Assembly (NCBI GenBank): GCA_021161835.1
Contig: JAGGZV010000003.1
Location: 1-53,551 of the forward strand
Source of the DNA: Thermotogota bacterium
GTDB lineage: Bacteria > Thermotogota > Thermotogae > UBA12178
Length of the DNA: 53,551 nt
Direction: 5' to 3'
A program made the position numbers and the translations under genes. The notes beneath the pieces are model-generated. The model ran no database searches and was not told where the DNA came from. It saw nothing but the letters and a program-made list of their open reading frames with translations. This document shows positions 1 to 53,551 of the stretch, piece after piece. Position 1 is the first letter of the stretch; every line of letters begins with the position of its first letter.

Positions 1-2
1 TG

Positions 3-2165
3 GAAGCGACGGAGGGGTTTACACAAAAAGAGGCAGAGGAAGAATACGTTCAGGAAGGGACAGCGTTTTTGAAACTCAAGCCTGCGAACGATCTTGCGAA
101 AGGAGCGAAGGTATACATAGACGGAAAGTACGCTGGGGAGATAGGAGGAGAGCTATTTGTGAAAGAGATCCCTGCAGGAAAGCATGAAATATTGATAACG
201 AGTGAGAAGATAGAGGACATAAAGCTCGATGTGGAAGTGGGCGAATATGAGGCATATGAGAAAACTATCAGAGGCAAACCGGCAACGAGGGTGGTAAAGA
301 TCATCACGGAACCTGTCGGTGCAAAGGTTTACAGAAACGGGGAATATGTCGACATGTCACCCACGTTCCTCAAATTGGAAGTTGGAAAGACCTACAGAAT
401 AAGACTTGAAAAAGAAGGATATGAAACGAGAGAAATCAGCATATACATCCCGAAAAAAGGCCCGGTGGTTGAGAAGAAGTATGAACTGGAAGCGAAGAAA
501 AGCGTGCTCAGGGTCAATACGACCCCTCAAGGTGCGAAAGTCTACCTGAACGGCAGCTACGTTGGCCTGACTCCCTTGAAGCTTTCAAAACCAGCTGAGC
601 CTATAAAAGGAACCATAGAAATTGTGAAGCAAGGATACGCAAAAGAAGAGCTCGAAGTTCACATAACTCCTGGAGAGGAGAAGAGTATAGACATCAAACT
701 AAAGCGGGTGGTGACTCTGGATATAAGAACGACTCCATCTGGTGCGGAGGTTTATCTCAACGGCAAGTACATAGGAACGACGCCGCTTTATAAGGAGGTA
801 GTGTTGAAGGGAAGCGGGAAGCTGGTGATAAAAAAGGCGGGGTATGAAGCTCTGGAGAAAGAGGTATTCTCCTGGGATAACCGCATAGTGATAAGCGTTG
901 CCTTGAAGAAATTGCCAACCCCTTCCATCATCTGGCAAAAGTGCCTTGGAGGGAGCGGGGGTGATTGGGCTTGGTCAGTATCCGTCACGCCAGATGGAGG
1001 TTACATTGTAGCTGGGACTACACACTCAAACGATGGGGACGTGAGGAGGAATCATGGAGGAGGAGATTTCTGGGTGGTGAAACTTGACAGGAATGGGAAC
1101 ATAGTCTGGCAGAGAGCACTTGGAGGGAGCAGGGATGATGAAGCCTACTCAGTAGCTGTGACGCCAGATGGAGGATACATCGTCGCTGGGTATACGGAAT
1201 CAAACGACGGGGACGTGAAGGGGAATCATGGAGGAGGAGATTTCTGGGTGGTGAAACTTGACAGGAATGGGAACATAGTCTGGCAGAGAGCACTTGGAGG
1301 GAGCAGAGGTGATGTAGCCTTATCAGTATCCGTCACGCCGGATGGAGGTTACATTGTAGCTGGGATTACACGCTCAAACGATGGGGACGTGAGGGGGAAT
1401 CATGGAGAAGGAGACTTTTGGGTGGTGAAACTTGACAGGAATGGGAACATAGTCTGGCAGAGAGCACTTGGAGGAGGCTGGAATGATGTAGCTTACTCAG
1501 TATCCGTCACGCCAGATGGAGGATGCATCGTAGCTGGGTACACGTGGTCAATTGACGGGGACGTGAGGGGGAATCATGGAGGAGGAGATTTCTGGGTGGT
1601 GAAACTTGACAGGAATGGGAACATAGTCTGGCAGAGAGCACTTGGAGGGAGCTTGGAGGATTGGGTCTACTCAGTAACCGTGACGCCGGATGGAGGGTAC
1701 ATCGTAGCTGGGTACACACTCTCAAACGGCGGGGACGTGAGAGGAAAGCATGGAGGAGCAGATTTTTGGATAGTGAAGCTTGACAAGGATGGGAACGTAG
1801 AATGGCAGAAGTGCCTTGGAGGGAGCAATGATGATGCAGCCTACTCAGTGGCTGTCACTCCAGATGGAGGATACATCGTAGCTGGGGTGACATGGTCAAA
1901 TGACGGTGACGTGAGTGGAAATCATGGATACGGGGATTTTTGGGTAGTGAAGCTTGACGGGGAGGGAAACATAGTCTGGCAGAGAGCACTTGGAGGGAAC
2001 GAAGATGATTCAGCCTTATCAGTATCCGTCACACCGGATGGAGGATACATCGTAGCTGGGTACACGCAATCATATGACGGAGACGTGAAAGGGTGGCATG
2101 AGGGATATGATGAAAATTGGAAACCATATCCAGACTTCTGGATCGTCAAACTCGGCTGGAAATAA
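3..2165 (+). CDS. PEGA-domain protein with C-terminal 7-repeat beta-propeller-like domain (5' end lies outside the window)
   Basis: Frame is open from position 3 (EATEGFTQKEAEEEYVQEGTAFLKLKP...), so TTG at 69 is probably not the true start. Four PEGA-like motifs (GAKVYIDG, GAKVYRNG, GAKVYLNG, GAEVYLNG) precede seven 58-aa repeats (IVWQRALGGS..D.AYSV.VTPDGGYIVAG.T.S.DGDV..NHG.GDFWVVKLD.NGN). Confidence 0.85.
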   Translation, partial: EATEGFTQKEAEEEYVQEGTAFLKLKPANDLAKGAKVYIDGKYAGEIGGELFVKEIPAGKHEILITSEKIEDIKLDVEVGEYEAYEKTIRGKPATRVVKIITEPVGAKVYRNGEYVDMSPTFLKLEVGKTYRIRLEKEGYETREISIYIPKKGPVVEKKYELEAKKSVLRVNTTPQGAKVYLNGSYVGLTPLKLSKPAEPIKGTIEIVKQGYAKEELEVHITPGEEKSIDIKLKRVVTLDIRTTPSGAEVYLNGKYIGTTPLYKEVVLKGSGKLVIKKAGYEALEKEVFSWDNRIVISVALKKLPTPSIIWQKCLGGSGGDWAWSVSVTPDGGYIVAGTTHSNDGDVRRNHGGGDFWVVKLDRNGNIVWQRALGGSRDDEAYSVAVTPDGGYIVAGYTESNDGDVKGNHGGGDFWVVKLDRNGNIVWQRALGGSRGDVALSVSVTPDGGYIVAGITRSNDGDVRGNHGEGDFWVVKLDRNGNIVWQRALGGGWNDVAYSVSVTPDGGCIVAGYTWSIDGDVRGNHGGGDFWVVKLDRNGNIVWQRALGGSLEDWVYSVTVTPDGGYIVAGYTLSNGGDVRGKHGGADFWIVKLDKDGNVEWQKCLGGSNDDAAYSVAVTPDGGYIVAGVTWSNDGDVSGNHGYGDFWVVKLDGEGNIVWQRALGGNEDDSALSVSVTPDGGYIVAGYTQSYDGDVKGWHEGYDENWKPYPDFWIVKLGWK
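927..2162 (+). repeat. Intragenic tandem repeat, 7 x 174 bp
   Basis: Units start at 927, 1101, 1275, 1449, 1623, 1797 and 1971 (exact 174-bp period). A 56-nt block, tgggtggtgaaacttgacaggaatgggaacatagtctggcagagagcacttggagg, is identical at 1071, 1245, 1419 and 1593. Confidence 0.95.
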
Positions 2166-2211
2166 GAGAAAGGGTACTTCGAGGCAACTGCCTGAAATCG
2201 CTTCGCCGAAT

Positions 2212-2243
2212 AAAAAACTACCCCGCCACCGGCGGGGTTTTTT
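2212..2243 (+). terminator. Intrinsic terminator (possibly bidirectional)
   Basis: CCCCGCC-acc-GGCGGGG stem (2221-2237) with T6 after it and A6 before it. Confidence 0.8.
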
Positions 2244-2249
2244 GCGCTC

Positions 2250-2258
2250 TGCTATAAT
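2250..2258 (+). promoter_or_regulatory. Extended -10 promoter of the AAA/nuclease gene
   Basis: TGcTATAAT, followed by SD-like GGGGGTGA and ATG at 2281. Confidence 0.6.
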
Positions 2259-2280
2259 CCTCCATGGGGGTGACCTGGAT

Positions 2281-3981
2281 ATGAAAAACCTTCCAATAGG
2301 TGTAGAAGACTTTGAGGAGATTATAGAAGGTGGTTATTACTATGTTGACAAATCTCTTTTGATAAAGGATATAATGGATCTTCCTGGGAAGATAAAGCTC
2401 ATAACAAGACCAAGGCGATTTGGGAAGACATTGAACATGAGCATGGTGGAGAATTTCTTTTCGCTGTTCAAGAAGAATGATTTATTTGAAGGTCTTGCGA
2501 TATGGGATGAAAAAGCAATAGTTAAGGATAACTACCACAAATGGCCTGTTGTGTTTGTGTCCTTTAAGGAATTGAAGGATACAGATTGGGAAAGAGCAGT
2601 TGTTCACATGAAAGCAATGCTCAGTGAGGTTGCGCTTAAATATCTGGAATACGTGAAGAATGATTCGGACAGAAAATTCTTGAAACGTCTAGCAGACATC
2701 GAGGCATATTTGGAAGAATACGGAACTCTTTTAAAGAGAGTGACGAGGATTCTACACGAAAAGTTTGGAAAGAAAGTGATTCTCCTGATAGACGAATATG
2801 ACGTACCAATAGAGGCTGCATATACGAATAGGCACAAGGATCCTGATTATTATGACAACATGGTGGCCTTCATGAGGAACATGCTGACTGCAGCGCTCAA
2901 GGGGAATGAGTATTTAGAGTTCGGGATCCTTACAGGAGTTTACAGAGTTGCGAAAGAGTCTATTTTCTCGGGTCTAAACAATCTTGAAGTCTTCACGGTA
3001 TTTGACAATGCCATGGAAATGAGATTTGGTTTCACGGAGGAAGAGATAAAGAAGCTTCTTGAATATTACAGCCTTAACGAAGAGGATAAAAAAATCGTCG
3101 ATGAGTGGTATGGAGGTTTCAGAATAGGGGAATACGCTCCCCTTTACAACCCCTGGAGTGTGATCAAGTACATCAAAGAAAGGATACATGGAAGGTGTGA
3201 CCCAGAAAAGGCGGCGCAGTCATACTGGATAAACACATCATCAAACGACATTATAAAGGAGCAGGTGGAGAAAAAAACTCAGGTTAAAGACAAACTCGAT
3301 GCATTGCTTGAAGGGAAGGAAGTAAAAGTCAGGCTCGATCCATGGCTTTCGTTGAGAGAACTTGAGGAGGTGCCTTCCGGTGTTTGGACACTTCTCGCAT
3401 CGAGTGGGTACCTGGCTGCAAGGTACATTGAGAGGAAAATCTATACAGTCAGGATACCGAACAAGGAGATAGAGGAGTTCTTCAAAGACGTTGTGGGTGT
3501 ATGGCTCAAGGAAACGGTGGGATTTTCCGGTGATGAACTTTACTTTGTGCTTGAGGAGATGCTATCTGATGGGAAGGTTGAAAGGTTCAAGGAACTTCTT
3601 GATAAATTCATAAAGAACTCGCTCAGCTATTATGACTTTGGCTTTGAAGAACCGGAGCGTGTGTACAAAGCGTTTCTTTTAGGGATGCTTTCGATAGCGA
3701 TAAACGGGTATGAGGTAGAAAGTGAGATGGAATCAGGATACGGACGGCTTGATGTTGTGATATATCCGAAAGAAAGGCGATATGGAAGCTATGCGGCGAT
3801 ATTTGAAGTGAAGCGTGCAGATAGTGAAAAGAATCTTGAAGATCTTGCAAAGCAAGCACTGGAGCAGATAAAGGGGAAAGAATACTATGCGAAGATGAAA
3901 GAAAAGGGATATGGGATAATAGGTTTTGGGATAGCGTTTTGTGGAAAGAAAGCAATGGTGAACAGTCGGATTTTATATTAG
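2281..3981 (+). CDS. AAA-ATPase-like domain plus PD-(D/E)XK nuclease (PDDEXK_9-type) protein
   Basis: N-terminus MKNLPIGVEDF...YYVDKS, Walker A-like RPRRFGKT, Walker B LIDEYD, SGLNNL, YNPWSV, YWINTSSN; C-terminal GYGRLDVVI...IFEVK...ALEQI..KEY. Start moved from 2098 to the SD-supported ATG at 2281. Confidence 0.88.
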   Translation: MKNLPIGVEDFEEIIEGGYYYVDKSLLIKDIMDLPGKIKLITRPRRFGKTLNMSMVENFFSLFKKNDLFEGLAIWDEKAIVKDNYHKWPVVFVSFKELKDTDWERAVVHMKAMLSEVALKYLEYVKNDSDRKFLKRLADIEAYLEEYGTLLKRVTRILHEKFGKKVILLIDEYDVPIEAAYTNRHKDPDYYDNMVAFMRNMLTAALKGNEYLEFGILTGVYRVAKESIFSGLNNLEVFTVFDNAMEMRFGFTEEEIKKLLEYYSLNEEDKKIVDEWYGGFRIGEYAPLYNPWSVIKYIKERIHGRCDPEKAAQSYWINTSSNDIIKEQVEKKTQVKDKLDALLEGKEVKVRLDPWLSLRELEEVPSGVWTLLASSGYLAARYIERKIYTVRIPNKEIEEFFKDVVGVWLKETVGFSGDELYFVLEEMLSDGKVERFKELLDKFIKNSLSYYDFGFEEPERVYKAFLLGMLSIAINGYEVESEMESGYGRLDVVIYPKERRYGSYAAIFEVKRADSEKNLEDLAKQALEQIKGKEYYAKMKEKGYGIIGFGIAFCGKKAMVNSRILY

Positions 3982-4024
3982 GTAAGTGTGGACCTTTTGA
4001 AAGGCACATGACACGTAAATATTT

Positions 4025-4175
4025 ACCTTCCCTTGCTCTTCTTACAGTATGTCATGATATACCCAGGACACAAGCTGTTTTAGGTACATTACCGTTGTTC
4101 TCTTCAAGAATTTTTTACAAGCATTCTAGCTTTTTCAAGGGAGGAGTCTTAACTGGTAAATATCTGCATATCCAT
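4025..4175 (-). pseudogene. Decayed HTH-coding fragment, likely N-terminus of an IS transposase
   Basis: Minus strand reads EKARMLVK / frameshift in an A-run / KILEENNGNVPKTACVLGIS*HTVRRAREG, with an in-frame TGA at 4054-4052. This is a Fis-like HTH pattern (NGNV.KTA..LGIS..TV). Confidence 0.55.
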
Positions 4176-4199
4176 CTGGGGGAACACACTCCTGTCAGC

Positions 4200-4228
4200 T
4201 TGACCTATCATCGATGGTGATGTAAAAT
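4200..4228 (+). promoter_or_regulatory. Sigma70-type promoter of the tRNA pair
   Basis: TTGACC-17 bp-TAAAAT, 12 bp upstream of tRNA-Gly. Confidence 0.75.
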
Positions 4229-4240
4229 TGGAAATGGTAT

Positions 4241-4316
4241 GCGGCCGTAGCTCACTTGGTAGAGCACCAGCTTCCCAAGCTGGGGGTCGCGGGTTCGAGT
4301 CCCGTCGGCCGCTCCA
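4241..4316 (+). tRNA. tRNA-Gly(CCC)
   Basis: Acceptor stem GCGGCCG/CGGCCGC, anticodon arm CCAGC-ttCCCaa-GCTGG, GGTTCGAGTCC T-arm, encoded CCA. Confidence 0.97.
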
Positions 4317-4323
4317 TAAATGG

Positions 4324-4400
4324 GCAGGCGTAGCTTCAATCGGTGGAGCGCCGCCTTGGTAAGGCGGAGGTTGTGGGTTCGAGTCCCATCGCCTGCTCCA
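4324..4400 (+). tRNA. tRNA-Thr(GGT)
   Basis: Acceptor stem GCAGGCG/CGCCTGC, anticodon arm CCGCC-ttGGTaa-GGCGG, GGTTCGAGTCC T-arm, encoded CCA. Confidence 0.97.
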
Positions 4401-4404
4401 GAGA

Positions 4405-4429
4405 GGGGGACGAAAATCCCCCGTTTTTT
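4405..4429 (+). terminator. Intrinsic terminator after the tRNAs
   Basis: GGGGGA-cgaaaa-TCCCCC followed by GTTTTTT. Confidence 0.75.
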
Positions 4430-5717
4430 ATTTTTGTATAATTACCGGTCCAAGTCGCATATCCCGTTCGTAGGATCTATGCTCTTCGGATCTGAAGAAA
4501 ACCGAGTGTATGTTGGTAGCCCTCACGTCGAGTTCGAACTGTTCGATGAACAGAGAAGGATCGATATGCATGAATCTCTCTTTCTTGAGCGATTTTTTTA
4601 GCACCTGTATGTACTGAGAAGCGTTGGTCACATGGGGTAGGAGTGCCTTTTCTCTGATGATGGCCAGTAGTTTCCTTCCTTTTTTCGTGAAGCCCAGGAT
4701 TCTGAGATATTGAGGTCCTTTCTTGTTACTGCTGTTGACAAGATCTTTCCTCATCATGAGAATCGGGTAGAGCGAGAGGCGCCTCAATCGTGAAAAAGTG
4801 AAGCGCTTGGTTTTAACTTTTTCCAGCAGGTCCAGTGCATCTCTGGAACGGGGGGCATACTTCGCGAAACGTTCATCCAGACCTTCGTTGAACCCTGCGT
4901 AGTCACTCAAATCGGAGCGTTTCAGTGCTCTGAAGGTTGCGAGGATCAAAACACTGAGATCTTCGTAAAAAATGGGGCCACGACCTTCCCTGAATTCTCT
5001 CATAAGTATTTCGAAAGTTTGGGAAGGAACGGCTTCTTTCACCTTTTCCATATCCTGCGACTTTATCGAATTACGTATGGCCGTAGCGCTGGAGTATTTT
5101 CCTCTGTGATGTTGTTCGGTGTAGTCTGCTCCTATCCTTCTTATGGTGTGGAATTTCATGGAGGTTTTCAATCTGTAAGCGCTTACAAGATATTCCAGGC
5201 CCAGTATATCGTTGGAACGTGCTATGATGTCCACCAACGTAGGGTCGAGTATCCTCTTTTTTTCAACGTATCGCATTATTGCAACACGTCTGGCGTTGGG
5301 AAATGATAGCCCTTTTTTTAGTTCCTGGTGCAGATATTCAACGTAATCTTCTGGTTCCTCTACAATTATCTCCGCTATTTTCTTCAGGATATCGATTTTG
5401 CCAGATTCGCTGCCGAAAACAACGTCGGTTACAACGTGAGTGTTGTGAAGGATCGCTACTGCTCCAAAGGCGAATCCGCCTGCATCCTGAATGGCGAACA
5501 CGGTGGGAAGCTCCACAACCACATCGATTCCGGATCTGAGAGCCATCTCTGTTCGAGCGAATTTGTCAACCACGGCAGGTTCTCCACGTTGGGTAAAGTT
5601 TCCACTCATAACTGCCAGCGTGTAATCGGGTTGTACGAGTTCTTTGGCCTTATTCAAGTGGTAGAGATGTCCATGATGAAGCGGGTTGTATTCCACTATC
5701 ACTCCCAGTACTCTCAA
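4428..5717 (-). CDS. tmcAL: tRNA(Met) cytidine acetate ligase (UPF0348 nucleotidyltransferase)
   Basis: GVIVEYNPLHHGH (HIGH-like), MSGNFTQRGEPA, FGSESG, SNDILGLEY, SATAIR, KTKRFTFSRLRR, YLRILGF. Confidence 0.88.
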   Translation of the reverse strand: MRVLGVIVEYNPLHHGHLYHLNKAKELVQPDYTLAVMSGNFTQRGEPAVVDKFARTEMALRSGIDVVVELPTVFAIQDAGGFAFGAVAILHNTHVVTDVVFGSESGKIDILKKIAEIIVEEPEDYVEYLHQELKKGLSFPNARRVAIMRYVEKKRILDPTLVDIIARSNDILGLEYLVSAYRLKTSMKFHTIRRIGADYTEQHHRGKYSSATAIRNSIKSQDMEKVKEAVPSQTFEILMREFREGRGPIFYEDLSVLILATFRALKRSDLSDYAGFNEGLDERFAKYAPRSRDALDLLEKVKTKRFTFSRLRRLSLYPILMMRKDLVNSSNKKGPQYLRILGFTKKGRKLLAIIREKALLPHVTNASQYIQVLKKSLKKERFMHIDPSLFIEQFELDVRATNIHSVFFRSEEHRSYERDMRLGPVIIQK

Positions 5718-6346
5718 GTTGATCTCTCCCTATTTTTCAGGAATCCCAGGAATATTATGAAATTTATAACGGCATGTAGCACTATGGGGACTATCAACGC
5801 GTTGGATCTTTGATAAGTATAGCCTATAATGAGGGAGAGAACGAAACGTGTGGGAATGGCAAGGACAAACTCCAGAAGAGTTTCGAATCTGGCAAACACG
5901 TTGGCAGCGTGGAAAAAGGTGAAGGCCAGAGATGCCAGAATGGTGCTCCATTTCAATCCCAGGGTGCTCCAGGGTATGTAAAGGTTCAGAAGGTTTTGGA
6001 TCATACCTCTGAACACTATTTCTTCCGCTACGCTCGCGAAGACAACCGCTATCAGAAACAGATCCAGCATGGATATCCTTATCCTTCGTGCTCCTCCTAT
6101 CTTGGCATGTTTACCTGCAAACATCATTGCCACTATCACCAGAAAACCCATGAGGAAGACGTCGAGCTGGAACTCAGTTACAAGCCAATTCAGACGTGCG
6201 AGTATGGCCATGAAAACTGCGTAGGATGCCAGAATGATTTCCAGAATCAGAGGGCCATGGGGGCGATGCTTGAGGATCCCGCTGAAAATTAGCGGCAAGG
6301 AAAAATAAACCATCAACGCCAGAAGAGCTTCCAGAGTGTTCATCAT
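5714..6346 (-). CDS. CPBP (Abi/CAAX) family intramembrane protease
   Basis: Hydrophobic protein with EEIVFRG, FTFFH and LHAVIN motifs. Confidence 0.85.
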   Translation of the reverse strand: MMNTLEALLALMVYFSLPLIFSGILKHRPHGPLILEIILASYAVFMAILARLNWLVTEFQLDVFLMGFLVIVAMMFAGKHAKIGGARRIRISMLDLFLIAVVFASVAEEIVFRGMIQNLLNLYIPWSTLGLKWSTILASLAFTFFHAANVFARFETLLEFVLAIPTRFVLSLIIGYTYQRSNALIVPIVLHAVINFIIFLGFLKNRERST

Positions 6347-6612
6347 TCGTACTCACCCATTCCATAGACAAATGCCAGAACTTCCGCAACCACTTTATAC
6401 AACTCTTCGGGTATTTCAGAGTATATTTCCAATCTGAACAGATCTTCCACCAGTTCAGGATTTTCCACGATGGGTATGCCTTTTTCTTTCGCTATCTCTA
6501 TTATTGCTTCGGCAACCTCTCCAACACCTTTTGCTATCACCACAGGCGCGGTGTCAACATCTTTATTGTATTTTAAAGCCACCGATTTTTTTCTTCTTTC
6601 ATTTTCATCCAT
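6343..6612 (-). CDS. FlhB cytoplasmic-domain-like protein (EscU/YscU/HrcU family)
   Basis: VALKY...APVVIAKG.GEVA..II..AKE.GIPI..NP.LV..L...IPEELYKVVAEVLAFVY. Confidence 0.9.
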   Translation of the reverse strand: MDENERRKKSVALKYNKDVDTAPVVIAKGVGEVAEAIIEIAKEKGIPIVENPELVEDLFRLEIYSEIPEELYKVVAEVLAFVYGMGEYE

Positions 6613-8524
6613 ATATTTCGAATCCCTCCCGTGATAACATCGGCAATACCAGCTCTTTTCTGTGCGTGGCGAATCGTATGTCTACTACTTCAAAACCCAG
6701 ATTTTCCAGCTTCCTCAGCAGTTTTGAAGCTTTTATCCTTGCCTTACCCGATCTTTTTTCGACTTTTGCCATTATGCTCACCGTCTTTTCATTTACGTGT
6801 ATCCATCCTTCCACTTCTCCATATTCCGGGGTTCTCAGGGCGAGAAGTATGGAATATATCTTTCTCCTACCCTGTGGCATTTCGAGTTCTTTTTCATTAA
6901 CGTACACTTCTCCGTTTGCGAGTTGCTTCAACCAGAAAAAGCGTACGCCATCCAACAGGAACCTGTTGATCGTCTTCTCTATTTCTATACGTTCGGGAGA
7001 GGCACGTAGCTTCTCATTCAGAGCTTCCATGAGCTTTATCAATTCCTTTTTGGAAGCGTTATCAACTTTAAAAGATTCTTTCAATCGCATTTTTCTTCCT
7101 TTTCTCTTAATGTTTTTGGGGATGCTGGAGGGTGAGAATCGTGAAATTACTCTGTAAACCTTGTTCGGTGGATGTTGTAGATGATGGGATTTTGTCATGA
7201 AGAACCTTTTGAACACCATGGATTTTTCTCCGTTTTTCAGGAACGCTTCGATTTTCTTGAGGTGATCGTGCGGAATGAATCCTTCGGCTTTCATCAAGAT
7301 CGAATTTCCCTTTGTTACTTTGAATCCCTTTTCTTTCATAAACATCGTGACATTGGAAGCTTCTTTTTCAAGTTCTGGAAGAGATAGTGTGCTGGTGAAA
7401 TCCAGAATCATGTACGTTGGTTCCTTCTCTGTGTTTATCACCACGGTTACGCTATGACTACCGGAGCTGAAATTCCACACCTCTTTTCCCGGGAATTTTA
7501 TCAGAAGTGTTGGTGGGAGCCTGTTCCGTATGGATGTATCCAGGAAATCTACTCCTGGTTCAAAAGTCTCAAGTGGTGTATCCACTGGTTGAAGAATTAC
7601 AACATTGCCGATGTTGCGTTCGAAAATAGAGCTTGTTTTTCCAAGCAACGGTTCCAGAGTGGAGAGTAATCTATTGAAAAGGTCAGCACGTGTGAAGAGT
7701 GATATTTCAATGCCCATTTTTCCCGTCCTCATGAGCAAACCAGGGAGGATTTTGAAACTTCTGATACCCATTTCTTTTATCCCGTCGAGTGTTTTCGCTA
7801 CAACCATGTCAATATCGGAGTTTTTCTCCACTACATTGATTTGTAGATATTCAGGTTTTTCCAGAGTTTCTGTTCTGGTGTGGAAAATCAGCTTCAGGAG
7901 ATCCAGCACCTTAAGTTGTGGTACTCTGAAACCACCTTTGTTCGTTATCACGTAACTGCAACTTCCAGTTATTGGACTTGTTTCTTTGTATATGGAGGAA
8001 GCAAGAGATTTGAAAGCCTCACACAGCTGTTTTATTTCAGATGGTGATGCGTTTGAAAGCTTTGAAAGATCCGCGAATATGAGAAAACGCTCGAAAATCC
8101 TCAAACTTCTTTCATCCAGTTTGTCCAGCACAAGACGGAATTTTTCACCGATGTAAGGTACCATCTCGGGTTTTATGTTCGATGGTATAGGGATTCGAAG
8201 TTTCGTATCGTTTTTTTCACCTACAACGAAACTCTTGTCTTCCAGATCGAATGAAGCTATTACACGTGCTTTCAAATGCTCCGAGGGGGCAGAATCGGGA
8301 TCCATCCAGAATCTGATGGTATCTCCTGACTTCAGATTTGAAACATCATTTTCTGCGGACAGCAGGAATATCCTTTTTCCTATCTGTACGGTAAGAACGT
8401 TGGCAGAGGACGAGACTACCTTACCCAATTTTCCTCTACTGACGGATTTAGATTCGTTGAAAATCCTCCTGACGGGTTCGAAACCCCATACTCTCACTCT
8501 CTCACTCCCGGGTGATTCTATCAC
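6605..8524 (-). CDS. Hypothetical protein, possibly with a C-terminal FliK-like domain
   Basis: 639-aa ORF overlapping both neighbours. The C-terminal pattern (L.L.TPEYGEVEG.I.V....V.I...L...LENLGFEV..I.F) and its position upstream of the FlhB-like gene suggest FliK-like; start is uncertain. Confidence 0.5.
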   Translation of the reverse strand: MIESPGSERVRVWGFEPVRRIFNESKSVSRGKLGKVVSSSANVLTVQIGKRIFLLSAENDVSNLKSGDTIRFWMDPDSAPSEHLKARVIASFDLEDKSFVVGEKNDTKLRIPIPSNIKPEMVPYIGEKFRLVLDKLDERSLRIFERFLIFADLSKLSNASPSEIKQLCEAFKSLASSIYKETSPITGSCSYVITNKGGFRVPQLKVLDLLKLIFHTRTETLEKPEYLQINVVEKNSDIDMVVAKTLDGIKEMGIRSFKILPGLLMRTGKMGIEISLFTRADLFNRLLSTLEPLLGKTSSIFERNIGNVVILQPVDTPLETFEPGVDFLDTSIRNRLPPTLLIKFPGKEVWNFSSGSHSVTVVINTEKEPTYMILDFTSTLSLPELEKEASNVTMFMKEKGFKVTKGNSILMKAEGFIPHDHLKKIEAFLKNGEKSMVFKRFFMTKSHHLQHPPNKVYRVISRFSPSSIPKNIKRKGRKMRLKESFKVDNASKKELIKLMEALNEKLRASPERIEIEKTINRFLLDGVRFFWLKQLANGEVYVNEKELEMPQGRRKIYSILLALRTPEYGEVEGWIHVNEKTVSIMAKVEKRSGKARIKASKLLRKLENLGFEVVDIRFATHRKELVLPMLSREGFEIYG

Positions 8525-9344
8525 TCAACCCTTTCACGATCTTTTCAACAACGTTGGGATCTTTGAAGAGGGCACTTCCCACGGCCACCGCATCTGCGCC
8601 CAGATCCAGATACTCCTTAGCATCTTCAGCCGTGTAGACACCCCCTGAAGCGATTATGAAAATGTCTTCGAAGTGTTTGCGAACTTCGTAGATCATCCTC
8701 AAAGCAATGGGTTTGAGAATGGGACCTGACAAACCACCCACAACGTAATTTCTGCCCGCATCCATGTGTAAACCTCTGATGGTGTTTATGAGTGTTACCC
8801 CATCCCATCCTTCTGTTTTTATGAGTTCAACCGCTTTTTCCACGAATATGCCTTCCATTCCTATTTTTGCTATCAGGAACGTGTTGGGTAGCGTTTCCCT
8901 TATTAATCTTAAAGTGTCCCGCCATTCCTGCTTGTTTTCAATTATTGAAAGTCCCCCTTTCTCAACATTGGGGCACGAGAAGTTGAATTCAACTGCCTCG
9001 AACTTCTCAGATATCTCGCTGAATCTTTCAGATATTTTCAGGTATTCGTCTTTCGATTCCCCACCCAGGCTCGCTATCACTTTCACTTTTTCGAACAGGT
9101 GGTTAAACTCTCCTTTTTTTACATCCTTCAGAAACCTTTCTATGCCTGGGTTTTCCAGACCTATGGAATTCAAAATGTAGAATTCTCCCGCTCTCATTCT
9201 GGGAGGAGGATTGCCACTTTTTGGTTTGTAAGTTATCGTTTTGAGGGTATATGCGCCAACATATTCTGGCGGTATGAAATGCATGTACTCACCGAATCCA
9301 CCAACACCGGACGCTATCACAATGGGAGGATTTATTACCAGCAC
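8502..9344 (-). CDS. pyrD: Dihydroorotate dehydrogenase (class 1B) catalytic subunit
   Basis: KTIT, GNPPPR, NSIGLENPG, NFSCPN, INT, GGLSGPILKPIAL, GADAVAVGSA. Confidence 0.93.
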   Translation of the reverse strand: MLVINPPIVIASGVGGFGEYMHFIPPEYVGAYTLKTITYKPKSGNPPPRMRAGEFYILNSIGLENPGIERFLKDVKKGEFNHLFEKVKVIASLGGESKDEYLKISERFSEISEKFEAVEFNFSCPNVEKGGLSIIENKQEWRDTLRLIRETLPNTFLIAKIGMEGIFVEKAVELIKTEGWDGVTLINTIRGLHMDAGRNYVVGGLSGPILKPIALRMIYEVRKHFEDIFIIASGGVYTAEDAKEYLDLGADAVAVGSALFKDPNVVEKIVKGLSDRITRE

Positions 9345-10006
9345 AGTTCATCACCTCTGAAAATGGGACCATCTGTACATACGTGTTTGATCCCGTATTT
9401 CGTTTGTATAGCACAACTCTTACATGCTCCAATTCCACACCCCATATATTCTTCGAGCGCCAGAAATATCTCAGTTTTGCGCTTTTTCAGAATGTTCCAG
9501 GCTTTCTTTTCCATTTCGATCGATCCTGATATCAAATACCATTCATAATCCAGTTTTTTAATGCGTTCTTCGAAGGCGTTGTCTCCCACCACGGTTTCGA
9601 AGGGAGTTTTCATCACCAAGGGTGTTCTACTTCCTACAAGCACCTCCACTCCATAGATTTCGTTGAGCATAGAAGCCATGGTTATGGATGCCGTTGAAAC
9701 TATCGCCATACCTCTTTCGTTTGGTGGAACAAAGGGATTACCCAGGGGAAGATGACATCTGATTTGCGTTGCTTCAAACACCAGGTATTTTGTGCCCTTT
9801 CCACGGATTTTCACAGAAATGGCTGTTTTCCCCATCCATCTACCCAGTATGAAAGGTTTGCGGACAAGAGCAGGTGTTTCCATCATAACGAACTGACCTG
9901 GAGAAAAATCTGGATCTTCCTCGAAGATCAGAATAAAAGTGTCCTCGTTTATCTGTAGTACTTTTTTCTTGGTCAAAATCAGATTTTCCACCGTTTCTAC
10001 CTCCAT
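9335..10006 (-). CDS. pyrK: Dihydroorotate dehydrogenase electron-transfer subunit
   Basis: PGQFVM, GKGT, PLGNPF, [2Fe-2S] motif MGCGIGACKSC...VCTDGPIF; adjacent to pyrD. Confidence 0.9.
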   Translation of the reverse strand: MEVETVENLILTKKKVLQINEDTFILIFEEDPDFSPGQFVMMETPALVRKPFILGRWMGKTAISVKIRGKGTKYLVFEATQIRCHLPLGNPFVPPNERGMAIVSTASITMASMLNEIYGVEVLVGSRTPLVMKTPFETVVGDNAFEERIKKLDYEWYLISGSIEMEKKAWNILKKRKTEIFLALEEYMGCGIGACKSCAIQTKYGIKHVCTDGPIFRGDELCW

Positions 10007-10015
10007 CCCGACAAA

Positions 10016-11137
10016 TTATCGGAAAAACGAAGATATAAATTCTATCAATCTGTTCCTGTAGCTTTCCCACACGAAGATGTTTGTGTTGTTTCTCAAGGTT
10101 TCGAGTATTTTCGTGTACTTTTCACTTTCAAGAGTGTCGATGATCTTCTTCGCTGAACCGGAAGGATCGTGTTCCACATCTACGACTATACCCACTCCAT
10201 GTTTCTCAACCCATCTTACCATTTCGATGAGCTGGGCATCCACGATGACGGGTGTTCCAGCGGCAAGGGTGTCGAAGAATTTGTGTGGTAACATGAACTT
10301 TTCGTCCAGCGACGCAGGACCAAGTTCTCTGAAAGTCATGAGACCGAACAAACTGTGCTGAAGGTATTCCATCATCCTGGAATATGGCATGAAAGGGAGA
10401 AAGGTAACGTTACCATTGTAATGTCCACCTTCTATTCCCACAACCACTATGGAAATCGTTGCATCCAGCTTTCTCAAGGCTTTTTCCAGTCGATACAATG
10501 GTTGAAGGTCTCGAGGGGTTTTACCCACCAGTACCAGTCTCCGTTCTCGCTTTTTCGCATTTAAAATTGGCAGGGAAAAATCTGCCACGTTCGGTAACAC
10601 CGTGTATGGTTTGTCAAGAGTATATTTTTCGAGTATGAATCTCCCCATGGTTTCCGAGATGAAAATTAGTCCATTCACCAGCTTTAACTGTTTCTTGAAA
10701 AGGTGCGACATTATTTTTCTCTTGAGTTTGATCGCGAAAGATGGTAAATATTCCATCGAAGCATGAGGATAGTATTCGTGTATGTCGCAAACAATCACAC
10801 TTCCCCTTTTTCTCCCGGTCTTGAAGATTTTGAACGGCATTGTCATGGGGGGATGATGGAAGTACCATATTCTAGCGTTCGATTCCACACATATATCCAA
10901 TATTCTCTTTTCATTCCTTCTTCTCATCAACCCATTCGATGAGGAATACGGAATGGGTACAAACTCAACATCATCGTGTTTTCTTTTCAACTCTTTCTCT
11001 TTCTCGTTTTTATCAGCTCGGGAAGCAAAAACATATATCACCCTGTACTTCGATGATAGGGTATCGACGGTTCTGAAAACTCGCTTATCGTCCACAGAAT
11101 GTGGATAACCGATGATGCAGATGTCTGCTTTTCTCAT
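10016..11137 (-). CDS. GT-B fold glycosyltransferase (GT4-like)
   Basis: H..DDKRVF, VCDIHEYYP, LPHKFFDTLAAGTPVIV, GIVVD. Start moved to ATG 11137, which overlaps the amylase stop (TGATG). Confidence 0.8.
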   Translation of the reverse strand: MRKADICIIGYPHSVDDKRVFRTVDTLSSKYRVIYVFASRADKNEKEKELKRKHDDVEFVPIPYSSSNGLMRRRNEKRILDICVESNARIWYFHHPPMTMPFKIFKTGRKRGSVIVCDIHEYYPHASMEYLPSFAIKLKRKIMSHLFKKQLKLVNGLIFISETMGRFILEKYTLDKPYTVLPNVADFSLPILNAKKRERRLVLVGKTPRDLQPLYRLEKALRKLDATISIVVVGIEGGHYNGNVTFLPFMPYSRMMEYLQHSLFGLMTFRELGPASLDEKFMLPHKFFDTLAAGTPVIVDAQLIEMVRWVEKHGVGIVVDVEHDPSGSAKKIIDTLESEKYTKILETLRNNTNIFVWESYRNRLIEFISSFFR

Positions 11138-13650
11138 CACTTTCCTATGTTCGATGAACAAATTATTACGGCATCGTCCATTATATAAGGGTCGTTTTCT
11201 TCGCCACCGCCGAATATATACGCTCCCGGCTTTTCGGCCAACGGTCTGAATCTTCCTTCTATGCCATCGTAATCCCAGGTTGTCACATATATCTTCCAAC
11301 CATCAAATGATGTAGGATTCCCAAGACTCGAACCTTTTACGATGAACGAGATCTTTCTATCCTCAACTCTAACTTCGGGTGCAGGAGATAAAGGTTTGCC
11401 GAACTTCTTGTCTTCCGCCCCCTCGCTGGAATACATGGATATTTCCCAACCAGTTGCAAATATTTCATAATCCCAATCCATCATTTCAGGAACAGTTGCA
11501 TTCTGATAAGGCATGACCTTTTTACCTTTTGTGTCCGGTCGATCTATGAATATCTGAAACGTCACGTGATCGAATCCAAAGGGTGGCGCCCATGATCGCG
11601 TCACTTCACGCATTATAATGGATACGACGAGATTCGTGCCAATTTGTTTCACCTCCACCTTTTCTATGTCCATCTGCCGTTTGAAAGTGATATCGATGGG
11701 GTAGATGTACCGTTCAAAGGGTCCTTTGTCATCATCCAGCGGATCATCGATTTTCGCCAGCTCTATGGTCGGCAAGACTAGTTCGAAGGTGTACTCTGTC
11801 GAGAACGCTCTATGAGCCGGCGTTTTGCCGATAGCCTTCGCAACAAGAGTATGAAATCCAGGCTCAAATTTTGCTGAATCAACCTTTATTTTCCACCTTT
11901 CCTCAGCCTTGCCTTCCAGTTTTACTTCTATATATTCTCTGGTCTTTCTATCGAAGTATACTCTGATTTTCCTGGCATGATGTGCCACACCTTCCACCGT
12001 GAAATCTCCTGTGATTTTCTTGCCTTCTGTGAAATTCGTTATTTTGATCTGCACAGGACTTTTTCTGATTTTTCTCCTTTCATCCGTTTGCATGAATATT
12101 CCGAAGGATTCAGGTGGCAACGTAAGGTTTATCTTTCCACCTTCCTTGACTATCACCTTCCTGCTTATCAATCGGTTGGTCAGGAGCGGAGTCAAAACGC
12201 TTCCTTCTTCTAGGCCACTTTCAAGATTCACGACCATCTTTTCTTCCACAGACGTGTTCATGAAAACAAAGGCTTTTTCATCTTTGTAGGTCAGAGAATA
12301 AACCAACACGCCAGGACCACTGATTTCGGCCATCAGCGGTTTCACTCTGCCATATCTGAAGATTGCGTATTTCTTCCTGAGTTCAGAAAGCGTTTTTATG
12401 AACCTGTACAACTCCGTCGTGGTATCAAAATGATCCATCCCGCCCGAGGCGAATCCTTCTTTGAACATGGCTGCTCTTGTTTCCAGAAGACCCTGTTCTG
12501 TTCCATAGTAGACAATCGGTACACCGGGAATGGTGAAGATGACTGCTAAAGCCATTTTTAACCTGTTGAACGTTGATCCCTTCAAAAAGCGAGTCATATC
12601 ATGGTTGTCTATGAATGTGAACAGAAGACCTTTTTTCAGATACTTTTCGCGGATTTCTAAGCGATATGCAAGATACGAAGTGGGTTTACTGTTTTTTATA
12701 ACTCTCTTTATCTCCTCACAGAGTGGAAAATCCAGCATACCATTGAATCCATCTTCGAAGTATCCGGCGATAAACTGCTCAGCAGTTTCTTCGAAAGGTT
12801 TGGAAGTTCTCCACGCTTCACCAAACACCACAAAATCTTTATTCTTACTTCGTGCAAAATTCAAAATTCCATCTTCCGATAAAAGAAAATCTTTCCAGAA
12901 CTCGTGGGGAACGTATATGACGGTGTCCACCCTGAAACCATCCACATCCGCTTCATCTATCCAGAATTTATATGAATTTTTCAACGCCGTTATCACCAAC
13001 GGATTTTCCGTGTTCAGGTCATCTAAACCCATTGCTTGATAATTGTACCTCTGATTTTCATCATTGTAATTGCTGATCTCAGGTGTCCAGTGATACACGT
13101 TCAATTTTCTGTGTTCTGGATCATTGAAATTGTTCATGTTGAAAGGATATTGTGTGGGTGCAGGTGTTGGAACACTCCCTTGGTTTCGTTCGTACCTGCC
13201 GTCTATCAATCTAAAATAATCCCCAACGTGGTTGCATACTATATCTTGTATCACCTTCAATCCTTTTCTGTGAGCTTCATCCACTAGTCCTCTGTATGTT
13301 TTTATGTTACCAAAATGTTCGTCGATTTCCTTGAAATTTCTGGCCCAATAACCGTGATAACCGCCGTAATTCACCCAGGGATTCCACCACTGATTCGCTA
13401 TAGGAGGGGTTATCCATATAGCTGTTACACCCAAATTCATGATGTAGTCGAGTTTTTCTAGTATACCCTTGAGATCGCCACCATTGTAATGTGCATTATC
13501 ATGCGCGTATTCCTCTACTCCCATATCGTTGTTAGCTGGATTGCCATCGAAAAACCTGTCTATCATGATCATGTAGACGATTTCATCTTCCCACCCAGCG
13601 AGGACATATATACATAGCAATAGAAGCACTACCACAAGGAATTTGGGCAT
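11137..13650 (-). CDS. Secreted GH13 alpha-amylase-family enzyme with C-terminal glucodextranase DOMON-like domain
   Basis: Signal peptide MPKFLVVVLLLLCIYVLA after SD GGAGGTG. GH13 regions GGDLKG, YHGYW, DIVCNH, GFRVDT, FGEAW, FIDNHD, YYGTEQ. C-terminal DDPLDDDKGP..YIYP...PFGFDHVTFQIFID. Confidence 0.9.
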   Translation of the reverse strand: MPKFLVVVLLLLCIYVLAGWEDEIVYMIMIDRFFDGNPANNDMGVEEYAHDNAHYNGGDLKGILEKLDYIMNLGVTAIWITPPIANQWWNPWVNYGGYHGYWARNFKEIDEHFGNIKTYRGLVDEAHRKGLKVIQDIVCNHVGDYFRLIDGRYERNQGSVPTPAPTQYPFNMNNFNDPEHRKLNVYHWTPEISNYNDENQRYNYQAMGLDDLNTENPLVITALKNSYKFWIDEADVDGFRVDTVIYVPHEFWKDFLLSEDGILNFARSKNKDFVVFGEAWRTSKPFEETAEQFIAGYFEDGFNGMLDFPLCEEIKRVIKNSKPTSYLAYRLEIREKYLKKGLLFTFIDNHDMTRFLKGSTFNRLKMALAVIFTIPGVPIVYYGTEQGLLETRAAMFKEGFASGGMDHFDTTTELYRFIKTLSELRKKYAIFRYGRVKPLMAEISGPGVLVYSLTYKDEKAFVFMNTSVEEKMVVNLESGLEEGSVLTPLLTNRLISRKVIVKEGGKINLTLPPESFGIFMQTDERRKIRKSPVQIKITNFTEGKKITGDFTVEGVAHHARKIRVYFDRKTREYIEVKLEGKAEERWKIKVDSAKFEPGFHTLVAKAIGKTPAHRAFSTEYTFELVLPTIELAKIDDPLDDDKGPFERYIYPIDITFKRQMDIEKVEVKQIGTNLVVSIIMREVTRSWAPPFGFDHVTFQIFIDRPDTKGKKVMPYQNATVPEMMDWDYEIFATGWEISMYSSEGAEDKKFGKPLSPAPEVRVEDRKISFIVKGSSLGNPTSFDGWKIYVTTWDYDGIEGRFRPLAEKPGAYIFGGGEENDPYIMDDAVIICSSNIGK

Positions 13651-13710
13651 ATCCTCACCTCCATAGAGCTGAAGAGAAGTTTTGGAAGATGCACATGAAA
13701 ATTCTATCAC

Positions 13711-13740
13711 TTTGCGGTCATATGTTTTGCGGTCATATGT
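13711..13740. repeat. Perfect 15-bp tandem duplication
   Basis: TTTGCGGTCATATGT twice (13711-13725 and 13726-13740). Confidence 0.9.
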
Positions 13741-14593
13741 TGATCTTCACAGTTCTATCGATCTTCACGAATTCTATCTCTTCGGTGCTTATAAAATCTC
13801 CACATACGAACAACATATCATTTTCCTGGTATTCCCCTTTGCGATTTTCATCGTATATGACCAGGTTCAGGGATTCACCTGTCCGTAAATCCCGCACTTT
13901 CAAAACTACCGGCATGTATATGCTGTGAGTTATATCCGTGACTTCAACTATGCCCTTGAAACGTCCAAGAATCTCGTAATTCTCTGAGAAACCTTTAAAC
14001 ACATCTTCCGGGGTTCTGTAGGCAAAGTGGAAACGGAAGATCTTACCTTTGTATCGTAAGCATAGAGGTTTCAATTTTCCTCTTTTTATAACTCCCATGT
14101 TTTCGTGATGAGCCAGGAATTTTATCTTCCTATGAATCTCCAGATTTTTCGAAAGGTCGAATCTGAGAATCAGATCGATACTACCCATTTTCTTGCGTAA
14201 TCCAAGCTGGTATTCTCCCACCATGCCCATATGGTGAATGTCATCTACTCCCAACATTGATAATAGCTTGTTTATTATTTTCGAAATATTTTCATGACGA
14301 TTCACAAACATTTTCATGGTTTTAAAGGGATCGCACATGAAGATCACGTCATCCATGGATATCAAATATCTTCCTTCTATGAAGTGAGCTTTCTTCAATT
14401 TCAGTCGTTTTGCATTTTCAAAGCTTTTTGATGCGCCGTTACCGGTTTCCAGTTTCACATACCTTTTACCAAAGATTGAGTACGTACCTTTCTCGTGTAC
14501 GAGATAAAGGTAGTCAACCACTATGTGGTTCTTCGAATGCCACCATCCCACCACACGACAAATATCGTATTCTCTGGTTATGAAGAAGGTCAT
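13733..14593 (-). CDS. Hypothetical protein, degenerate nucleotidyltransferase-like
   Basis: 286-aa ORF with SD GGGAG. MGMVGEYQLGLRKKMGSIDLIL resembles the Pol-beta NTase hG[GS]...DxD motif with key residues altered. Confidence 0.55.
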   Translation of the reverse strand: MTFFITREYDICRVVGWWHSKNHIVVDYLYLVHEKGTYSIFGKRYVKLETGNGASKSFENAKRLKLKKAHFIEGRYLISMDDVIFMCDPFKTMKMFVNRHENISKIINKLLSMLGVDDIHHMGMVGEYQLGLRKKMGSIDLILRFDLSKNLEIHRKIKFLAHHENMGVIKRGKLKPLCLRYKGKIFRFHFAYRTPEDVFKGFSENYEILGRFKGIVEVTDITHSIYMPVVLKVRDLRTGESLNLVIYDENRKGEYQENDMLFVCGDFISTEEIEFVKIDRTVKINI

Positions 14594-14897
14594 ATACTCC
14601 CTATTTACATCTTACTCCATTCCATTTGACTTTCAAGTTTTTGAGTGACTGCATGTATTTGTTCATGCATATTTGCGGTGCCGGAAATTCGATATTTTTA
14701 ATTTTGCGTGTTTTTTGGTGTACAACGCTACACATTTTTGCACCAATCTGTGTTCAATACTCACACATCACACCTGTGTTTTTACGCTCTAGATACATAA
14801 GGATGTGGAGATATTCAGCTGTTGAATTTGTGAGGTCTTTAGCGTGCTAATATATTAGAGATGGCGAACGATGCTTCTCTTTCATGGAGGCGAAACG

Positions 14898-17279
14898 ATG
14901 AAGAAGCTTTCCGTTTCAGATGTAGAGATTTCCATCCCTATGTTCGACAACGTGCATTCTACGGAAGACGTGGATGAATCTACCGGATTTGTTGGCCAAT
15001 CGAAAGCGTACGAAGCTTTGAAAACGGCACTGGAGATAGAGCATAAAGGCTATCATGCCTATGTATCGGGACCTGTCGGTACTGGACGGCGTACTTTTAT
15101 AAGAATGATGGCCAGGGAGTACGCGCGAAGGTATCCTACACCTCCGGATCTGGTATACGTGAACAACTTCGAGAACATGTGGGAACCCATTTTCATGAAA
15201 TTGTCCGCAGGGCAGGGCATGGAGCTCAAACAGGATATGGATAGGTTGGTTCAAGAAGCCCTCGAAGCGATTCGTAAAACGTTCGAGAGTGATGAATACA
15301 CTAAAAGGCGTTCTGAACTGGAAAACGAGTATCTGGAGGAAAAAAACAGACTCTGGGAGGATCTTCGGGAAAAAGCACGTGAGCTGAGTTTCGATGTTCA
15401 AATAACTCCAACCGGTATCGTCACAGTTCCCATGATCGAGGGAAAGCCGGTGGCTCCCGAGGTGTTCGAACAGTTACCCAAAGATATGAAAGAAAAGATA
15501 AGGGAAAACAGCACCAAGTTGAAGGTACTCCTTGAAGGAGCCCTCGCTAAATCGAGATATCTTGACAGAAAATTGAAGGAAAGTCTGAACGATTTAGACA
15601 GATATGTGGCCATGTTCGCGATAGGTGCAATCTTCGATGAGTTGAAGGGAAAGTATCACAACAATTCAGACGTTAAAGACTTCCTTGAGGCCGTTAAGTC
15701 AGATATGTTGAAAAATCTCGACAAGCTTCGTTCAGAGGACGGTGAAACACTGGAATTTTTGAAGAGACGTTATGGAGTTAACGTGCTTGTTGATAACTCC
15801 GGACAGCAGGGTGCACCAATAGTGGAGGAAGATCATCCCACTTACGCAAACCTCTTGGGTAAAGTGGAATACTACGCCAGGCAGGGACTATTGCACACCG
15901 ATTATTCCATGATAAGAGCGGGAGCGGTGCACAGGGCAAACGGCGGTTTCCTGATCATAGATGCTCTGGAGTTGATAAGTCGCCCATTTGCATGGGAAGG
16001 GCTGAAAAGGGTTTTAAATGCTCAGCAGGTAAAGATAGAGAATCTCGAATCTTCGCTTGGATTCAGCAATCTTCACACCCTGAAGCCACAGCCTATACCC
16101 GTGAAACTCAAGGTGATACTGGTAGGGCCAGAATGGGTGTATTCTTACCTTTACACAGTGGACGAAGATTTCAGAAAGCTTTTTGGTATAAAGGTTCCTT
16201 TCGATTGGGTCATGGATTTAAACGAGGAGAATGTGCGTGGTTTCATGGCAGCAATGAGCGCCATTGTGAAAGAAAATGGTCTCCTGCATTTTCGGAAAGA
16301 TGCAGTTGAGGAAGTGATAAAGTATAGCCTCAGACTGTCCGGTGATAGAAGGAAACTGAGCACCCGATTCTCCATGGTACAGCGGTTGATGATCGAAGCA
16401 TCTCATCTGGCGAAAGAAGAGGGGAAGAGTATGGTGGAGGTACAGCATGTGAAGAGGGCGCGAGAAATGTATGAGAACAGAGTTAACCTTTATCGTGAAA
16501 AGCTGGATGAAGCCCTTGTAAGAGGAGAATTGATGGTGGATACCAGTGGCAGGCGGGTGGGACAGATAAATGGTTTGACGGTGATGGAACTTGGGGATTA
16601 CTCGTTTGGGATACCTGTGCGTATAACGGCTAAAACTTACCTTGGTAAACCAGGTGTTATAGATATACAGAGAGAAGCCGATCTCAGCGGCAAGATACAC
16701 AGCAAGGCCGTTATGATACTGGAATCGTATTTAAACTGGAAGTATGGTAGGTGGGCTCCCATTTCCCTGACGGCGAGCCTGAGTTTCGAACAGGTTTATT
16801 CGATCGTGGAAGGAGATAGCGCTTCGTTGGCAGAAACGTTGGCTTTACTTTCCGTGGTGTCTGGGGTACCCGTAAGGCAAGACATAGCTGTAACTGGTTC
16901 TATAAATCAGCATGGAGAGGTACAACCTGTCGGTGGCATACCTGAAAAGATAGAAGGATTCTTCAGACTATGTTCTGCAAGGGGTTTAACGGGGAAACAA
17001 GGCGTTATAATCCCTTCGCGTAATGTGGATCATCTTGTGTTGAACGATGATGTCATGGAAGCGATAAGGAAAGGAAAATTTCACATATGGACGGTAGATA
17101 ATGTAGATGAAGCGGCGGAAATAGTTATGGAAAAACGAGCAGGTAACGAACTCAAGAGAGGAGGATTCACCAAGGATTCCATAAATGATCTGGTGTACAA
17201 GGCTCTTAGAAAAGCGAAAAAGCTTGAAGAAAGTGAAGCAGCTCGAAAACCTTCAAAGAGGAAAAGAAAGAGGGGGTGA
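14898..17279 (+). CDS. Lon-like protease of LonC type (AAA-like plus S16 protease domain)
   Basis: VGQSKA, GPVGTGRRT, YVNNF, AGAVHRANGGFLII, GQINGL, SFEQVY..VEGDSAS (catalytic Ser), GGIPEKIEGFF (catalytic Lys). Start at ATG 14898 after SD GGAGG. Confidence 0.9.
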   Translation: MKKLSVSDVEISIPMFDNVHSTEDVDESTGFVGQSKAYEALKTALEIEHKGYHAYVSGPVGTGRRTFIRMMAREYARRYPTPPDLVYVNNFENMWEPIFMKLSAGQGMELKQDMDRLVQEALEAIRKTFESDEYTKRRSELENEYLEEKNRLWEDLREKARELSFDVQITPTGIVTVPMIEGKPVAPEVFEQLPKDMKEKIRENSTKLKVLLEGALAKSRYLDRKLKESLNDLDRYVAMFAIGAIFDELKGKYHNNSDVKDFLEAVKSDMLKNLDKLRSEDGETLEFLKRRYGVNVLVDNSGQQGAPIVEEDHPTYANLLGKVEYYARQGLLHTDYSMIRAGAVHRANGGFLIIDALELISRPFAWEGLKRVLNAQQVKIENLESSLGFSNLHTLKPQPIPVKLKVILVGPEWVYSYLYTVDEDFRKLFGIKVPFDWVMDLNEENVRGFMAAMSAIVKENGLLHFRKDAVEEVIKYSLRLSGDRRKLSTRFSMVQRLMIEASHLAKEEGKSMVEVQHVKRAREMYENRVNLYREKLDEALVRGELMVDTSGRRVGQINGLTVMELGDYSFGIPVRITAKTYLGKPGVIDIQREADLSGKIHSKAVMILESYLNWKYGRWAPISLTASLSFEQVYSIVEGDSASLAETLALLSVVSGVPVRQDIAVTGSINQHGEVQPVGGIPEKIEGFFRLCSARGLTGKQGVIIPSRNVDHLVLNDDVMEAIRKGKFHIWTVDNVDEAAEIVMEKRAGNELKRGGFTKDSINDLVYKALRKAKKLEESEAARKPSKRKRKRG

Positions 17280-17285
17280 AAAGAT

Positions 17286-18230
17286 ATGGCGAGATTCAAC
17301 GTGCGTGCTATCGTCATTCTTGTGGTACTTGTAATCCTCGGGATATATCTGGTGAGTGGCGTTTACCAGGTGGGGCCTTCCGAAGTGGGGTTGGTTAAAC
17401 TGTTCGGGAGGTATGTGAGGACAGCTGGCCCAGGTATACATTATCATTTACCTTATCCTTTCGAAACGGTGACCAAGACCGATGTACGAACTCTAAGAAA
17501 AATAGAAATAGGTTTCAGAACGATTTCCACCAATCCACTTACCTACCGTGAAGTGCCAGAGGAATCGCTGATGCTCACAGGAGACGGCAACATTGCCAGT
17601 GTTGAAGCCGTGGTCAGGTACAGAGTGAAAGATCCTGTGAAGTTTGCTTTTAAGCTGGTGGATGATTTCACGCTGGTAAAGTTCGTAACTGAGTCGGTGA
17701 TAAGGGAGAAGGTGGCTGGCAGAACGATAGACGAGGTTCTAACCACCGAAAGGGATGTGATAGCCATGGAAGCTGCCAGGAAGATACAGCAGATTCTGGA
17801 TGAAATGGATGTTGGAATATCGATAGAGGGAGTGTATCTGCAGGATGTTTCGCCCCCGGAGAAAGTTGCTGATGCATTTTACGATGTCATAAATGCTCTG
17901 CAGGATAAGGAACGTATCATAAACGATGCGCAGAAATATGCGAACGATGTTATACCGAGAGCAGAAGGTGAAGCTCAAAAGATTCTGAATGAGGCGGAGG
18001 CTTACATGCAGGAAAAGATACTCGAAGCTCAAGGGGAAACAGCTCGGTTTCTGCAGGTATTGAGGAAATACAGGGAAAATCCGGAGATAACAAGGAAAAG
18101 GTTGTACATTGAGACACTCGAAAAAGTACTTGCCGATAAGAAGAAGATTCTGATCCTGACAAAAGATGGAACGCTGAAACTGCTGGATCTTGGCAAACTC
18201 ATTGCAGGAGAAGGGGGTGAGGGTAAATGA
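17286..18230 (+). CDS. hflK: FtsH protease modulator HflK (SPFH domain)
   Basis: N-terminal TM helix, PGIHYHLPYPFE, ESLMLTGDGNI, AFYDVINALQD, A.GETARF, TRKRLYIETLE. Confidence 0.92.
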   Translation: MARFNVRAIVILVVLVILGIYLVSGVYQVGPSEVGLVKLFGRYVRTAGPGIHYHLPYPFETVTKTDVRTLRKIEIGFRTISTNPLTYREVPEESLMLTGDGNIASVEAVVRYRVKDPVKFAFKLVDDFTLVKFVTESVIREKVAGRTIDEVLTTERDVIAMEAARKIQQILDEMDVGISIEGVYLQDVSPPEKVADAFYDVINALQDKERIINDAQKYANDVIPRAEGEAQKILNEAEAYMQEKILEAQGETARFLQVLRKYRENPEITRKRLYIETLEKVLADKKKILILTKDGTLKLLDLGKLIAGEGGEGK

Positions 18231-19090
18231 AATACAGTTTGATAGGTTTTTTGGTGTTCCTGGCGGTTGTATTGTTCATAATTTTGCCCATGACCTTTTT
18301 CACTGTTGATGAAACCAAGCAGGTTGTGGTTCTGCGTTTCGGAGAAATAAAGAAGGTCATAACTTCGCCCGGGCTATACGTGCGTACGCCGTTTGTTGAT
18401 CAGGTCAAAAAGCTTGAGAAAAGGCTTCTCATGTATGATGTCAAGCCTGATGTGATATACACCTTGGATAAAAAGAACATAGTCGTGGACACCTTCGCCA
18501 TATGGAGGATCTCAAATCCCAAGATTTTCATAGAATCGCTTAAGGATGTGAATGTGGCGAAAACTCGAATAGACGATGTGGTTTATTCACATGTGCGAGA
18601 TATCTTCGCTAAACATCGATTCGATGAGCTGGTATCGGAGGGTAGAGAGGTGTTCCTGGAGGAGATCACGGAACGTTCGAAAAAAGATCTGGAAAAATTT
18701 GGCATAGAAATAATAACCGTACGGGTTAAACGCACGGATCTACCTGATGAAACCCTGAACGCAGTTTTCAACAGGATGAAGTCTGAGAGGTACCAGCGTG
18801 CCGCTGCAATAAGAGCAGAAGGTGAGCGTGAGGCTCAAAAGATACGTTCTGAAGCGGATAAGAAAGTCAGGATAATCAAGGCGGAAGCTGTGAAGAAGGC
18901 GGAGGAATTGAAGGGTAAAGGGGAAGCTCAGGCTTATGAAATATATGCAAAAGCCTACGGCGAGGATCCGGAATTCTTCGAGTTCTGGCGCTCCTTGCAG
19001 GCTTATAAGAGTGCTCTTGGGGAATCGTACGTGATTCTCGATGAGAATATGGATTTTCTGAGACATCTCCTGAAACCCGTTGGAGAGTGA
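18227..19090 (+). CDS. hflC: FtsH protease modulator HflC
   Basis: VVLRFGE, TLDKKNIVVD, VRVKRTDLP, RMKSER, DPEFFEFWRSLQAY. Confidence 0.92.
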   Translation: MKYSLIGFLVFLAVVLFIILPMTFFTVDETKQVVVLRFGEIKKVITSPGLYVRTPFVDQVKKLEKRLLMYDVKPDVIYTLDKKNIVVDTFAIWRISNPKIFIESLKDVNVAKTRIDDVVYSHVRDIFAKHRFDELVSEGREVFLEEITERSKKDLEKFGIEIITVRVKRTDLPDETLNAVFNRMKSERYQRAAAIRAEGEREAQKIRSEADKKVRIIKAEAVKKAEELKGKGEAQAYEIYAKAYGEDPEFFEFWRSLQAYKSALGESYVILDENMDFLRHLLKPVGE

Positions 19091-19096
19091 GAAACC

Positions 19097-19804
19097 ATGG
19101 CGCTTGTCCTGGAGAACGTGAATCTGTATGTGGAGGGAAAACGTATACTCAACGGTATATCCCACAGATTCGATGAAGGTAAGATACACATCATTCTGGG
19201 TAACAACGGTGTTGGAAAGACCTCCCTGGCGAAGGTGATAATGGGTTTTGAGGAATATCGAGGGTATGAGGGTAACATAAGGCTCGATGGAGTTTCTCTT
19301 GATTCTCTCGGTTTAGCAGAACGTGTCGAGAAGGGGTTGAGCATGGTTCCACAGCATATTCCCCCTGTACCGGTTGTGGTTAGGGACATATTCGATTTCG
19401 AAAGCGCCGGAGATATAGGACAGTTCATGAAAAAGCTTGGATTACGAAAAAAAGCGATGAACATGAGATTGGATGAGCTCATGCCTGGTGACAGGAAACG
19501 CCTGGATATGATCTTAACGATGTTGAAACCACGTAAATATGTGATAATAGATGAACCTGACCAGGATCTGGACACGATGTCAGCGGATTTCTTCAGGGAG
19601 ATGTTCGACTTTCTCCGGGCTAAAGGTTGCACGCTGATCGTTATCACCCATAGAGAGGAGATCGCTTTGATGGGTGATGAAGCTGGATTGATGTGTGCGG
19701 GTATGATGGTGCGGAAGGGTACGCCAGAAGAGGTGTGTGCATATTACAAGATGATATGCGATATATGTGATCATATCAACGAACCGGAGGAAGTGGAAGG
19801 ATGA
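19097..19804 (+). CDS. Divergent SufC/SmsC-like ABC ATPase with Cys-rich tail
   Basis: Walker A GNNGVGKTS, IMG..EY....G.I.LDG, Walker B IIDEPD, H-loop ITHR, altered signature LMPGDRKR, tail CAYYKMICDICDH. Confidence 0.78.
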   Translation: MALVLENVNLYVEGKRILNGISHRFDEGKIHIILGNNGVGKTSLAKVIMGFEEYRGYEGNIRLDGVSLDSLGLAERVEKGLSMVPQHIPPVPVVVRDIFDFESAGDIGQFMKKLGLRKKAMNMRLDELMPGDRKRLDMILTMLKPRKYVIIDEPDQDLDTMSADFFREMFDFLRAKGCTLIVITHREEIALMGDEAGLMCAGMMVRKGTPEEVCAYYKMICDICDHINEPEEVEG

Positions 19805-20733
19805 TGGCACCGATAGAATTTTCCAGAATACTGGAAGTATATGAAGATTTCACGGGCGAGGTTCCATCTTTTTTGCGTGATGATACACCTTCGGTTGTTG
19901 TAAATGGGAACAAGGTCATAGGGTTGAACGAAACTCGTGGTGTCGAAATAAAACTCTACCATGATAGACGACCGCTGGAGATAGATATCCTTGTGGCTCG
20001 AAATCACAATGTATTCAATCCCATGTATTTGTGTATAGGTGGTATCGATGTACCGGAAACGTTTGTAAGAATAAGACTCTCGTGTTGCGAGGCTTCCCGT
20101 TTAAAAGTAATGATCGTCACGCTTTTGAACAGTGACGCAACGATTTCCGTTTCAAGAGAGCTCAATCTGGAAAGAGGGGCGAATCTTGTTTGTGAGGATA
20201 GATATCATATAGGTCACACAAAGGCGATGGTAAAAGAAGATACCACCGTGAATGTGGAAGCTGATGCCGTTTATGAAGCCAGTGCTACCCTTGTCAGAGG
20301 TATGATGGAAAGATTCGAGGCTTTCACTTTCGTGAACTTATATGGTCAGAATTCCATGGCTTTTGAAACGGAGCGAATACATGTTATAGCCGGTAATTTT
20401 GAGAAAAGCACCAGGGTGCATCTGAAAGGTACCGCTGCACGTGTGAATAAAGATGTGGCGGTTCTGGCCGATGGTATCTCCGTTGCCTCTTACCGAGCTG
20501 AGATGGTGGCCGATGGTGCGGATACCAGAGGGGAATTCAAAGGCCGTGGTTATACGTTAGATGATGGAAAGGTTGGAATACTACCAATGTTAAAAGCCAA
20601 CGTTCCTTCCTGTGAGCTTCATCAGGATATCCGTGCTGGAATCTTTGAAAGGGAAAATCTTCAGTATCTAATGGCGAAAGGTTTCACGCAGGATGAAGCA
20701 GTTAATCTGATACTGGGAGGGCTGTTTCGTTGA
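19801..20733 (+). CDS. Divergent SufB/SufD (SmsB-like) beta-helix protein
   Basis: C-terminal LQYLMAKGFTQDEAVNLILGG is typical of the SufBD family; overlaps the SufC-like gene. Confidence 0.72.
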   Translation: MMAPIEFSRILEVYEDFTGEVPSFLRDDTPSVVVNGNKVIGLNETRGVEIKLYHDRRPLEIDILVARNHNVFNPMYLCIGGIDVPETFVRIRLSCCEASRLKVMIVTLLNSDATISVSRELNLERGANLVCEDRYHIGHTKAMVKEDTTVNVEADAVYEASATLVRGMMERFEAFTFVNLYGQNSMAFETERIHVIAGNFEKSTRVHLKGTAARVNKDVAVLADGISVASYRAEMVADGADTRGEFKGRGYTLDDGKVGILPMLKANVPSCELHQDIRAGIFERENLQYLMAKGFTQDEAVNLILGGLFR

Positions 20734-21779
20734 AAAAGGTCCGGGTTGGAAAACTCGTCCTGGGAAACGGAAGGGTTTACATCCAATCCATGACCAATAC
20801 CGACACCGCTGACGTGAAGACCACCGTCGAGCAAATCTACCGTTTGGAAGCTGCAGGTTGTGAGATGGTACGTGTCGCCGTGTATGATATGGAGAGTGCC
20901 CGGAAGGTAAAAGAGATAAAATCTCGCATATCAATCCCATTGATAGCTGACGTACATTTCGATCATCGGGTGGCCATGGAAGCAATTATACATGGAGCGG
21001 ACAAAATAAGGTTGAATCCGGGTAACATTGGAGAGAAACATCGGGTGGAAGAGATCGCAAGATGTGCCAGAGACCATGGTGTACCCATAAGAGTGGGAGC
21101 TAATGTTGGTTCCATAAAGAGGAGATATCTCGATAAATATCCAAGATACGTTGCTCTAGCGGAAAGCGCTCTGGATGAGGTGCGAATACTGGAGAAGGTG
21201 GGATTTCATGAGATAGTTGTTTCCGTTAAATCTTCCGACGTGGTGGAAACGGTACAGGCTACGAGGTACGTCAGGAAACGTGTTCAATACCCCCTTCACA
21301 TAGGCCTTACGGAAGCCGGCGTGGGTTACCAGGCCATCGTCAAATCCAGCATTGCCTTGGGTACTCTTCTTATGGAAGGCATAGGGGACACAATGCGTGT
21401 ATCTCTAACGGGTGACCCGGTAAACGAGGTGAAAGTGGCTAGGGCGATACTGGGAAGTCTGGGCTTGAAAAATGTGCCTCAACTGATTGCCTGCCCTACC
21501 TGTGCCCGTGTAACGATAGATGTTGAGAAAGTAGCCCGGTTGCTCGAAAAAGAGCTCATGAACATCGATGGAAATTTCAAGGTTGCGGTTATGGGTTGTG
21601 TGGTGAACGGTCCAGGTGAGGCTGCTGATGCCGATATCGGGATGTTCGGTGTGAAGAATGATAAGGTGGTGGTGCTCGAAAAGGGAAAACCCGAAAAGTT
21701 TTTCTGTAGCACCGATGAAGCTGTTGAATACCTGCTTGAGGTGATCAGAAAGTGGAAAAGTGGAAGAAAGTGTGGATGA
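20730..21779 (+). CDS. ispG: (E)-4-hydroxy-3-methylbut-2-enyl-diphosphate synthase
   Basis: IQSMTNT, ADVHFD, RLNPGNIG, PLHIGLTEAG, GIGDTMRVSL, CPTCAR, AVMGCVVNGPGEA. Confidence 0.96.
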   Translation: MKKVRVGKLVLGNGRVYIQSMTNTDTADVKTTVEQIYRLEAAGCEMVRVAVYDMESARKVKEIKSRISIPLIADVHFDHRVAMEAIIHGADKIRLNPGNIGEKHRVEEIARCARDHGVPIRVGANVGSIKRRYLDKYPRYVALAESALDEVRILEKVGFHEIVVSVKSSDVVETVQATRYVRKRVQYPLHIGLTEAGVGYQAIVKSSIALGTLLMEGIGDTMRVSLTGDPVNEVKVARAILGSLGLKNVPQLIACPTCARVTIDVEKVARLLEKELMNIDGNFKVAVMGCVVNGPGEAADADIGMFGVKNDKVVVLEKGKPEKFFCSTDEAVEYLLEVIRKWKSGRKCG

Positions 21780-22171
21780 GGCAGGTACTGCTTTTCGGTG
21801 AGGAGATGCAGGATAAATTGAGGAAAGCGCGGATTTTGGTGGTGGGTGTAGGTGGGCTTGGTTGCTTTGTATCCATACTGTTGGCTCGACTTGGCGTCGG
21901 CAGACTCGTACTGTGGGATAGAGGAACGGTGGATCCGCCAGATCTTCACAGACAGATCCTGTACGGTCCCTCGGATCTTGGAAGGATATTTTACCCCATT
22001 CCCGTGTATCCTGTAACGGTTTCGATCGTTGCCACAATACAGGCTAACGAAACGATGCAGATGATCGCAGGTTCTCTACCTGTGCTCGCAGGAAAGATGC
22101 TCCTGGTGGATCTCAGAAATTACGAGTTCGAGCTGGTGGATCTTGGGTTACAAAATGATGATGAAAGATAA
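21752..22171 (+). pseudogene. ThiF/MoeB-family gene with a large in-frame internal deletion
   Basis: N-terminal RQVLLFGEEMQDKL...VVGVGGLG...D...V...DLHRQILY..SDLGR is joined directly to the C-terminal PVTVSIVATIQANE...LLVDL; only 139 aa. Confidence 0.7.
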
Positions 22172-23232
22172 TCTTCCATCAATTCTTCCATCAGTTCTTT
22201 CACGGTGGTGATACTGTGTATTCTGTAAGCATTCGCACCTGCGAATGCGAAGCCGTCGTTCAGCATGCCATTTTTGGCATTGATCAATGCTGAACCTATG
22301 CAGTATGGCGAATTAACCACATCACAAGTTCTCAAACATTTCCAGGGGCACACAAAAGGCTTCTTCGTACCCTTGTTTACCTCTTCCAGAAAATGGTTGT
22401 TTATCGCCCGTCCCGGTAATCCCACAGGGCTGTCTATTATTATCAGATCCTCTTTCGTGCACCTGACATACATTTCTTTGAACTCTTTGGAAGCATCGCA
22501 TTCTTCCGTGGCAACGAATCGAGAAGCCATCTGCACGCCTGCTGCTCCCATTTCGATGTATTTCCTTATGTCCATGCCCGTGAATATTCCACCCGCTGCT
22601 ATCACTGGGATTTTTCTCGAATACAGTTCTTCAAAGCATTGTACGACTTTTATCACTTCAGGGAGAATCCTTTCTAGCTGGTATTCTTTGCGTTCTATTT
22701 GCTCTTTTTTGAAACCCAGGTGTCCACCTGCAAGTGGGCCTTCTACCACCACACCATCCGGTATATCGCCGTATCTCCTGTGCCAGTAATCGAATACCAG
22801 TTTAGCTGCTTTGGCCGATGAAACTATTGGTACGATGGCGGTGGATCTTTTTCTTGCTTCTTCTATGGGTACTTTGAGGGGCAAACCTGCACCAAGAAAA
22901 AGGAGATCTGCCTTCTCATCGATGGCGGTTTCCACGAGTTCTTCGAAGTCAGTGAGAGCTACCATGATGTTCACACCCACGATTCCGTTGGTTTTGCTTC
23001 GAGTTTTTCTGATCACAGTTTTCAAAGCTCTTTTGTTGGCTTCCCGGAAGTTGGTGTCGAAGTCAGGTTCCATCATGCCTATTCCGGCCGCTCCTATAAC
23101 CCCGATTCCACCTTCGTTTGCGACAGCCGATGCGAGATTATCCAGGGAGATACCCACGCTCATTCCTCCTTGCACAATGGGTATTTTCGCCTCGTATTCT
23201 CCTATTCTCAGATGAGGTAATTCACATTTCAT
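22120..23232 (-). CDS. Nitronate monooxygenase/FabK/FabX-family flavoprotein
   Basis: PIVQGGMSVG, VEGPLAGGHLGF, VIAAGGI, GVQMASRFVATEECDA, SPVGLPGRA, Cys cluster CPWKCLRTC...YCI. Start at ATG 23232 after SD GGAGG. Confidence 0.87.
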   Translation of the reverse strand: MKCELPHLRIGEYEAKIPIVQGGMSVGISLDNLASAVANEGGIGVIGAAGIGMMEPDFDTNFREANKRALKTVIRKTRSKTNGIVGVNIMVALTDFEELVETAIDEKADLLFLGAGLPLKVPIEEARKRSTAIVPIVSSAKAAKLVFDYWHRRYGDIPDGVVVEGPLAGGHLGFKKEQIERKEYQLERILPEVIKVVQCFEELYSRKIPVIAAGGIFTGMDIRKYIEMGAAGVQMASRFVATEECDASKEFKEMYVRCTKEDLIIIDSPVGLPGRAINNHFLEEVNKGTKKPFVCPWKCLRTCDVVNSPYCIGSALINAKNGMLNDGFAFAGANAYRIHSITTVKELMEELMEDYLSSSFCNPRSTSSNS

Positions 23233-23305
23233 ATGTTGTTCCCTCCATTTCATGACGATTCTTTTGATGTCTCCTCATTATAGCATTCACGATTCCACTT
23301 CGGCA

Positions 23306-23341
23306 TGTTATAATCTTTGTAAGTTCATTAAACTTACAAAG
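23306..23341 (+). promoter_or_regulatory. Extended -10 promoter with overlapping ROK-type operator palindrome
   Basis: TGtTATAAT (23306-23314) followed directly by CTTTGTAAGTT-catta-AACTTACAAAG (perfect 11-5-11, 23315-23341), 14 bp before the ROK gene. Confidence 0.85.
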
Positions 23342-23355
23342 TTGGAAGTGGTAAT

Positions 23356-24504
23356 TTGCAAAAACTTACACCTCAGCAGGCGCGGGAACATAACCTAAAG
23401 CTGGTGTTGCGTACCATATACAACAGTGCGCGGATAAGCAGGGCCGACATAGCGAGGCTAACTAACCTGACGCGTGCAACAGTTTCAGACGTTGTGGAAG
23501 AGCTCATGAATAAAGGATTCGTGAGAGAGGTGGGGTTAGGTCCTTCAACGGGGGGAAAACCACCAACTCTCCTTGAGTTTGTTGAAGATGCGCGTTATCT
23601 CGTTGGAGTGGATCTAGCTGAAGATGAGTTCAGGGGCGCGTTGATAGACCTCAGGGGAGGGATAAAGCGAAAGTACAACACCAGAGTGAAACAGGCGAGC
23701 GGATCGGAGGCTTTGAACAGGGTTTACGAACTGCTCGATGTTCTGGTGAAGGATGCCGATAGACCCATCTTGGGTATAGGTATAGGAGTTCCGGGATTGA
23801 TGGATGCGGACAGAGGAATGGTGTTGAAAGCGGTGAGCCTCGACTGGCAGAATCTACCTTTAAGAGATCTTCTTCAGGAACGTTACAATGTTTCTGTTTA
23901 TGTGGCCAACGACTGTCAGGTTGCCGCTCTATCTGAATACACCTTTGGAAAATGCGAAAAGACTGAAAGCCTCGTATTGATAAAGATTGGTAGAGGGGTA
24001 GGGGCCGGTGTGGTGATAAATGGTTCCCTGTATCATGGTGATTCTTCAGGAGCCGGTGAAATAGGCCATGTCGTGGTGGATGAGAACGGTGAACGGTGTG
24101 GATGTGGAAAACGTGGATGTCTGGAAACATTTGTCAGCTGCAGGGCTATGATCAGAAAAGTGGAAAGACGGGTGAAAAATGAAGAGGTGGACATGAAATA
24201 CATCTTTACAGCGTTTTCGGCTGGTGATGAGCGGGTTAAAAGAATTGTGCTGGATGCAGCGCACCACCTTGGTTTGATGATTGCTCATATCATCGCTATT
24301 TTGAACATCCAGGAGATAGTTCTCGCGGGTGGGATAACCGAGCTCGGCGAAGGATTTCTGAAACTGGTCGAAAAGGTGGTTAGAGAGCATGCACTGGATG
24401 CGCTTGCAAAGGTTACCAGGATTCGTTTCGCTTCCCTTGGAGAGGACATGGTGATGATGGGAGCCGCTGCATTTTTGATGAAGAAAGAACTAGGTTTACC
24501 CTGA
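23356..24504 (+). CDS. ROK-family transcriptional repressor (NagC/XylR-like)
   Basis: HTH ISRADIARLTNLTRATVS, STGGKPP, GIGVPG, VANDC, GRGVGAG, AGEIGH, Zn motif CGCGKRGCLE. Confidence 0.93.
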   Translation: MQKLTPQQAREHNLKLVLRTIYNSARISRADIARLTNLTRATVSDVVEELMNKGFVREVGLGPSTGGKPPTLLEFVEDARYLVGVDLAEDEFRGALIDLRGGIKRKYNTRVKQASGSEALNRVYELLDVLVKDADRPILGIGIGVPGLMDADRGMVLKAVSLDWQNLPLRDLLQERYNVSVYVANDCQVAALSEYTFGKCEKTESLVLIKIGRGVGAGVVINGSLYHGDSSGAGEIGHVVVDENGERCGCGKRGCLETFVSCRAMIRKVERRVKNEEVDMKYIFTAFSAGDERVKRIVLDAAHHLGLMIAHIIAILNIQEIVLAGGITELGEGFLKLVEKVVREHALDALAKVTRIRFASLGEDMVMMGAAAFLMKKELGLP

Positions 24505-24513
24505 GAGGGAGGG

Positions 24514-25950
24514 ATGAGAGTGTCTGAGAAGCTCGAATTGGTTAAACCGAGGTGTGTACCACCACTGGATGAGAGTTTTAGACCGGCTGTTCTGGCCAAC
24601 AGAGCTTTTCAGAGAAAGGTGGAAGAGGCTGGCGGAGGAGTGCCTTTGATATTTGCCCTTCAAAGACCGAGTGGTTGTATCTCGCGTTATGAAACCAGAG
24701 TTCTTCCAGAGGATCATCCGGATGCTGGGATGAACCTGACCTATGCTGAAAGATTGTTCAAGTTCCTTCTCTGGCAAAAGGGTGGTGTGAGGATATACGT
24801 TGGTGGTCCAAAAAGCGTGGGTGAGTACATAAAGAAAACCTATGCGCCTGGTGGAGCAAGGGAATTCGATTATCGCTTTATGGGTGAAGAAGTGTATCTC
24901 GAGGATTTCGAAGTGTACGTGTGTGCTCCAGAGGAAGTTCCACCTGAACGAGAGAAAACTCGCCCGCTGGGGAAACATTTGGAAGGATGCAGGATAGGGT
25001 TCGATCTTGGTGCTTCTGACGTAAAGGTTTCTGCGGTAATAGATGGTGAAGTCATTTACAGCGAGGAGATCGTGTGGGAACCCACCGACAAAGATGATCC
25101 TGAATATCACTACAGGATAATCGTGAATGCGTTGAAAAAAGCTGCTTCGAAACTTCCACGTCTGGAAGCAATAGGTGGTAGTGCTGCAGGGGTGTATGTG
25201 GACAATACTGTGAGAGTCGCCTCGCTTTTCAGGGGAATTCCCAGGGAGAGATACGATGAAGTTAGAAACCTTTTCCTGCGGATACGGGATGAGTTCGGCG
25301 TGCCCCTGGAGATAGTCAACGATGGAGAAGTGACGGCACTTGCTGGAGCAATGGCCTTGGATGATACCAGGGTGCTTGGAATAGCTCTTGGTTCAAGCGA
25401 GGCAGGAGGATATGTGAATGAGAAGGGGTACATAACGGATTGGCTCAACGAACTGGCGTTCGCACCAATAGATTATAGTCCCGATGCGGCTGTGGATGAG
25501 TGGTCTGGTGATAAAGGATGTGGTTCAGTGTACCTCTCCCAGCAGTGTGTTTTCAGGCATGCTCCAAGAGTTGGGATAGAGATACCCGATGATTTAACGA
25601 AGGCGGCGAAGTTAAGGTTCGTGCAGAAGAAACTTGAAGATGGAGATGAAGGTGCTTTAAAGATATGGAAAACCATGGGTTATTATCTTGGATATGCAAT
25701 AGCTCATTATGCCGATTTCTACGATATAAAACATGTTCTTGTGTTAGGAAGATGCACCTCAGGTGAAGGCGGACGAATACTCCTGGACTGCGTTGATGAG
25801 GTTTTGAAAGCGGAATTCCCGGAGCTGGCCTCCAAGATAAAGGTTCATCTTCCAACGGAGAGGATGAGACGAGTGGGCCAGGCGATAGCCGCTGCCAGTT
25901 TGCCGGAACTGGGAGGGAAGAAGGATGAGGTTTCGGATGAGGAGTGCTGA
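24514..25950 (+). CDS. Atypical ROK-family sugar kinase-like protein
   Basis: GFDLGASDVK, VNDGEVTALAG, LGSSEAGG, LNELAF; about 150-aa N-terminal extension, no HTH and no CxCGxxGC motif. Confidence 0.75.
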   Translation: MRVSEKLELVKPRCVPPLDESFRPAVLANRAFQRKVEEAGGGVPLIFALQRPSGCISRYETRVLPEDHPDAGMNLTYAERLFKFLLWQKGGVRIYVGGPKSVGEYIKKTYAPGGAREFDYRFMGEEVYLEDFEVYVCAPEEVPPEREKTRPLGKHLEGCRIGFDLGASDVKVSAVIDGEVIYSEEIVWEPTDKDDPEYHYRIIVNALKKAASKLPRLEAIGGSAAGVYVDNTVRVASLFRGIPRERYDEVRNLFLRIRDEFGVPLEIVNDGEVTALAGAMALDDTRVLGIALGSSEAGGYVNEKGYITDWLNELAFAPIDYSPDAAVDEWSGDKGCGSVYLSQQCVFRHAPRVGIEIPDDLTKAAKLRFVQKKLEDGDEGALKIWKTMGYYLGYAIAHYADFYDIKHVLVLGRCTSGEGGRILLDCVDEVLKAEFPELASKIKVHLPTERMRRVGQAIAAASLPELGGKKDEVSDEEC

Positions 25951-26776
25951 AATATTTGTGCCAGATGGTTCGCCCGAGGATATCGCATTGGCCAGGACCA
26001 CTCATATGGCCGTCGGTGCACATCAGGATGACCTAGAAATAATGGCTTATGATGGTATCTTGAAATGTTTTCAGAGTGAAGAGAACTGGTTTTGTGGAGT
26101 GGTAATGACCGATGGAAGCGGATCACCACGTGACGATCTGTACAAAGATTATTCAAACGAAGAGATGAGAATGGTTAGAAGGAAGGAACAGAAAAAGGCG
26201 GCAATTGTGGGAGAATACACCGCACAGATTCTCCTGGATTACCCCAGCTCTGCCATCAAGGACCCCGAAAATGAAGATCCTATCGAAGATCTTGTGGAAA
26301 TTTTGAAGGTGGCAAAGCCTCGTATAGTTTACACCCACAATCTAGCCGATAAGCACGATACACATGTGGCAACAGCTTTGAGAGTCATAGAAGCCATAAG
26401 GAAGCTGCCTAACGATATGAAGCCTGAACACGTTTATGGATGTGAAGTGTGGCGTGATCTTGATTGGTTGCTGGATGGTGATAAGGTGGTTTTCGATGTG
26501 TCGGCACATGAGAATCTGCAAATGGCTTTATTGGGTGTTTTTGATTCTCAAATATGCGGTGGTAAACGTTACGATCTTGCCACCATGGGTCGAAGGCGTG
26601 CCAATGCTACCTACTACGAGTCGCACGGAGTGGATGTAGCTACAGGTATGACCTTCGCAATGGATCTAACACCCCTCGTCAGGGATCCTGATGTGGACAT
26701 CAAGGAATATGTGACAGGTTTTGTAAGGAGATTCATGGAAGATGTGACAAGACGTCTGGAACGCCTTGGAAGCTGA
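25925..26776 (+). CDS. PIG-L/LmbE family deacetylase
   Basis: AHQDD, MTDGSG, R..EQ..AA, YTH...DKHDTH, YGCEVW. Confidence 0.87.
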   Translation: MRFRMRSAEIFVPDGSPEDIALARTTHMAVGAHQDDLEIMAYDGILKCFQSEENWFCGVVMTDGSGSPRDDLYKDYSNEEMRMVRRKEQKKAAIVGEYTAQILLDYPSSAIKDPENEDPIEDLVEILKVAKPRIVYTHNLADKHDTHVATALRVIEAIRKLPNDMKPEHVYGCEVWRDLDWLLDGDKVVFDVSAHENLQMALLGVFDSQICGGKRYDLATMGRRRANATYYESHGVDVATGMTFAMDLTPLVRDPDVDIKEYVTGFVRRFMEDVTRRLERLGS

Positions 26777-26778
26777 TG

Positions 26779-26808
26779 AAAAAGGAGGGCTTTAAGCCCT
26801 CCTTTTTT
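26779..26808. terminator. Bidirectional intrinsic terminator
   Basis: AAAAAGGAGGGC-tttaa-GCCCTCCTTTTT between convergent genes. Confidence 0.88.
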
Positions 26809-26809
26809 C

Positions 26810-28717
26810 TTATTCCACCGATTCGATGGCTTTTTTGAGATCTTCTTCGGAAATCCCTGTACTTTTCATAAGAATATTCACTTCTCCACTGAGCGCATAG
26901 TCTTTAACACCCAAAGGTATCACATTTATCGGTCGTATTCCGTTTTCAACGCACAGTTTGGTAAAGACGTTGTACAACCCTGTGTTCACGTTGTGATCTT
27001 CGTAAACTATCACGTGTTTACCGTGTGTCCAGGTTCGAAGAGTTTCAACGTCTGGGTGGAGTGGACATGACACGTTGAGAACCGTGACCTTCTTTCCCTG
27101 AAACCTCAATTCATCTGCAACTTTAACCGCCCTGTACAGAAGCTGTCCATATGTCAGAATGGTCACCGTTTCTCCCCTGCGTACCACATCCACCTTTCCA
27201 TACTCGAAGATGTAGTCGTTTCCAAAGAACGGAGTTCCATGTTCGGACAGCACCACCTCGAGTTTGGATCTGCCAACAGCCACGGTGAAATTTCCTTTAT
27301 GAGTTGCCGCATATCTTATGGCCCTATCAGTTTGATTTGGATCTCCAGGTACTATTAGATGCCAGTGGAAGAGGTTGGCGAGTACGCCCACATAATCTAC
27401 ACAATGATGGGTTTTTCCATCTTCGCCGACATCGGTTCCCGCATGTGTTATCAGAACTTTCAGATTTGTGTGATTGATGTCGTTCAAACGATGTTGATTG
27501 TAGGTTTCATCGACCCCAAATACGCCGAAATCGGCAAAAAACACCAGTACACCACTTACTGACATCGCACCTGCAATCGTCGCAGCGTTGTGTTCCTGAA
27601 CCCCTATTTCCACTACACGATCTGGGTTTTCTTTGGCGAGTATGTTCAATCTAACGGATCCTAGAAGGTCACAATCAATGGCATATATGGGTTTGTCAGG
27701 ATTCGCTCGAACGAGATCCGCTATAGCTTGGCCTGCCGCACTTCTGTTGTCGATCTTCGTGCCCGGTTTATAAGTGCGTGGTTCACCAGTGTTAATTTCT
27801 ATGCTCTCATCCTGTGGTATTGGACGTTCGTGGGATACAGGCAATTTCGAGCGCAGCTCTTCGTATTTGCTCAGATCTTTTTCCAATCCCAGTTCGTCCA
27901 TCGCTTTCCCATATTCTTCACGTTTCAACGGAACACCATGATATTTCACTTCATCTTCCATGAATGAAACACCTTTACCTATGGTGGTTTTAGCGATAAC
28001 CACCGTTGGTTTACCGTCTTCTACAGCTGCCTTTATAGCGGTGTAAAGTTCCGCATGGTTGTGGCCGTCCACTTCTTTCACTTCCCAGCCAGCTGCTTTG
28101 TACTCTTCTCTAATGTTCACAGGCATGATTTCCGATGCTTTTCCACTTATCTGAGCATCGTTGTAATCTATCACCACTGTTATGTTGTCCAACCCATACT
28201 TTGCTGCCGTTCTCCTTGCCTCAGCCACCTGCCCTTTGGCTTGTTCCGCGTCGCTCATCATGACAAAAACATGGTAGTCTCTTTTGGTGAACTTGGCAGC
28301 AAGCGCCATCCCCACCCCCGCTGATAATCCCTGTCCCAAATTGCCTGTAGTCCATTCAACCCCTGGAATTCCCCTGGTTATGTGTCCTTCAAATATCGAA
28401 CCCGGATGTCTGAAACCCGCTATCACCTCGTCTATATCGAAGAATCCCAGTCTTCCCAGAACCGCGTAAACGCCGGGAGCAGTATGTCCATGGCTGACCA
28501 CGATTCTATCCCTGTTGGGATCGTTGACATTTTTTGGACTTATGTTGGCGTATTTCCATACCACAAGATACATATCCACCGATGACATGGAACCCCCGGG
28601 ATGTCCTGATTTCGCCAACGTGGTCATCTTCAAAATATCACCACGGCATATACGTGCCAGTTCCTGCAGTTCTTTGACTTCCTCTTCTTTCAGCAGGGTG
28701 GCTTCGAATCTGCCCAA
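26810..28717 (-). CDS. tkt: Transketolase
   Basis: SGHPGGSMS, DR.VVSHGH, FEGH, TGNLGQGLS, SDAEQAKG...N (TPP motif variant), GVQEHN, DVGEDGKTH. Start placed at TTG 28717 behind SD GGAGGTG (alternative GTG 28726). Confidence 0.92.
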   Translation of the reverse strand: MGRFEATLLKEEEVKELQELARICRGDILKMTTLAKSGHPGGSMSSVDMYLVVWKYANISPKNVNDPNRDRIVVSHGHTAPGVYAVLGRLGFFDIDEVIAGFRHPGSIFEGHITRGIPGVEWTTGNLGQGLSAGVGMALAAKFTKRDYHVFVMMSDAEQAKGQVAEARRTAAKYGLDNITVVIDYNDAQISGKASEIMPVNIREEYKAAGWEVKEVDGHNHAELYTAIKAAVEDGKPTVVIAKTTIGKGVSFMEDEVKYHGVPLKREEYGKAMDELGLEKDLSKYEELRSKLPVSHERPIPQDESIEINTGEPRTYKPGTKIDNRSAAGQAIADLVRANPDKPIYAIDCDLLGSVRLNILAKENPDRVVEIGVQEHNAATIAGAMSVSGVLVFFADFGVFGVDETYNQHRLNDINHTNLKVLITHAGTDVGEDGKTHHCVDYVGVLANLFHWHLIVPGDPNQTDRAIRYAATHKGNFTVAVGRSKLEVVLSEHGTPFFGNDYIFEYGKVDVVRRGETVTILTYGQLLYRAVKVADELRFQGKKVTVLNVSCPLHPDVETLRTWTHGKHVIVYEDHNVNTGLYNVFTKLCVENGIRPINVIPLGVKDYALSGEVNILMKSTGISEEDLKKAIESVE

Positions 28718-28731
28718 GTCCCTCACCTCCT

Positions 28732-29775
28732 CTACAGAATGAGAAGCCGCCCTTCTGGATGGAACCGTTGATATAGCGACTTCCTTATTTCCTGATGTTT
28801 TCTATAAGAATCGAGGTGATTGTAACCCTCCATTTCCCAGGGGGGTGTGGACGGAAGCACCTTGTCGAAATCTTCGAGTAGTTTTTTCTCCAATTCTCCA
28901 TACTTTCCTTCAACGAAAGCCATGAAGGCCTCTTCAAAATCCTTCCACGATTCTTCCTCCCGACCAGGTACTATGGGATAGAAAAATCCGCTGTTATTCT
29001 TGACAGCCTTCAGATCACCGTAAGCATCTCCTATCATGAGTACCTGATGGTCTTCGTATCCTCCTGCCTTTTTTGCCATTTCTATGTGTTGCGCTTTTGT
29101 GCCCATTTCCTGCCCTGCTATCAGTGATATGTACTGTGTCAGGCCGTTGTTTTCCCAATAATCGGCGAGATCATTGTATGGTGTTTGGGAAACTATTATG
29201 ATATCAGCGTACTGTGCCATCAGCTCTAGTGCTTTCTTTACTCCGGAAAAGGGAGGTATTTTAGCGGATATGTGCGGAAAAGTTCTGTTGACCGCTTCAC
29301 TCCAGCCCAGCAATTTGTACAAAGCGAAATTCCTGGGTTGTTCTTCATTTATGTATTTCTCAAGACTGGGGTTGCCCAGACCGAGATTCATCTTCTTGGT
29401 GTACTCTATGAAATCGTCTACAATTTTCACATCCAGCAATTCCACGTTTTCTTCTTCCATCTTCTTGCGTACGTCACCCCGCGAAGCCAGAGCTTTCAGC
29501 GTCAGTTGAATGGCTATGAATCTGTTGCAACCTCTGTGTTTTGAGAAAAGATTGTAAAACTCGGCCGTTTCCCTGAAATAAGATTCTATGGGCCACAATC
29601 CGTAGAATTCCATGAAATGTGGATGAAAAATCAACATCTGCTTGCCGTTCATGTTATCCGTTACACATCCATCTGTATCAATGGCTACCAGCAGATCTTT
29701 GGAGCGTTTGAAATTCATCAATTGACGCTTTGGATCATCTTTCAGCATCTTTTCTGTCAACCTTTCGTATTTCAC
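28732..29775 (-). CDS. HAD-superfamily hydrolase
   Basis: Motif I AIDTDGC, motif II IIVSQT, motif III K, motif IV MIGDAYGD. GTG start at 29775 behind SD GAGGAGG. Confidence 0.85.
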   Translation of the reverse strand: MKYERLTEKMLKDDPKRQLMNFKRSKDLLVAIDTDGCVTDNMNGKQMLIFHPHFMEFYGLWPIESYFRETAEFYNLFSKHRGCNRFIAIQLTLKALASRGDVRKKMEEENVELLDVKIVDDFIEYTKKMNLGLGNPSLEKYINEEQPRNFALYKLLGWSEAVNRTFPHISAKIPPFSGVKKALELMAQYADIIIVSQTPYNDLADYWENNGLTQYISLIAGQEMGTKAQHIEMAKKAGGYEDHQVLMIGDAYGDLKAVKNNSGFFYPIVPGREEESWKDFEEAFMAFVEGKYGELEKKLLEDFDKVLPSTPPWEMEGYNHLDSYRKHQEIRKSLYQRFHPEGRLLIL

Positions 29776-29800
29776 TTGCTGTCCCTCCTCCGACAAAGGT

Positions 29801-31114
29801 TCATCTGTAGCCTGCTGATGTGTATTCCGGACACAGCTTGGGTGCGTAAATCTCTTTGAACTGTGCAAATCTGGGTAATGGTCCACCGATAAGTGGCATG
29901 GCCCACTTTATGAAATCATCTGTAACATCGGCCCTGTTGGGGGCAATCCATTCTTTGGGGAACGTGCGAGCCGAATTTGCCACCACTTCCAAAGGTACTT
30001 TATCATAAACTACCTCGTATTTTTCTCCCGGCACCCTTATTATCGTGGCCATGTAACCATTTTCTTCGTTCAAAGCAAGTTTCGCGGCATGTGCTCCTAC
30101 TTCGTAGGCTTCTCTTCGATCCACCTCTGAAACGTATGCTATCTCTCTTCTCTGCCTGGTGCCTGGTTTCTCATATCTTGCTATTCCTTTCACGATTAAT
30201 CTGGTTCGTGCTCTTCCCTGTTCGTCTTTTCTGTCGAGACCGTTCAAGTAGTTTGCCACCACTTGCTCGGCGGATCTTTCGGCGGCGCTGAACTGTGCAT
30301 GACCAAAAGCATCTTTCAATATCCCCAGGTCACCCACGTTCACTCCTTCACCAATAATAACGATACACCTTCCATGTTTTCTCAATGTTTCATTGACCAT
30401 ATCGGTTATGTACTCCAGGTTACCTTTCCAATCGTCCTTGGATAGAGCCTCGGGCAGGAAAATCAAGAGTGGCATTTTTCTTTCAGGATCGGCGAGCCTC
30501 GCAGCTGCAGGTATGAAACCTATTTTTCTTCCCATGACTCCTATTACCAGGACAGGGTCGCTGGTGTGGCTGGCCTTGTTCTCTTCGTTAGCTTCAAGCA
30601 CGTTGATAGCGATGTTGCGTGCCACGCTGCCGTATCCCGGATCATGGTCGCAAATTGCGAATGTTCCATCCGGCTGTAGGGGTCCACCCAGATCGTTGTC
30701 TATGGTTTTCGGTATACCCACCGCTACAAGATCCAGGCCTTCCTTTCTGGCAAGTATGCTGACCTTGTTCGCGGTGTCCATGGAGTCTTCACCGCCGCAG
30801 TAGAGGAAATATCCTACGTTGTGAGCTTTGAAAACCTCGACGATCCTCATCATGTCCTCTTCGCTTTTTATTTTGTATCTGCAGCTTCCTATAACACCGG
30901 CGGATGGTGTTTGTGAAAGTAAAGCGATCTCTCCTGGATCCTGAGCGGTTATATCTATTAGCTCTTCCCTCAAAACTCCCAGTATTCCCATACGTGCACC
31001 ATATACCTTGTCTATTTTTTCAGATTTGAGCAAAGTTTCGATGGCACCCTGAAGACTGGCATTTATAACAGAAGTTGGACCACCTGACTGGGCAACAACG
31101 GCATTTCGCTTCAT
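29801..31114 (-). CDS. PfkA-family kinase with PPi-dependent signature (PPi-phosphofructokinase-like)
   Basis: AQSGGPTSVINAS, GSCR, GGEDS and PKTIDND (the Asp/Lys pair diagnostic of PPi use), MGR, IGEG. Confidence 0.85.
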   Translation of the reverse strand: MKRNAVVAQSGGPTSVINASLQGAIETLLKSEKIDKVYGARMGILGVLREELIDITAQDPGEIALLSQTPSAGVIGSCRYKIKSEEDMMRIVEVFKAHNVGYFLYCGGEDSMDTANKVSILARKEGLDLVAVGIPKTIDNDLGGPLQPDGTFAICDHDPGYGSVARNIAINVLEANEENKASHTSDPVLVIGVMGRKIGFIPAAARLADPERKMPLLIFLPEALSKDDWKGNLEYITDMVNETLRKHGRCIVIIGEGVNVGDLGILKDAFGHAQFSAAERSAEQVVANYLNGLDRKDEQGRARTRLIVKGIARYEKPGTRQRREIAYVSEVDRREAYEVGAHAAKLALNEENGYMATIIRVPGEKYEVVYDKVPLEVVANSARTFPKEWIAPNRADVTDDFIKWAMPLIGGPLPRFAQFKEIYAPKLCPEYTSAGYR

Positions 31115-32406
31115 TTCACTTCCCTCCTAGCATAAAGATATTTACCACCGTGTTCTATCCATAACATTCCAGGCCCTTCAAAATCTTCTCGTTTTATACT
31201 TCCGGGATCTCGATAACCGAGATTTACGGCTTCACATACTTCCCTTGATATGCCCGTGGCCAGTGTGATCTTCAACTTGCATTTTTCAATGCCGCTTACT
31301 GGATCGTAAGTTCCTGGACCTCGAACATTTATAACGTGGGCTGCAACGTTGCGATCGAATTCTGGATGTTTTTTGAGAAATTCTCTGACATATCCTTTGC
31401 AATGGTAGCCGATCCTTCTTATACTTTCATCCATCATCTTGTTGGAGTGGAAGCAGTGTATATGAGGGGCATATATTATGATTTCCCCACCTTCTTTCAT
31501 TACTCCTGGACGTTGAAGTTTGTAGGATCCTTTGCCAGCTGTCCATATTTCATCGTATTCTGGGCCTATGACCTGTACTGCCACATTCAACGGTTCTTCG
31601 ATGTATACGATATGCAAACGGGAACTGGCATGCGCGGCACGTTCGTATGTCCTCAAAAAACCTTCCAATCCTTCGTCTATGTAAAGTCCTCTGGGTATTA
31701 TTCCCTCGTCGGTTTCATCGTATACCATGTTGAAAGAGATCACAGGGCATTGTGTTTTCTGGAATATCAATTCACATGCGGCATTTATCACATCACGTGC
31801 TGGATTGCTGAAGGATCCTATGATCTGTGGAATCCCTATCAATACAGCAGCCCAGTGAAACAGGCCAACAACTTCGGGTCCGGCGACCCCAGGGACGAAG
31901 ATTTTCAATCCACCCGAGAATCCGGTGGCTTCGTGCGGTACAGTACCGCTTATAGCTATTATCAGATCGAACTTTTCCACCAGCATTTTGTTTACAGTGA
32001 CCGGGAAGGGTAGATTCAGCTCCCCGTCGGTTTTCTCATGAACAAATTCTGGAGGCAGCTCACCTACAGTTGTTAAAGCGGCAGGGTCGTCGTATTCGTG
32101 ATTGTGGAAGAAGAGCGAATAGTCTTTTTGGGATAGTCCCAATTTTTCCAGAATCTCTGCTTCTGTCATCTTTCTGTGTGTGCCGCTTGCATTCAAGGTA
32201 TGACATTCTTTCAAACCTTTGCTCTTCAATTCTTCCAAAAGAGTGGGAAAGATGAGATGTGTAAAATCTATACGTGTATAATCAGGGTGGAGCACCAAAA
32301 CTCGCTCCACCCTGCCGAACTTTTCAATTGCTTCAACGACAGCCGCCTTTATTTCTTCTTCGCTCAAGGGTTCGGTGAAATTCTCGCGTACGATCATATT
32401 TCTCAC
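31111..32406 (-). CDS. LarA (lactate racemase) superfamily epimerase, candidate mannonate/gluconate 2-epimerase
   Basis: PDYTR, ASGTHR, HNHE, VPHEATGFSGGLK, LFHW; lies between uxuB/gnd and the Pfk gene. Alternative start ATG 32397. Confidence 0.8.
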   Translation of the reverse strand: MRNMIVRENFTEPLSEEEIKAAVVEAIEKFGRVERVLVLHPDYTRIDFTHLIFPTLLEELKSKGLKECHTLNASGTHRKMTEAEILEKLGLSQKDYSLFFHNHEYDDPAALTTVGELPPEFVHEKTDGELNLPFPVTVNKMLVEKFDLIIAISGTVPHEATGFSGGLKIFVPGVAGPEVVGLFHWAAVLIGIPQIIGSFSNPARDVINAACELIFQKTQCPVISFNMVYDETDEGIIPRGLYIDEGLEGFLRTYERAAHASSRLHIVYIEEPLNVAVQVIGPEYDEIWTAGKGSYKLQRPGVMKEGGEIIIYAPHIHCFHSNKMMDESIRRIGYHCKGYVREFLKKHPEFDRNVAAHVINVRGPGTYDPVSGIEKCKLKITLATGISREVCEAVNLGYRDPGSIKREDFEGPGMLWIEHGGKYLYARREVK

Positions 32407-33386
32407 TTCGGTATCTCTATGTTTTTGTCTGGTCTAGCTGCCTCCACTGTGCCTGCACCTGCTCCTTTCTTTCTCACCGCTTCGCCTTTGGTATAAACCC
32501 TGTGACCACCGAATTCTCTCCTGAGCGCTGCGAGTACCTTGTTGGAGAACACATCTTCCTGCCGTGATTCGAATCTCTTGAAGAGTGCATGGGCTATTCC
32601 TGTAACTGAAACTCCCATTTCTACCGCTTCCTGTACGGTCCAGCGTGCTTCACCTGAATCTTCCACGTATCCCTGTATTGATTCCAATTCGGGATCTTTT
32701 TCAAACGCTCTCTCGAGGAGTTCCAGTAACCATGAACGAATTACACTACCGTTGTTCCAGAGATGCGCGATGTCTTTCAACATGAAGTATTTACTGTATG
32801 GAGAGGCTTTCAACACCTCAAATCCTTCACCGTATGCTTCCATGATGGCGTATTCTATACCATTGTGCACCATTTTCACGAAGTGTCCTGCTCCAACCGG
32901 ACCGCAGTACAGGTATCCTCCTTCTGGTGCTAAATCTTTCAGAATCGGTTCTATGTAATCGAAATCTTCCTTTTCTCCTCCCACCATGGTGCAATATCCC
33001 TCTTTAAGACCCCATATACCACCTGATACACCTGCATCCATGTAGTGGACTCCTTTTTCTTTCAGCATCTCCGCGCGTCTTATATCATTTTTGTAGAAAT
33101 CGTTGGCACCGTTCACGATGATGTCCCCTTCTGAGAGAAGTTCTCCAAGCTTTTTCACATGTTCTTCCGTTGGGTCACCCAGGGGTAGCATCAACCATGC
33201 CACGCGTCTGGGATGCAATTTCTCCACAAATTCTTCAAGTGATTTCGAACCTATGGCTCCTTCTTTCATAATTTCCTCAACCTTGGCGTATGTTCTGTTG
33301 TATACGACCACTTCATGACCACGCTGAAGCAGTCTTCGCGCCATGTTCATACCCATTCTTCCAAGTCCAACTATTCCTATTTGCAT
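32403..33386 (-). CDS. gnd: Decarboxylating 6-phosphogluconate dehydrogenase (short form)
   Basis: GLGRMG, DAGVSGGIWG, GAGHFVKMVHNGIEY, WNNGSVIRSWL, DSGE.RW, LRREFGGH. Confidence 0.92.
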   Translation of the reverse strand: MQIGIVGLGRMGMNMARRLLQRGHEVVVYNRTYAKVEEIMKEGAIGSKSLEEFVEKLHPRRVAWLMLPLGDPTEEHVKKLGELLSEGDIIVNGANDFYKNDIRRAEMLKEKGVHYMDAGVSGGIWGLKEGYCTMVGGEKEDFDYIEPILKDLAPEGGYLYCGPVGAGHFVKMVHNGIEYAIMEAYGEGFEVLKASPYSKYFMLKDIAHLWNNGSVIRSWLLELLERAFEKDPELESIQGYVEDSGEARWTVQEAVEMGVSVTGIAHALFKRFESRQEDVFSNKVLAALRREFGGHRVYTKGEAVRKKGAGAGTVEAARPDKNIEIPK

Positions 33387-33414
33387 CGTCTTTCCCTCCT
33401 TTCACGGAATGTTT

Positions 33415-34245
33415 TCATACACCGGAAAATGCGTTGAATCCCCCATCCACAGGAATCACTGTGCCTGTGAGAAATCTGGAAGCATCCGATGCGAGGAAAA
33501 TGCATATTCCTGCGAGGTCATCCGGTTCTCCAAACCTGCCCATGGGGGTATGTTCTATGATCGTTTTGCCACGTTGAGTGAGATTCCCATTCTCATCCAG
33601 CAGCAGATATCTGTTTTGTTTCGTTAGGAAAAATCCGGGTGCTATGGCATTTACCCTCAAATTCCTGTTGTATTCCTGCGCAAAGTGTACGGCCAACCAT
33701 TGTGTGAAGTTACTCACGGCGGCTTTAGCTGCTGAATATCCGGGTATTCTCGTTAGTGGCCTGAAAGCATTCATCGACGAGATGTTTATTATGGAACCAC
33801 CATTTTCATTCTCTACCATGCTTCTTCCGAAAACCTGAGAAGGCAGTATGGCACCACCGAAAAGATTCAACGCCACCACTTTCTCGAGTGCCGACAGCGG
33901 TAGATCAAAGAAAGGTAAATCTTTCGATGTGGTGGCCTCTTTCATGTTGCCACCGGCGGCATTTACGAGGACATCCACACGTCCGAAGTCCTTCATTATA
34001 GCATCATGGCACTCTTTTATCTTCTCAATGTTGAGAACGTCTATATAATATCCTCGCACATTTATACCATGCTCCTTCGATAGCTTCTCTGCCACTTCCT
34101 GTGCGTTCACTATATCGCATATAGCTACTTCCGCCCCAGCTTTTGCCAGTGCCTCTGCTATTTTGGAACCCAGCACACCCGCTCCTCCCGTGACCACGGC
34201 CTTTTTACCTTCCAGGCTGAACAGTTCATCTATGAATTTCGCCAT
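33415..34245 (-). CDS. uxuB: SDR-family D-mannonate oxidoreductase (fructuronate reductase)
   Basis: TGGAGVLG, VNAAGGN, NISSMNAFRPLTRIPGYSAAK, FTQWLAVH, HTPMGRFG; directly downstream of uxaE. Start at ATG 34245. Confidence 0.82.
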   Translation of the reverse strand: MAKFIDELFSLEGKKAVVTGGAGVLGSKIAEALAKAGAEVAICDIVNAQEVAEKLSKEHGINVRGYYIDVLNIEKIKECHDAIMKDFGRVDVLVNAAGGNMKEATTSKDLPFFDLPLSALEKVVALNLFGGAILPSQVFGRSMVENENGGSIINISSMNAFRPLTRIPGYSAAKAAVSNFTQWLAVHFAQEYNRNLRVNAIAPGFFLTKQNRYLLLDENGNLTQRGKTIIEHTPMGRFGEPDDLAGICIFLASDASRFLTGTVIPVDGGFNAFSGV

Positions 34246-34256
34246 GTTTTCCCTCC

Positions 34257-35753
34257 TCACCTTTTTGTTCCCAACATCTCCAGGTGGCGACGTATATGTT
34301 TACCAACACATTCGTAATGTTCCTCCTCGTTTTCCATTAAGACCCTGTACAATTCATCGCGGAAGAGATAGGAACCATCTTCGTTTCTGGCTGTAAGCAC
34401 CGCTCCATAGGTTATATGAATCAATTGACGGGAATCGTTTGCGTTCAAAAAATCTTCGAGTTTTTCATCGGGTATGGAATCCAGATCCGGTATTTTGGAA
34501 AGATCAGTTGTAACGTGATACGAACGTCTCTCAATCTGAAACCTTTCCAGAGCGAAGCGGTGTATTCTCCTGTACAACTCAGGTGCTTTTCTAGCGATAA
34601 CCCTGATGGCTTCTAGATAACTGGTACCGGCGGTTTTAACATGGAACAACCCTTCGGTTGCTTGAGAAAAAGCGGGATAGGCTGAAAATTTGTCGCTACC
34701 CGAATGTAGCGAAAGTTTGTATCCACCGAAATGTCTGGCTATGGCAGCATGTAGATTGATTTCTCTTTCAAATTTCTTCAAATCGCCGATGTAATCTATG
34801 GCTTTTTGCCATTCTCCAACGAACCTCAGAGCGAGATTGGTGAATTCCACGCCCATCCTGCGCAACTCTTCCACTATGAAAATATGGGCCAATGGAGAGG
34901 TGGGAGTGTCGGTTTCATCCACAGAAACCTCGAAATCGAAACCATCCGATTTATAGGTCTTCAAAGTTTCATACATTTCCCTCACGAATTTCAAAGCATC
35001 GAAGTAGGTGACGATAGCATCAACCAGGGAATCTTCGTCGAAAATGAGAACTTGACCTTCGATTTCGTATTTTCTATTGAGATATCTTCTTTCCAGTTCG
35101 CTCCTTTTGGATATGGAACCATATATCTCCTTCTTTTTTTCAGGACTCATGGTGGATGTGTTCCTGACGAAATCCGAAGGATCTATGGTAAACATGGTGT
35201 AACCGCATTCCACTGCTTCCACTAGTTTGTCTGGATCTTTCACATGATCAGCATCGGCTCCAAATTTCCCTTTGTAACCTGCTTCGAAGCATCCCCATAT
35301 GGCACTGTCCATAACATCTTCCCAATTTCTTCTGGTGCGTTCCAGTTCTCTGACAGATTGTTGGGCGAAGAAAGGAAAGATATCTTTCCCTTCGAAAGCT
35401 TTGACATGTGCAGGTGTGGCTATACCAAGCCTATCTCCAGTACCGAAGGATTTCTTTAAACCACATGGGGATGGATTAAGATGGGGAAACAATCTTCTGA
35501 GAATCTGAAGATTTTCATGAGTGGTGGGAGCAATTTTCAACTTTTGGTTTTCTTCGAGATTTCTAATTGATCTTTCGTAGATACCACGAAACAATCCACA
35601 TACTGCGGATTCTCCGACAATTACGAGATATTTCGATTTATCACCTCGTGCCAGAAAAAAAAGGTTCGAATCTCTTTGTAACAGGGATGAGGTGTACGGT
35701 ACATATTGATATCCTGTGGTTTTCAACAGGATATCGAAGACCTCCGATCTCAA
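34257..35753 (-). CDS. uxaE: Tagaturonate/fructuronate epimerase
   Basis: GTGDRLGIATPAH, AQQSVREL.RT, GADADH, TMFTIDPS, FEVSVDE, KLSLHSGSDKFS, HVKTAGTSYLEA, RQLIHITYG. Confidence 0.93.
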   Translation of the reverse strand: MRSEVFDILLKTTGYQYVPYTSSLLQRDSNLFFLARGDKSKYLVIVGESAVCGLFRGIYERSIRNLEENQKLKIAPTTHENLQILRRLFPHLNPSPCGLKKSFGTGDRLGIATPAHVKAFEGKDIFPFFAQQSVRELERTRRNWEDVMDSAIWGCFEAGYKGKFGADADHVKDPDKLVEAVECGYTMFTIDPSDFVRNTSTMSPEKKKEIYGSISKRSELERRYLNRKYEIEGQVLIFDEDSLVDAIVTYFDALKFVREMYETLKTYKSDGFDFEVSVDETDTPTSPLAHIFIVEELRRMGVEFTNLALRFVGEWQKAIDYIGDLKKFEREINLHAAIARHFGGYKLSLHSGSDKFSAYPAFSQATEGLFHVKTAGTSYLEAIRVIARKAPELYRRIHRFALERFQIERRSYHVTTDLSKIPDLDSIPDEKLEDFLNANDSRQLIHITYGAVLTARNEDGSYLFRDELYRVLMENEEEHYECVGKHIRRHLEMLGTKR

Positions 35754-35759
35754 TTTTCA

Positions 35760-36539
35760 TCATCTCCTTCCAGGTGATACTTTTTCTACTGTTACCCCTT
35801 TCTCACGAAGGAATTTTTCAACGTTCGTTGGAATACCTTCGTCTGTTATAAGATAATGAACGTCTTCCGGAAAGGCGAAGGAAGCGAATGCTTTTCTGTT
35901 GAACTTTGTAGAATCGGATACAACCACCACTCTGGAAGCACTTTTCACCATGGCCCTTTTGGTATCCGCTTCAACCACGCTGGGTGTCATGAACCCTCTT
36001 TCTTTTGAGAATCCCGTTGTACCCATGAAGGCTATGTCCACACTTATTTCCTGCAGGAATTTAAGTGTCCATGGACCTATTATGGATAGACTGTTTTCTC
36101 TGATAGTACCACCCAAAACGATTATTTCGGCATTGGTTTCGATCAATTTACTGGCTATGAAAACATTGTTGGTAACGATGGTGAGGTGTTTCCATGAGCG
36201 CTTAAGCATTTCGAGAGCGAGATAGTAATTGGTGCTGCTGCTATCGAGTATCACCGTGTCCCCATCTTCGATCATGTTCACTGCAACACTGGCTATAGCC
36301 TTTTTTTCCTCTTCTCGCTGATGGATCTTTCTTAGAAAATTCCACTCCGAACGAGAATGCGTTGGAAGAATAGCACCCCCATGAGTTCTAAGTAACTTCC
36401 CTTCTTGTTCCAAAGCGTCCAGATCCTTACGTATGGTGACTTCACTCACTTCGAAAAGTTTCGATAATTGAGCCACCGTGACCTTTCCCGAAGCCCTCAA
36501 CAATTCCACAATTTTCGATCTTCTTTCTTCTGTGAACAT
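35760..36539 (-). CDS. DeoR/GlpR-family transcriptional regulator
   Basis: MFTEERR..I, VSEVTIRKDL..LE..G...RTHGGA, EKKAIA, LDSSST, VTNN, DSTKF. Start at ATG 36539 after SD GGAGG. Confidence 0.93.
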   Translation of the reverse strand: MFTEERRSKIVELLRASGKVTVAQLSKLFEVSEVTIRKDLDALEQEGKLLRTHGGAILPTHSRSEWNFLRKIHQREEEKKAIASVAVNMIEDGDTVILDSSSTNYYLALEMLKRSWKHLTIVTNNVFIASKLIETNAEIIVLGGTIRENSLSIIGPWTLKFLQEISVDIAFMGTTGFSKERGFMTPSVVEADTKRAMVKSASRVVVVSDSTKFNRKAFASFAFPEDVHYLITDEGIPTNVEKFLREKGVTVEKVSPGRR

Positions 36540-36558
36540 GGTGTATCGCCTCCGATAT

Positions 36559-36587
36559 ATTGTATAATGAAGTTGCGAATTATTCAA
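36559..36587 (-). promoter_or_regulatory. Promoter of the deoR-uxaE...tkt operon
   Basis: Minus strand TTGAAT-17 bp-TACAAT. Confidence 0.65.
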
Positions 36588-36628
36588 ATATCATTTCCAA
36601 TCGCAATCATACGAAATCAGAAGCTATT

Positions 36629-36712
36629 TTGACATAATCGGTTCTCATCGTTCATAATGTACCATAATCTCTTTTCTTTGCATTTGTTTATTTTCAATTA
36701 TGGTCGTATACT
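36629..36712 (+). promoter_or_regulatory. Candidate promoter(s) of the iolM operon
   Basis: TTGACA-18-CATAAT (36629-36658) and TTGTTT-17-TATACT (36684-36712). Confidence 0.5.
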
Positions 36713-36748
36713 TTTTACGGTCCACATATCGAAAGGAGGTAGGTTGAT

Positions 36749-37936
36749 GTGAAAGCTGTCCGACTACATGCCAAATGGGATCCCAGACCCGAATTCAAGT
36801 TGGGACCCAAAGATGTAGAAGGAAAACTCACATGGCTGGGTAGCAAAGTCTGGCGGTATCCTGAAGTGCTCATTGAAGATGTACCAGAGCCTAAAATAGA
36901 AAAGCCTTCTGAAGTAATAATCAGAGTGAGAGCCGTAGGGATATGTGGAAGCGATGTGCACATGGCGCAAGCTGATGAAGATGGATACACCCTTTACCCT
37001 GGTTTGACCGGTTTTCCGGTGACACTGGGACATGAATTTTCTGGCGAAGTGGTTGAAGCGGGGCCGGAAGCAATAAACAGAAGAACCAACAAACCTTTTG
37101 AACCGGGTGAACCTGTCACAGCGGAGGAAATGTTGTGGTGTGGATATTGTCGACCATGTGCCGATGGTTATCCAAATCACTGTGAAAATCTGAAGGAACT
37201 GGGTTTCGATACTGACGGAGCGTTTGCAAAATACATCAAAGTCGACGCCAAGTATCTCTGGAGCTTGAGGGAGCTTGAAGGTGTTTACGAAGGAGACAAA
37301 CTCTTTATGGCCGGAAGCCTTGTTGAACCCACTTCCGTTGCTTACAATGCGGTTATAGAGCGTGGCGAGGGCATAAGACCTGGTGACAACGTTGTCATAT
37401 TTGGTGGAGGACCTATCGGTCTGGCAGCCGTAGGAATATTGAAACATGGAGGGGCGGCAAAAGTCATACTTTCGGAACCTTCTGAAATCCGCCGGAAAAT
37501 GGCTCTGGAATTGGGAGCGGATCATGTTATAGATCCAACGAAGGAGAACTTCGTGGAAGCACTTCTGGATTATACCAACGGTATGGGGGCCAAGCTCTAT
37601 CTTGAAGCAACCGGTGTACCGCACATAATATGGAAGGATATAGAAGAGGCCATATGGAGATCCAGAGGTATAAATGCAACCGTCGTTATAGTTGCCAGAG
37701 CCGATGTGAAGATACCGTTGACAGGCGAAGTTTTCCAGGTTAGAAGAGCGAGAATAGTTGGAGCACAGGGTCATTCCGGTCACGGAACTTTCCCCAGGGT
37801 GATCAGTCTCATGGCAAGTGGACTCGATATGACCAAAATAATATCCAAAACAGTCTCTCTGGATGAGATTCCTGAGTACATTAAGAAGCTGCAGACTGAC
37901 AAGAGTCTCGTGAAGGTAACCTGTTTGAATCCGTGA
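36749..37936 (+). CDS. iolM: scyllo-Inosose 3-dehydrogenase (Zn-dependent MDR)
   Basis: N-terminus AVRLHAKWDPRPEFKLGPKD.EGKLTWLGSKVWRYP matches Thermotoga IolM as I recall it; GICGSD, GHE, CxxCxxC...C, GGGPIG. Confidence 0.92.
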   Translation: MKAVRLHAKWDPRPEFKLGPKDVEGKLTWLGSKVWRYPEVLIEDVPEPKIEKPSEVIIRVRAVGICGSDVHMAQADEDGYTLYPGLTGFPVTLGHEFSGEVVEAGPEAINRRTNKPFEPGEPVTAEEMLWCGYCRPCADGYPNHCENLKELGFDTDGAFAKYIKVDAKYLWSLRELEGVYEGDKLFMAGSLVEPTSVAYNAVIERGEGIRPGDNVVIFGGGPIGLAAVGILKHGGAAKVILSEPSEIRRKMALELGADHVIDPTKENFVEALLDYTNGMGAKLYLEATGVPHIIWKDIEEAIWRSRGINATVVIVARADVKIPLTGEVFQVRRARIVGAQGHSGHGTFPRVISLMASGLDMTKIISKTVSLDEIPEYIKKLQTDKSLVKVTCLNP

Positions 37937-37947
37937 GGTGTTTGAAG

Positions 37948-38928
37948 ATGAGAGAAGTAAAAGTAGGGGTAGTGGGGACGGGTTTCATAGGTCAAGTTCA
38001 TCTGGATATACTCAAGGATCTCAAGGGTGTCAAAATAGGCGGGATCGTTGAAGCCGATCCCGCCCGTGCTTCCCGTGTATGTGAAAAATACGGTACCAAG
38101 AATTATTCTAATCTCAAAGAACTGAGAGATGCAGGCGTTGAAGCTGTATACATCACCACCCCCAACAAAACGCATTTCAATTTAGCCATGGAAGCCATAG
38201 AACTTGGTTTCCACGTGTTCTGTGAAAAACCCATGACCATAAGTTTGCAGGATGCGAAGGAACTGGAAAAAGCGGTCAATGAGAAAGGCGTTGTATTCCA
38301 GGTTGGTCACAACAGGCGTTTCGCATATGTTTACAAATTCATGAAAGAAAAGATAGAAACCGGGGAGTTGCGTCCCTACTCCTTCCAGATAAAGATGAAC
38401 AGGGGCGAGCTCCTCAACCCGCCGTGGGTTTCTGACAGAAGCTATACGGGAGGGTTTTTATTCGAAAGTACGCTTCATCTCTTCGACATGATGAGATTTC
38501 TCTTCGGTGATGTCGCCAGAATGTATGTTCTTGGAAAGAAGAGTGTTTATAATGATTTCGATGATTGGGCAATAGCGGTGGAAATGAAGAATGGAATAAT
38601 AGGAACCTTTACTTCGTGTGCACATGCCAGCTGGATGATACCTTTCGAACGGGTCGAAGTGTATGGGGAACACAAGATGCTTTCCAATGATGAAATGGAG
38701 AAAGTTTATTACTGTAAGGGCCTTGACAAAGAAGTGGAAATACACGATTACATGAAGGTAGATTTCAAGGAAAAATGGGGATACGTTGAAGAAGATGAGA
38801 AATTTATTGAGGCTGTGAGAAATGGTTCTTCGCCCGTGGTGACAGTTACCGATGGAGTGAAGGCCATAGAGATAGTTGATGCATGTTACAGAGCGGTTGA
38901 GGGTGGAGAAGGATACGTTGAATTTTGA
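37948..38928 (+). CDS. Gfo/Idh/MocA dehydrogenase, probable inositol dehydrogenase
   Basis: GTGFIG, CEKP, GHNRRF, GGFLFESTLHLFD; lies between iolM and iolN. Start at ATG 37948. Confidence 0.82.
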   Translation: MREVKVGVVGTGFIGQVHLDILKDLKGVKIGGIVEADPARASRVCEKYGTKNYSNLKELRDAGVEAVYITTPNKTHFNLAMEAIELGFHVFCEKPMTISLQDAKELEKAVNEKGVVFQVGHNRRFAYVYKFMKEKIETGELRPYSFQIKMNRGELLNPPWVSDRSYTGGFLFESTLHLFDMMRFLFGDVARMYVLGKKSVYNDFDDWAIAVEMKNGIIGTFTSCAHASWMIPFERVEVYGEHKMLSNDEMEKVYYCKGLDKEVEIHDYMKVDFKEKWGYVEEDEKFIEAVRNGSSPVVTVTDGVKAIEIVDACYRAVEGGEGYVEF

Positions 38929-38941
38929 GGAGGTAGATACA

Positions 38942-39910
38942 ATGTCCAAATGGCAGATTCCTCCAGAAGGTGGACACATGGAAAAGCCAACGGGTGTTTA
39001 TTTCCAGACTATGACAATGAAGGAGATAAAGGAAAGATTGAAGAAGTGTGATCTCATAATAATACCCGTTGGTAGTACTGAAAATCATGGTCCCAACGCT
39101 CCCACCGGAGAAGACACCTTCCTTGTCACCAGAATGGCAGAGCAAGTGGCTTTAAAAACAGGATGTACGGTTGCAGAACCCATATGGTATGGATTTCATC
39201 CCTATCATCACATAGGTATGCCTGGAACCGTGCCTGTGAAAGACGAAGCCTTCATAGATCTATTGGTGAGTGTCATGGCAGGGTTCTGGAACTCCGGGTT
39301 CAGGAAGCAGATACTCCTGAATGGACACGGTCAGGAATTCGTTATCCCCATAGCTATCCACAAATTCGCCAAGATTTTTCAGGTTCCTGCATTGATAATC
39401 AATTTGAACTGGTATCACGCCATTCAGGACAAGTTCAAGACGAAGGAAGAGGGCGGACCATACGAAACGCCTTTCATACATGCCGATGAAGTGGAAAGTT
39501 CCTGGAGTCTTGCACTGTTTCCGGAATTTATGCATCAGGAGTGGGCAGTGGATACGCAGCCAACCGGCTTTCTGCCAGAAGGACACATCGATAAGGCGGG
39601 CAACCTATTGCACAGACCCATAGCATGGTACGGTCATGTTGGAGCAGGGCCGATAGAAGTTGCGCAGTACCCAGAAGGTGTCGTGGGTAAAGCCACTGCG
39701 GCCAGTGCCGACAAAGCAAGGGAAGGCGTGGAAGCTTTCCTCGATTATCTGGAAAAGCTCGTGAATGATATCATGGAAACCTTCCCGCCTGGAAAGTTGC
39801 CGCCAGCCGAAAAGCTCACACAGAGAGCCAAAGAGGAGATTGAAGCCCTTCTCAAAGAACCTTTCACGGAAGGATGGAAGAGTTTGTATTCTGCGGGAAA
39901 TATGTGGTGA
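38942..39910 (+). CDS. iolN: 3-dehydro-scyllo-inosose hydrolase (creatininase family)
   Basis: PTGVYFQTMT, PVGSTENHG, GEDT, HPYHHIGMPGT, NGHG, HADEVE; near-identical to Thermotoga IolN as I recall it. Start at ATG 38942. Confidence 0.92.
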   Translation: MSKWQIPPEGGHMEKPTGVYFQTMTMKEIKERLKKCDLIIIPVGSTENHGPNAPTGEDTFLVTRMAEQVALKTGCTVAEPIWYGFHPYHHIGMPGTVPVKDEAFIDLLVSVMAGFWNSGFRKQILLNGHGQEFVIPIAIHKFAKIFQVPALIINLNWYHAIQDKFKTKEEGGPYETPFIHADEVESSWSLALFPEFMHQEWAVDTQPTGFLPEGHIDKAGNLLHRPIAWYGHVGAGPIEVAQYPEGVVGKATAASADKAREGVEAFLDYLEKLVNDIMETFPPGKLPPAEKLTQRAKEEIEALLKEPFTEGWKSLYSAGNMW

Positions 39911-39968
39911 ACGAAAATGCGTTTCAAAAACCCTGTAAAGGGGACTATCTCAAGGAGGTGGGTGTTTT

Positions 39969-40904
39969 ATGAAAAAACTGTTGGTCGTGGCCCTTGCACT
40001 GTTGGTGAGCGTCGGGATCTTCGCGACCTACACCTTCTACGTGGTCTCGCACGGAGGACCTGCTGATCCCTTCTGGGGTGTAGTGATGAAAGGTATGAAG
40101 GATGCAGCGCTCAAGTATGGTGTCAAGGCAGTGTACCTGGGACCCGAGAAGTTCTCGTTGAAGGAATTCATCGATCTTGTGAACAGCGCTATAGTGAGGA
40201 GACCCGATGGTTTGGTGGTAACCATAACCAATGCCGTTGCTCTGGACGAACCATTGAGAAAGGCTATAAAACTGGGAATACCTGTGGTTGCCATTAACGT
40301 TCCCGATACGAGACCCGTCGAAGAAAGGATACCCTACCTGTGCTACGTTGGAATGGACGAGTATCTTGCTGGTGTATACGCGGCCAGAAGGATGCTTCAA
40401 GAATTCACGCCAAAGAGAGCTATCGTAGCCATCCACGAGCCCGGTCATACAGGATTGGAGGCCAGGGCCAAAGGTATCATGGATGTTCTGAAGAAGAAGG
40501 GCATTCCTGTGGAAAAACTCGATATAACCACAGATCCAACAAAGGCCCTCACACTCATGAAGAGCTACCTTGTGAAGCATCCGGATACTGATGCCATATT
40601 CACCCTTGGACCTCTCGGTGCACATCCCGCCATACAGTTGGTTGAAGAGGAAGGACTCGTTGGCAAAGTGAAAATAGGAGCCATCGACCTCACCACCAAG
40701 ATAACCGATGCCATAAAGAAAGGTGTTGTTGTCTTCACCATCGACCAGCAGCAGTATCTCCAGGGTTACCTGCCAATCGTCTTTCTGTACCTCTACAAAG
40801 AATATGGCCTCATTCCTCATGAGCAGGTCCTTACCGGTCCATCCATCGTTGACAAGAGCAATGTAGACATAGTTGAAAAAACGGTGCAGATGGGCTACCG
40901 CTGA
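39969..40904 (+). CDS. Monosaccharide/polyol ABC transporter substrate-binding protein (CUT2)
   Basis: Signal peptide, VSHG...DPFW, YVGMDEY.AG, IDQQQYLQGY, TGP. Confidence 0.88.
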   Translation: MKKLLVVALALLVSVGIFATYTFYVVSHGGPADPFWGVVMKGMKDAALKYGVKAVYLGPEKFSLKEFIDLVNSAIVRRPDGLVVTITNAVALDEPLRKAIKLGIPVVAINVPDTRPVEERIPYLCYVGMDEYLAGVYAARRMLQEFTPKRAIVAIHEPGHTGLEARAKGIMDVLKKKGIPVEKLDITTDPTKALTLMKSYLVKHPDTDAIFTLGPLGAHPAIQLVEEEGLVGKVKIGAIDLTTKITDAIKKGVVVFTIDQQQYLQGYLPIVFLYLYKEYGLIPHEQVLTGPSIVDKSNVDIVEKTVQMGYR

Positions 40905-40910
40905 TTATTA

Positions 40911-40945
40911 GCCGGGGTGGGGAGAAGATTCCTCACCCCGGTTTT
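40911..40945 (+). terminator. Stem-loop after the SBP gene (partial terminator or mRNA stabiliser)
   Basis: GCCGGGGTGGGGA-gaagat-TCCTCACCCCGGT followed by TTT. Confidence 0.7.
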
Positions 40946-40971
40946 CACCCTGCTTACGAGGAGGAGATAAA

Positions 40972-41949
40972 GTGCCGAGTGAGAGTAGAGCGGATGTTAA
41001 AGCTTTACCGTGGTTTTACAGGACAAAGGAGCTCGGTGCCATATTTGGTACATTGATCTTCTTCGTGATATTTGCGATCATCTCAGAACAGTTTCTGACA
41101 TGGTCGAATCTGGCTACCACCTTCACCATGGCGGCAGAGCTCGGAATAGTGACCCTAGGTGTGACCATGCTGATGATTTCTGGGGAGTTCGATCTTTCGG
41201 TTGGTTCTGTATTTGCGGTTGTTCCAATGGTTATGGCCATAATGATCAATCACGGAGTCAACGAATGGTTCGCTTTCGTGGTGGCCATGCTGGTGGGGGT
41301 CGGTATAGGTGTGGCGAACGGTCTGGTCACGTTGAAAACAGGCATTCCCTCCTTTATCACGACTCTCGGCATGAAGATGTTCTGGCGTGGAATATTGCTG
41401 GCCGTTACCGGTGGATTCCCCATTATACTTTCGCACAAAGTTGGATTGTTGAGGTATTTTGGAGGAGCCGTACTCGAGGATCTTCGCTATTCTGCTATAT
41501 GGTTCATAGCTCTGTCGATCGTGTTCTGGCTGGTTTTAGAACGCACCCAGTACGGAAACTGGACCTTTGCAACGGGGGGAAACATAGGAGCGGCACGTGC
41601 TCTTGGTGTGCCGGTTATGAGAGTGAAACTGGTGAACTTCGTGTTGAGTAGCACACTGGCAGGATTCGCGGGTCTGACAACCTTTGGTAGATTCAAGATA
41701 GTGGATCCAACCCTGGGTCAGGAAATGGAACTCGAGGCCATAGCCGCGGCTGTTATAGGTGGCAATCTTCTCACGGGCGGGTACGGAAGCATACTGGGTT
41801 CGTTCATAGGTGCCGTGATGATAGGTATGGTGCGTAGTGGGCTCGTTCTAGCGGGCGCACCAGGATATTGGTACAGAGCCTTCATTGGTGTGATATTAAT
41901 AGTTGCCGCCATAATAAACGCGAGGATAAGAAAGAAGGTGGCAGGATGA
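40972..41949 (+). CDS. CUT2 ABC transporter permease
   Basis: ISGEFDLSVG, IPSFITTLG, ATGGN..AA, ELEAIAAAVIGG. Confidence 0.9.
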   Translation: MPSESRADVKALPWFYRTKELGAIFGTLIFFVIFAIISEQFLTWSNLATTFTMAAELGIVTLGVTMLMISGEFDLSVGSVFAVVPMVMAIMINHGVNEWFAFVVAMLVGVGIGVANGLVTLKTGIPSFITTLGMKMFWRGILLAVTGGFPIILSHKVGLLRYFGGAVLEDLRYSAIWFIALSIVFWLVLERTQYGNWTFATGGNIGAARALGVPVMRVKLVNFVLSSTLAGFAGLTTFGRFKIVDPTLGQEMELEAIAAAVIGGNLLTGGYGSILGSFIGAVMIGMVRSGLVLAGAPGYWYRAFIGVILIVAAIINARIRKKVAG

Positions 41950-42695
41950 GCGAATACATCGTTGAAATGAGAGGCATAAAGAAGAGCTTTGGAAGGGTTC
42001 AGGCACTTAAAGGTGTGGACTTCAGCGTGGGGCGAAACGAGATAGTGGGGTTGCTCGGTGATAACGGTGCAGGTAAATCCACGCTGATAAAGGTGCTGGT
42101 GGGTTACTATCAACCAGATGAAGGCGAGATATATTTTGAAGGTCAGAAGGTGAACTTCAAATCGCCATGGGATTCCAGAGCTTTGGGGATAGAAACGGTC
42201 TATCAGGATCTGGCTCTTGTGAATCTCATGCCGTTGTGGCGTAACTTCTTTCTGGGACGTGAATTGAAGAGAAAAATTGGTCCGTTTAAATTGATAGAAC
42301 GCAACAAGATGAGGCGGCTTGCCTTGGAATCTTTGAAGGATGTTGGAATCTTCATTCGATCGCCCGATGAGACCGTGGCGTTCATGTCGGGAGGAGAGAG
42401 GCAGGCGGTTGCAATAGCGCGAGCCATACACTTCGGAGCCAAACTACTCATTCTCGACGAACCTACGGCCGCTCTCTCTGTTGGAGAAACTCGTAAGGTT
42501 CTTGAACATATTGTTGAAGCCAAAAAGCGGGGCATTTCCGTCATATTCATAACTCATAACATATATCATGTGTACGAAGTTGCGGACAGACTCGTGGTGC
42601 TTGAACATGGCGAGAAAATTGGTGAATATGAGAAAAAGGAAGTGACTCCTGAGCAAATAATGGACATAATAGCTTCGGCAGCTGGTGTAAAATAA
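41946..42695 (+). CDS. CUT2 ABC transporter ATPase (single domain)
   Basis: GDNGAGKST, GIETVYQDLA, MSGGERQ, ILDEPT, ITHN. ATG at 41946 overlaps the permease stop. Confidence 0.92.
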   Translation: MSEYIVEMRGIKKSFGRVQALKGVDFSVGRNEIVGLLGDNGAGKSTLIKVLVGYYQPDEGEIYFEGQKVNFKSPWDSRALGIETVYQDLALVNLMPLWRNFFLGRELKRKIGPFKLIERNKMRRLALESLKDVGIFIRSPDETVAFMSGGERQAVAIARAIHFGAKLLILDEPTAALSVGETRKVLEHIVEAKKRGISVIFITHNIYHVYEVADRLVVLEHGEKIGEYEKKEVTPEQIMDIIASAAGVK

Positions 42696-42760
42696 TTGTA
42701 AGGAGGTACTAATTTACAATTTCAAAATCCAACATTTTCAAATTGGGGAGGTGTGGTGTT

Positions 42761-44095
42761 ATGAAGAGGTTACTTGTGGCGTTGTTGGTGGCTCTGTCGG
42801 TTGTTTACTTTGCGAAGGTCGTTACCATAACCGCTTGGACGGTTGGACCGGACAATCCGTCGGTGAACAGGTTTGAGAACCTCAAGACTGCCGCTGAGAG
42901 ATTGAACAAGATACTCGAAGCGGCCGGTTCCGACATCAGGGTGAAAGTGGAGGGTTACTTCGATTCCACCGATTGGAGCAGTTACAAGTCAAAGGTGGTC
43001 TTTGGTTTGAAATCCAAACAGGATGTGGACATCATCTGCAGTGGACACGACGATCTTGGTTCCTGGGCCAAGGCTGGTTATCTGCTTCCGTTGGACGATC
43101 TGGTAAAGAAGTACTGGGATCTTGGACTCTACGACATAATTCCATCCCTGTGGGAAGCGTGTAAGTTCAAGGGTGGAATCTACGCTATACCACAAGATAC
43201 TGAAGCAAGGCCGTTCTACATCAACAAGAAAGTTCTGAAAGCTCTTGGCTGGACCGACGCGGAAATCGAAGCATTGCCTGAGAAAGTTGCCAAAGGAGAA
43301 TTCACACTGTTCGACTTTGTGGAAGTTGCTAAAGCAGCGAAGGAGAAGGGACTCGTGGAATGGGGACTTTATCACAGACCCAAGATGGGCATCGATTACT
43401 TCCAGCTCTTCACCTCTCTCGGAGCAGACTTCTACGACGAGGAGAAGGGCGTCTATGTCTACGATGTTGCCAAGATGGAGGAAGTCTTCAAGTTCTTCTA
43501 TGATCTCACCAATACCTGGGAAATAACACCCAGAAACATCATAGGTACTCCCTGGTCTTCTATCCACAAGGATGTAACAAGCGGTAAGGTACTCGCATGG
43601 CTCGGTGGTACATGGAACTGGGCTGAGTGGAAGCGCGACTACGGCAAGACCGAGCAGGAACTGGAGGATATGTTTGTCCTTACACCTGTTCCCAAAGCCA
43701 CGGCTGATGGCAAACCGAACACGCTCTCCCACCCTGTTGTTTACATGATACCCGCTCACAGCAAGAATCCAGAACTGGCTTTCATGTTGCTTGTACTTGC
43801 AAGTGCACCTGATCTCAACATGAGACACGCCGTGCAGAGCGGACACCTGCCCATCAGGTGGCAGCAAACGGTCTTCCCGGAATACAAGAAGGAATTCATC
43901 ATGGTAGAAGGAACGAAGCTATTACCGTTCTCTTCCTTCGTACCCAACGATGACAGATTCAACGACTTCAACAGGGTGATCTTCGAAGGACTCCAGATGG
44001 TGGAATCTGGTGCCAATCCATCGGCCGTCGCGAGGGATGTTGCAAGACGTTTGAAAGTTACTCTGAAGGATAGGATAGAGATCATTGAAAAGTGA
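42761..44095 (+). CDS. CUT1 ABC substrate-binding protein (InoE-like, inositol/inositol phosphate)
   Basis: Signal peptide, AWTVGPDNPS..R, IPQDTEARP, GGTWNWAEW; located in the inositol locus. Start at ATG 42761. Confidence 0.82.
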   Translation: MKRLLVALLVALSVVYFAKVVTITAWTVGPDNPSVNRFENLKTAAERLNKILEAAGSDIRVKVEGYFDSTDWSSYKSKVVFGLKSKQDVDIICSGHDDLGSWAKAGYLLPLDDLVKKYWDLGLYDIIPSLWEACKFKGGIYAIPQDTEARPFYINKKVLKALGWTDAEIEALPEKVAKGEFTLFDFVEVAKAAKEKGLVEWGLYHRPKMGIDYFQLFTSLGADFYDEEKGVYVYDVAKMEEVFKFFYDLTNTWEITPRNIIGTPWSSIHKDVTSGKVLAWLGGTWNWAEWKRDYGKTEQELEDMFVLTPVPKATADGKPNTLSHPVVYMIPAHSKNPELAFMLLVLASAPDLNMRHAVQSGHLPIRWQQTVFPEYKKEFIMVEGTKLLPFSSFVPNDDRFNDFNRVIFEGLQMVESGANPSAVARDVARRLKVTLKDRIEIIEK

Positions 44096-44109
44096 ACGTA
44101 ACGACTGGC

Positions 44110-44139
44110 AAGGGGTGGGGGCCTTGCCCCCCACTCCTT
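44110..44139 (+). terminator. Stem-loop after the SBP gene
   Basis: AAGGGGTGGGGGC-ctt-GCCCCCACTCCTT followed by T. Confidence 0.7.
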
Positions 44140-44166
44140 TAATTGAGAATTGAAAGGGGGAATGAG

Positions 44167-45060
44167 GTGAAAAAGTTTAGGATACCTAAATCATGGTTTT
44201 TCCTATCGCCCATGTTTGTATTGGTAACTCTGTTTTTTGCGGTACCGGTCGTAATAACGGTTGTGATGTCGTTCACAGATATGGATTATTCCTTTGAGTG
44301 GAACTTCATAGGTTTCATGAATTTTCAAGACATGGCGAGTGATTTTCTCATTCCCAAAGTCCTTTTGAACACGCTGGTTTACACTTTCGCCACTCTGAGT
44401 TTGTTCAACGTTGGAATGGCACTTCTGCTATCGCTTTTAACTACTTCCATCAGCGATAGACTCGGAGATTTCTTCAGATCTCTCTGGATGCTTCCGAGGT
44501 TGACACCTTCAGTGGTGTACGGATTGTTGTGGTTGTGGATATTCGATCCCACCAAGTACGGTTTGGTAAACAATATACGTGCATGGTTCAATCTTCCACC
44601 GCAGGATTGGCTCCATCAAACTCCTATGTTGATGGTTATCCTGGCCAATGGTTTCATAGGTGCGTCAATGGGTATGTTGATATTCACCGCGGCGATAAAG
44701 GCGATACCCATAGATTACTATCGAGCTGCTCTGATAGACGGAGCCAGTTGGTTCACCATAACGAGGAAAATAACTCTTCCTCTTATAAAATGGCAGATAC
44801 TCTTCGTCACAGCTTATCAAACTCTGTCACTTCTGACCTCTTTTGAATACATACTGATCATCACCGACGGTGGTCCTATCTTCAGAACGGAAGTCTGGGC
44901 ACTATACACCTATCATACAGCATTCGAAAGTTTCCGATACGGTTACGGTGCCACGCTTTCTGTGATACTGGTGCTTGTGGGCATAGCAGCTGCCTTTGTG
45001 TATTTGAAGCTCTTCGGTTTTGAAGCGCTTATGAGCAAACCCAGGATAGAGGTGGATTGA
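44167..45060 (+). CDS. CUT1 ABC permease (MalF-like)
   Basis: TM helices, EAA-like loop AAIKAIP.DYYRAALIDGA, ITDGGP; GTG start at 44167. Confidence 0.9.
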   Translation: MKKFRIPKSWFFLSPMFVLVTLFFAVPVVITVVMSFTDMDYSFEWNFIGFMNFQDMASDFLIPKVLLNTLVYTFATLSLFNVGMALLLSLLTTSISDRLGDFFRSLWMLPRLTPSVVYGLLWLWIFDPTKYGLVNNIRAWFNLPPQDWLHQTPMLMVILANGFIGASMGMLIFTAAIKAIPIDYYRAALIDGASWFTITRKITLPLIKWQILFVTAYQTLSLLTSFEYILIITDGGPIFRTEVWALYTYHTAFESFRYGYGATLSVILVLVGIAAAFVYLKLFGFEALMSKPRIEVD

Positions 45061-45932
45061 TAGCCGTGGAAGGTGTGAAAAAATATCAACTGACATTTTT
45101 CCAGCGCAACAGTCAGAAGATAGCTCAGGTAATAATAGTTTTGATACTGATACTGGTCACTTCTCCCATAATTCTTGGATACGCATGGTTAATATTGAGA
45201 TCCTTCAGTGAAGACATAGTACAGGGATTCATACCCACCAAGTTAACCTTGAAGAACTGGCGGTTTCTCTGGCAGAACATAGAAGGATATCCAAGTATAT
45301 GGAAAATAACCATGAACACTTTCCTGCTGGCTCTGGGTGTCATGGTCATCGAGATCCTCATAACCAGTATGGGAGGATATGCACTGTCCAGGTACGAGTT
45401 TCCAGGACGTTCATCCATATTGAGACTCATTCTGGTGCTTCATGCTTTTCCAGCCATCTCTCTCATGGTGGCCATATTCTATGTGCTCTGGAATCTGGGA
45501 CTTTTGAACAAACTTTGGGGTATAATCCTTGTTAAGGCGTCTCTCGAGATACCGTGGGGCACATGGGTGATGAAAGGTTTCTATGATGGAATTCCATGGG
45601 AGCTGGAGTGGGCAGGATTGGTGGACGGATACTCGAGATTGCAGGTATGGAGAAAAGTGATACTTCCGATAGCAAAACCAGGTATAGCTGTTACAGGCAT
45701 ATTCGCCTTTCTCTCAGGCTGGTCCGAATTCGTTTTTGTCAATACCTTCATTTTCGAACAGCAAACCTGGACACTTTCCAAGTATGTGAAGGGTATAATA
45801 GGGGACTTCCGGTTCGTGGATTACGGCCTTTTAACTGCGGTTGGACTTTTCTATGTTATTCCCACTATAGTTTTCTTCTTCTTCGTGAGTAAGTACATGA
45901 TCAAACTGACGATTGGAGGAGTGAAAGGCTGA
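45057..45932 (+). CDS. CUT1 ABC permease (MalG-like)
   Basis: GYALSRYEFPG, MKGFYDGIPWELE.A..VDG, GGVKG C-terminus. Confidence 0.9.
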   Translation: MIAVEGVKKYQLTFFQRNSQKIAQVIIVLILILVTSPIILGYAWLILRSFSEDIVQGFIPTKLTLKNWRFLWQNIEGYPSIWKITMNTFLLALGVMVIEILITSMGGYALSRYEFPGRSSILRLILVLHAFPAISLMVAIFYVLWNLGLLNKLWGIILVKASLEIPWGTWVMKGFYDGIPWELEWAGLVDGYSRLQVWRKVILPIAKPGIAVTGIFAFLSGWSEFVFVNTFIFEQQTWTLSKYVKGIIGDFRFVDYGLLTAVGLFYVIPTIVFFFFVSKYMIKLTIGGVKG

Positions 45933-47029
45933 TGCCGGAGATAAGAGTGGTGAACTTCTGTAAATATTTTGGAAAGGTAAAGGCCGTCGATAACGTGAGC
46001 TTCGATGTGAAAGATGGAGAGTTCGTGGCCCTGCTGGGTCCATCGGGGTGCGGAAAGACCACCACTCTGCTCACACTGGCGGGAATATACAAACCCACAG
46101 CTGGCGAGATATATTTCGGCGACGAGCTGGTGAACGACGTGCCACCTAAATACAGAAGTGTGGGTATGGTTTTCCAGAATTATGCCCTTTATCCGCATAT
46201 GAACATATTCGAAAACATCGCGTTCCCGCTGAGGGCAAAGAAACTACCCAGGGATGAAATAGAAAAGAGGGTCAAGGAAGTGGCCAGGAAACTCATGATA
46301 GACCAGCTGCTCGATAGGAGGCCATCGCAGATTTCCGGAGGACAGCAACAACGTGTGGCGCTGGCACGTGCCCTTGTCAAGGAACCGGCGATATTGCTTT
46401 TCGATGAGCCGTTATCCAATCTCGACGCTAAATTACGCATGCTCATGCGAGCTGAAATCAAGCATCTTCAAAGCGAGCTTGGAATAACTTCCGTGTATGT
46501 TACTCACGACCAGGCTGAAGCCATGACCATGGCCTCCCGTATAGCGGTGTTCAGTATGGGTAAGCTCGTTCAGTATGGCACCCCTGATGATGTTTATGAT
46601 AGACCCAAGAACATGTTTGTGGCTGCGTTCATAGGTAATCCACCCATGAACTTCCTGGAAGGATTTACCGTTGTGGGCGATAATCAGAAACTCCATGCCA
46701 GACGTGGGAATATAAGGGTTGAATTGCCAAAAGAAGCACGTAACAGACTGGAAAACGCTCCCAGAGAAAACCTCGTTCTGGGTATAAGGCCAGAACACAT
46801 AAAAATACACTTCAAGGAAAAAGAAAATACTATTCCAGGTTTGGTGTACGTGCTCGAACCCCTGGGAAGAGACCTGATAGTGAATGTGAAACTGGAGGAT
46901 ACTGACGAGATCGTCAAAATATTTGCCGAGCCCGGTGTGGACTTCGAGGAGGGTCAAAAAGTGTACATGGAACCGTGGGTTGACAAAATCCATCTTTTCG
47001 ATCCCCAGACTGAGGAAACCTTGCTTTAG
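45932..47029 (+). CDS. CUT1 ABC ATPase (MalK-like)
   Basis: GPSGCGKTT, VFQNYALYPHM, ISGGQQQR, FDEPLSNLDAKLR, YVTHDQ, GIRPEH. Confidence 0.95.
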   Translation: MPEIRVVNFCKYFGKVKAVDNVSFDVKDGEFVALLGPSGCGKTTTLLTLAGIYKPTAGEIYFGDELVNDVPPKYRSVGMVFQNYALYPHMNIFENIAFPLRAKKLPRDEIEKRVKEVARKLMIDQLLDRRPSQISGGQQQRVALARALVKEPAILLFDEPLSNLDAKLRMLMRAEIKHLQSELGITSVYVTHDQAEAMTMASRIAVFSMGKLVQYGTPDDVYDRPKNMFVAAFIGNPPMNFLEGFTVVGDNQKLHARRGNIRVELPKEARNRLENAPRENLVLGIRPEHIKIHFKEKENTIPGLVYVLEPLGRDLIVNVKLEDTDEIVKIFAEPGVDFEEGQKVYMEPWVDKIHLFDPQTEETLL

Positions 47030-47043
47030 AGAGAAGGGATGGC

Positions 47044-47940
47044 ATGGCCTTGATAAAAGGTATAGGTGTGAACGTCGATACACGCAGGGTTAATGGGTCG
47101 ATGAAGAAACTGTGGGAGGAACTCAAATTTTTCCAATCTGTTGGATTCGATTATGTGGAAATTCCGCCGGCGGGTTTGGATGTCATAGTTAGGGGCAGGA
47201 TATTGGAAAAGAGACTTCAGAGGTTTAAGGATATCCTCTCCGATTTTGATTTCAGGTACACGATACATGCTCCCGATGTGATAAATCTTCGTCACAGGAC
47301 GAATCCTTTACACTACAAAGTTATGGAGGCCACAGTAAGACTTGCAGGGATGATAAATGCCGAAGTAGTTGTATATCACTGTGGAACCGTGGAACATTCT
47401 CTTGATCTCAGAGAGAAGACGCAGAAAGATGCGGAAGTCAAAGCTCTGAAGAGATTGGCGAAGTTAGCTGCGGAAAACAACACCGTTATAGGTGTGGAAA
47501 ATGTGGGACATTCCGCAGACGAGGTTCTGGAGGTTATAAAGAGAGTCAATCATCCAAATGTGCGAATGGTGCTCGATCTTGGTCATCTTTACATAGTTTC
47601 AACGTACAGAGGACTGGATTTCTATAGGCAGGTTAGTAGAGCGCTGGAATACACTGTGGAACTTCATGTGAGTGACAATTTCGCTGAATCTCCACAGACG
47701 TACCAGGATGTTCCGAACATCGAAAGCTTCCAGTTCGTGTATGGTATAGGAGACTTGCACCTACCATTGGGAGAAGGGGAAATGCCCTACACAAAATTGC
47801 TCAAGATGATAAGGGAATCTTCTTTCAACGGTATAGTCACCCTGGAGATAAACAGTATGGACCGATTCAAGGATGATTATGCCGATTCCCTGAATCTTTT
47901 GAGAAGAAGACTCATAGGCAGGAACGGGGGATTGAAATGA
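47044..47940 (+). CDS. Xylose-isomerase-like TIM-barrel sugar isomerase/epimerase
   Basis: GFDYVEI, TIHAP, VYHCG, GVEN, LDLGH, LHVSDN, DLHLPLGEG, TLE. Confidence 0.85.
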   Translation: MALIKGIGVNVDTRRVNGSMKKLWEELKFFQSVGFDYVEIPPAGLDVIVRGRILEKRLQRFKDILSDFDFRYTIHAPDVINLRHRTNPLHYKVMEATVRLAGMINAEVVVYHCGTVEHSLDLREKTQKDAEVKALKRLAKLAAENNTVIGVENVGHSADEVLEVIKRVNHPNVRMVLDLGHLYIVSTYRGLDFYRQVSRALEYTVELHVSDNFAESPQTYQDVPNIESFQFVYGIGDLHLPLGEGEMPYTKLLKMIRESSFNGIVTLEINSMDRFKDDYADSLNLLRRRLIGRNGGLK

Positions 47941-48767
47941 GAGTGGTGTTTCTTGGACACGTATCGAAAGATGTGAACATAACCAACGGTGAGGAGAAGA
48001 TCGTACCCGGTGGAGGAGTCATATACGGTGGAGCAACGGTGGTAGGGCTGGGTGAAGAGGCTGAGGTCTACACCAAATGTGCCAAGGAAGATGTGGAGCT
48101 CTTCACCTCCATCGTACCAAAGGTAAAATTCCACTTTCTTCCCAGTTCCACGTCTACCAGCATAGAGAATCTCTATCCTTCATCCAATCCAGATGACAGG
48201 GTAAGTCGCATGATAAGCCGTGCCGATCCCTTCACGGTGAGGGATCTCGTGTTCATAAACGAGACGGGTATAATCCACATCAACCCACTGTGGTATGGTG
48301 AGTTTCCGGATGAATTGATCGAGAAGGCGAGAAAAAAAGCGACGTTTCTCGCCGGAGATGCGCAGGGGTTTTTGAGACAGGTGGATGAAGATGGGAAGAT
48401 GGTTTACAGAGACTGGAGAAAAAAGGAAGAATACCTGTGTTTCTTTGATCTTTTCAAAGTGGATTCCAACGAGGCGCGGATAATGACAGGTAGCGATGAG
48501 CCGAAAGAGGCGACGAAGAAGATAGTCGAAATGGGTGTAAAAATGGTTTTGATGACACACAAAAATGGTGTGTGTGTGTACGATGGCAAGGATTTTTATG
48601 AGGCTGAGTTCGGTGAGTGGAAGCTGGAGGGGCGAACGGGCAGGGGCGACACATGCACAGCTGCTTTCTTGGTTGCCATGCATCGTTTCTCATTGCCGCA
48701 GGCGGTGAAATTCGCCGCTGAAGTGACCACAAGAAAAATGCAGTACCCCGGTCCTTACCGGGGATAA
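47937..48767 (+). CDS. PfkB/ribokinase-family kinase with PPi-dependent signature (myo-inositol 3-kinase-like)
   Basis: GHVSKD, PGGGV.Y, DAQGFLR, FKVD..EA, GRTGRGDT (Arg in place of the usual GAGD), KMQYPGP. Confidence 0.85.
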   Translation: MRVVFLGHVSKDVNITNGEEKIVPGGGVIYGGATVVGLGEEAEVYTKCAKEDVELFTSIVPKVKFHFLPSSTSTSIENLYPSSNPDDRVSRMISRADPFTVRDLVFINETGIIHINPLWYGEFPDELIEKARKKATFLAGDAQGFLRQVDEDGKMVYRDWRKKEEYLCFFDLFKVDSNEARIMTGSDEPKEATKKIVEMGVKMVLMTHKNGVCVYDGKDFYEAEFGEWKLEGRTGRGDTCTAAFLVAMHRFSLPQAVKFAAEVTTRKMQYPGPYRG

Positions 48768-48793
48768 AAAACCAATCGGGAGGTGTTAGCATA

Positions 48794-49783
48794 ATGAGAA
48801 GATGGCTCTTTGTGTTTTTTATAGTAATGATGGTGGGTGCTGTGTTTGCAGGTCGAGTCCTTCACATGTACACAGCGCTCGATAACAACGAATGGCCAAT
48901 CTATGTAAAGGCTTTCGAAAGGGCAACCGGTATCAAGGTGGATGTTGTGAGGATGTCCTCGGGGGAGGTTCTGGCGAGGGTCGAAGCCGAGCGTAAGCAT
49001 CCTCAGGCCAGCATATGGTTCGGTGGTCCCGCGGTGGACCAGATAGCTGCAAAGAAGAAAGGTCTCACTGAACCCTACAAAGCTCCAGGTGCATGGAGCA
49101 TACCACTTGCTTTTAAGGATCCCGAAGGCTACTGGATAGGTTTCTACCTTGGAGCCATAGGTTTCGCCAGCAACGCTGAGCAACTCAGGGAGCTTGGGGT
49201 TGAACCTCCAAGATCCTGGTACGATCTCCTGAAACCGGAATTCAAAGGCAGGATATCGCTGGCCTATCCCTACACTTCCGGTACAGCTTACACTGTGCTT
49301 GCCTCTCTGGTTGCATTGATGGGAGAGGATGAAGCATTTGCTTACTGGAAGAAGCTCCACAAGCAGATCCACCACTACAACAAATCTGGTTCTGCTTGTG
49401 TCACGCAGGTAGGGCTTGGTGAAATCACCGTGGGTATAGCTTTCGCACATGACATAATCAAGAAAGGCATAAGCAAGGGATATCCAGTGATCCTTACCTT
49501 CCCCAAAGAAGGAACTGGTTACGAAGTCGGGGCCATGTCCATCATAAAAGGTGGCCCTGAACCCGATCTCGCCAAGAAATTCATCGACTGGATGCTCACA
49601 AAAGAGGCACAGGATCTCATGAAGCAATGGTACAGAATACCCGTCAATCCAGAAGCGGAAGTGGCAAAAGGTGCGGTACGGTTGAGCGATGTGAAAGTCG
49701 TTCCAATGGATTTCGAATACTTCGGTAAAGAAAAAGACAGGTTGATAGAGAGGTGGAAGGAAGAGATCGAATACGGCGGGTGA
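48794..49783 (+). CDS. AfuA/FbpA-family ABC substrate-binding protein
   Basis: Signal peptide, MSSGEVLARV.AE...PQA..WFGG, P.SW.DLL.PEFKG, TSGTAY, AHD, PKEGTGYE. Confidence 0.85.
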   Translation: MRRWLFVFFIVMMVGAVFAGRVLHMYTALDNNEWPIYVKAFERATGIKVDVVRMSSGEVLARVEAERKHPQASIWFGGPAVDQIAAKKKGLTEPYKAPGAWSIPLAFKDPEGYWIGFYLGAIGFASNAEQLRELGVEPPRSWYDLLKPEFKGRISLAYPYTSGTAYTVLASLVALMGEDEAFAYWKKLHKQIHHYNKSGSACVTQVGLGEITVGIAFAHDIIKKGISKGYPVILTFPKEGTGYEVGAMSIIKGGPEPDLAKKFIDWMLTKEAQDLMKQWYRIPVNPEAEVAKGAVRLSDVKVVPMDFEYFGKEKDRLIERWKEEIEYGG

Positions 49784-49789
49784 TACACG

Positions 49790-49818
49790 CATCGGGAGCC
49801 CAGCGCGGGCTCCCGATG
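49790..49818 (+). other. 12-bp perfect stem-loop after the SBP gene, no U-tract
   Basis: CATCGGGAGCCC-agcgc-GGGCTCCCGATG. Confidence 0.8.
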
Positions 49819-49846
49819 ATTATTAAAAAAGTAGGAGGAATTCGAA

Positions 49847-51526
49847 ATGCAATACCAACTCAAACAGCTCAAACGAATATGGAATGAGCCCATTTTATTT
49901 GCTATGATAGTCGCCGTGTGGCTTCTTCTGGCGCTTTTCATTCTCTACCCCATAATCATGGTGGGTATAAAAAGCCTTCAGCCCGATGGAGAGAATTTCG
50001 GGCTGAAGGTCTACAAGATGTTGTTCACAAAGAAGTATTTCCGTGCTCCTCTATTCAACAGTTTGAAACTGGGTGCCAGTGTTGCAAGCGTTGGCGTCCT
50101 GGTAGCCTATATCTTTGCCTACGCTATAACCAGGGTTAACCTCCCTGGTAAGTCTTTTTATAGAACTATAGCTACTTTTCCCATAGTTTCTCCGCCATTC
50201 GTCATAGCACTGGCTGCGATACTTCTCTTTGGAAGAAACGGTGTTATAACCCACAAACTCTTCCATGACAGATTGAACATAGAAATATATGGTTTCTGGG
50301 GTCTTCTGATAGTTGAAACTCTTGCTTATTTTCCCACGGCCTTTTTAACGCTGGAAGGAATATTACAATCTATAGATCCCGCCCTTGAAGAAGCTTCGTT
50401 GAGTCTTGGATCCAGCAAATGGCGAACGTTCTGGCGGGTAACGTTTCCACTTTCCATGCCTGGTGTGCTGGCTGCATGGCTACTGGTTTTCTCTCAATCC
50501 ATGGCAGACTTTGGTAATCCTTTGATACTTTCAGGGAATTTCCATGTTTTGAGTGTGGCAGCGTATCTGGAAATAACGGGATCTTATCGTATACCTTATG
50601 GTGCAGGGTTGGCCATAATGCTTCTTGTTCCTACACTGGCTGCCTTTGCTGTCCAGAGATATTGGTTATCGAAGAGATCATACGTTACCATTACCGGAAA
50701 GCCTTCCGCCATGCGCCTTCTTGAGCCTCACATAGCTGTAAAAGCATTCTTCACCATCATCGTGTGGTTACTCATAGGAGCCATTTTCCTTTTTTATGGC
50801 ACGGTACTTTACGGCTCCTTCACCAAACTGTGGGGTGTGAACCATACACTGACACTCGACAACTACAGGTACGTTTTCGATATAGGCTTTGAATACCTGA
50901 AGGATACTTTGATACTTGCCTCTATAGCGACACCCATCTCGGGTGTTCTGGGAATACTGATAGCTTATCTTGTTTCCAGAAAGGAATTTCCATCGCGCAG
51001 GTTCATGGAGGCGACTTCTTTGCTCACCTTTGCCGTTCCCGGAACTGTAGTGGGTATAGGGTATCTGCTGGCTTTCAATCAGCAACCTTTGATGCTCACA
51101 GGAACGGCTCTCATAATAATTCTGGTTTTTGTTTTCAGGTATCTTCCTGTGGGAGTACAAAATGGCGTTGCGGCATTGTACCAGATAGATAAGTCCATAG
51201 AGGAAGCATCTATAGATTTGGGAGCCAGTAGCAATAAAACTTTCTGGAAGATAACGATGCCTCTTGTTACACCGGCGTTTTTCTCTGCTCTTTTCTACAC
51301 TTTCGTCAAGAGCATGACGGCTATAAGTGCTGTCATATTCGTGGTATCTGGGAGATGGCAGCTCATAACCATAGCTATACTCGGATCTGTTGAGAACAGT
51401 GATCTGGCCCAAGCGGCAGCATTCAGCTACGTTTTGATAGGAATAGTTATCTTGGCCATGTTCGGATTGAGATGGATAACCAACCTGTTCTCATATCAGG
51501 AAAGAGTCAGGAGGGCGATGGCATAA
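49847..51526 (+). CDS. AfuB/FbpB-family fused ABC permease
   Basis: Two EAA loops (LEEASLSLG, IEEASIDLGA), SPPFV, ADFGNP, YVTITGK. Confidence 0.9.
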   Translation: MQYQLKQLKRIWNEPILFAMIVAVWLLLALFILYPIIMVGIKSLQPDGENFGLKVYKMLFTKKYFRAPLFNSLKLGASVASVGVLVAYIFAYAITRVNLPGKSFYRTIATFPIVSPPFVIALAAILLFGRNGVITHKLFHDRLNIEIYGFWGLLIVETLAYFPTAFLTLEGILQSIDPALEEASLSLGSSKWRTFWRVTFPLSMPGVLAAWLLVFSQSMADFGNPLILSGNFHVLSVAAYLEITGSYRIPYGAGLAIMLLVPTLAAFAVQRYWLSKRSYVTITGKPSAMRLLEPHIAVKAFFTIIVWLLIGAIFLFYGTVLYGSFTKLWGVNHTLTLDNYRYVFDIGFEYLKDTLILASIATPISGVLGILIAYLVSRKEFPSRRFMEATSLLTFAVPGTVVGIGYLLAFNQQPLMLTGTALIIILVFVFRYLPVGVQNGVAALYQIDKSIEEASIDLGASSNKTFWKITMPLVTPAFFSALFYTFVKSMTAISAVIFVVSGRWQLITIAILGSVENSDLAQAAAFSYVLIGIVILAMFGLRWITNLFSYQERVRRAMA

Positions 51527-52623
51527 TGGAAAAGAACGAATACTACGTCGAAGTGAAGGACCTGGTTAAAGAGTTCAGGGATCCTTCAGGTTCCGCTGTG
51601 CTAGCAGTGGATGGTGTATCATTTGGTGTGCGTAAAGGAGAGATGGTCACTCTTCTGGGGCCGTCGGGGTGTGGAAAGACCACCACTTTACGACTCATAG
51701 GAGGATTCGAGATTCCCACAGCTGGAAGGGTTTACATAGATGGTGTCGATGTCACAGATTACCCACCCAACAGAAGACCTACAGGAATGGTTTTTCAGAG
51801 TTATGCTCTTTTTCCACATATGACAGTTTTCGATAATATTGCTTATGGGTTGAGAAACAAGCGGCTCTCGCAGTCCGAAGTGGAGAAAAAGGTCTATGAG
51901 ATACTCGAAATAGTGAACCTACATGGCCTTGAAAAACGCTATCCTGGACAGCTCTCCGGTGGTCAGCAGCAGAGAGTGGCGCTTGCCAGATCTCTCGTGG
52001 TCGAGCCCAAGGTGCTTCTTCTGGATGAGCCTCTATCCAATCTAGATGCCAAGTTGCGTGAGCAGATGAGAGTAGAGTTGAAGAAGATACAGAAGAAGAT
52101 AGGCATAACCGGCATATACGTCACACATGATCAACTCGAGGCCATGACATTATCTGATAGAGTCATAGTGATGAAGGATGGAAAGATCGTACAAATGGAC
52201 ACACCTGAAGCGCTCTATAGATTTCCTGCCAACAAGTTCGTGGCAAACTTCATAGGAAAGGCAAACTTCATAGAAGGTCGTATTTCATCCGTACAGGATA
52301 ACAGTTGTGAGGTCGTTCTTCCCAATGGTCGTAAAGCAAGAATTGAGCTTCGGGATGCCAGAAAATTTGGAGTGGACGAGTTGGTGTTGGTAGTAATGCG
52401 CCCGGAAGGCATAGAGTTCAGCGATTCTAAAGAAGGTTTGTTGGCTGGTGAAGTCATTACCCGCATATACACTGGTGCCATGTCTTCCTTCGAAGTGAAA
52501 GTGGAAGGTGAGATCTTCACAGTTGATGTACAGAATCCCAACTTCGACGAGCTTCCCGATGTCGGTGACAAAGTATGGCTCAGTGTTGACAGAAAGGCCA
52601 TAACGATAGTCAGAAGAGAGTGA
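51526..52623 (+). CDS. AfuC/PotA-family ABC ATPase
   Basis: GPSGCGKTT, VFQSYALFPHM, LSGGQQQR, LDEPLSNLDAKLR. ATG at 51526 overlaps the permease TAA. Confidence 0.93.
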   Translation: MEKNEYYVEVKDLVKEFRDPSGSAVLAVDGVSFGVRKGEMVTLLGPSGCGKTTTLRLIGGFEIPTAGRVYIDGVDVTDYPPNRRPTGMVFQSYALFPHMTVFDNIAYGLRNKRLSQSEVEKKVYEILEIVNLHGLEKRYPGQLSGGQQQRVALARSLVVEPKVLLLDEPLSNLDAKLREQMRVELKKIQKKIGITGIYVTHDQLEAMTLSDRVIVMKDGKIVQMDTPEALYRFPANKFVANFIGKANFIEGRISSVQDNSCEVVLPNGRKARIELRDARKFGVDELVLVVMRPEGIEFSDSKEGLLAGEVITRIYTGAMSSFEVKVEGEIFTVDVQNPNFDELPDVGDKVWLSVDRKAITIVRRE

Positions 52624-52639
52624 AATCCTTTGACTCTGG

Positions 52640-52670
52640 AAAGATCCCCTTTTGGCGGGGGATCTTTTTT
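52640..52670 (+). terminator. Intrinsic terminator ending the inositol operon
   Basis: AAAGATCCCCT-tttggc-GGGGGATCTTT followed by a T-run. Confidence 0.88.
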
Positions 52671-52737
52671 ATTTATTTTTGCCAACGGATATGGTAGAGT
52701 TGTATCGAAAAAATATGATACGAAATGAAAAGAGGTG

Positions 52738-53367
52738 ATGAAAATACGGATTAAAAGTGTGAAGATTGAGAACATTGAAGATCTTTTGCAGCTGTGCATC
52801 CCACCTGAAAGAAAAGATGATCCCCTGTTCATCGAAGGGATAAATGCGAAGAGAGAGTGAACATGCAGGATGCTTGAAAAAGGCGAGCTTTTTGCCAAAA
52901 TAGCCTATATTGATGGACGACCGTGGGTTTGATTCAGTACACCGTGAAGCCCGACGAAAAAGTTATGGAGATCATGTGCATATTTGTACCCAACGAAGAA
53001 GACACCAGGAAGGGCATAGGGAAGGCTCTTTTAAATTCCCTATTTTCCTTACTACCCCATCGAAGAAGGCTTTGTGTACCGGCCCAGGATGGTGGGATGC
53101 ACACCGCAGGAGGAAGATAAGGGAAGAGCCCTCATATTCTATGACCCTTCCTGTCCATTCTGCATTTACTTTTCCGAAAGGATAAAGGAAATGGTGAAAG
53201 AAGTTGCTCCAGACATCGAGATAAGGATGATAAACCAGTTTGAAGAAAGCGAAGAGGTCAAGAAACGTGGTGAAGTTCCTTTCTGCGTGGTGAACGGTGT
53301 ACCCATATACTCCTCTTTCGGTGACCGAAAACGCTTTCAGGAGGACGTGAAAAAGGCTCTTGGTTGA
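52738..53367 (+). pseudogene. Disrupted GNAT acetyltransferase with thioredoxin-like (YoaP-like) C-terminus
   Basis: MKIRIKSVKIENIEDLLQLCIP...AKRE*(52858)...KIAYIDGRP / frameshift / VGLIQY...IMCIFV...RKGIGKALL / frameshift(s) / QEEDKGRALIFYDPSCPFC...VVNGVPI. Confidence 0.8.
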
Positions 53368-53551
53368 GGCATATTTTCGTCTTACCTTTAAATACTAGCA
53401 TTCCACCATAGAATTCAGATAATGATCCGAACGAGGAAGCATCCTGTACCTGAAGATGGATTTCATGTATGTAATCGGACCATTGTGTTCCCCTCGATTC
53501 ACAGGAGAGGTATTGAACCTATTCCTTTTTTATGCTAAACTTAAAAGTGAA

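Follow-up and report, generated by a model that had tools for sequence, protein, structure and literature searches.

A CylK-like seven-bladed propeller with four near-identical blades and a variable top face in a Thermotogota bacterium

Introduction

CylK, the Friedel-Crafts alkylating enzyme of Cylindrospermum (PDB 7RON, 7FH6), is the described protein closest to the propeller reported here. According to one report on CylK (PMC8916777), a Ca2+ site lies at each blade junction of its propeller. [quoted passage not shown] The fungal NOD-like receptors HET-E, HET-D and HNWD are described (PMC4986451, PMC11761791) as having highly similar WD40 repeats with a few hypervariable ligand-face positions at which dN exceeds dS. 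Finally, a 2012 survey of prokaryotic caspase homologues names WD40 as their commonest partner domain and gives no such caspase genes in Thermotogae (PMC3501461).

Here we describe a gene at the start of contig C74 of a Thermotogota metagenome assembly; the window is this whole contig of 53,551 nt. The reading that we consider rather likely is that the gene encodes a CylK-type propeller with a conserved scaffold and a ligand-binding face, carried by a probably secreted multi-domain protein and diversified by ordinary processes.

Results and Discussion

Gene and domain layout

The contig start cuts the gene at its 5′ end (Table 1). The Pfam PEGA profile (PF08308) matched the visible protein with 133 bits against a gathering threshold of 20.8, in four stretches of which residues 167-235 scored best, and the PEGA stalk described in an earlier note on this DNA is therefore upheld. 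Downstream of the stalk, Tandem Repeats Finder returned a single array (945-2088, period 174, 6.6 copies, 82% matches), which corresponds to seven in-frame units of 58 aa (174 bp) over 945-2162. An AlphaFold2 model (mean pLDDT 94.6, pTM 0.92) forms a closed seven-bladed ring and bears out the seven-blade propeller that had been proposed; a blade consists of four strands (blade positions 7-14, 20-26, 41-47 and 53-59). Blade positions are numbered here from the L of LGG as 1, the numbers in the earlier note being these plus six. The C-terminal blade of the model stops after its third strand, and the velcro strand, seen at model residues 14-20, is predicted to close the ring by completing blade 7. 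Blade 7 also has a WHEGYDENWKPYPD insertion, placed in the long loop that links strands 2 and 3.

Table 1. Positions of the gene, its domains and repeat units, and neighbouring features in the window.
Feature	Position	Strand	Remarks
Coding sequence, 5′-truncated	3..2165	+	5′-open ORF, 720 aa plus stop; PEGA stalk and seven-bladed propeller
Four PEGA domains	63..917 (approximate; residues about 21-305)	+	Pfam PF08308; outer limits by eye from the alignment to P0121
N-terminal 'velcro' strand PSIIWQKC	921..944	+	Like the fourth strand of a blade; sequence compared with blade ends
Blades 1-4 (starts 945, 1119, 1293, 1467)	945..1640	+	85.6-91.4% DNA identity; sharing ((1,3),(2,4))
Variable codons, blade 1	Positions 5 and 6, 957-962; 8, 966-968; 10, 972-974; 25, 1017-1019; 27, 1023-1025	+	Add 174 for each further blade
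56-nt block, identical in four copies	1071..1126, 1245-1300, 1419-1474, 1593-1648	+	Covers unit nt 127-174 and runs 8 nt into the following unit
Blades 5 and 6 (starts 1641, 1815)	1641..1988	+	Older; 74.7-82.8% DNA identity to others
Blade 7 (start 1989)	1989..2162	+	55.7-60.3% DNA identity to others; without fourth strand
Terminator-like hairpin followed by T run	2220..2245	+	8 pairs, 7 of them G-C; 55 nt past the stop codon

A full-length homologue, P0121 (1075 aa), has a signal-peptide-like N-terminus, a Peptidase_C14 domain (residues 21-246), PEGA domains and seven blades, and the window protein is collinear with its residues 343-1075 at 61% identity. Peptidase_C14 occurs on five contigs of the same Thermotogota genome, three of which run on into PEGA sequence. 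The Peptidase_C14 fragments C99 and C91 are without the downstream part, and both stay candidates for the N-terminus of the gene; the window's first 400 nt have no 21-mer in common with another contig. Contig C37 was considered as an overlap to the 5′ end and rejected, its terminal segment being 69-70% identical and hence paralogous. From these relatives, the absent N-terminus is probably a signal peptide followed by a Peptidase_C14 (caspase-like) domain, and we infer a full architecture of signal peptide, caspase-like domain, linker, four PEGA domains and propeller, the first three elements lying beyond the contig start.

The protein is probably secreted, with the propeller as its C-terminal module; its homologues and paralogues begin with what look by eye like signal peptides, which makes an extracytoplasmic location plausible. 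The earlier note had proposed a surface or envelope receptor: the place is plausible, but 'receptor' is too narrow for a protein that probably has a caspase-like protease ahead of its stalk. No description of this domain architecture was found in the literature searched, a search that left most subscription journals outside.

At least eight propeller paralogues, counting genes and fragments, were found in the genome, several of them disrupted. Three stand-alone paralogues are flanked by unrelated genes (transglutaminase-like, urocanase, RNB-domain exoribonuclease, membrane transport protein, ROK-family, ABC ATPase and GFO/IDH/MocA oxidoreductase), and no conserved operon partner was seen beside these three.

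Relation to CylK and the variable top face

The best Foldseek match of the model was CylK (E = 3.6e-23, query-normalised TM 0.84, 27% identity), all other matches having a query TM of 0.60 or less, and CylK was also matched by sequence (E = 1.7e-32). Both proteins end in homologous seven-bladed propellers built from repeats of about 58 residues whose internal loops are long, and by analogy the propeller studied here is probably stabilised by calcium. In contrast to CylK, whose Arg105 comes from an N-terminal Ca2+ beta-roll domain, this protein has no such domain and four PEGA domains stand in its place, and the blades of this gene are far more similar to each other. No halogenase or polyketide genes were found in the roughly 6 kb examined downstream of the gene.

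Curated repeat models came close to the propeller but did not capture it: TIGR02608 (delta-60 repeat) scored 74.3 bits, just under its cut-off of 76.5, DUF5122 scored 19.6 bits against a cut-off of 27, and the SBBP profile had no match in the window protein. Delta-60, DUF5122 and SBBP repeats share with it a period of about 58 residues and an occurrence in secreted or cell-surface proteins, and its protein-atlas neighbours carry SBBP or DUF5122. Scores below these curated cut-offs point to a related family without a good curated model.

Six blade positions vary strongly, with residues exactly as the earlier note had given them. Blades 1-7 read G/R/R/W/L/N/E at position 5, G/D/G/N/E/D/D at 6, W/E/V/V/W/A/S at 8, W/Y/L/Y/Y/Y/L at 10, T/Y/I/Y/Y/V/Y at 25 and H/E/R/W/L/W/Q at 27. 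The variable positions lie in loops at the junctions of strand 4 with strand 1 and of strand 2 with strand 3, on the top face round the central funnel, and the variable residues thus gather on one face, a placement read from strand topology and the CylK alignment rather than from distances. In that alignment Ser318, Glu374, Asp440 and Phe499 of CylK fall at blade position 8, Leu438 at 6, Asn334 at 24/25 and Tyr473 at 40. [quoted passage not shown]

Tyrosine makes up 14.2% of face residues and 3.1% of scaffold residues, and 14 of the 42 face residues of this gene are W or Y. The residues enriched at the variable positions are Tyr, Trp, Arg and Asn, as is typical of binding sites; small polar residues show no enrichment. 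With so much Tyr and Trp and a different set in each blade, the variable residues most likely form a ligand-binding surface together.

The only characterised relative is, however, an enzyme and not a binder; its fold match is strong and its catalytic residues map to variable positions, which raises the alternative that catalysis takes place on the top face, as it does in CylK, with blade-specific residues building an active site rather than a recognition surface. We regard this as very unlikely. The equivalents of Tyr473 (position 40, which reads G/G/G/G/A/G/Y in blades 1-7) and of Asp440 (position 8) are not conserved in this gene, and the domain that supplies Arg105 is missing. Moreover, an active site should be kept among relatives, yet only 7 of the 42 face residues are identical to those of P0121 as counted from the alignment, despite the overall identity of the two proteins. 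A binding surface accordingly remains the preferred reading of the top face. It may guide the predicted upstream protease, or the protein in its entirety, to a target that lies in the envelope or beyond the cell.

Blade duplication and homogenisation

The median pairwise blade identity is 70.7% (21 values, own identity matrix), and blades 1-4 are 82.8-87.9% identical to one another as protein. The blade tree unites blades 1-5 in one clade (97/80), places blade 6 with blade 4 of contig C17 (97/75) and joins blade 7 to other insertion-bearing blades. Site patterns among blades 1-4 were ABAB at four sites, ABBA at one and AABB at none. Blades 1-4 are recent copies, and the simplest origin for them is that a unit of two blades (348 bp) was duplicated.

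The 56-nt block that the earlier note had reported as identical in four copies was confirmed at all four places (Table 1); it can be extended on neither side and occurs nowhere else in the 1.83-Mb assembly. Taken alone, the block stands out only marginally: synonymous variation among blades 1-4 is present in 11 of 43 candidate codons, and the longest invariant run is 16 (permutation P = 0.04). Of the DNA-homogenised scaffold that had been claimed, then, the youth and near-identity of blades 1-4 stand, but homogenisation beyond simple recent duplication has marginal support. Gene conversion as the sole cause was considered and rejected: besides the marginal invariant block, codons 5, 6, 8 and 10 vary between unchanged codons 7, 9 and 11, an interleaving that conversion tracts should be unable to produce.

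This gene belongs with the recently amplified propellers. It and the propellers of the published survey (PMC9218822) have in common a median blade identity above the 60% threshold, disrupted and fragmentary paralogues in one genome, and the same assembly caveat. The duplication of a two-blade unit indicated here has a single counterpart in that survey. The present case differs in its lineage, which is CylK-like and delta-60-like and not WD40 or VCBS, and in that only blades 1-4 are very young.

Rates of change on the face and in the scaffold

The 18 nt of the six codons hold 15 of the 35 nucleotide columns that vary among blades 1-4 (hypergeometric P = 1e-9, with positions chosen on the same data). 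On a tree of these four blades, about 19 nonsynonymous changes were counted over 14.8 face sites, compared with 14 synonymous changes over 37.6 scaffold sites, a ratio of 3.4 (Poisson P = 6e-6). This ratio would be inflated if the scaffold had been homogenised by gene conversion, since synonymous divergence would then be underestimated. Because the six positions had been picked on the same data, the test was repeated with eight positions defined independently as the most variable in 49 other proteins (alignment A1), and gave a ratio of 2.55 (Poisson P = 3e-4). The scaffold of blades 1-4 has a dN/dS of about 0.16 and is under purifying selection.

A similar excess was found in 22 of 26 young blade pairs from other genes, with a pooled ratio of 2.8; these pairs came from three of the 17 genes examined. 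In two Thermotogota relatives, one of four young blade pairs was individually significant. A family-wide parsimony test gave dN over global dS of 1.06-1.77 at positions 8, 27, 39, 6, 5, 25 and 40, with P < 0.05 at positions 8 and 27 only, none passing Bonferroni correction, and position 10 below 0.6. Positive selection is therefore significant within this gene and marginal in the family-wide per-codon test, and the positively selected positions of the earlier note hold for blades 1-4 (ratio 2.55-3.4) but not for single codons across the family.

These family-wide values near 1 are what recent blade duplication followed by neutral drift might give, the six positions then being an unconstrained, quickly saturating surface with neither adaptive diversification nor a ligand face. 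Variation of the same positions in every family member, as expected of unconstrained sites, and the lone significant pair in the two relatives point the same way. Against drift stand the face codons of blades 1-4, whose rate of change is 2.5-3.4 times that of synonymous sites (P = 3e-4 to 6e-6) and exceeds the neutral rate, the enrichment in Tyr, Trp, Arg and Asn, and the overlap with functional cleft residues of CylK. Some face residues are, furthermore, kept between paralogues while the scaffold changes, which indicates that they are under constraint once set. On balance we consider drift unlikely as the whole explanation; outside blades 1-4 it may be at work, given that no family-wide codon survives correction.

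The preferred reading, a ligand-binding face, would run as follows. Each 58-aa blade combines a strongly conserved scaffold with six to eight face positions (5, 6, 8, 10, 25 and 27; in the family also 39 and 40). Duplication of the two-blade unit would recently have given blades 1-4. In the time since, face codons have changed at about three times the synonymous rate of the scaffold, which purifying selection has held in place. Diversity may thus have come from blade duplication or recombination, from point substitution that was favoured, or at least tolerated, on the face, and from the birth and death of paralogues. Between paralogues, none of the six face positions differs in four of the six orthologous blade pairs, and such full conservation of the face in some paralogues fits stable specificities better than continuous diversification.

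No dedicated mutagenesis system plays a part in this diversity. The hallmarks of diversity-generating retroelements (DGRs) are a reverse transcriptase, a template repeat that differs at adenines, and AAY-type codons. The earlier note had found some codon sets compatible with DGR-style adenine mutagenesis, and as the genome is 85.8% complete an element that writes the variable codons from a template, by this or a similar mechanism, could sit in unassembled sequence. The evidence nevertheless speaks against it. No RVT_1 match was found in the genome, the control search being positive in three of 14 reference genomes. No template-like copy turned up either: 48 of 61 blastn alignments lay outside the contig, and of those of at least 100 bp none exceeded 72.7% identity. 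None of the blades behaves as an adenine template, with 24-39% of mismatches at template A against 26-29% A in base composition. Variation affects all three positions of the codon (in 5, 6 and 6 of the six codons), which is not the pattern of AAY-type DGR codons. We therefore dismiss this mechanism as extremely improbable, and the locus reveals no new mechanism of diversification.

A family-wide pattern and its possible meaning

The propeller family comprises 129,752 cluster representatives. Alignment A1, with 49 proteins besides this one, showed most variation at blade positions 27, 8, 40, 6, 25, 5, 39 and 10 (Spearman correlation of 0.69 to this gene). Median within-protein identity, over 116 proteins with at least five recognised blades, was 0.68 for the scaffold and 0.13 for the face, and the corresponding values in this gene were 0.86 and 0.17. 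Because the same positions are the most variable family-wide and three of 17 other genes show the same signature, the variable face appears from these comparisons to be a family-wide design and not peculiar to this locus.

If so, the signature of fungal immune receptors, namely near-identical repeats with a few fast-changing face residues, would extend to a huge, almost uncharacterised family of secreted bacterial and archaeal propellers. The likeness to the HNWD type, as described in the fungal papers (PMC4986451, PMC11761791), is confined to blades 1-4 and consists of repeats more than 80% identical, the ratio of 3.4 and placement on the top face. Repeat identity is lower here: protein identity in blades 1-4 is 83-88%, compared with 80-100% in the fungal repeats. 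The fungal receptors are cytoplasmic, and this protein is apparently exported. Neither NACHT, NB-ARC nor another STAND NTPase was detected in the 720 visible residues or in full-length P0121, and a PADLOC search for defence systems gave no match for the window protein and only a generic caspase match for P0121.

Prokaryotic caspase-WD40 fusions likewise join a caspase-like domain and a repeat propeller in one protein, as the caspase survey describes them (PMC3501461). Here, by contrast, a signal peptide and PEGA domains would accompany the predicted caspase-like domain, and an NTPase is lacking. The module would in this way be tied to a secreted caspase-like protease family in Thermotogota, the phylum left without such genes in that survey. 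The six to eight residues per blade would be expected to set specificity, and could guide a search for the ligand and the engineering of the scaffold.

One may go further and picture an expanded, fast-turnover set of secreted caspase-like proteases in a vent-dwelling Thermotogota, aimed at changing targets (competitors, phage or surface polymers, for example) by a propeller face that is renewed through blade duplication and positive selection. Such proteins would mirror, outside the cytoplasm, the 'repeat sensor plus caspase' conflict systems of fungal and bacterial NLR-like proteins, and the diversifying face would then be a general feature, not yet described, of a family of propellers that spans more than 100,000 sequence clusters. 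We offer this picture as speculation and think it unlikely.

Assembly and read evidence

Repeats of this kind break contigs, and blade order and number rest on the metagenome assembly, which consists of 105 contigs. The near-identical blades might accordingly owe their order or number to a collapsed or chimeric short-read assembly of paralogues or strains. Most family members lie at contig ends or are fragmentary, the window itself begins inside the gene, and the paralogue C2 has five blades only, the fifth of them chimeric; short-read assemblers are, moreover, reported to fail on such repeats (PMC11761791, PMC9218822). Even so, an artefact seems quite unlikely to us. The longest stretch common to all four copies is 56 nt, and that common to three copies 79 nt, both shorter than common assembly word sizes. 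The reading frame is open throughout, the model folds as a closed ring with high confidence, and independent assemblies carry the same signature.

A run search gave 12 runs from nine studies, and Logan contigs of four runs were aligned at 93% likeness. Contigs of run X1 reproduced 1103-1264 with no differences and 1277-1438 with two, which also argues against an artefact, although X1 may be the source sample. Over the array the Logan contigs were pieces of at most 162 bp, none of which spanned it. Runs X5 and X6 covered the flanks at roughly 95-97% identity and left the array almost without cover, a lack of cover that is no evidence either way. A joint from 1931 to 2133, which skips 201, had sides of only 29 nt and probably derives from a paralogue.

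The repeat array and its predicted fold

The window is the whole of contig C74 in a 1.83 Mb assembly of 105 contigs (85.8% complete), and its first gene encodes a PEGA stalk followed by a seven-bladed propeller. In the 720 aa protein Pfam recognised four PEGA stretches (133 bits) and gave only weak or sub-threshold propeller matches for the repeats (WD40, ASST and DUF5122), and the delta-60 repeat of NCBIfam fell just below its cut-off (74.3 against 76.5 bits). Tandem Repeats Finder placed the array at 945-2088 with a period of 174, 6.6 copies and 82% matches. DNA identity was 85.6-91.4% among blades 1-4, 74.7-82.8% between blades 5 and 6 and the others, and 55.7-60.3% between the insertion-bearing blade 7 and the others; a 56-nt block was found in four identical copies at 1071, 1245, 1419 and 1593 and nowhere else in the genome. 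The repeats and six variable positions described in an earlier note were confirmed, with every residue reading exactly as listed there. Subtracting 6 from that note's numbering gives the blade positions used here, 5, 6, 8, 10, 25 and 27 (the L of LGG being 1), which we call the face, as distinct from the conserved scaffold.

An AlphaFold2 model built from a 50-sequence alignment (mean pLDDT 94.6, pTM 0.92) contained seven blades of four strands, at blade positions 7-14, 20-26, 41-47 and 53-59; the last blade stopped after its third strand and was completed by the N-terminal strand PSIIWQKC. The top Foldseek match was CylK, the Friedel-Crafts alkylating enzyme of Cylindrospermum (E = 3.6e-23, TM 0.84, 27% identity), all other propellers giving a query TM of at most 0.60, and CylK was also the sole strong solved relative by sequence (E = 1.7e-32 with a single sequence, 3e-32 with a profile). 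In the model, the loop joining strand 4 to strand 1 holds positions 5 and 6, strand 1 begins with positions 8 and 10, and strand 2 ends with position 25; the long loop leading from strand 2 into strand 3 has position 27 at one end and the family-variable positions 39 and 40 at the other. Both connections share one side in any four-stranded meander, and with strand 4 outermost, as implied by the velcro closure, we infer that this side is the conventional top face. Alignment with CylK placed its residues Ser318, Glu374, Asp440 and Phe499 at blade position 8, Leu438 at position 6, Asn334 at position 24/25 and Tyr473 at position 40. The CylK report assigns these seven residues to the substrate cleft on the top face, and notes that the internal loops are long and that each blade junction has a Ca2+ site (PMC8916777). 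The alignment provides independent support for a top-face location, and the prediction that the variable residues lie on one face is therefore supported. Membership tests ruled this gene out of the class of CylK-type enzymes.

Coordinates of the propeller gene, its repeat units and related genes or fragments in the same genome
Feature	Contig	Position	Strand	Remarks
First gene	C74	3..2165	plus	ORF, 720 aa; runs off contig start
Seven 58-aa units	C74	starts 945, 1119, 1293, 1467, 1641, 1815, 1989	plus	in frame
Terminator-like hairpin	C74	2220-2238		downstream of propeller gene
Peptidase_C14	C37	17650-18942		ends in first PEGA-type segment, 69-70% identical to the window's
Peptidase_C14	C51	372-3371		caspase, six PEGA and a PQQ-type propeller in place of the CylK-like one
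Peptidase_C14	C15	237-2969	minus	caspase and five PEGA
Peptidase_C14	C99	3-830	minus	N-terminal fragment, signal-peptide-like start
Peptidase_C14	C91	16173-16691		N-terminal fragment, signal-peptide-like start
Propeller paralogue (L036)	C2	1081-2070		stand-alone, signal peptide, only five blades, fifth chimeric
Propeller paralogue	C17	about 22220		in-frame TAG right after signal peptide
Propeller paralogue	C41	about 5500-5575		frameshift between blades 4 and 5
Propeller remnant	C64	419-688		in-frame stops
Propeller remnant	C70	745-909		in-frame stops
Propeller remnant	C48	2797-3021
Further propeller relative	C53			remnant
Further propeller relative	C8

Age of the blades and rate of change on the face

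A 42-blade tree covering this genome and two relatives united blades 1-5 of this gene in a clade (support 97/80), which blade 6 joined along with one paralogue blade, and placed blade 7 among other insertion-bearing blades. With face codons excluded, site patterns among blades 1-4 were ABAB (4), ABBA (1) and AABB (0), and this excess of ABAB points to a duplicated two-blade unit of 348 bp as their source. The loop insertion is present in blades 1, 2, 5 and 7 of P0121, the closest full-length homologue and a metagenomic protein, but only in blade 7 of this gene, so an insertion-free blade may have been re-amplified in its lineage.

Among blades 1-4, Nei-Gojobori estimates were 0.11-0.27 for scaffold pS, 0.017-0.042 for scaffold pN and 0.32-0.77 for face pN, with Fisher P < 0.05 in five of the six, non-independent, pairs. 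On the four-blade tree the face, with 14.8 sites, took about 19 nonsynonymous changes (18-19 among equally parsimonious reconstructions) and the scaffold, with 37.6 sites, took 14 synonymous ones, a rate ratio of 3.4 (Poisson P = 6e-6) that became 2.55 (P = 3e-4) when the face was defined from the other 49 proteins instead. A per-codon parsimony count over 24 blades from eight genes or fragments gave dN over global dS of 1.77, 1.52, 1.46, 1.35, 1.14, 1.06 and 1.06 at positions 8, 27, 39, 6, 5, 25 and 40, respectively, and below 0.6 at position 10; only positions 8 and 27 reached P < 0.05 and none passed Bonferroni correction, in a test that is conservative because parsimony undercounts changes at saturated codons. 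Young blade pairs of other genes (scaffold pS <= 0.30) numbered 26, confined to three of the 17 genes examined, and face pN exceeded scaffold pS in 22 of these non-independent pairs (pooled ratio 2.8). Between positionally matching blades of paralogues, four of six pairs had no differences at the six face positions and one pair had four. The length of the invariant synonymous block in blades 1-4 exceeds chance only marginally (P = 0.04). On our reading, the face has changed faster than synonymous sites in the youngest blades of this gene, and the pattern recurs in the family, where it may be adaptive at least in part.

A family-wide pattern

The family of related propeller proteins is very large: a word-based search returned at least 7,997 matches among 8,000 scored candidates, and an exhaustive search of cluster representatives gave 129,752 at an E-value of at most 1e-3, of which 81,601 stayed at a limit of 1e-10 and 24,248 at 1e-30. 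Many members are archaeal proteins with PKD domains or come from Bacteroidota and bear type IX secretion tails. The blade positions varying most in 49 family proteins were 27, 8, 40, 6, 25, 5, 39 and 10 (Spearman 0.69 against this gene), so that all six face positions fall within the top eight. In 116 proteins with at least five script-recognised blades, a set taken from the top 120 hits plus three more proteins, median within-protein identity was 0.68 for scaffold and 0.13 for face; the values for this gene were 0.86 and 0.17, fourth in scaffold identity, a rank biased by choosing hits for similarity to a consensus-like query. Tyrosine made up 14.2% of face and 3.1% of scaffold residues, and aromatics 24.5% and 10.4%; 14 of the 42 face residues of this gene are W or Y.

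DGR (diversity-generating retroelement)-style adenine mutagenesis of the face codons, raised in the earlier note, did not survive. The reverse transcriptase profile RVT_1 had no match in the 85.8% complete genome (the control search was positive in three of 14 reference genomes), blastn alignments of at least 100 bp outside this gene reached at most 72.7% identity to the repeats, and with any blade as template 24-39% of mismatches fell at a template adenine, near base composition. Face codons vary at all three codon positions.

The finding is real, and the main lines of the first structural and evolutionary reading hold, but the pattern is a family-wide design arising from ordinary duplication and substitution rather than a locus-specific diversification device.

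Highly repetitive, recently amplified propellers have been catalogued across lineages, with disrupted copies nearby and assembly caveats, and the median blade identity of this gene (70.7%) lies above the 60% threshold of that catalogue (PMC9218822). In fungal NLR repeats, strong conservation between copies goes together with a binding face whose hypervariable positions are under selection (PMC4986451, PMC11761791); this gene works the same way, but unlike fungal NLRs it has no NTPase and is apparently secreted. No description of this architecture was found in the literature searched, which excluded most subscription journals.

The whole protein, its relatives and surroundings

The 720 residues are collinear with residues 343-1075 of P0121 (1075 aa; 61% identity over 736 columns), only seven of the 42 face residues being identical as counted from the alignment. 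In P0121 a signal-peptide-like start is followed by a Peptidase_C14 domain (residues 21-246). Five contigs of this genome (L031-L035) also hold genes, whole or fragmentary, for Peptidase_C14 (caspase-like) proteins with such starts, three of them running on into PEGA; the fragment on C99 or that on C91 could be the missing head of this gene, although neither showed an overlap with it. A 2012 survey records no caspase homologues in Thermotogae (PMC3501461).

The fifth blade of the C2 paralogue resembles a fusion of two half-blades from the C41 paralogue, the first half of blade 5 and the second half of blade 7; the low blade number of the C2 paralogue reflects either deletion by repeat recombination or a collapsed assembly. 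The remnants on C64, C70 and C48 retain one or two blades each, and the disrupted family members may represent true decay or assembly errors. This gene was absent from 30 other genomes searched, where the best match was a stand-alone propeller with 65% identity. Stand-alone seven-bladed versions occur in two relatives, at L002 (G006:C19) and L003/L013 (G010, titled Thermotoga sp. B21_G9), with lipoprotein-signal-like N-termini (Cys after a hydrophobic segment) and blades also very alike in DNA (scaffold pS 0.05-0.28).

Among named relatives, metagenome-assembled Thermotogota genomes match this protein best, and runs containing the window sequence carry the label of hydrothermal-vent metagenomes. 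In runs X5 and X6, which are sediment and seawater metagenomes of two further studies, contigs match the flanks at 1-480 and 2220-3000 with several differences per hundred bases, which suggests related strains elsewhere; they leave the repeat array almost without cover. Downstream, at 2098-3981, lies a gene for an AAA-ATPase_like and PDDEXK_9 (PD-(D/E)XK) protein; its longest ORF begins within the propeller gene, 5′ of the terminator hairpin, and translation probably begins at an ATG near 2281, since the Pfam domain starts only at residue 66 of that ORF. Further on, tRNA-Gly(CCC) at 4241-4316 adjoins tRNA-Thr(GGU) at 4324-4400, both on the plus strand.

What the first reader, a model, noticed from the sequence alone, without database searches (positions are those of the whole stretch)
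26810..36539. Lower inositol/hexuronate pathway with no gluconokinase or transaldolase: a PPi-type PfkA and a HAD hydrolase fill the gap
Seen: a tightly packed operon deoR-uxaE-uxuB-gnd-larA-like-pfkA(PPi)-HAD-tkt. Established: in Thermotoga maritima, tagaturonate passes through UxaE, UxuB, a LarA-family mannonate/gluconate epimerase (GntE), gluconokinase GntK and Gnd. Every step is represented here except the kinase. In its place, translationally coupled to the epimerase (ATGA overlap at 31111-31114), is a PfkA-family protein with PPi determinants (GGEDS, PKTIDND) and unusual acceptor-side motifs (IGVMGR instead of xE[VT]MGR; KPGTRQRR instead of LG[HY]xQR). Inference, two alternatives. (a) It is a PPi-dependent aldonate (gluconate/mannonate) kinase, an activity I do not know for this family. 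(b) It phosphorylates sedoheptulose-7-P to run a transaldolase-free pentose phosphate pathway with Tkt, as known for some clostridial PPi-PFKs. Either would be an ATP-sparing variant route.
Basis: partly seen in the sequence, partly recalled or inferred. Interest (0 to 1): 0.8.

Follow-up and report, generated by a model that had tools for sequence, protein, structure and literature searches.

The report
PFK-like kinase replacing gluconate kinase
A heat-loving bacterium's operon for burning inositol and uronic acids carries a divergent phosphofructokinase-family enzyme and a phosphatase-like partner where relatives have an ordinary gluconate kinase. This suggests an untested new job for a textbook enzyme family.

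Summary
The operon is real and as described: DeoR, UxaE, mannonate oxidoreductase, short Gnd, GntE, a PfkA-family protein ("PfkX"), a HAD hydrolase and Tkt. The ATGA overlap and the quoted motifs are also confirmed.

GntE is a close homologue of the assayed T. maritima mannonate/gluconate 2-epimerase. No gluconokinase was found in this 86%-complete genome. A transaldolase and two canonical PFKs are present, so the "transaldolase-free" reading fails here.

- **Clade and context.** PfkX belongs to a long-branched clade found in at least six phyla. HAD lies next to it in 45 of 48 evaluable loci, and a 6-phosphogluconate dehydrogenase is in 32 of 39.
- **Thermotogota genomes (151).** PfkX and HAD occur in exactly the same 14. 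All 14 have Gnd, none has Zwf, and none has a Thermotoga-type GntK.
- **GntE-positive genomes (29).** 13 have PfkX, 9 have GntK, 7 have neither and none has both.
- **Fusion.** One metagenomic protein fuses Gnd to a PfkX-like domain.

Best reading (about 0.5): PfkX is the pathway's aldonate (gluconate) kinase, probably PPi-dependent. The role of HAD is unresolved.

Two puzzles remain: the seven genomes with neither kinase, and the absence of NPN-cofactor genes (larB, larC) beside an intact GntE.

This scan noted the same module earlier in Bacteroidales windows. My literature searches found nothing in print.

The parts
35760..36587 (-). DeoR-family regulator, first gene of the operon
   Evidence: PF00455 172 bits and PF08220 66 bits. 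Homologues at 65-69% identity head the same operon in related Thermotogota loci.
34257..35753 (-). UxaE, tagaturonate/fructuronate epimerase
   Evidence: PF16257 639 bits over the whole profile.
33415..34260 (-). SDR fructuronate reductase / D-mannonate oxidoreductase (UxuB-type)
   Evidence: NF006132 356 bits, cut-off 281.
32403..33386 (-). Short-type 6-phosphogluconate dehydrogenase (Gnd)
   Evidence: NF007161 435 bits (cut-off 271) and TIGR00872 399 bits (cut-off 297).
31111..32406 (-). GntE, LarA-family D-mannonate/D-gluconate 2-epimerase homologue
   Evidence: 570 bits, E 2.4e-170, to PDB 4NAR. That entry is T. maritima GntE2, assayed as D-gluconate 2-epimerase (PMC7583248, passages). D42, R45, H77, H158, K168 and H184 are invariant in 54 homologues.
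29801..31114 (-). PfkX: divergent PfkA-family kinase with PPi-type donor signature; candidate aldonate (gluconate) kinase
   Evidence: PF00365 109 bits and NF010675 353 bits. Nearest structures are 3HNO and 3K2Q. Clade-specific substitutions and two insertions. Context and co-occurrence. Its start overlaps the GntE stop.
28732..29775 (-). HAD-IA hydrolase (phosphatase or phosphomutase type), obligate partner of PfkX
   Evidence: PF13419 33 bits. Motifs I-IV are invariant in 20 orthologues (D33, D35, S196/T198, K227, D250, D254). The AF2 model has pLDDT 91.5. Foldseek matches beta-PGM and sugar phosphatases. It occurs in the same 14 of 151 Thermotogota genomes as PfkX.
26810..28726 (-). Transketolase, last gene of the operon; a lineage-specific addition
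   Evidence: NF004556 1004 bits. A close Tkt homologue lies downstream only in L013 (72% identity); L043 has a 30% Tkt hit and the remaining loci of the 80 fetched have none.
36749..39910 (+). Divergent genes: Zn-ADH, GFO/IDH/MocA oxidoreductase and creatininase-family hydrolase. They are the presumed upper inositol route that yields tagaturonate.
   Evidence: Pfam. The same trio lies beside the operon in Pseudothermotoga loci at 66-94% identity. The T. maritima TM0411-0416 pathway ends in D-tagaturonate (PMC5931981, passage). Assigning these genes to IolM/IolG/IolN is my recollection and inference.
39969..42695 (+). Ribose-type ABC transporter (binding protein, permease, ATPase) following the inositol genes
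   Evidence: PF13407, PF02653 and PF00005.

Best explanation
The operon converts D-tagaturonate to ribulose-5-phosphate. The tagaturonate comes from the neighbouring inositol genes or from uronates.

1. UxaE converts tagaturonate to fructuronate.
2. The SDR reductase converts fructuronate to D-mannonate.
3. GntE converts D-mannonate to D-gluconate.
4. A kinase converts D-gluconate to 6-phosphogluconate.
5. Gnd converts 6-phosphogluconate to ribulose-5-P, which Tkt and the rest of the pentose phosphate pathway drain.

The kinase step is carried out by PfkX. PfkX is a divergent PfkA-family enzyme that has displaced the FGGY gluconokinase of Thermotoga. It probably uses PPi as donor and binds the aldonate carboxylate where PFK binds the 6-phosphate of F6P.

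The HAD protein is a catalytically intact phosphatase or mutase that works with PfkX. Its role is inferred only. My preferred guess is removal of a wrongly phosphorylated aldonate such as 6-phospho-mannonate.

What is shown: the gene identities, the clade, and the co-occurrence and context patterns. What is inferred: the acceptor, the donor and the HAD role.
For: 1. **Position.** In 8 Thermotoga-type loci the gene after gntE is an FGGY kinase. Its best NCBIfam match is gntK_FGGY. Here, and in 12 other Thermotogota genomes, PfkX-HAD fills that slot, with translational coupling to gntE.

2. **Complementary distribution.** Of 29 GntE-positive Thermotogota genomes, 13 have PfkX and no GntK orthologue (best FGGY hit 31% identity or less where listed). 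Nine have GntK at 54-100% identity and no PfkX. None has both. SKI-type GntK is in 0 of 151.

3. **Orphan Gnd.** All 14 PfkX genomes have Gnd and 0 of 14 have Zwf. Five of them are 99% complete. 6-phosphogluconate therefore needs another source.

4. **Cross-phylum linkage to 6PGDH.** Gnd lies in 32 of 39 loci with enough flank. It is the short type here and the long canonical type in Atribacterota, Aerophobetes and Brocadiaceae. Brocadiaceae loci hold only Gnd-HAD-PfkX.

5. **Fusion.** P0273 (933 aa) fuses a complete 6PGDH (residues 6-442) to a PfkX-like domain (506-931, 51% identity).

6. **PfkX is not the housekeeping PFK.** The genome has two canonical PFKs. PfkX and its nearest relatives form a 100%-supported, long-branched clade.

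7. **Active-site pattern.** The clade keeps the catalytic residues (D127, D129, MGR, E222, R243, R252 by alignment). It has lost E167 and H/Y249, gained an invariant Arg after R252, and carries two conserved insertions next to the acceptor site.

8. **Donor.** GGxDS with Asp, and PKTIDND with Lys, fit the PPi signature GGDD described in PMC12203962 (passage).

9. **This genome.** No UxuA, GntK or Zwf was found.
Against: - No enzyme of this clade has been assayed.
- In the review I read (PMC12203962, passages), PfkA-family acceptors are sugar phosphates (F6P, S7P). PfkX keeps two of the phosphate-binding arginines and adds more, which could equally mean a phosphorylated acceptor.
- A plain kinase swap does not explain an obligate HAD partner: the same 14 of 151 genomes, adjacent in 45 of 48 loci.
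- Seven GntE-positive genomes (G094-G099, G101) have neither PfkX nor GntK. Some other kinase, or no kinase, serves there.
- A second FGGY paralogue (XylB 270 bits, gntK 252 bits) exists in Pseudothermotoga with and without PfkX. It cannot be excluded as a gluconokinase, although its neighbours look like a diketogulonate-type cluster.
- The Brocadiaceae genome tested has Zwf, and its loci lack hexuronate genes.
- Four of 30 PfkX-positive Atribacterota genomes have Zwf.
- Four loci show PfkX without HAD or Gnd beside it: L058 and L062 have neither, L075 has Gnd but no HAD, and L014 has neither.
- larC is in 0 of 14 PfkX genomes and larB in 1 of 14. The GntE step that should supply gluconate is therefore itself unexplained.
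- The window's genome is only 85.8% complete.
- The patterns are partly clade-level, so independent events are few.
Confidence: 0.5

Rival explanations
1. PfkX is a sugar-phosphate PPi-PFK (S7P, F6P or Ru5P acceptor). It is co-expressed with Gnd and Tkt to drain the pentose phosphates the operon produces, through the sedoheptulose-1,7-bisphosphate route. The gluconate kinase is some other, unrecognised protein.
For: - Family membership and retained R243 and R252.
- Known S7P activity of PPi-PFKs (PMC12203962, passages; PMC7029132, title and abstract start only).
- Linkage to Gnd and, here, to Tkt.
- In Pseudothermotoga genus g37, none of the 7 PfkX-positive genomes shows a canonical Tal. G102, G103 and G105 have weak hits only, G107 has none, and G104, G106 and G108 have a short type. 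The one PfkX-negative genome, G101, has a canonical Tal.
- One locus places PfkX after aroB-aroQ, a pathway that needs erythrose-4-P.
- The seven genomes with neither kinase show that an unknown gluconate kinase may exist anyway.
Against: - This genome has a canonical Tal and two canonical PFKs, one with the PPi signature. G149, G004 and G049 also have a canonical Tal with PfkX.
- Sister genus g36 lacks both canonical Tal and PfkX.
- The reading leaves the kinase gap open in 13 genomes.
- It gives no role to HAD; a bisphosphatase would make a futile cycle.
- A Gnd::PfkX fusion makes little sense for non-consecutive steps.
- The conserved E167 and H/Y249 are lost.
Confidence: 0.2
2. PfkX phosphorylates a different acidic intermediate, and later enzymes act on phosphorylated forms. 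The candidate substrates are D-fructuronate or D-tagaturonate at C1 (they are isosteric with F6P and tagatose-6-P, with a carboxylate in place of the phosphate ester), or D-mannonate at C6. HAD then carries out a second phosphoryl step as a mutase, transferase or selective phosphatase. The two proteins together form a two-component phosphorylation module.
For: - Chemical analogy (my inference): fructuronate furanose differs from F6P only at C6.
- The strict PfkX-HAD pairing suggests two linked phosphoryl-transfer steps.
- The nearest HAD folds include beta-phosphoglucomutase.
- The cap carries invariant K45, R68, R81 and R85.
- The reported Km of T. maritima GntE2 for free mannonate is high, 17 mM (PMC7583248, table passage).
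Against: - Brocadiaceae loci keep Gnd-HAD-PfkX without UxaE, reductase or GntE, so keto-uronates are not a common denominator.
- GntE is 60-66% identical to an enzyme that acts on free mannonate.
- No precedent was seen in the papers I read.
- The Foldseek matches of HAD are generic for subfamily IA (E about 1e-5, TM 0.3-0.4).
Confidence: 0.2
3. PfkX is an ordinary F6P-specific PPi-PFK for glycolysis or gluconeogenesis, and its place in the operon has no pathway meaning.
For: Public annotations call the homologues diphosphate--fructose-6-phosphate 1-phosphotransferase. The NF010675 score is above its cut-off.
Against: - The same neighbours recur across at least six phyla.
- PfkX co-occurs perfectly with HAD.
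- Two other PFKs are in the genome.
- PfkX lies on a long, well-supported separate branch and has altered acceptor-side residues.
Confidence: 0.05

Closest known systems
Thermotoga maritima hexuronate-to-pentose-phosphate branch (gnd, uxaE, uxaD, gntE, gntK; Rodionova et al. 2012, as cited in PMC3750489 and PMC7583248)
   Same: UxaE, a fructuronate reductase, GntE (570 bits to the T. maritima structure 4NAR) and a 6-phosphogluconate dehydrogenase lie in one operon. The logic is the same: mannonate to gluconate to 6-phosphogluconate to Ru5P, with no UxuA/KDG branch.
   Different: - There is no FGGY GntK; PfkX plus HAD stand in its place.
- Gnd is the short type.
- The reductase is the UxuB-like SDR, only 34% identical to the Thermotoga locus reductase.
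- The regulator is DeoR-type.
- Tkt is appended.
- The NPN-cofactor genes larB and larC, present in Thermotoga, were not found here.
PPi-dependent phosphofructokinases of the PRK14072 type (structures 3HNO Nitrosospira multiformis, 3K2Q Marinobacter aquaeolei)
   Same: Same fold (Foldseek TM 0.74-0.76, 35-36% identity; 216-218 bits by sequence). Same GGxDS and PKTIDND donor-side motifs, MGR, the E222 equivalent and the QR motif.
   Different: - Separate long branch.
- The Glu before xMGR is replaced by G, T, Q, S or K.
- The Tyr/His before xQR is replaced by Thr.
- An extra invariant Arg follows QR.
- A conserved insertion 'GGxLQxDGTFAICDH' follows DND, and a basic insertion of about 17 residues precedes the R243 equivalent.
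- It is dedicated to a sugar-acid operon and always accompanied by HAD.
Gluconokinases (FGGY type such as the Thermotoga gntK product; SKI type, TIGR01313)
   Same: The proposed reaction and the place in the pathway: next to gntE and gnd. B. subtilis gntK-gntZ is a recalled analogy.
   Different: There is no sequence or fold relationship. PfkX is PfkA-family, the proposed donor is PPi rather than ATP, and it needs or keeps a HAD partner.
TM0415, PPi-dependent ribokinase-family kinase in the T. maritima inositol operon (PMC5931981)
   Same: It is a precedent for a PPi-dependent kinase with an unconventional acceptor encoded inside a Thermotogota inositol catabolic cluster (passages).
   Different: It belongs to a different protein family (PfkB/ribokinase), and its assayed acceptor (myo-inositol) is different. 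No homologue was sought here.

Membership tests
PfkA phosphofructokinase family (PF00365) | Sequence match above the curated cut-offs, and the PFK fold | tested here: met
   PF00365 109 bits (cut-off 30.9). NF010675 353 bits (cut-off 273). Foldseek top hits 3K2Q and 3HNO, TM 0.74-0.76.
PfkA phosphofructokinase family (PF00365) | Catalytic residues: Asp127/Asp129 in TIDND, MGR, Glu222 (E. coli numbering, recalled) | tested here: met
   PKTIDND, VMGR and GEG are present and invariant in 20 clade members.
F6P-specific PFK (EC 2.7.1.11 / 2.7.1.90) | Full set of F6P 6-phosphate ligands (Arg162, Arg243, His/Tyr249, Arg252) and the conserved xE[VT]MGR motif (residue roles recalled) | tested here: not met
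   R243 and R252 are kept. Position 249 is Thr. Position 162 is Pro, though it is also not Arg in the wider PRK14072-like group. The Glu of ExMGR is replaced in all 17 members of the extended clade.
PPi-dependent PFK (donor specificity) | Asp in GGxD (GGDD rather than GGDG), and Lys in PKTIDND | tested here: met
   GGEDS and PKTIDND. The GGDG/GGDD rule is in PMC12203962 (passage); the Lys rule is recalled. Position 103 is Glu, Gly or Asn rather than Asp. Donor use was not assayed.
Gluconokinase families (FGGY gntK TIGR01314; SKI-type TIGR01313) | Homology to either family | tested here: not met
   PfkX matches neither. In the genome, the best gntK_FGGY score is 210 bits (cut-off 648) and the best TIGR01313 score is 21.7 bits (cut-off 113.75). 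'Works like' is proposed; membership is not.
Thermotoga GntE route (hexuronate to 6-phosphogluconate) | UxaE, fructuronate reductase, GntE and Gnd are all present | tested here: met
Thermotoga GntE route (hexuronate to 6-phosphogluconate) | FGGY GntK next to GntE | tested here: not met
   PfkX-HAD lie there instead. No orthologue was found in the genome: the best hit has E 7e-44, which is paralogue level.
NPN-dependent LarA superfamily (for GntE) | Conserved cofactor and catalytic residues | tested here: met
   D42, R45, H77, H158, K168 and H184 are invariant in 54 of 54 homologues. Their equivalence to LarA active-site residues rests on the phmmer alignment and on recalled residue roles.
NPN-dependent LarA superfamily (for GntE) | NPN biosynthesis genes larB, larC and larE in the genome | tested here: not met
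   Own genome: no LarC and no LarB. LarC is in 0 of 14 and LarB in 1 of 14 PfkX genomes. LarE scores over its cut-off only in the Thermotoga-type control among 5 genomes tested.
HAD superfamily, subfamily IA (C1 cap) | Motifs I-IV (DxD, S/T, K, GDxxxD) and a Rossmannoid core with a helical cap | tested here: met
   D33, D35, S196/T198, K227, D250 and D254 are invariant. The AF2 model has pLDDT 91.5. Foldseek hits are beta-PGM, YniC, mannitol-1-P phosphatase and PGP. The substrate is not testable here.
Transaldolase-free SBP pentose phosphate pathway | Absence of transaldolase from the genome | tested here: not met
   TAL_FSA match of 227 bits at C5:10977-11606.

The most novel reading that the evidence does not exclude
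PfkX is the first PfkA-family enzyme whose natural acceptor is a non-phosphorylated sugar acid. It would be a PPi-driven gluconate (aldonate) 6-kinase that works only as a two-protein module with a dedicated HAD phosphoryl-transfer enzyme. The module is spread across Thermotogota, Atribacterota, Aerophobetes, Latescibacterota, Planctomycetota and (from earlier scan notes) Bacteroidales. It operates beside a LarA-type epimerase in genomes that lack every recognisable gene for its nickel-pincer cofactor. That implies an unknown cofactor supply as well.
Probability: 0.35. Interest if true: 0.78.

Novelty: new variant of a known kind. Interest (0 to 1): 0.62.

Why it matters
Phosphofructokinase is among the most studied enzyme families. 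In the 2025 review I read in passages (PMC12203962), its accepted acceptors are F6P and S7P, and the word 'gluconate' does not occur in it.

A clade that phosphorylates an aldonate with PPi would:
- add a new activity to the family;
- save one ATP per uronate or inositol molecule in anaerobic fermenters;
- correct a widespread annotation, since homologues are all auto-named PPi-PFK;
- close the gap in the GntE route for many uncultured lineages.

The obligate HAD partner and the missing NPN genes are concrete, testable puzzles. The proteins are small, thermostable and easy to express.

Tried and rejected
- **Complex prediction.** PfkX plus HAD, each given as an alignment of 20 rows, returned 'no answer' (score 0.00, mark 0.32). 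This counts neither for nor against binding.
- **HAD substrate.** The PDB sequence search found nothing significant (best E 0.065). The Atlas gave only HAD_2 / 'phosphoglycolate phosphatase family' clusters. Foldseek hits are generic for subfamily IA. No longer, fused forms of HAD were found, which is weak evidence.
- **Kinase in the 'neither' genomes.** The genes around Gnd in G095, G101, G094 and G107 include no candidate. The FGGY gene about 30 kb from gntE is a true XylB (621 bits).
- **PfkB kinases of this genome.** They are fructokinase/IolC-like, ribokinase-like and 1-PFK-like. None is a gluconokinase.
- **GntE-PfkX fusion ORF.** The apparent 836-aa fusion in L051 lacks the first 31 PfkX residues, including the phosphate loop. 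I treat it as a possible frameshift or assembly artefact, not as evidence.
- **PfkX AF2 model.** pLDDT is only 78.8 and is low across the insertion at 139-160. No residue-level geometry could be read from the tools.
- **Papers not held.** Rodionova 2012 (PMC4505799) and the T. maritima sugar kinome paper (PMC3458674). What I say of them is second-hand or recalled.
- **Supplements closed.** Table S1 of PMC7583248 lists gene contexts of the LarA groups and may already show PFK or HAD COGs next to group 20.
- **Rejected idea.** PfkX and HAD do not replace the NPN biosynthesis genes, because genus g36 lacks larB, larC, PfkX and HAD alike.

Full report
**1. What is there**

The minus strand from 36587 to 26810 carries eight closely packed genes. 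Pfam and NCBIfam identify them as follows.

| Gene | Best match |
|---|---|
| DeoR regulator | PF00455, PF08220 |
| UxaE | PF16257, 639 bits |
| SDR D-mannonate oxidoreductase | NF006132, 356 bits (cut-off 281) |
| Short 6-phosphogluconate dehydrogenase | TIGR00872, 399 bits (cut-off 297) |
| LarA-family protein | see section 2 |
| PfkA-family protein, here 'PfkX' | PF00365, 109 bits; NF010675, 353 bits (cut-off 273) |
| HAD_2 protein | PF13419, 33 bits |
| Transketolase | NF004556, 1004 bits |

The PfkX start overlaps the stop of the LarA-like gene in ATGA, behind AGGAGGG. The HAD gene most likely starts at the GTG at 29775, behind GGAGGAGGG.

On the other strand, from 36749, lie a Zn-ADH, a GFO/IDH/MocA oxidoreductase, a creatininase-family hydrolase and a ribose-type ABC transporter. 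A xylose-isomerase-like TIM-barrel gene lies further on.

This resembles the T. maritima TM0411-0416 inositol pathway. [quoted passage not shown] Assigning individual genes to IolM, IolG, IolN and IolO is my recollection and inference.

**2. The known part of the pathway**

The LarA-like protein scores 570 bits (E 2.4e-170) against PDB 4NAR. That entry is T. maritima GntE2, shown in vitro to epimerise D-mannonate to D-gluconate with the nickel-pincer (NPN) cofactor (PMC7583248, passages).

In T. maritima the locus is gnd, uxaE, uxaD, gntE, gntK (PMC3750489, passages). So every step from tagaturonate to ribulose-5-P has a candidate here except the kinase.

**3. The rest of the genome** (85.8% complete, 105 contigs)

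- It has two further, canonical PFKs. One is PFKA_ATP type, next to pyruvate kinase. The other is PFK_mixed type with GGDDT and PKTIDND.
- It has a transaldolase (227 bits).
- I found no UxuA, no Zwf, no SKI-type gluconokinase (best 21.7 bits against 113.75) and no FGGY gluconokinase.
- The two FGGY genes are a GlpK and a XylB-like gene beside a LacI regulator.
- The three PfkB kinases are fructokinase/IolC-like, ribokinase-like and 1-PFK-like.

**4. PfkX is a distinct clade**

- A search of 1.84 billion cluster representatives found 4206 relatives at E up to 0.001. The best full-length hits have 68, 60, 53, 52 and 50% identity, after which identity falls to 45% or below.
- In a quick IQ-TREE of 33 sequences, 13 PfkX sequences and these four nearest representatives form a clade. 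It has 100% SH-aLRT support on a branch of length 1.07, apart from 14 other PRK14072-like proteins and the genome's two canonical PFKs. This was the quick search; the careful one did not finish.
- The nearest solved structures are 3HNO and 3K2Q, deposited by structural genomics as PPi-PFKs.

By alignment the clade keeps these features:
- the donor-side GGxDS with Asp, and PKTIDND with Lys;
- MGR, and the equivalents of E222, R243 and R252.

It differs in these:
- the Glu of xExMGR is replaced (by G, T, Q, S or K);
- the His/Tyr before xQR is replaced by Thr;
- it has an invariant extra Arg after QR;
- it carries two conserved insertions, 'GGxLQxDGTFAICDH' right after DND and a basic stretch before the R243 equivalent.

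The residue roles are recalled from the E. coli and B. stearothermophilus literature. The GGDG/GGDD donor rule is in PMC12203962 (passage).

**5. Gene neighbourhoods across phyla**

A scan of one genome per species returned 80 loci. 73 of them are 61-84% identical to PfkX. They come from Thermotogota, Atribacterota/Caldatribacteriota, Aerophobetes, Latescibacterota, Ratteibacteria, Actinomycetota (Humimicrobiaceae) and Planctomycetota (Brocadiaceae). The other 7 loci are only 33-36% identical.

I probed the loci by tblastn with the window's proteins.
- 72 loci have a PfkX hit at 55% identity or more over at least half its length.
- 48 of these have at least 1.3 kb on both sides. In 45 of the 48 the HAD gene is adjacent. 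The exceptions are L058, L062 and L075, all Actinomycetota.
- 39 loci have at least 4 kb upstream. Gnd is present in 32 of them, a GntE at 45% identity or more in 20, the reductase in 22 and UxaE in 18.

The Gnd next to PfkX is the long canonical 6PGDH in Atribacterota, Aerophobetes and Brocadiaceae (Pfam). Two different Gnd types are therefore linked to PfkX.

Brocadiaceae loci hold only Gnd-HAD-PfkX. L062 shows KduI-SDR-KDPG aldolase-PfkB-PfkX. L014 shows aroB-aroQ-PfkX.

**6. Genome-wide patterns in Thermotogota** (151 genomes, including this one)

| Feature | Genomes of 151 | In the 14 PfkX genomes |
|---|---|---|
| PfkX | 14 | 14 |
| HAD partner | 14 (the same 14) | 14 |
| GntE | 29 | 13 |
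| Gnd | 74 | 14 |
| Zwf | 48 | 0 |
| SKI-type GntK | 0 | 0 |

- In G001, PfkX, HAD and Gnd-GntE lie on three different contigs, so the pair is kept even when unlinked.
- With the FGGY kinase that follows gntE in a Thermotoga-type genome as query, orthologues (45-100% identity) are in G138-G145, G002, G003 and G148 only.
- Among the 29 GntE-positive genomes, 13 have PfkX without GntK, 9 have GntK without PfkX, 7 have neither (G094-G099, G101) and 0 have both.

In the 'neither' group the operon ends at gntE, followed by rpsB or by an RRXRR-type gene. I found no kinase near their Gnd.

A second FGGY paralogue of uncertain type (XylB 270 bits, gntK 252 bits) is present in Pseudothermotoga with and without PfkX. 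Its neighbours are a TRAP transporter, an SDR, an RpiR regulator and a 2-hydroxyacid dehydrogenase. These patterns follow clades, so the number of independent events is small.

**7. Replicates outside the phylum**

- In 86 Atribacterota genomes PfkX is in 30 and Zwf in 29. Four genomes have both. The split again follows clades.
- Of five genomes reached from loci, Zwf is absent from the Atribacterota, Aerophobetes, Actinomycetota and Latescibacterota genomes. It is present in the Brocadiaceae genome.

**8. Fusion evidence**

Among longer proteins, one metagenomic sequence (P0273, 933 aa, one contig) joins a complete 6PGDH (residues 6-442) to a PfkX-like domain (506-931). That domain is 51% identical to PfkX over its whole length and belongs to the extended clade, with 'QMMGRK' and 'GTDQRD'. 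A fusion of the enzyme that consumes 6-phosphogluconate with the proposed producer fits the kinase reading. It is a single observation.

An 836-aa GntE-PfkX ORF in L051 lacks the PfkX N-terminal loop and may be an artefact.

**9. The HAD partner**

- All four HAD motifs are invariant in 20 orthologues from five or more phyla. So are several basic cap residues (K45, R68, R81, R85).
- The model is confident (pLDDT 91.5).
- It matches subfamily IA enzymes: beta-phosphoglucomutase, YniC, mannitol-1-phosphatase, phosphoglycolate phosphatase and a HAD pyrophosphatase. The scores are generic.

It is therefore an active phosphoryl-transfer enzyme whose substrate I cannot name.

My preferred guess is a phosphatase that clears a mis-phosphorylated aldonate, for example 6-phospho-mannonate. 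This is by analogy with the repair role recalled for eukaryotic PGP/Pho13 on 4-phosphoerythronate, an inhibitor of 6PGDH. A mutase or transferase step is the alternative. Both are inference.

**10. An unexplained finding**

The NPN biosynthesis genes are missing where PfkX occurs.
- LarC is in 22 of 151 genomes and LarB in 22 of 151, nearly the same set.
- Among GntE-positive genomes, LarC is in 8 of 9 GntK-type, 0 of 13 PfkX-type and 0 of 7 'neither' genomes.
- LarB is in 1 of the 14 PfkX genomes (G005).
- LarE scores above its cut-off only in the Thermotoga-type control among five genomes tested.
- Four of the PfkX genomes tested are 99% complete.
- Yet D42, R45, H77, H158, K168 and H184 of GntE are invariant in 54 of 54 homologues. 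These residues align with LarA's active-site residues.

Either the cofactor is acquired or made in an unknown way, or this GntE lineage uses something else. This weakens the certainty of the step that should deliver gluconate to PfkX.

**11. Transaldolase across the phylum**

TAL_FSA is in 141 of 151 genomes. The PfkX genomes divide as follows.
- Canonical Tal: G000, G149, G004 and G049, plus a partial match in G005.
- Only a shorter type (profile positions 1-238): G104, G106, G108.
- Only weak hits: G001, G102, G103, G105.
- None: G150 (82% complete) and G107 (99% complete).

The PfkX-negative G101, of the same genus, has a canonical Tal. The PfkX-negative sister genus g36 has only the short type. 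So the S7P-kinase idea is excluded as a necessity here, but not as an activity elsewhere.

**12. Is it in print?**

- A search for 'pyrophosphate-dependent' with 'gluconate kinase' and 'phosphofructokinase' found three papers, none relevant by title and abstract start.
- A search for 'Atribacter' with 'gluconate' and 'phosphofructokinase' found none.
- The 2025 PFK superfamily review contains no occurrence of 'gluconate'.
- The UxaE/tagaturonate search listed ten papers. I read passages of two of them.
- I could not see the supplements of PMC7583248, whose Table S1 lists the gene contexts of the LarA groups.

Earlier notes of this scan describe the same PFK-like plus HAD pair in place of GntK in several Bacteroidales windows. 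These are unchecked AI notes, not independent evidence. They do suggest a still wider range.

**13. Verdict**

- Interpretation (a) is the best-supported reading, at about 0.5.
- Interpretation (b) fails for this genome.
- The pathway as a whole is known. The kinase module is a new variant, not found in print by my searches, and directly testable.
- The obligate HAD partner, the seven genomes with neither kinase and the missing NPN genes are left unexplained by any reading.

Noticed in passing
window 31111-32406 (GntE); genome-wide in G000 and Thermotogota genomes: An apparently competent LarA-family epimerase sits in genomes with no recognisable nickel-pincer cofactor genes. All six active-site residues are invariant in 54 homologues. 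LarC is in 0 of 14 PfkX genomes and 0 of 18 genomes of family f9. LarB is in 1 of 14. LarE scores over its cut-off only in the Thermotoga-type control.
   Followed up: partly
L094-L099 (G094-G099, G101): Seven GntE-positive Pseudothermotoga-type genomes have the same DeoR-UxaE-reductase-GntE operon but neither PfkX-HAD nor a Thermotoga-type GntK. The operon ends at gntE, followed by rpsB. In G101 an RRXRR-type gene lies nearby, which may mark a loss.
   Followed up: partly
P0273 (metagenomic protein, 933 aa): A single-polypeptide fusion of a full 6-phosphogluconate dehydrogenase with a PfkX-like kinase domain. It comes from one sequence on one 7.2-kb contig.
   Followed up: partly
L051:1959-4469: An 836-aa ORF joins GntE to PfkX in an Atribacterota MAG. 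The first 31 PfkX residues, including the phosphate loop, are missing. It may be a frameshift or assembly artefact.
   Followed up: partly
L062:5969-11299; L014:11-2571: Two atypical contexts of PfkX. An Actinomycetota locus has KduI-SDR-KDPG aldolase-PfkB kinase-PfkX without HAD or Gnd. A Thermotogota MAG has aroB-aroQ-PfkX, with HAD and Gnd-GntE on other contigs.
   Followed up: partly
Thermotogota genomes G102-G108 versus G101: Within one Pseudothermotoga genus, the PfkX-positive genomes lack a canonical transaldolase. They have only a shorter TAL_FSA type, weak hits or nothing. The one PfkX-negative genome has a canonical one.
   Followed up: no
window 23356-26776: Just downstream of the operon's end lie two ROK-family genes, the first with an N-terminal winged-helix domain, and a PIG-L/LmbE-type deacetylase. 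ROK regulators control the inositol operon in T. maritima (PMC3750489, passage).
   Followed up: no
window 42743-48767: A second sugar ABC system (SBP_bac_1, two permeases, MalK-type ATPase) is followed by a xylose-isomerase-like TIM-barrel gene (47044-47940) and an ORF with no Pfam match (47937-48767). Relatives of that ORF recur near PfkX-HAD in Atribacterota loci at 32-39% identity.
   Followed up: no
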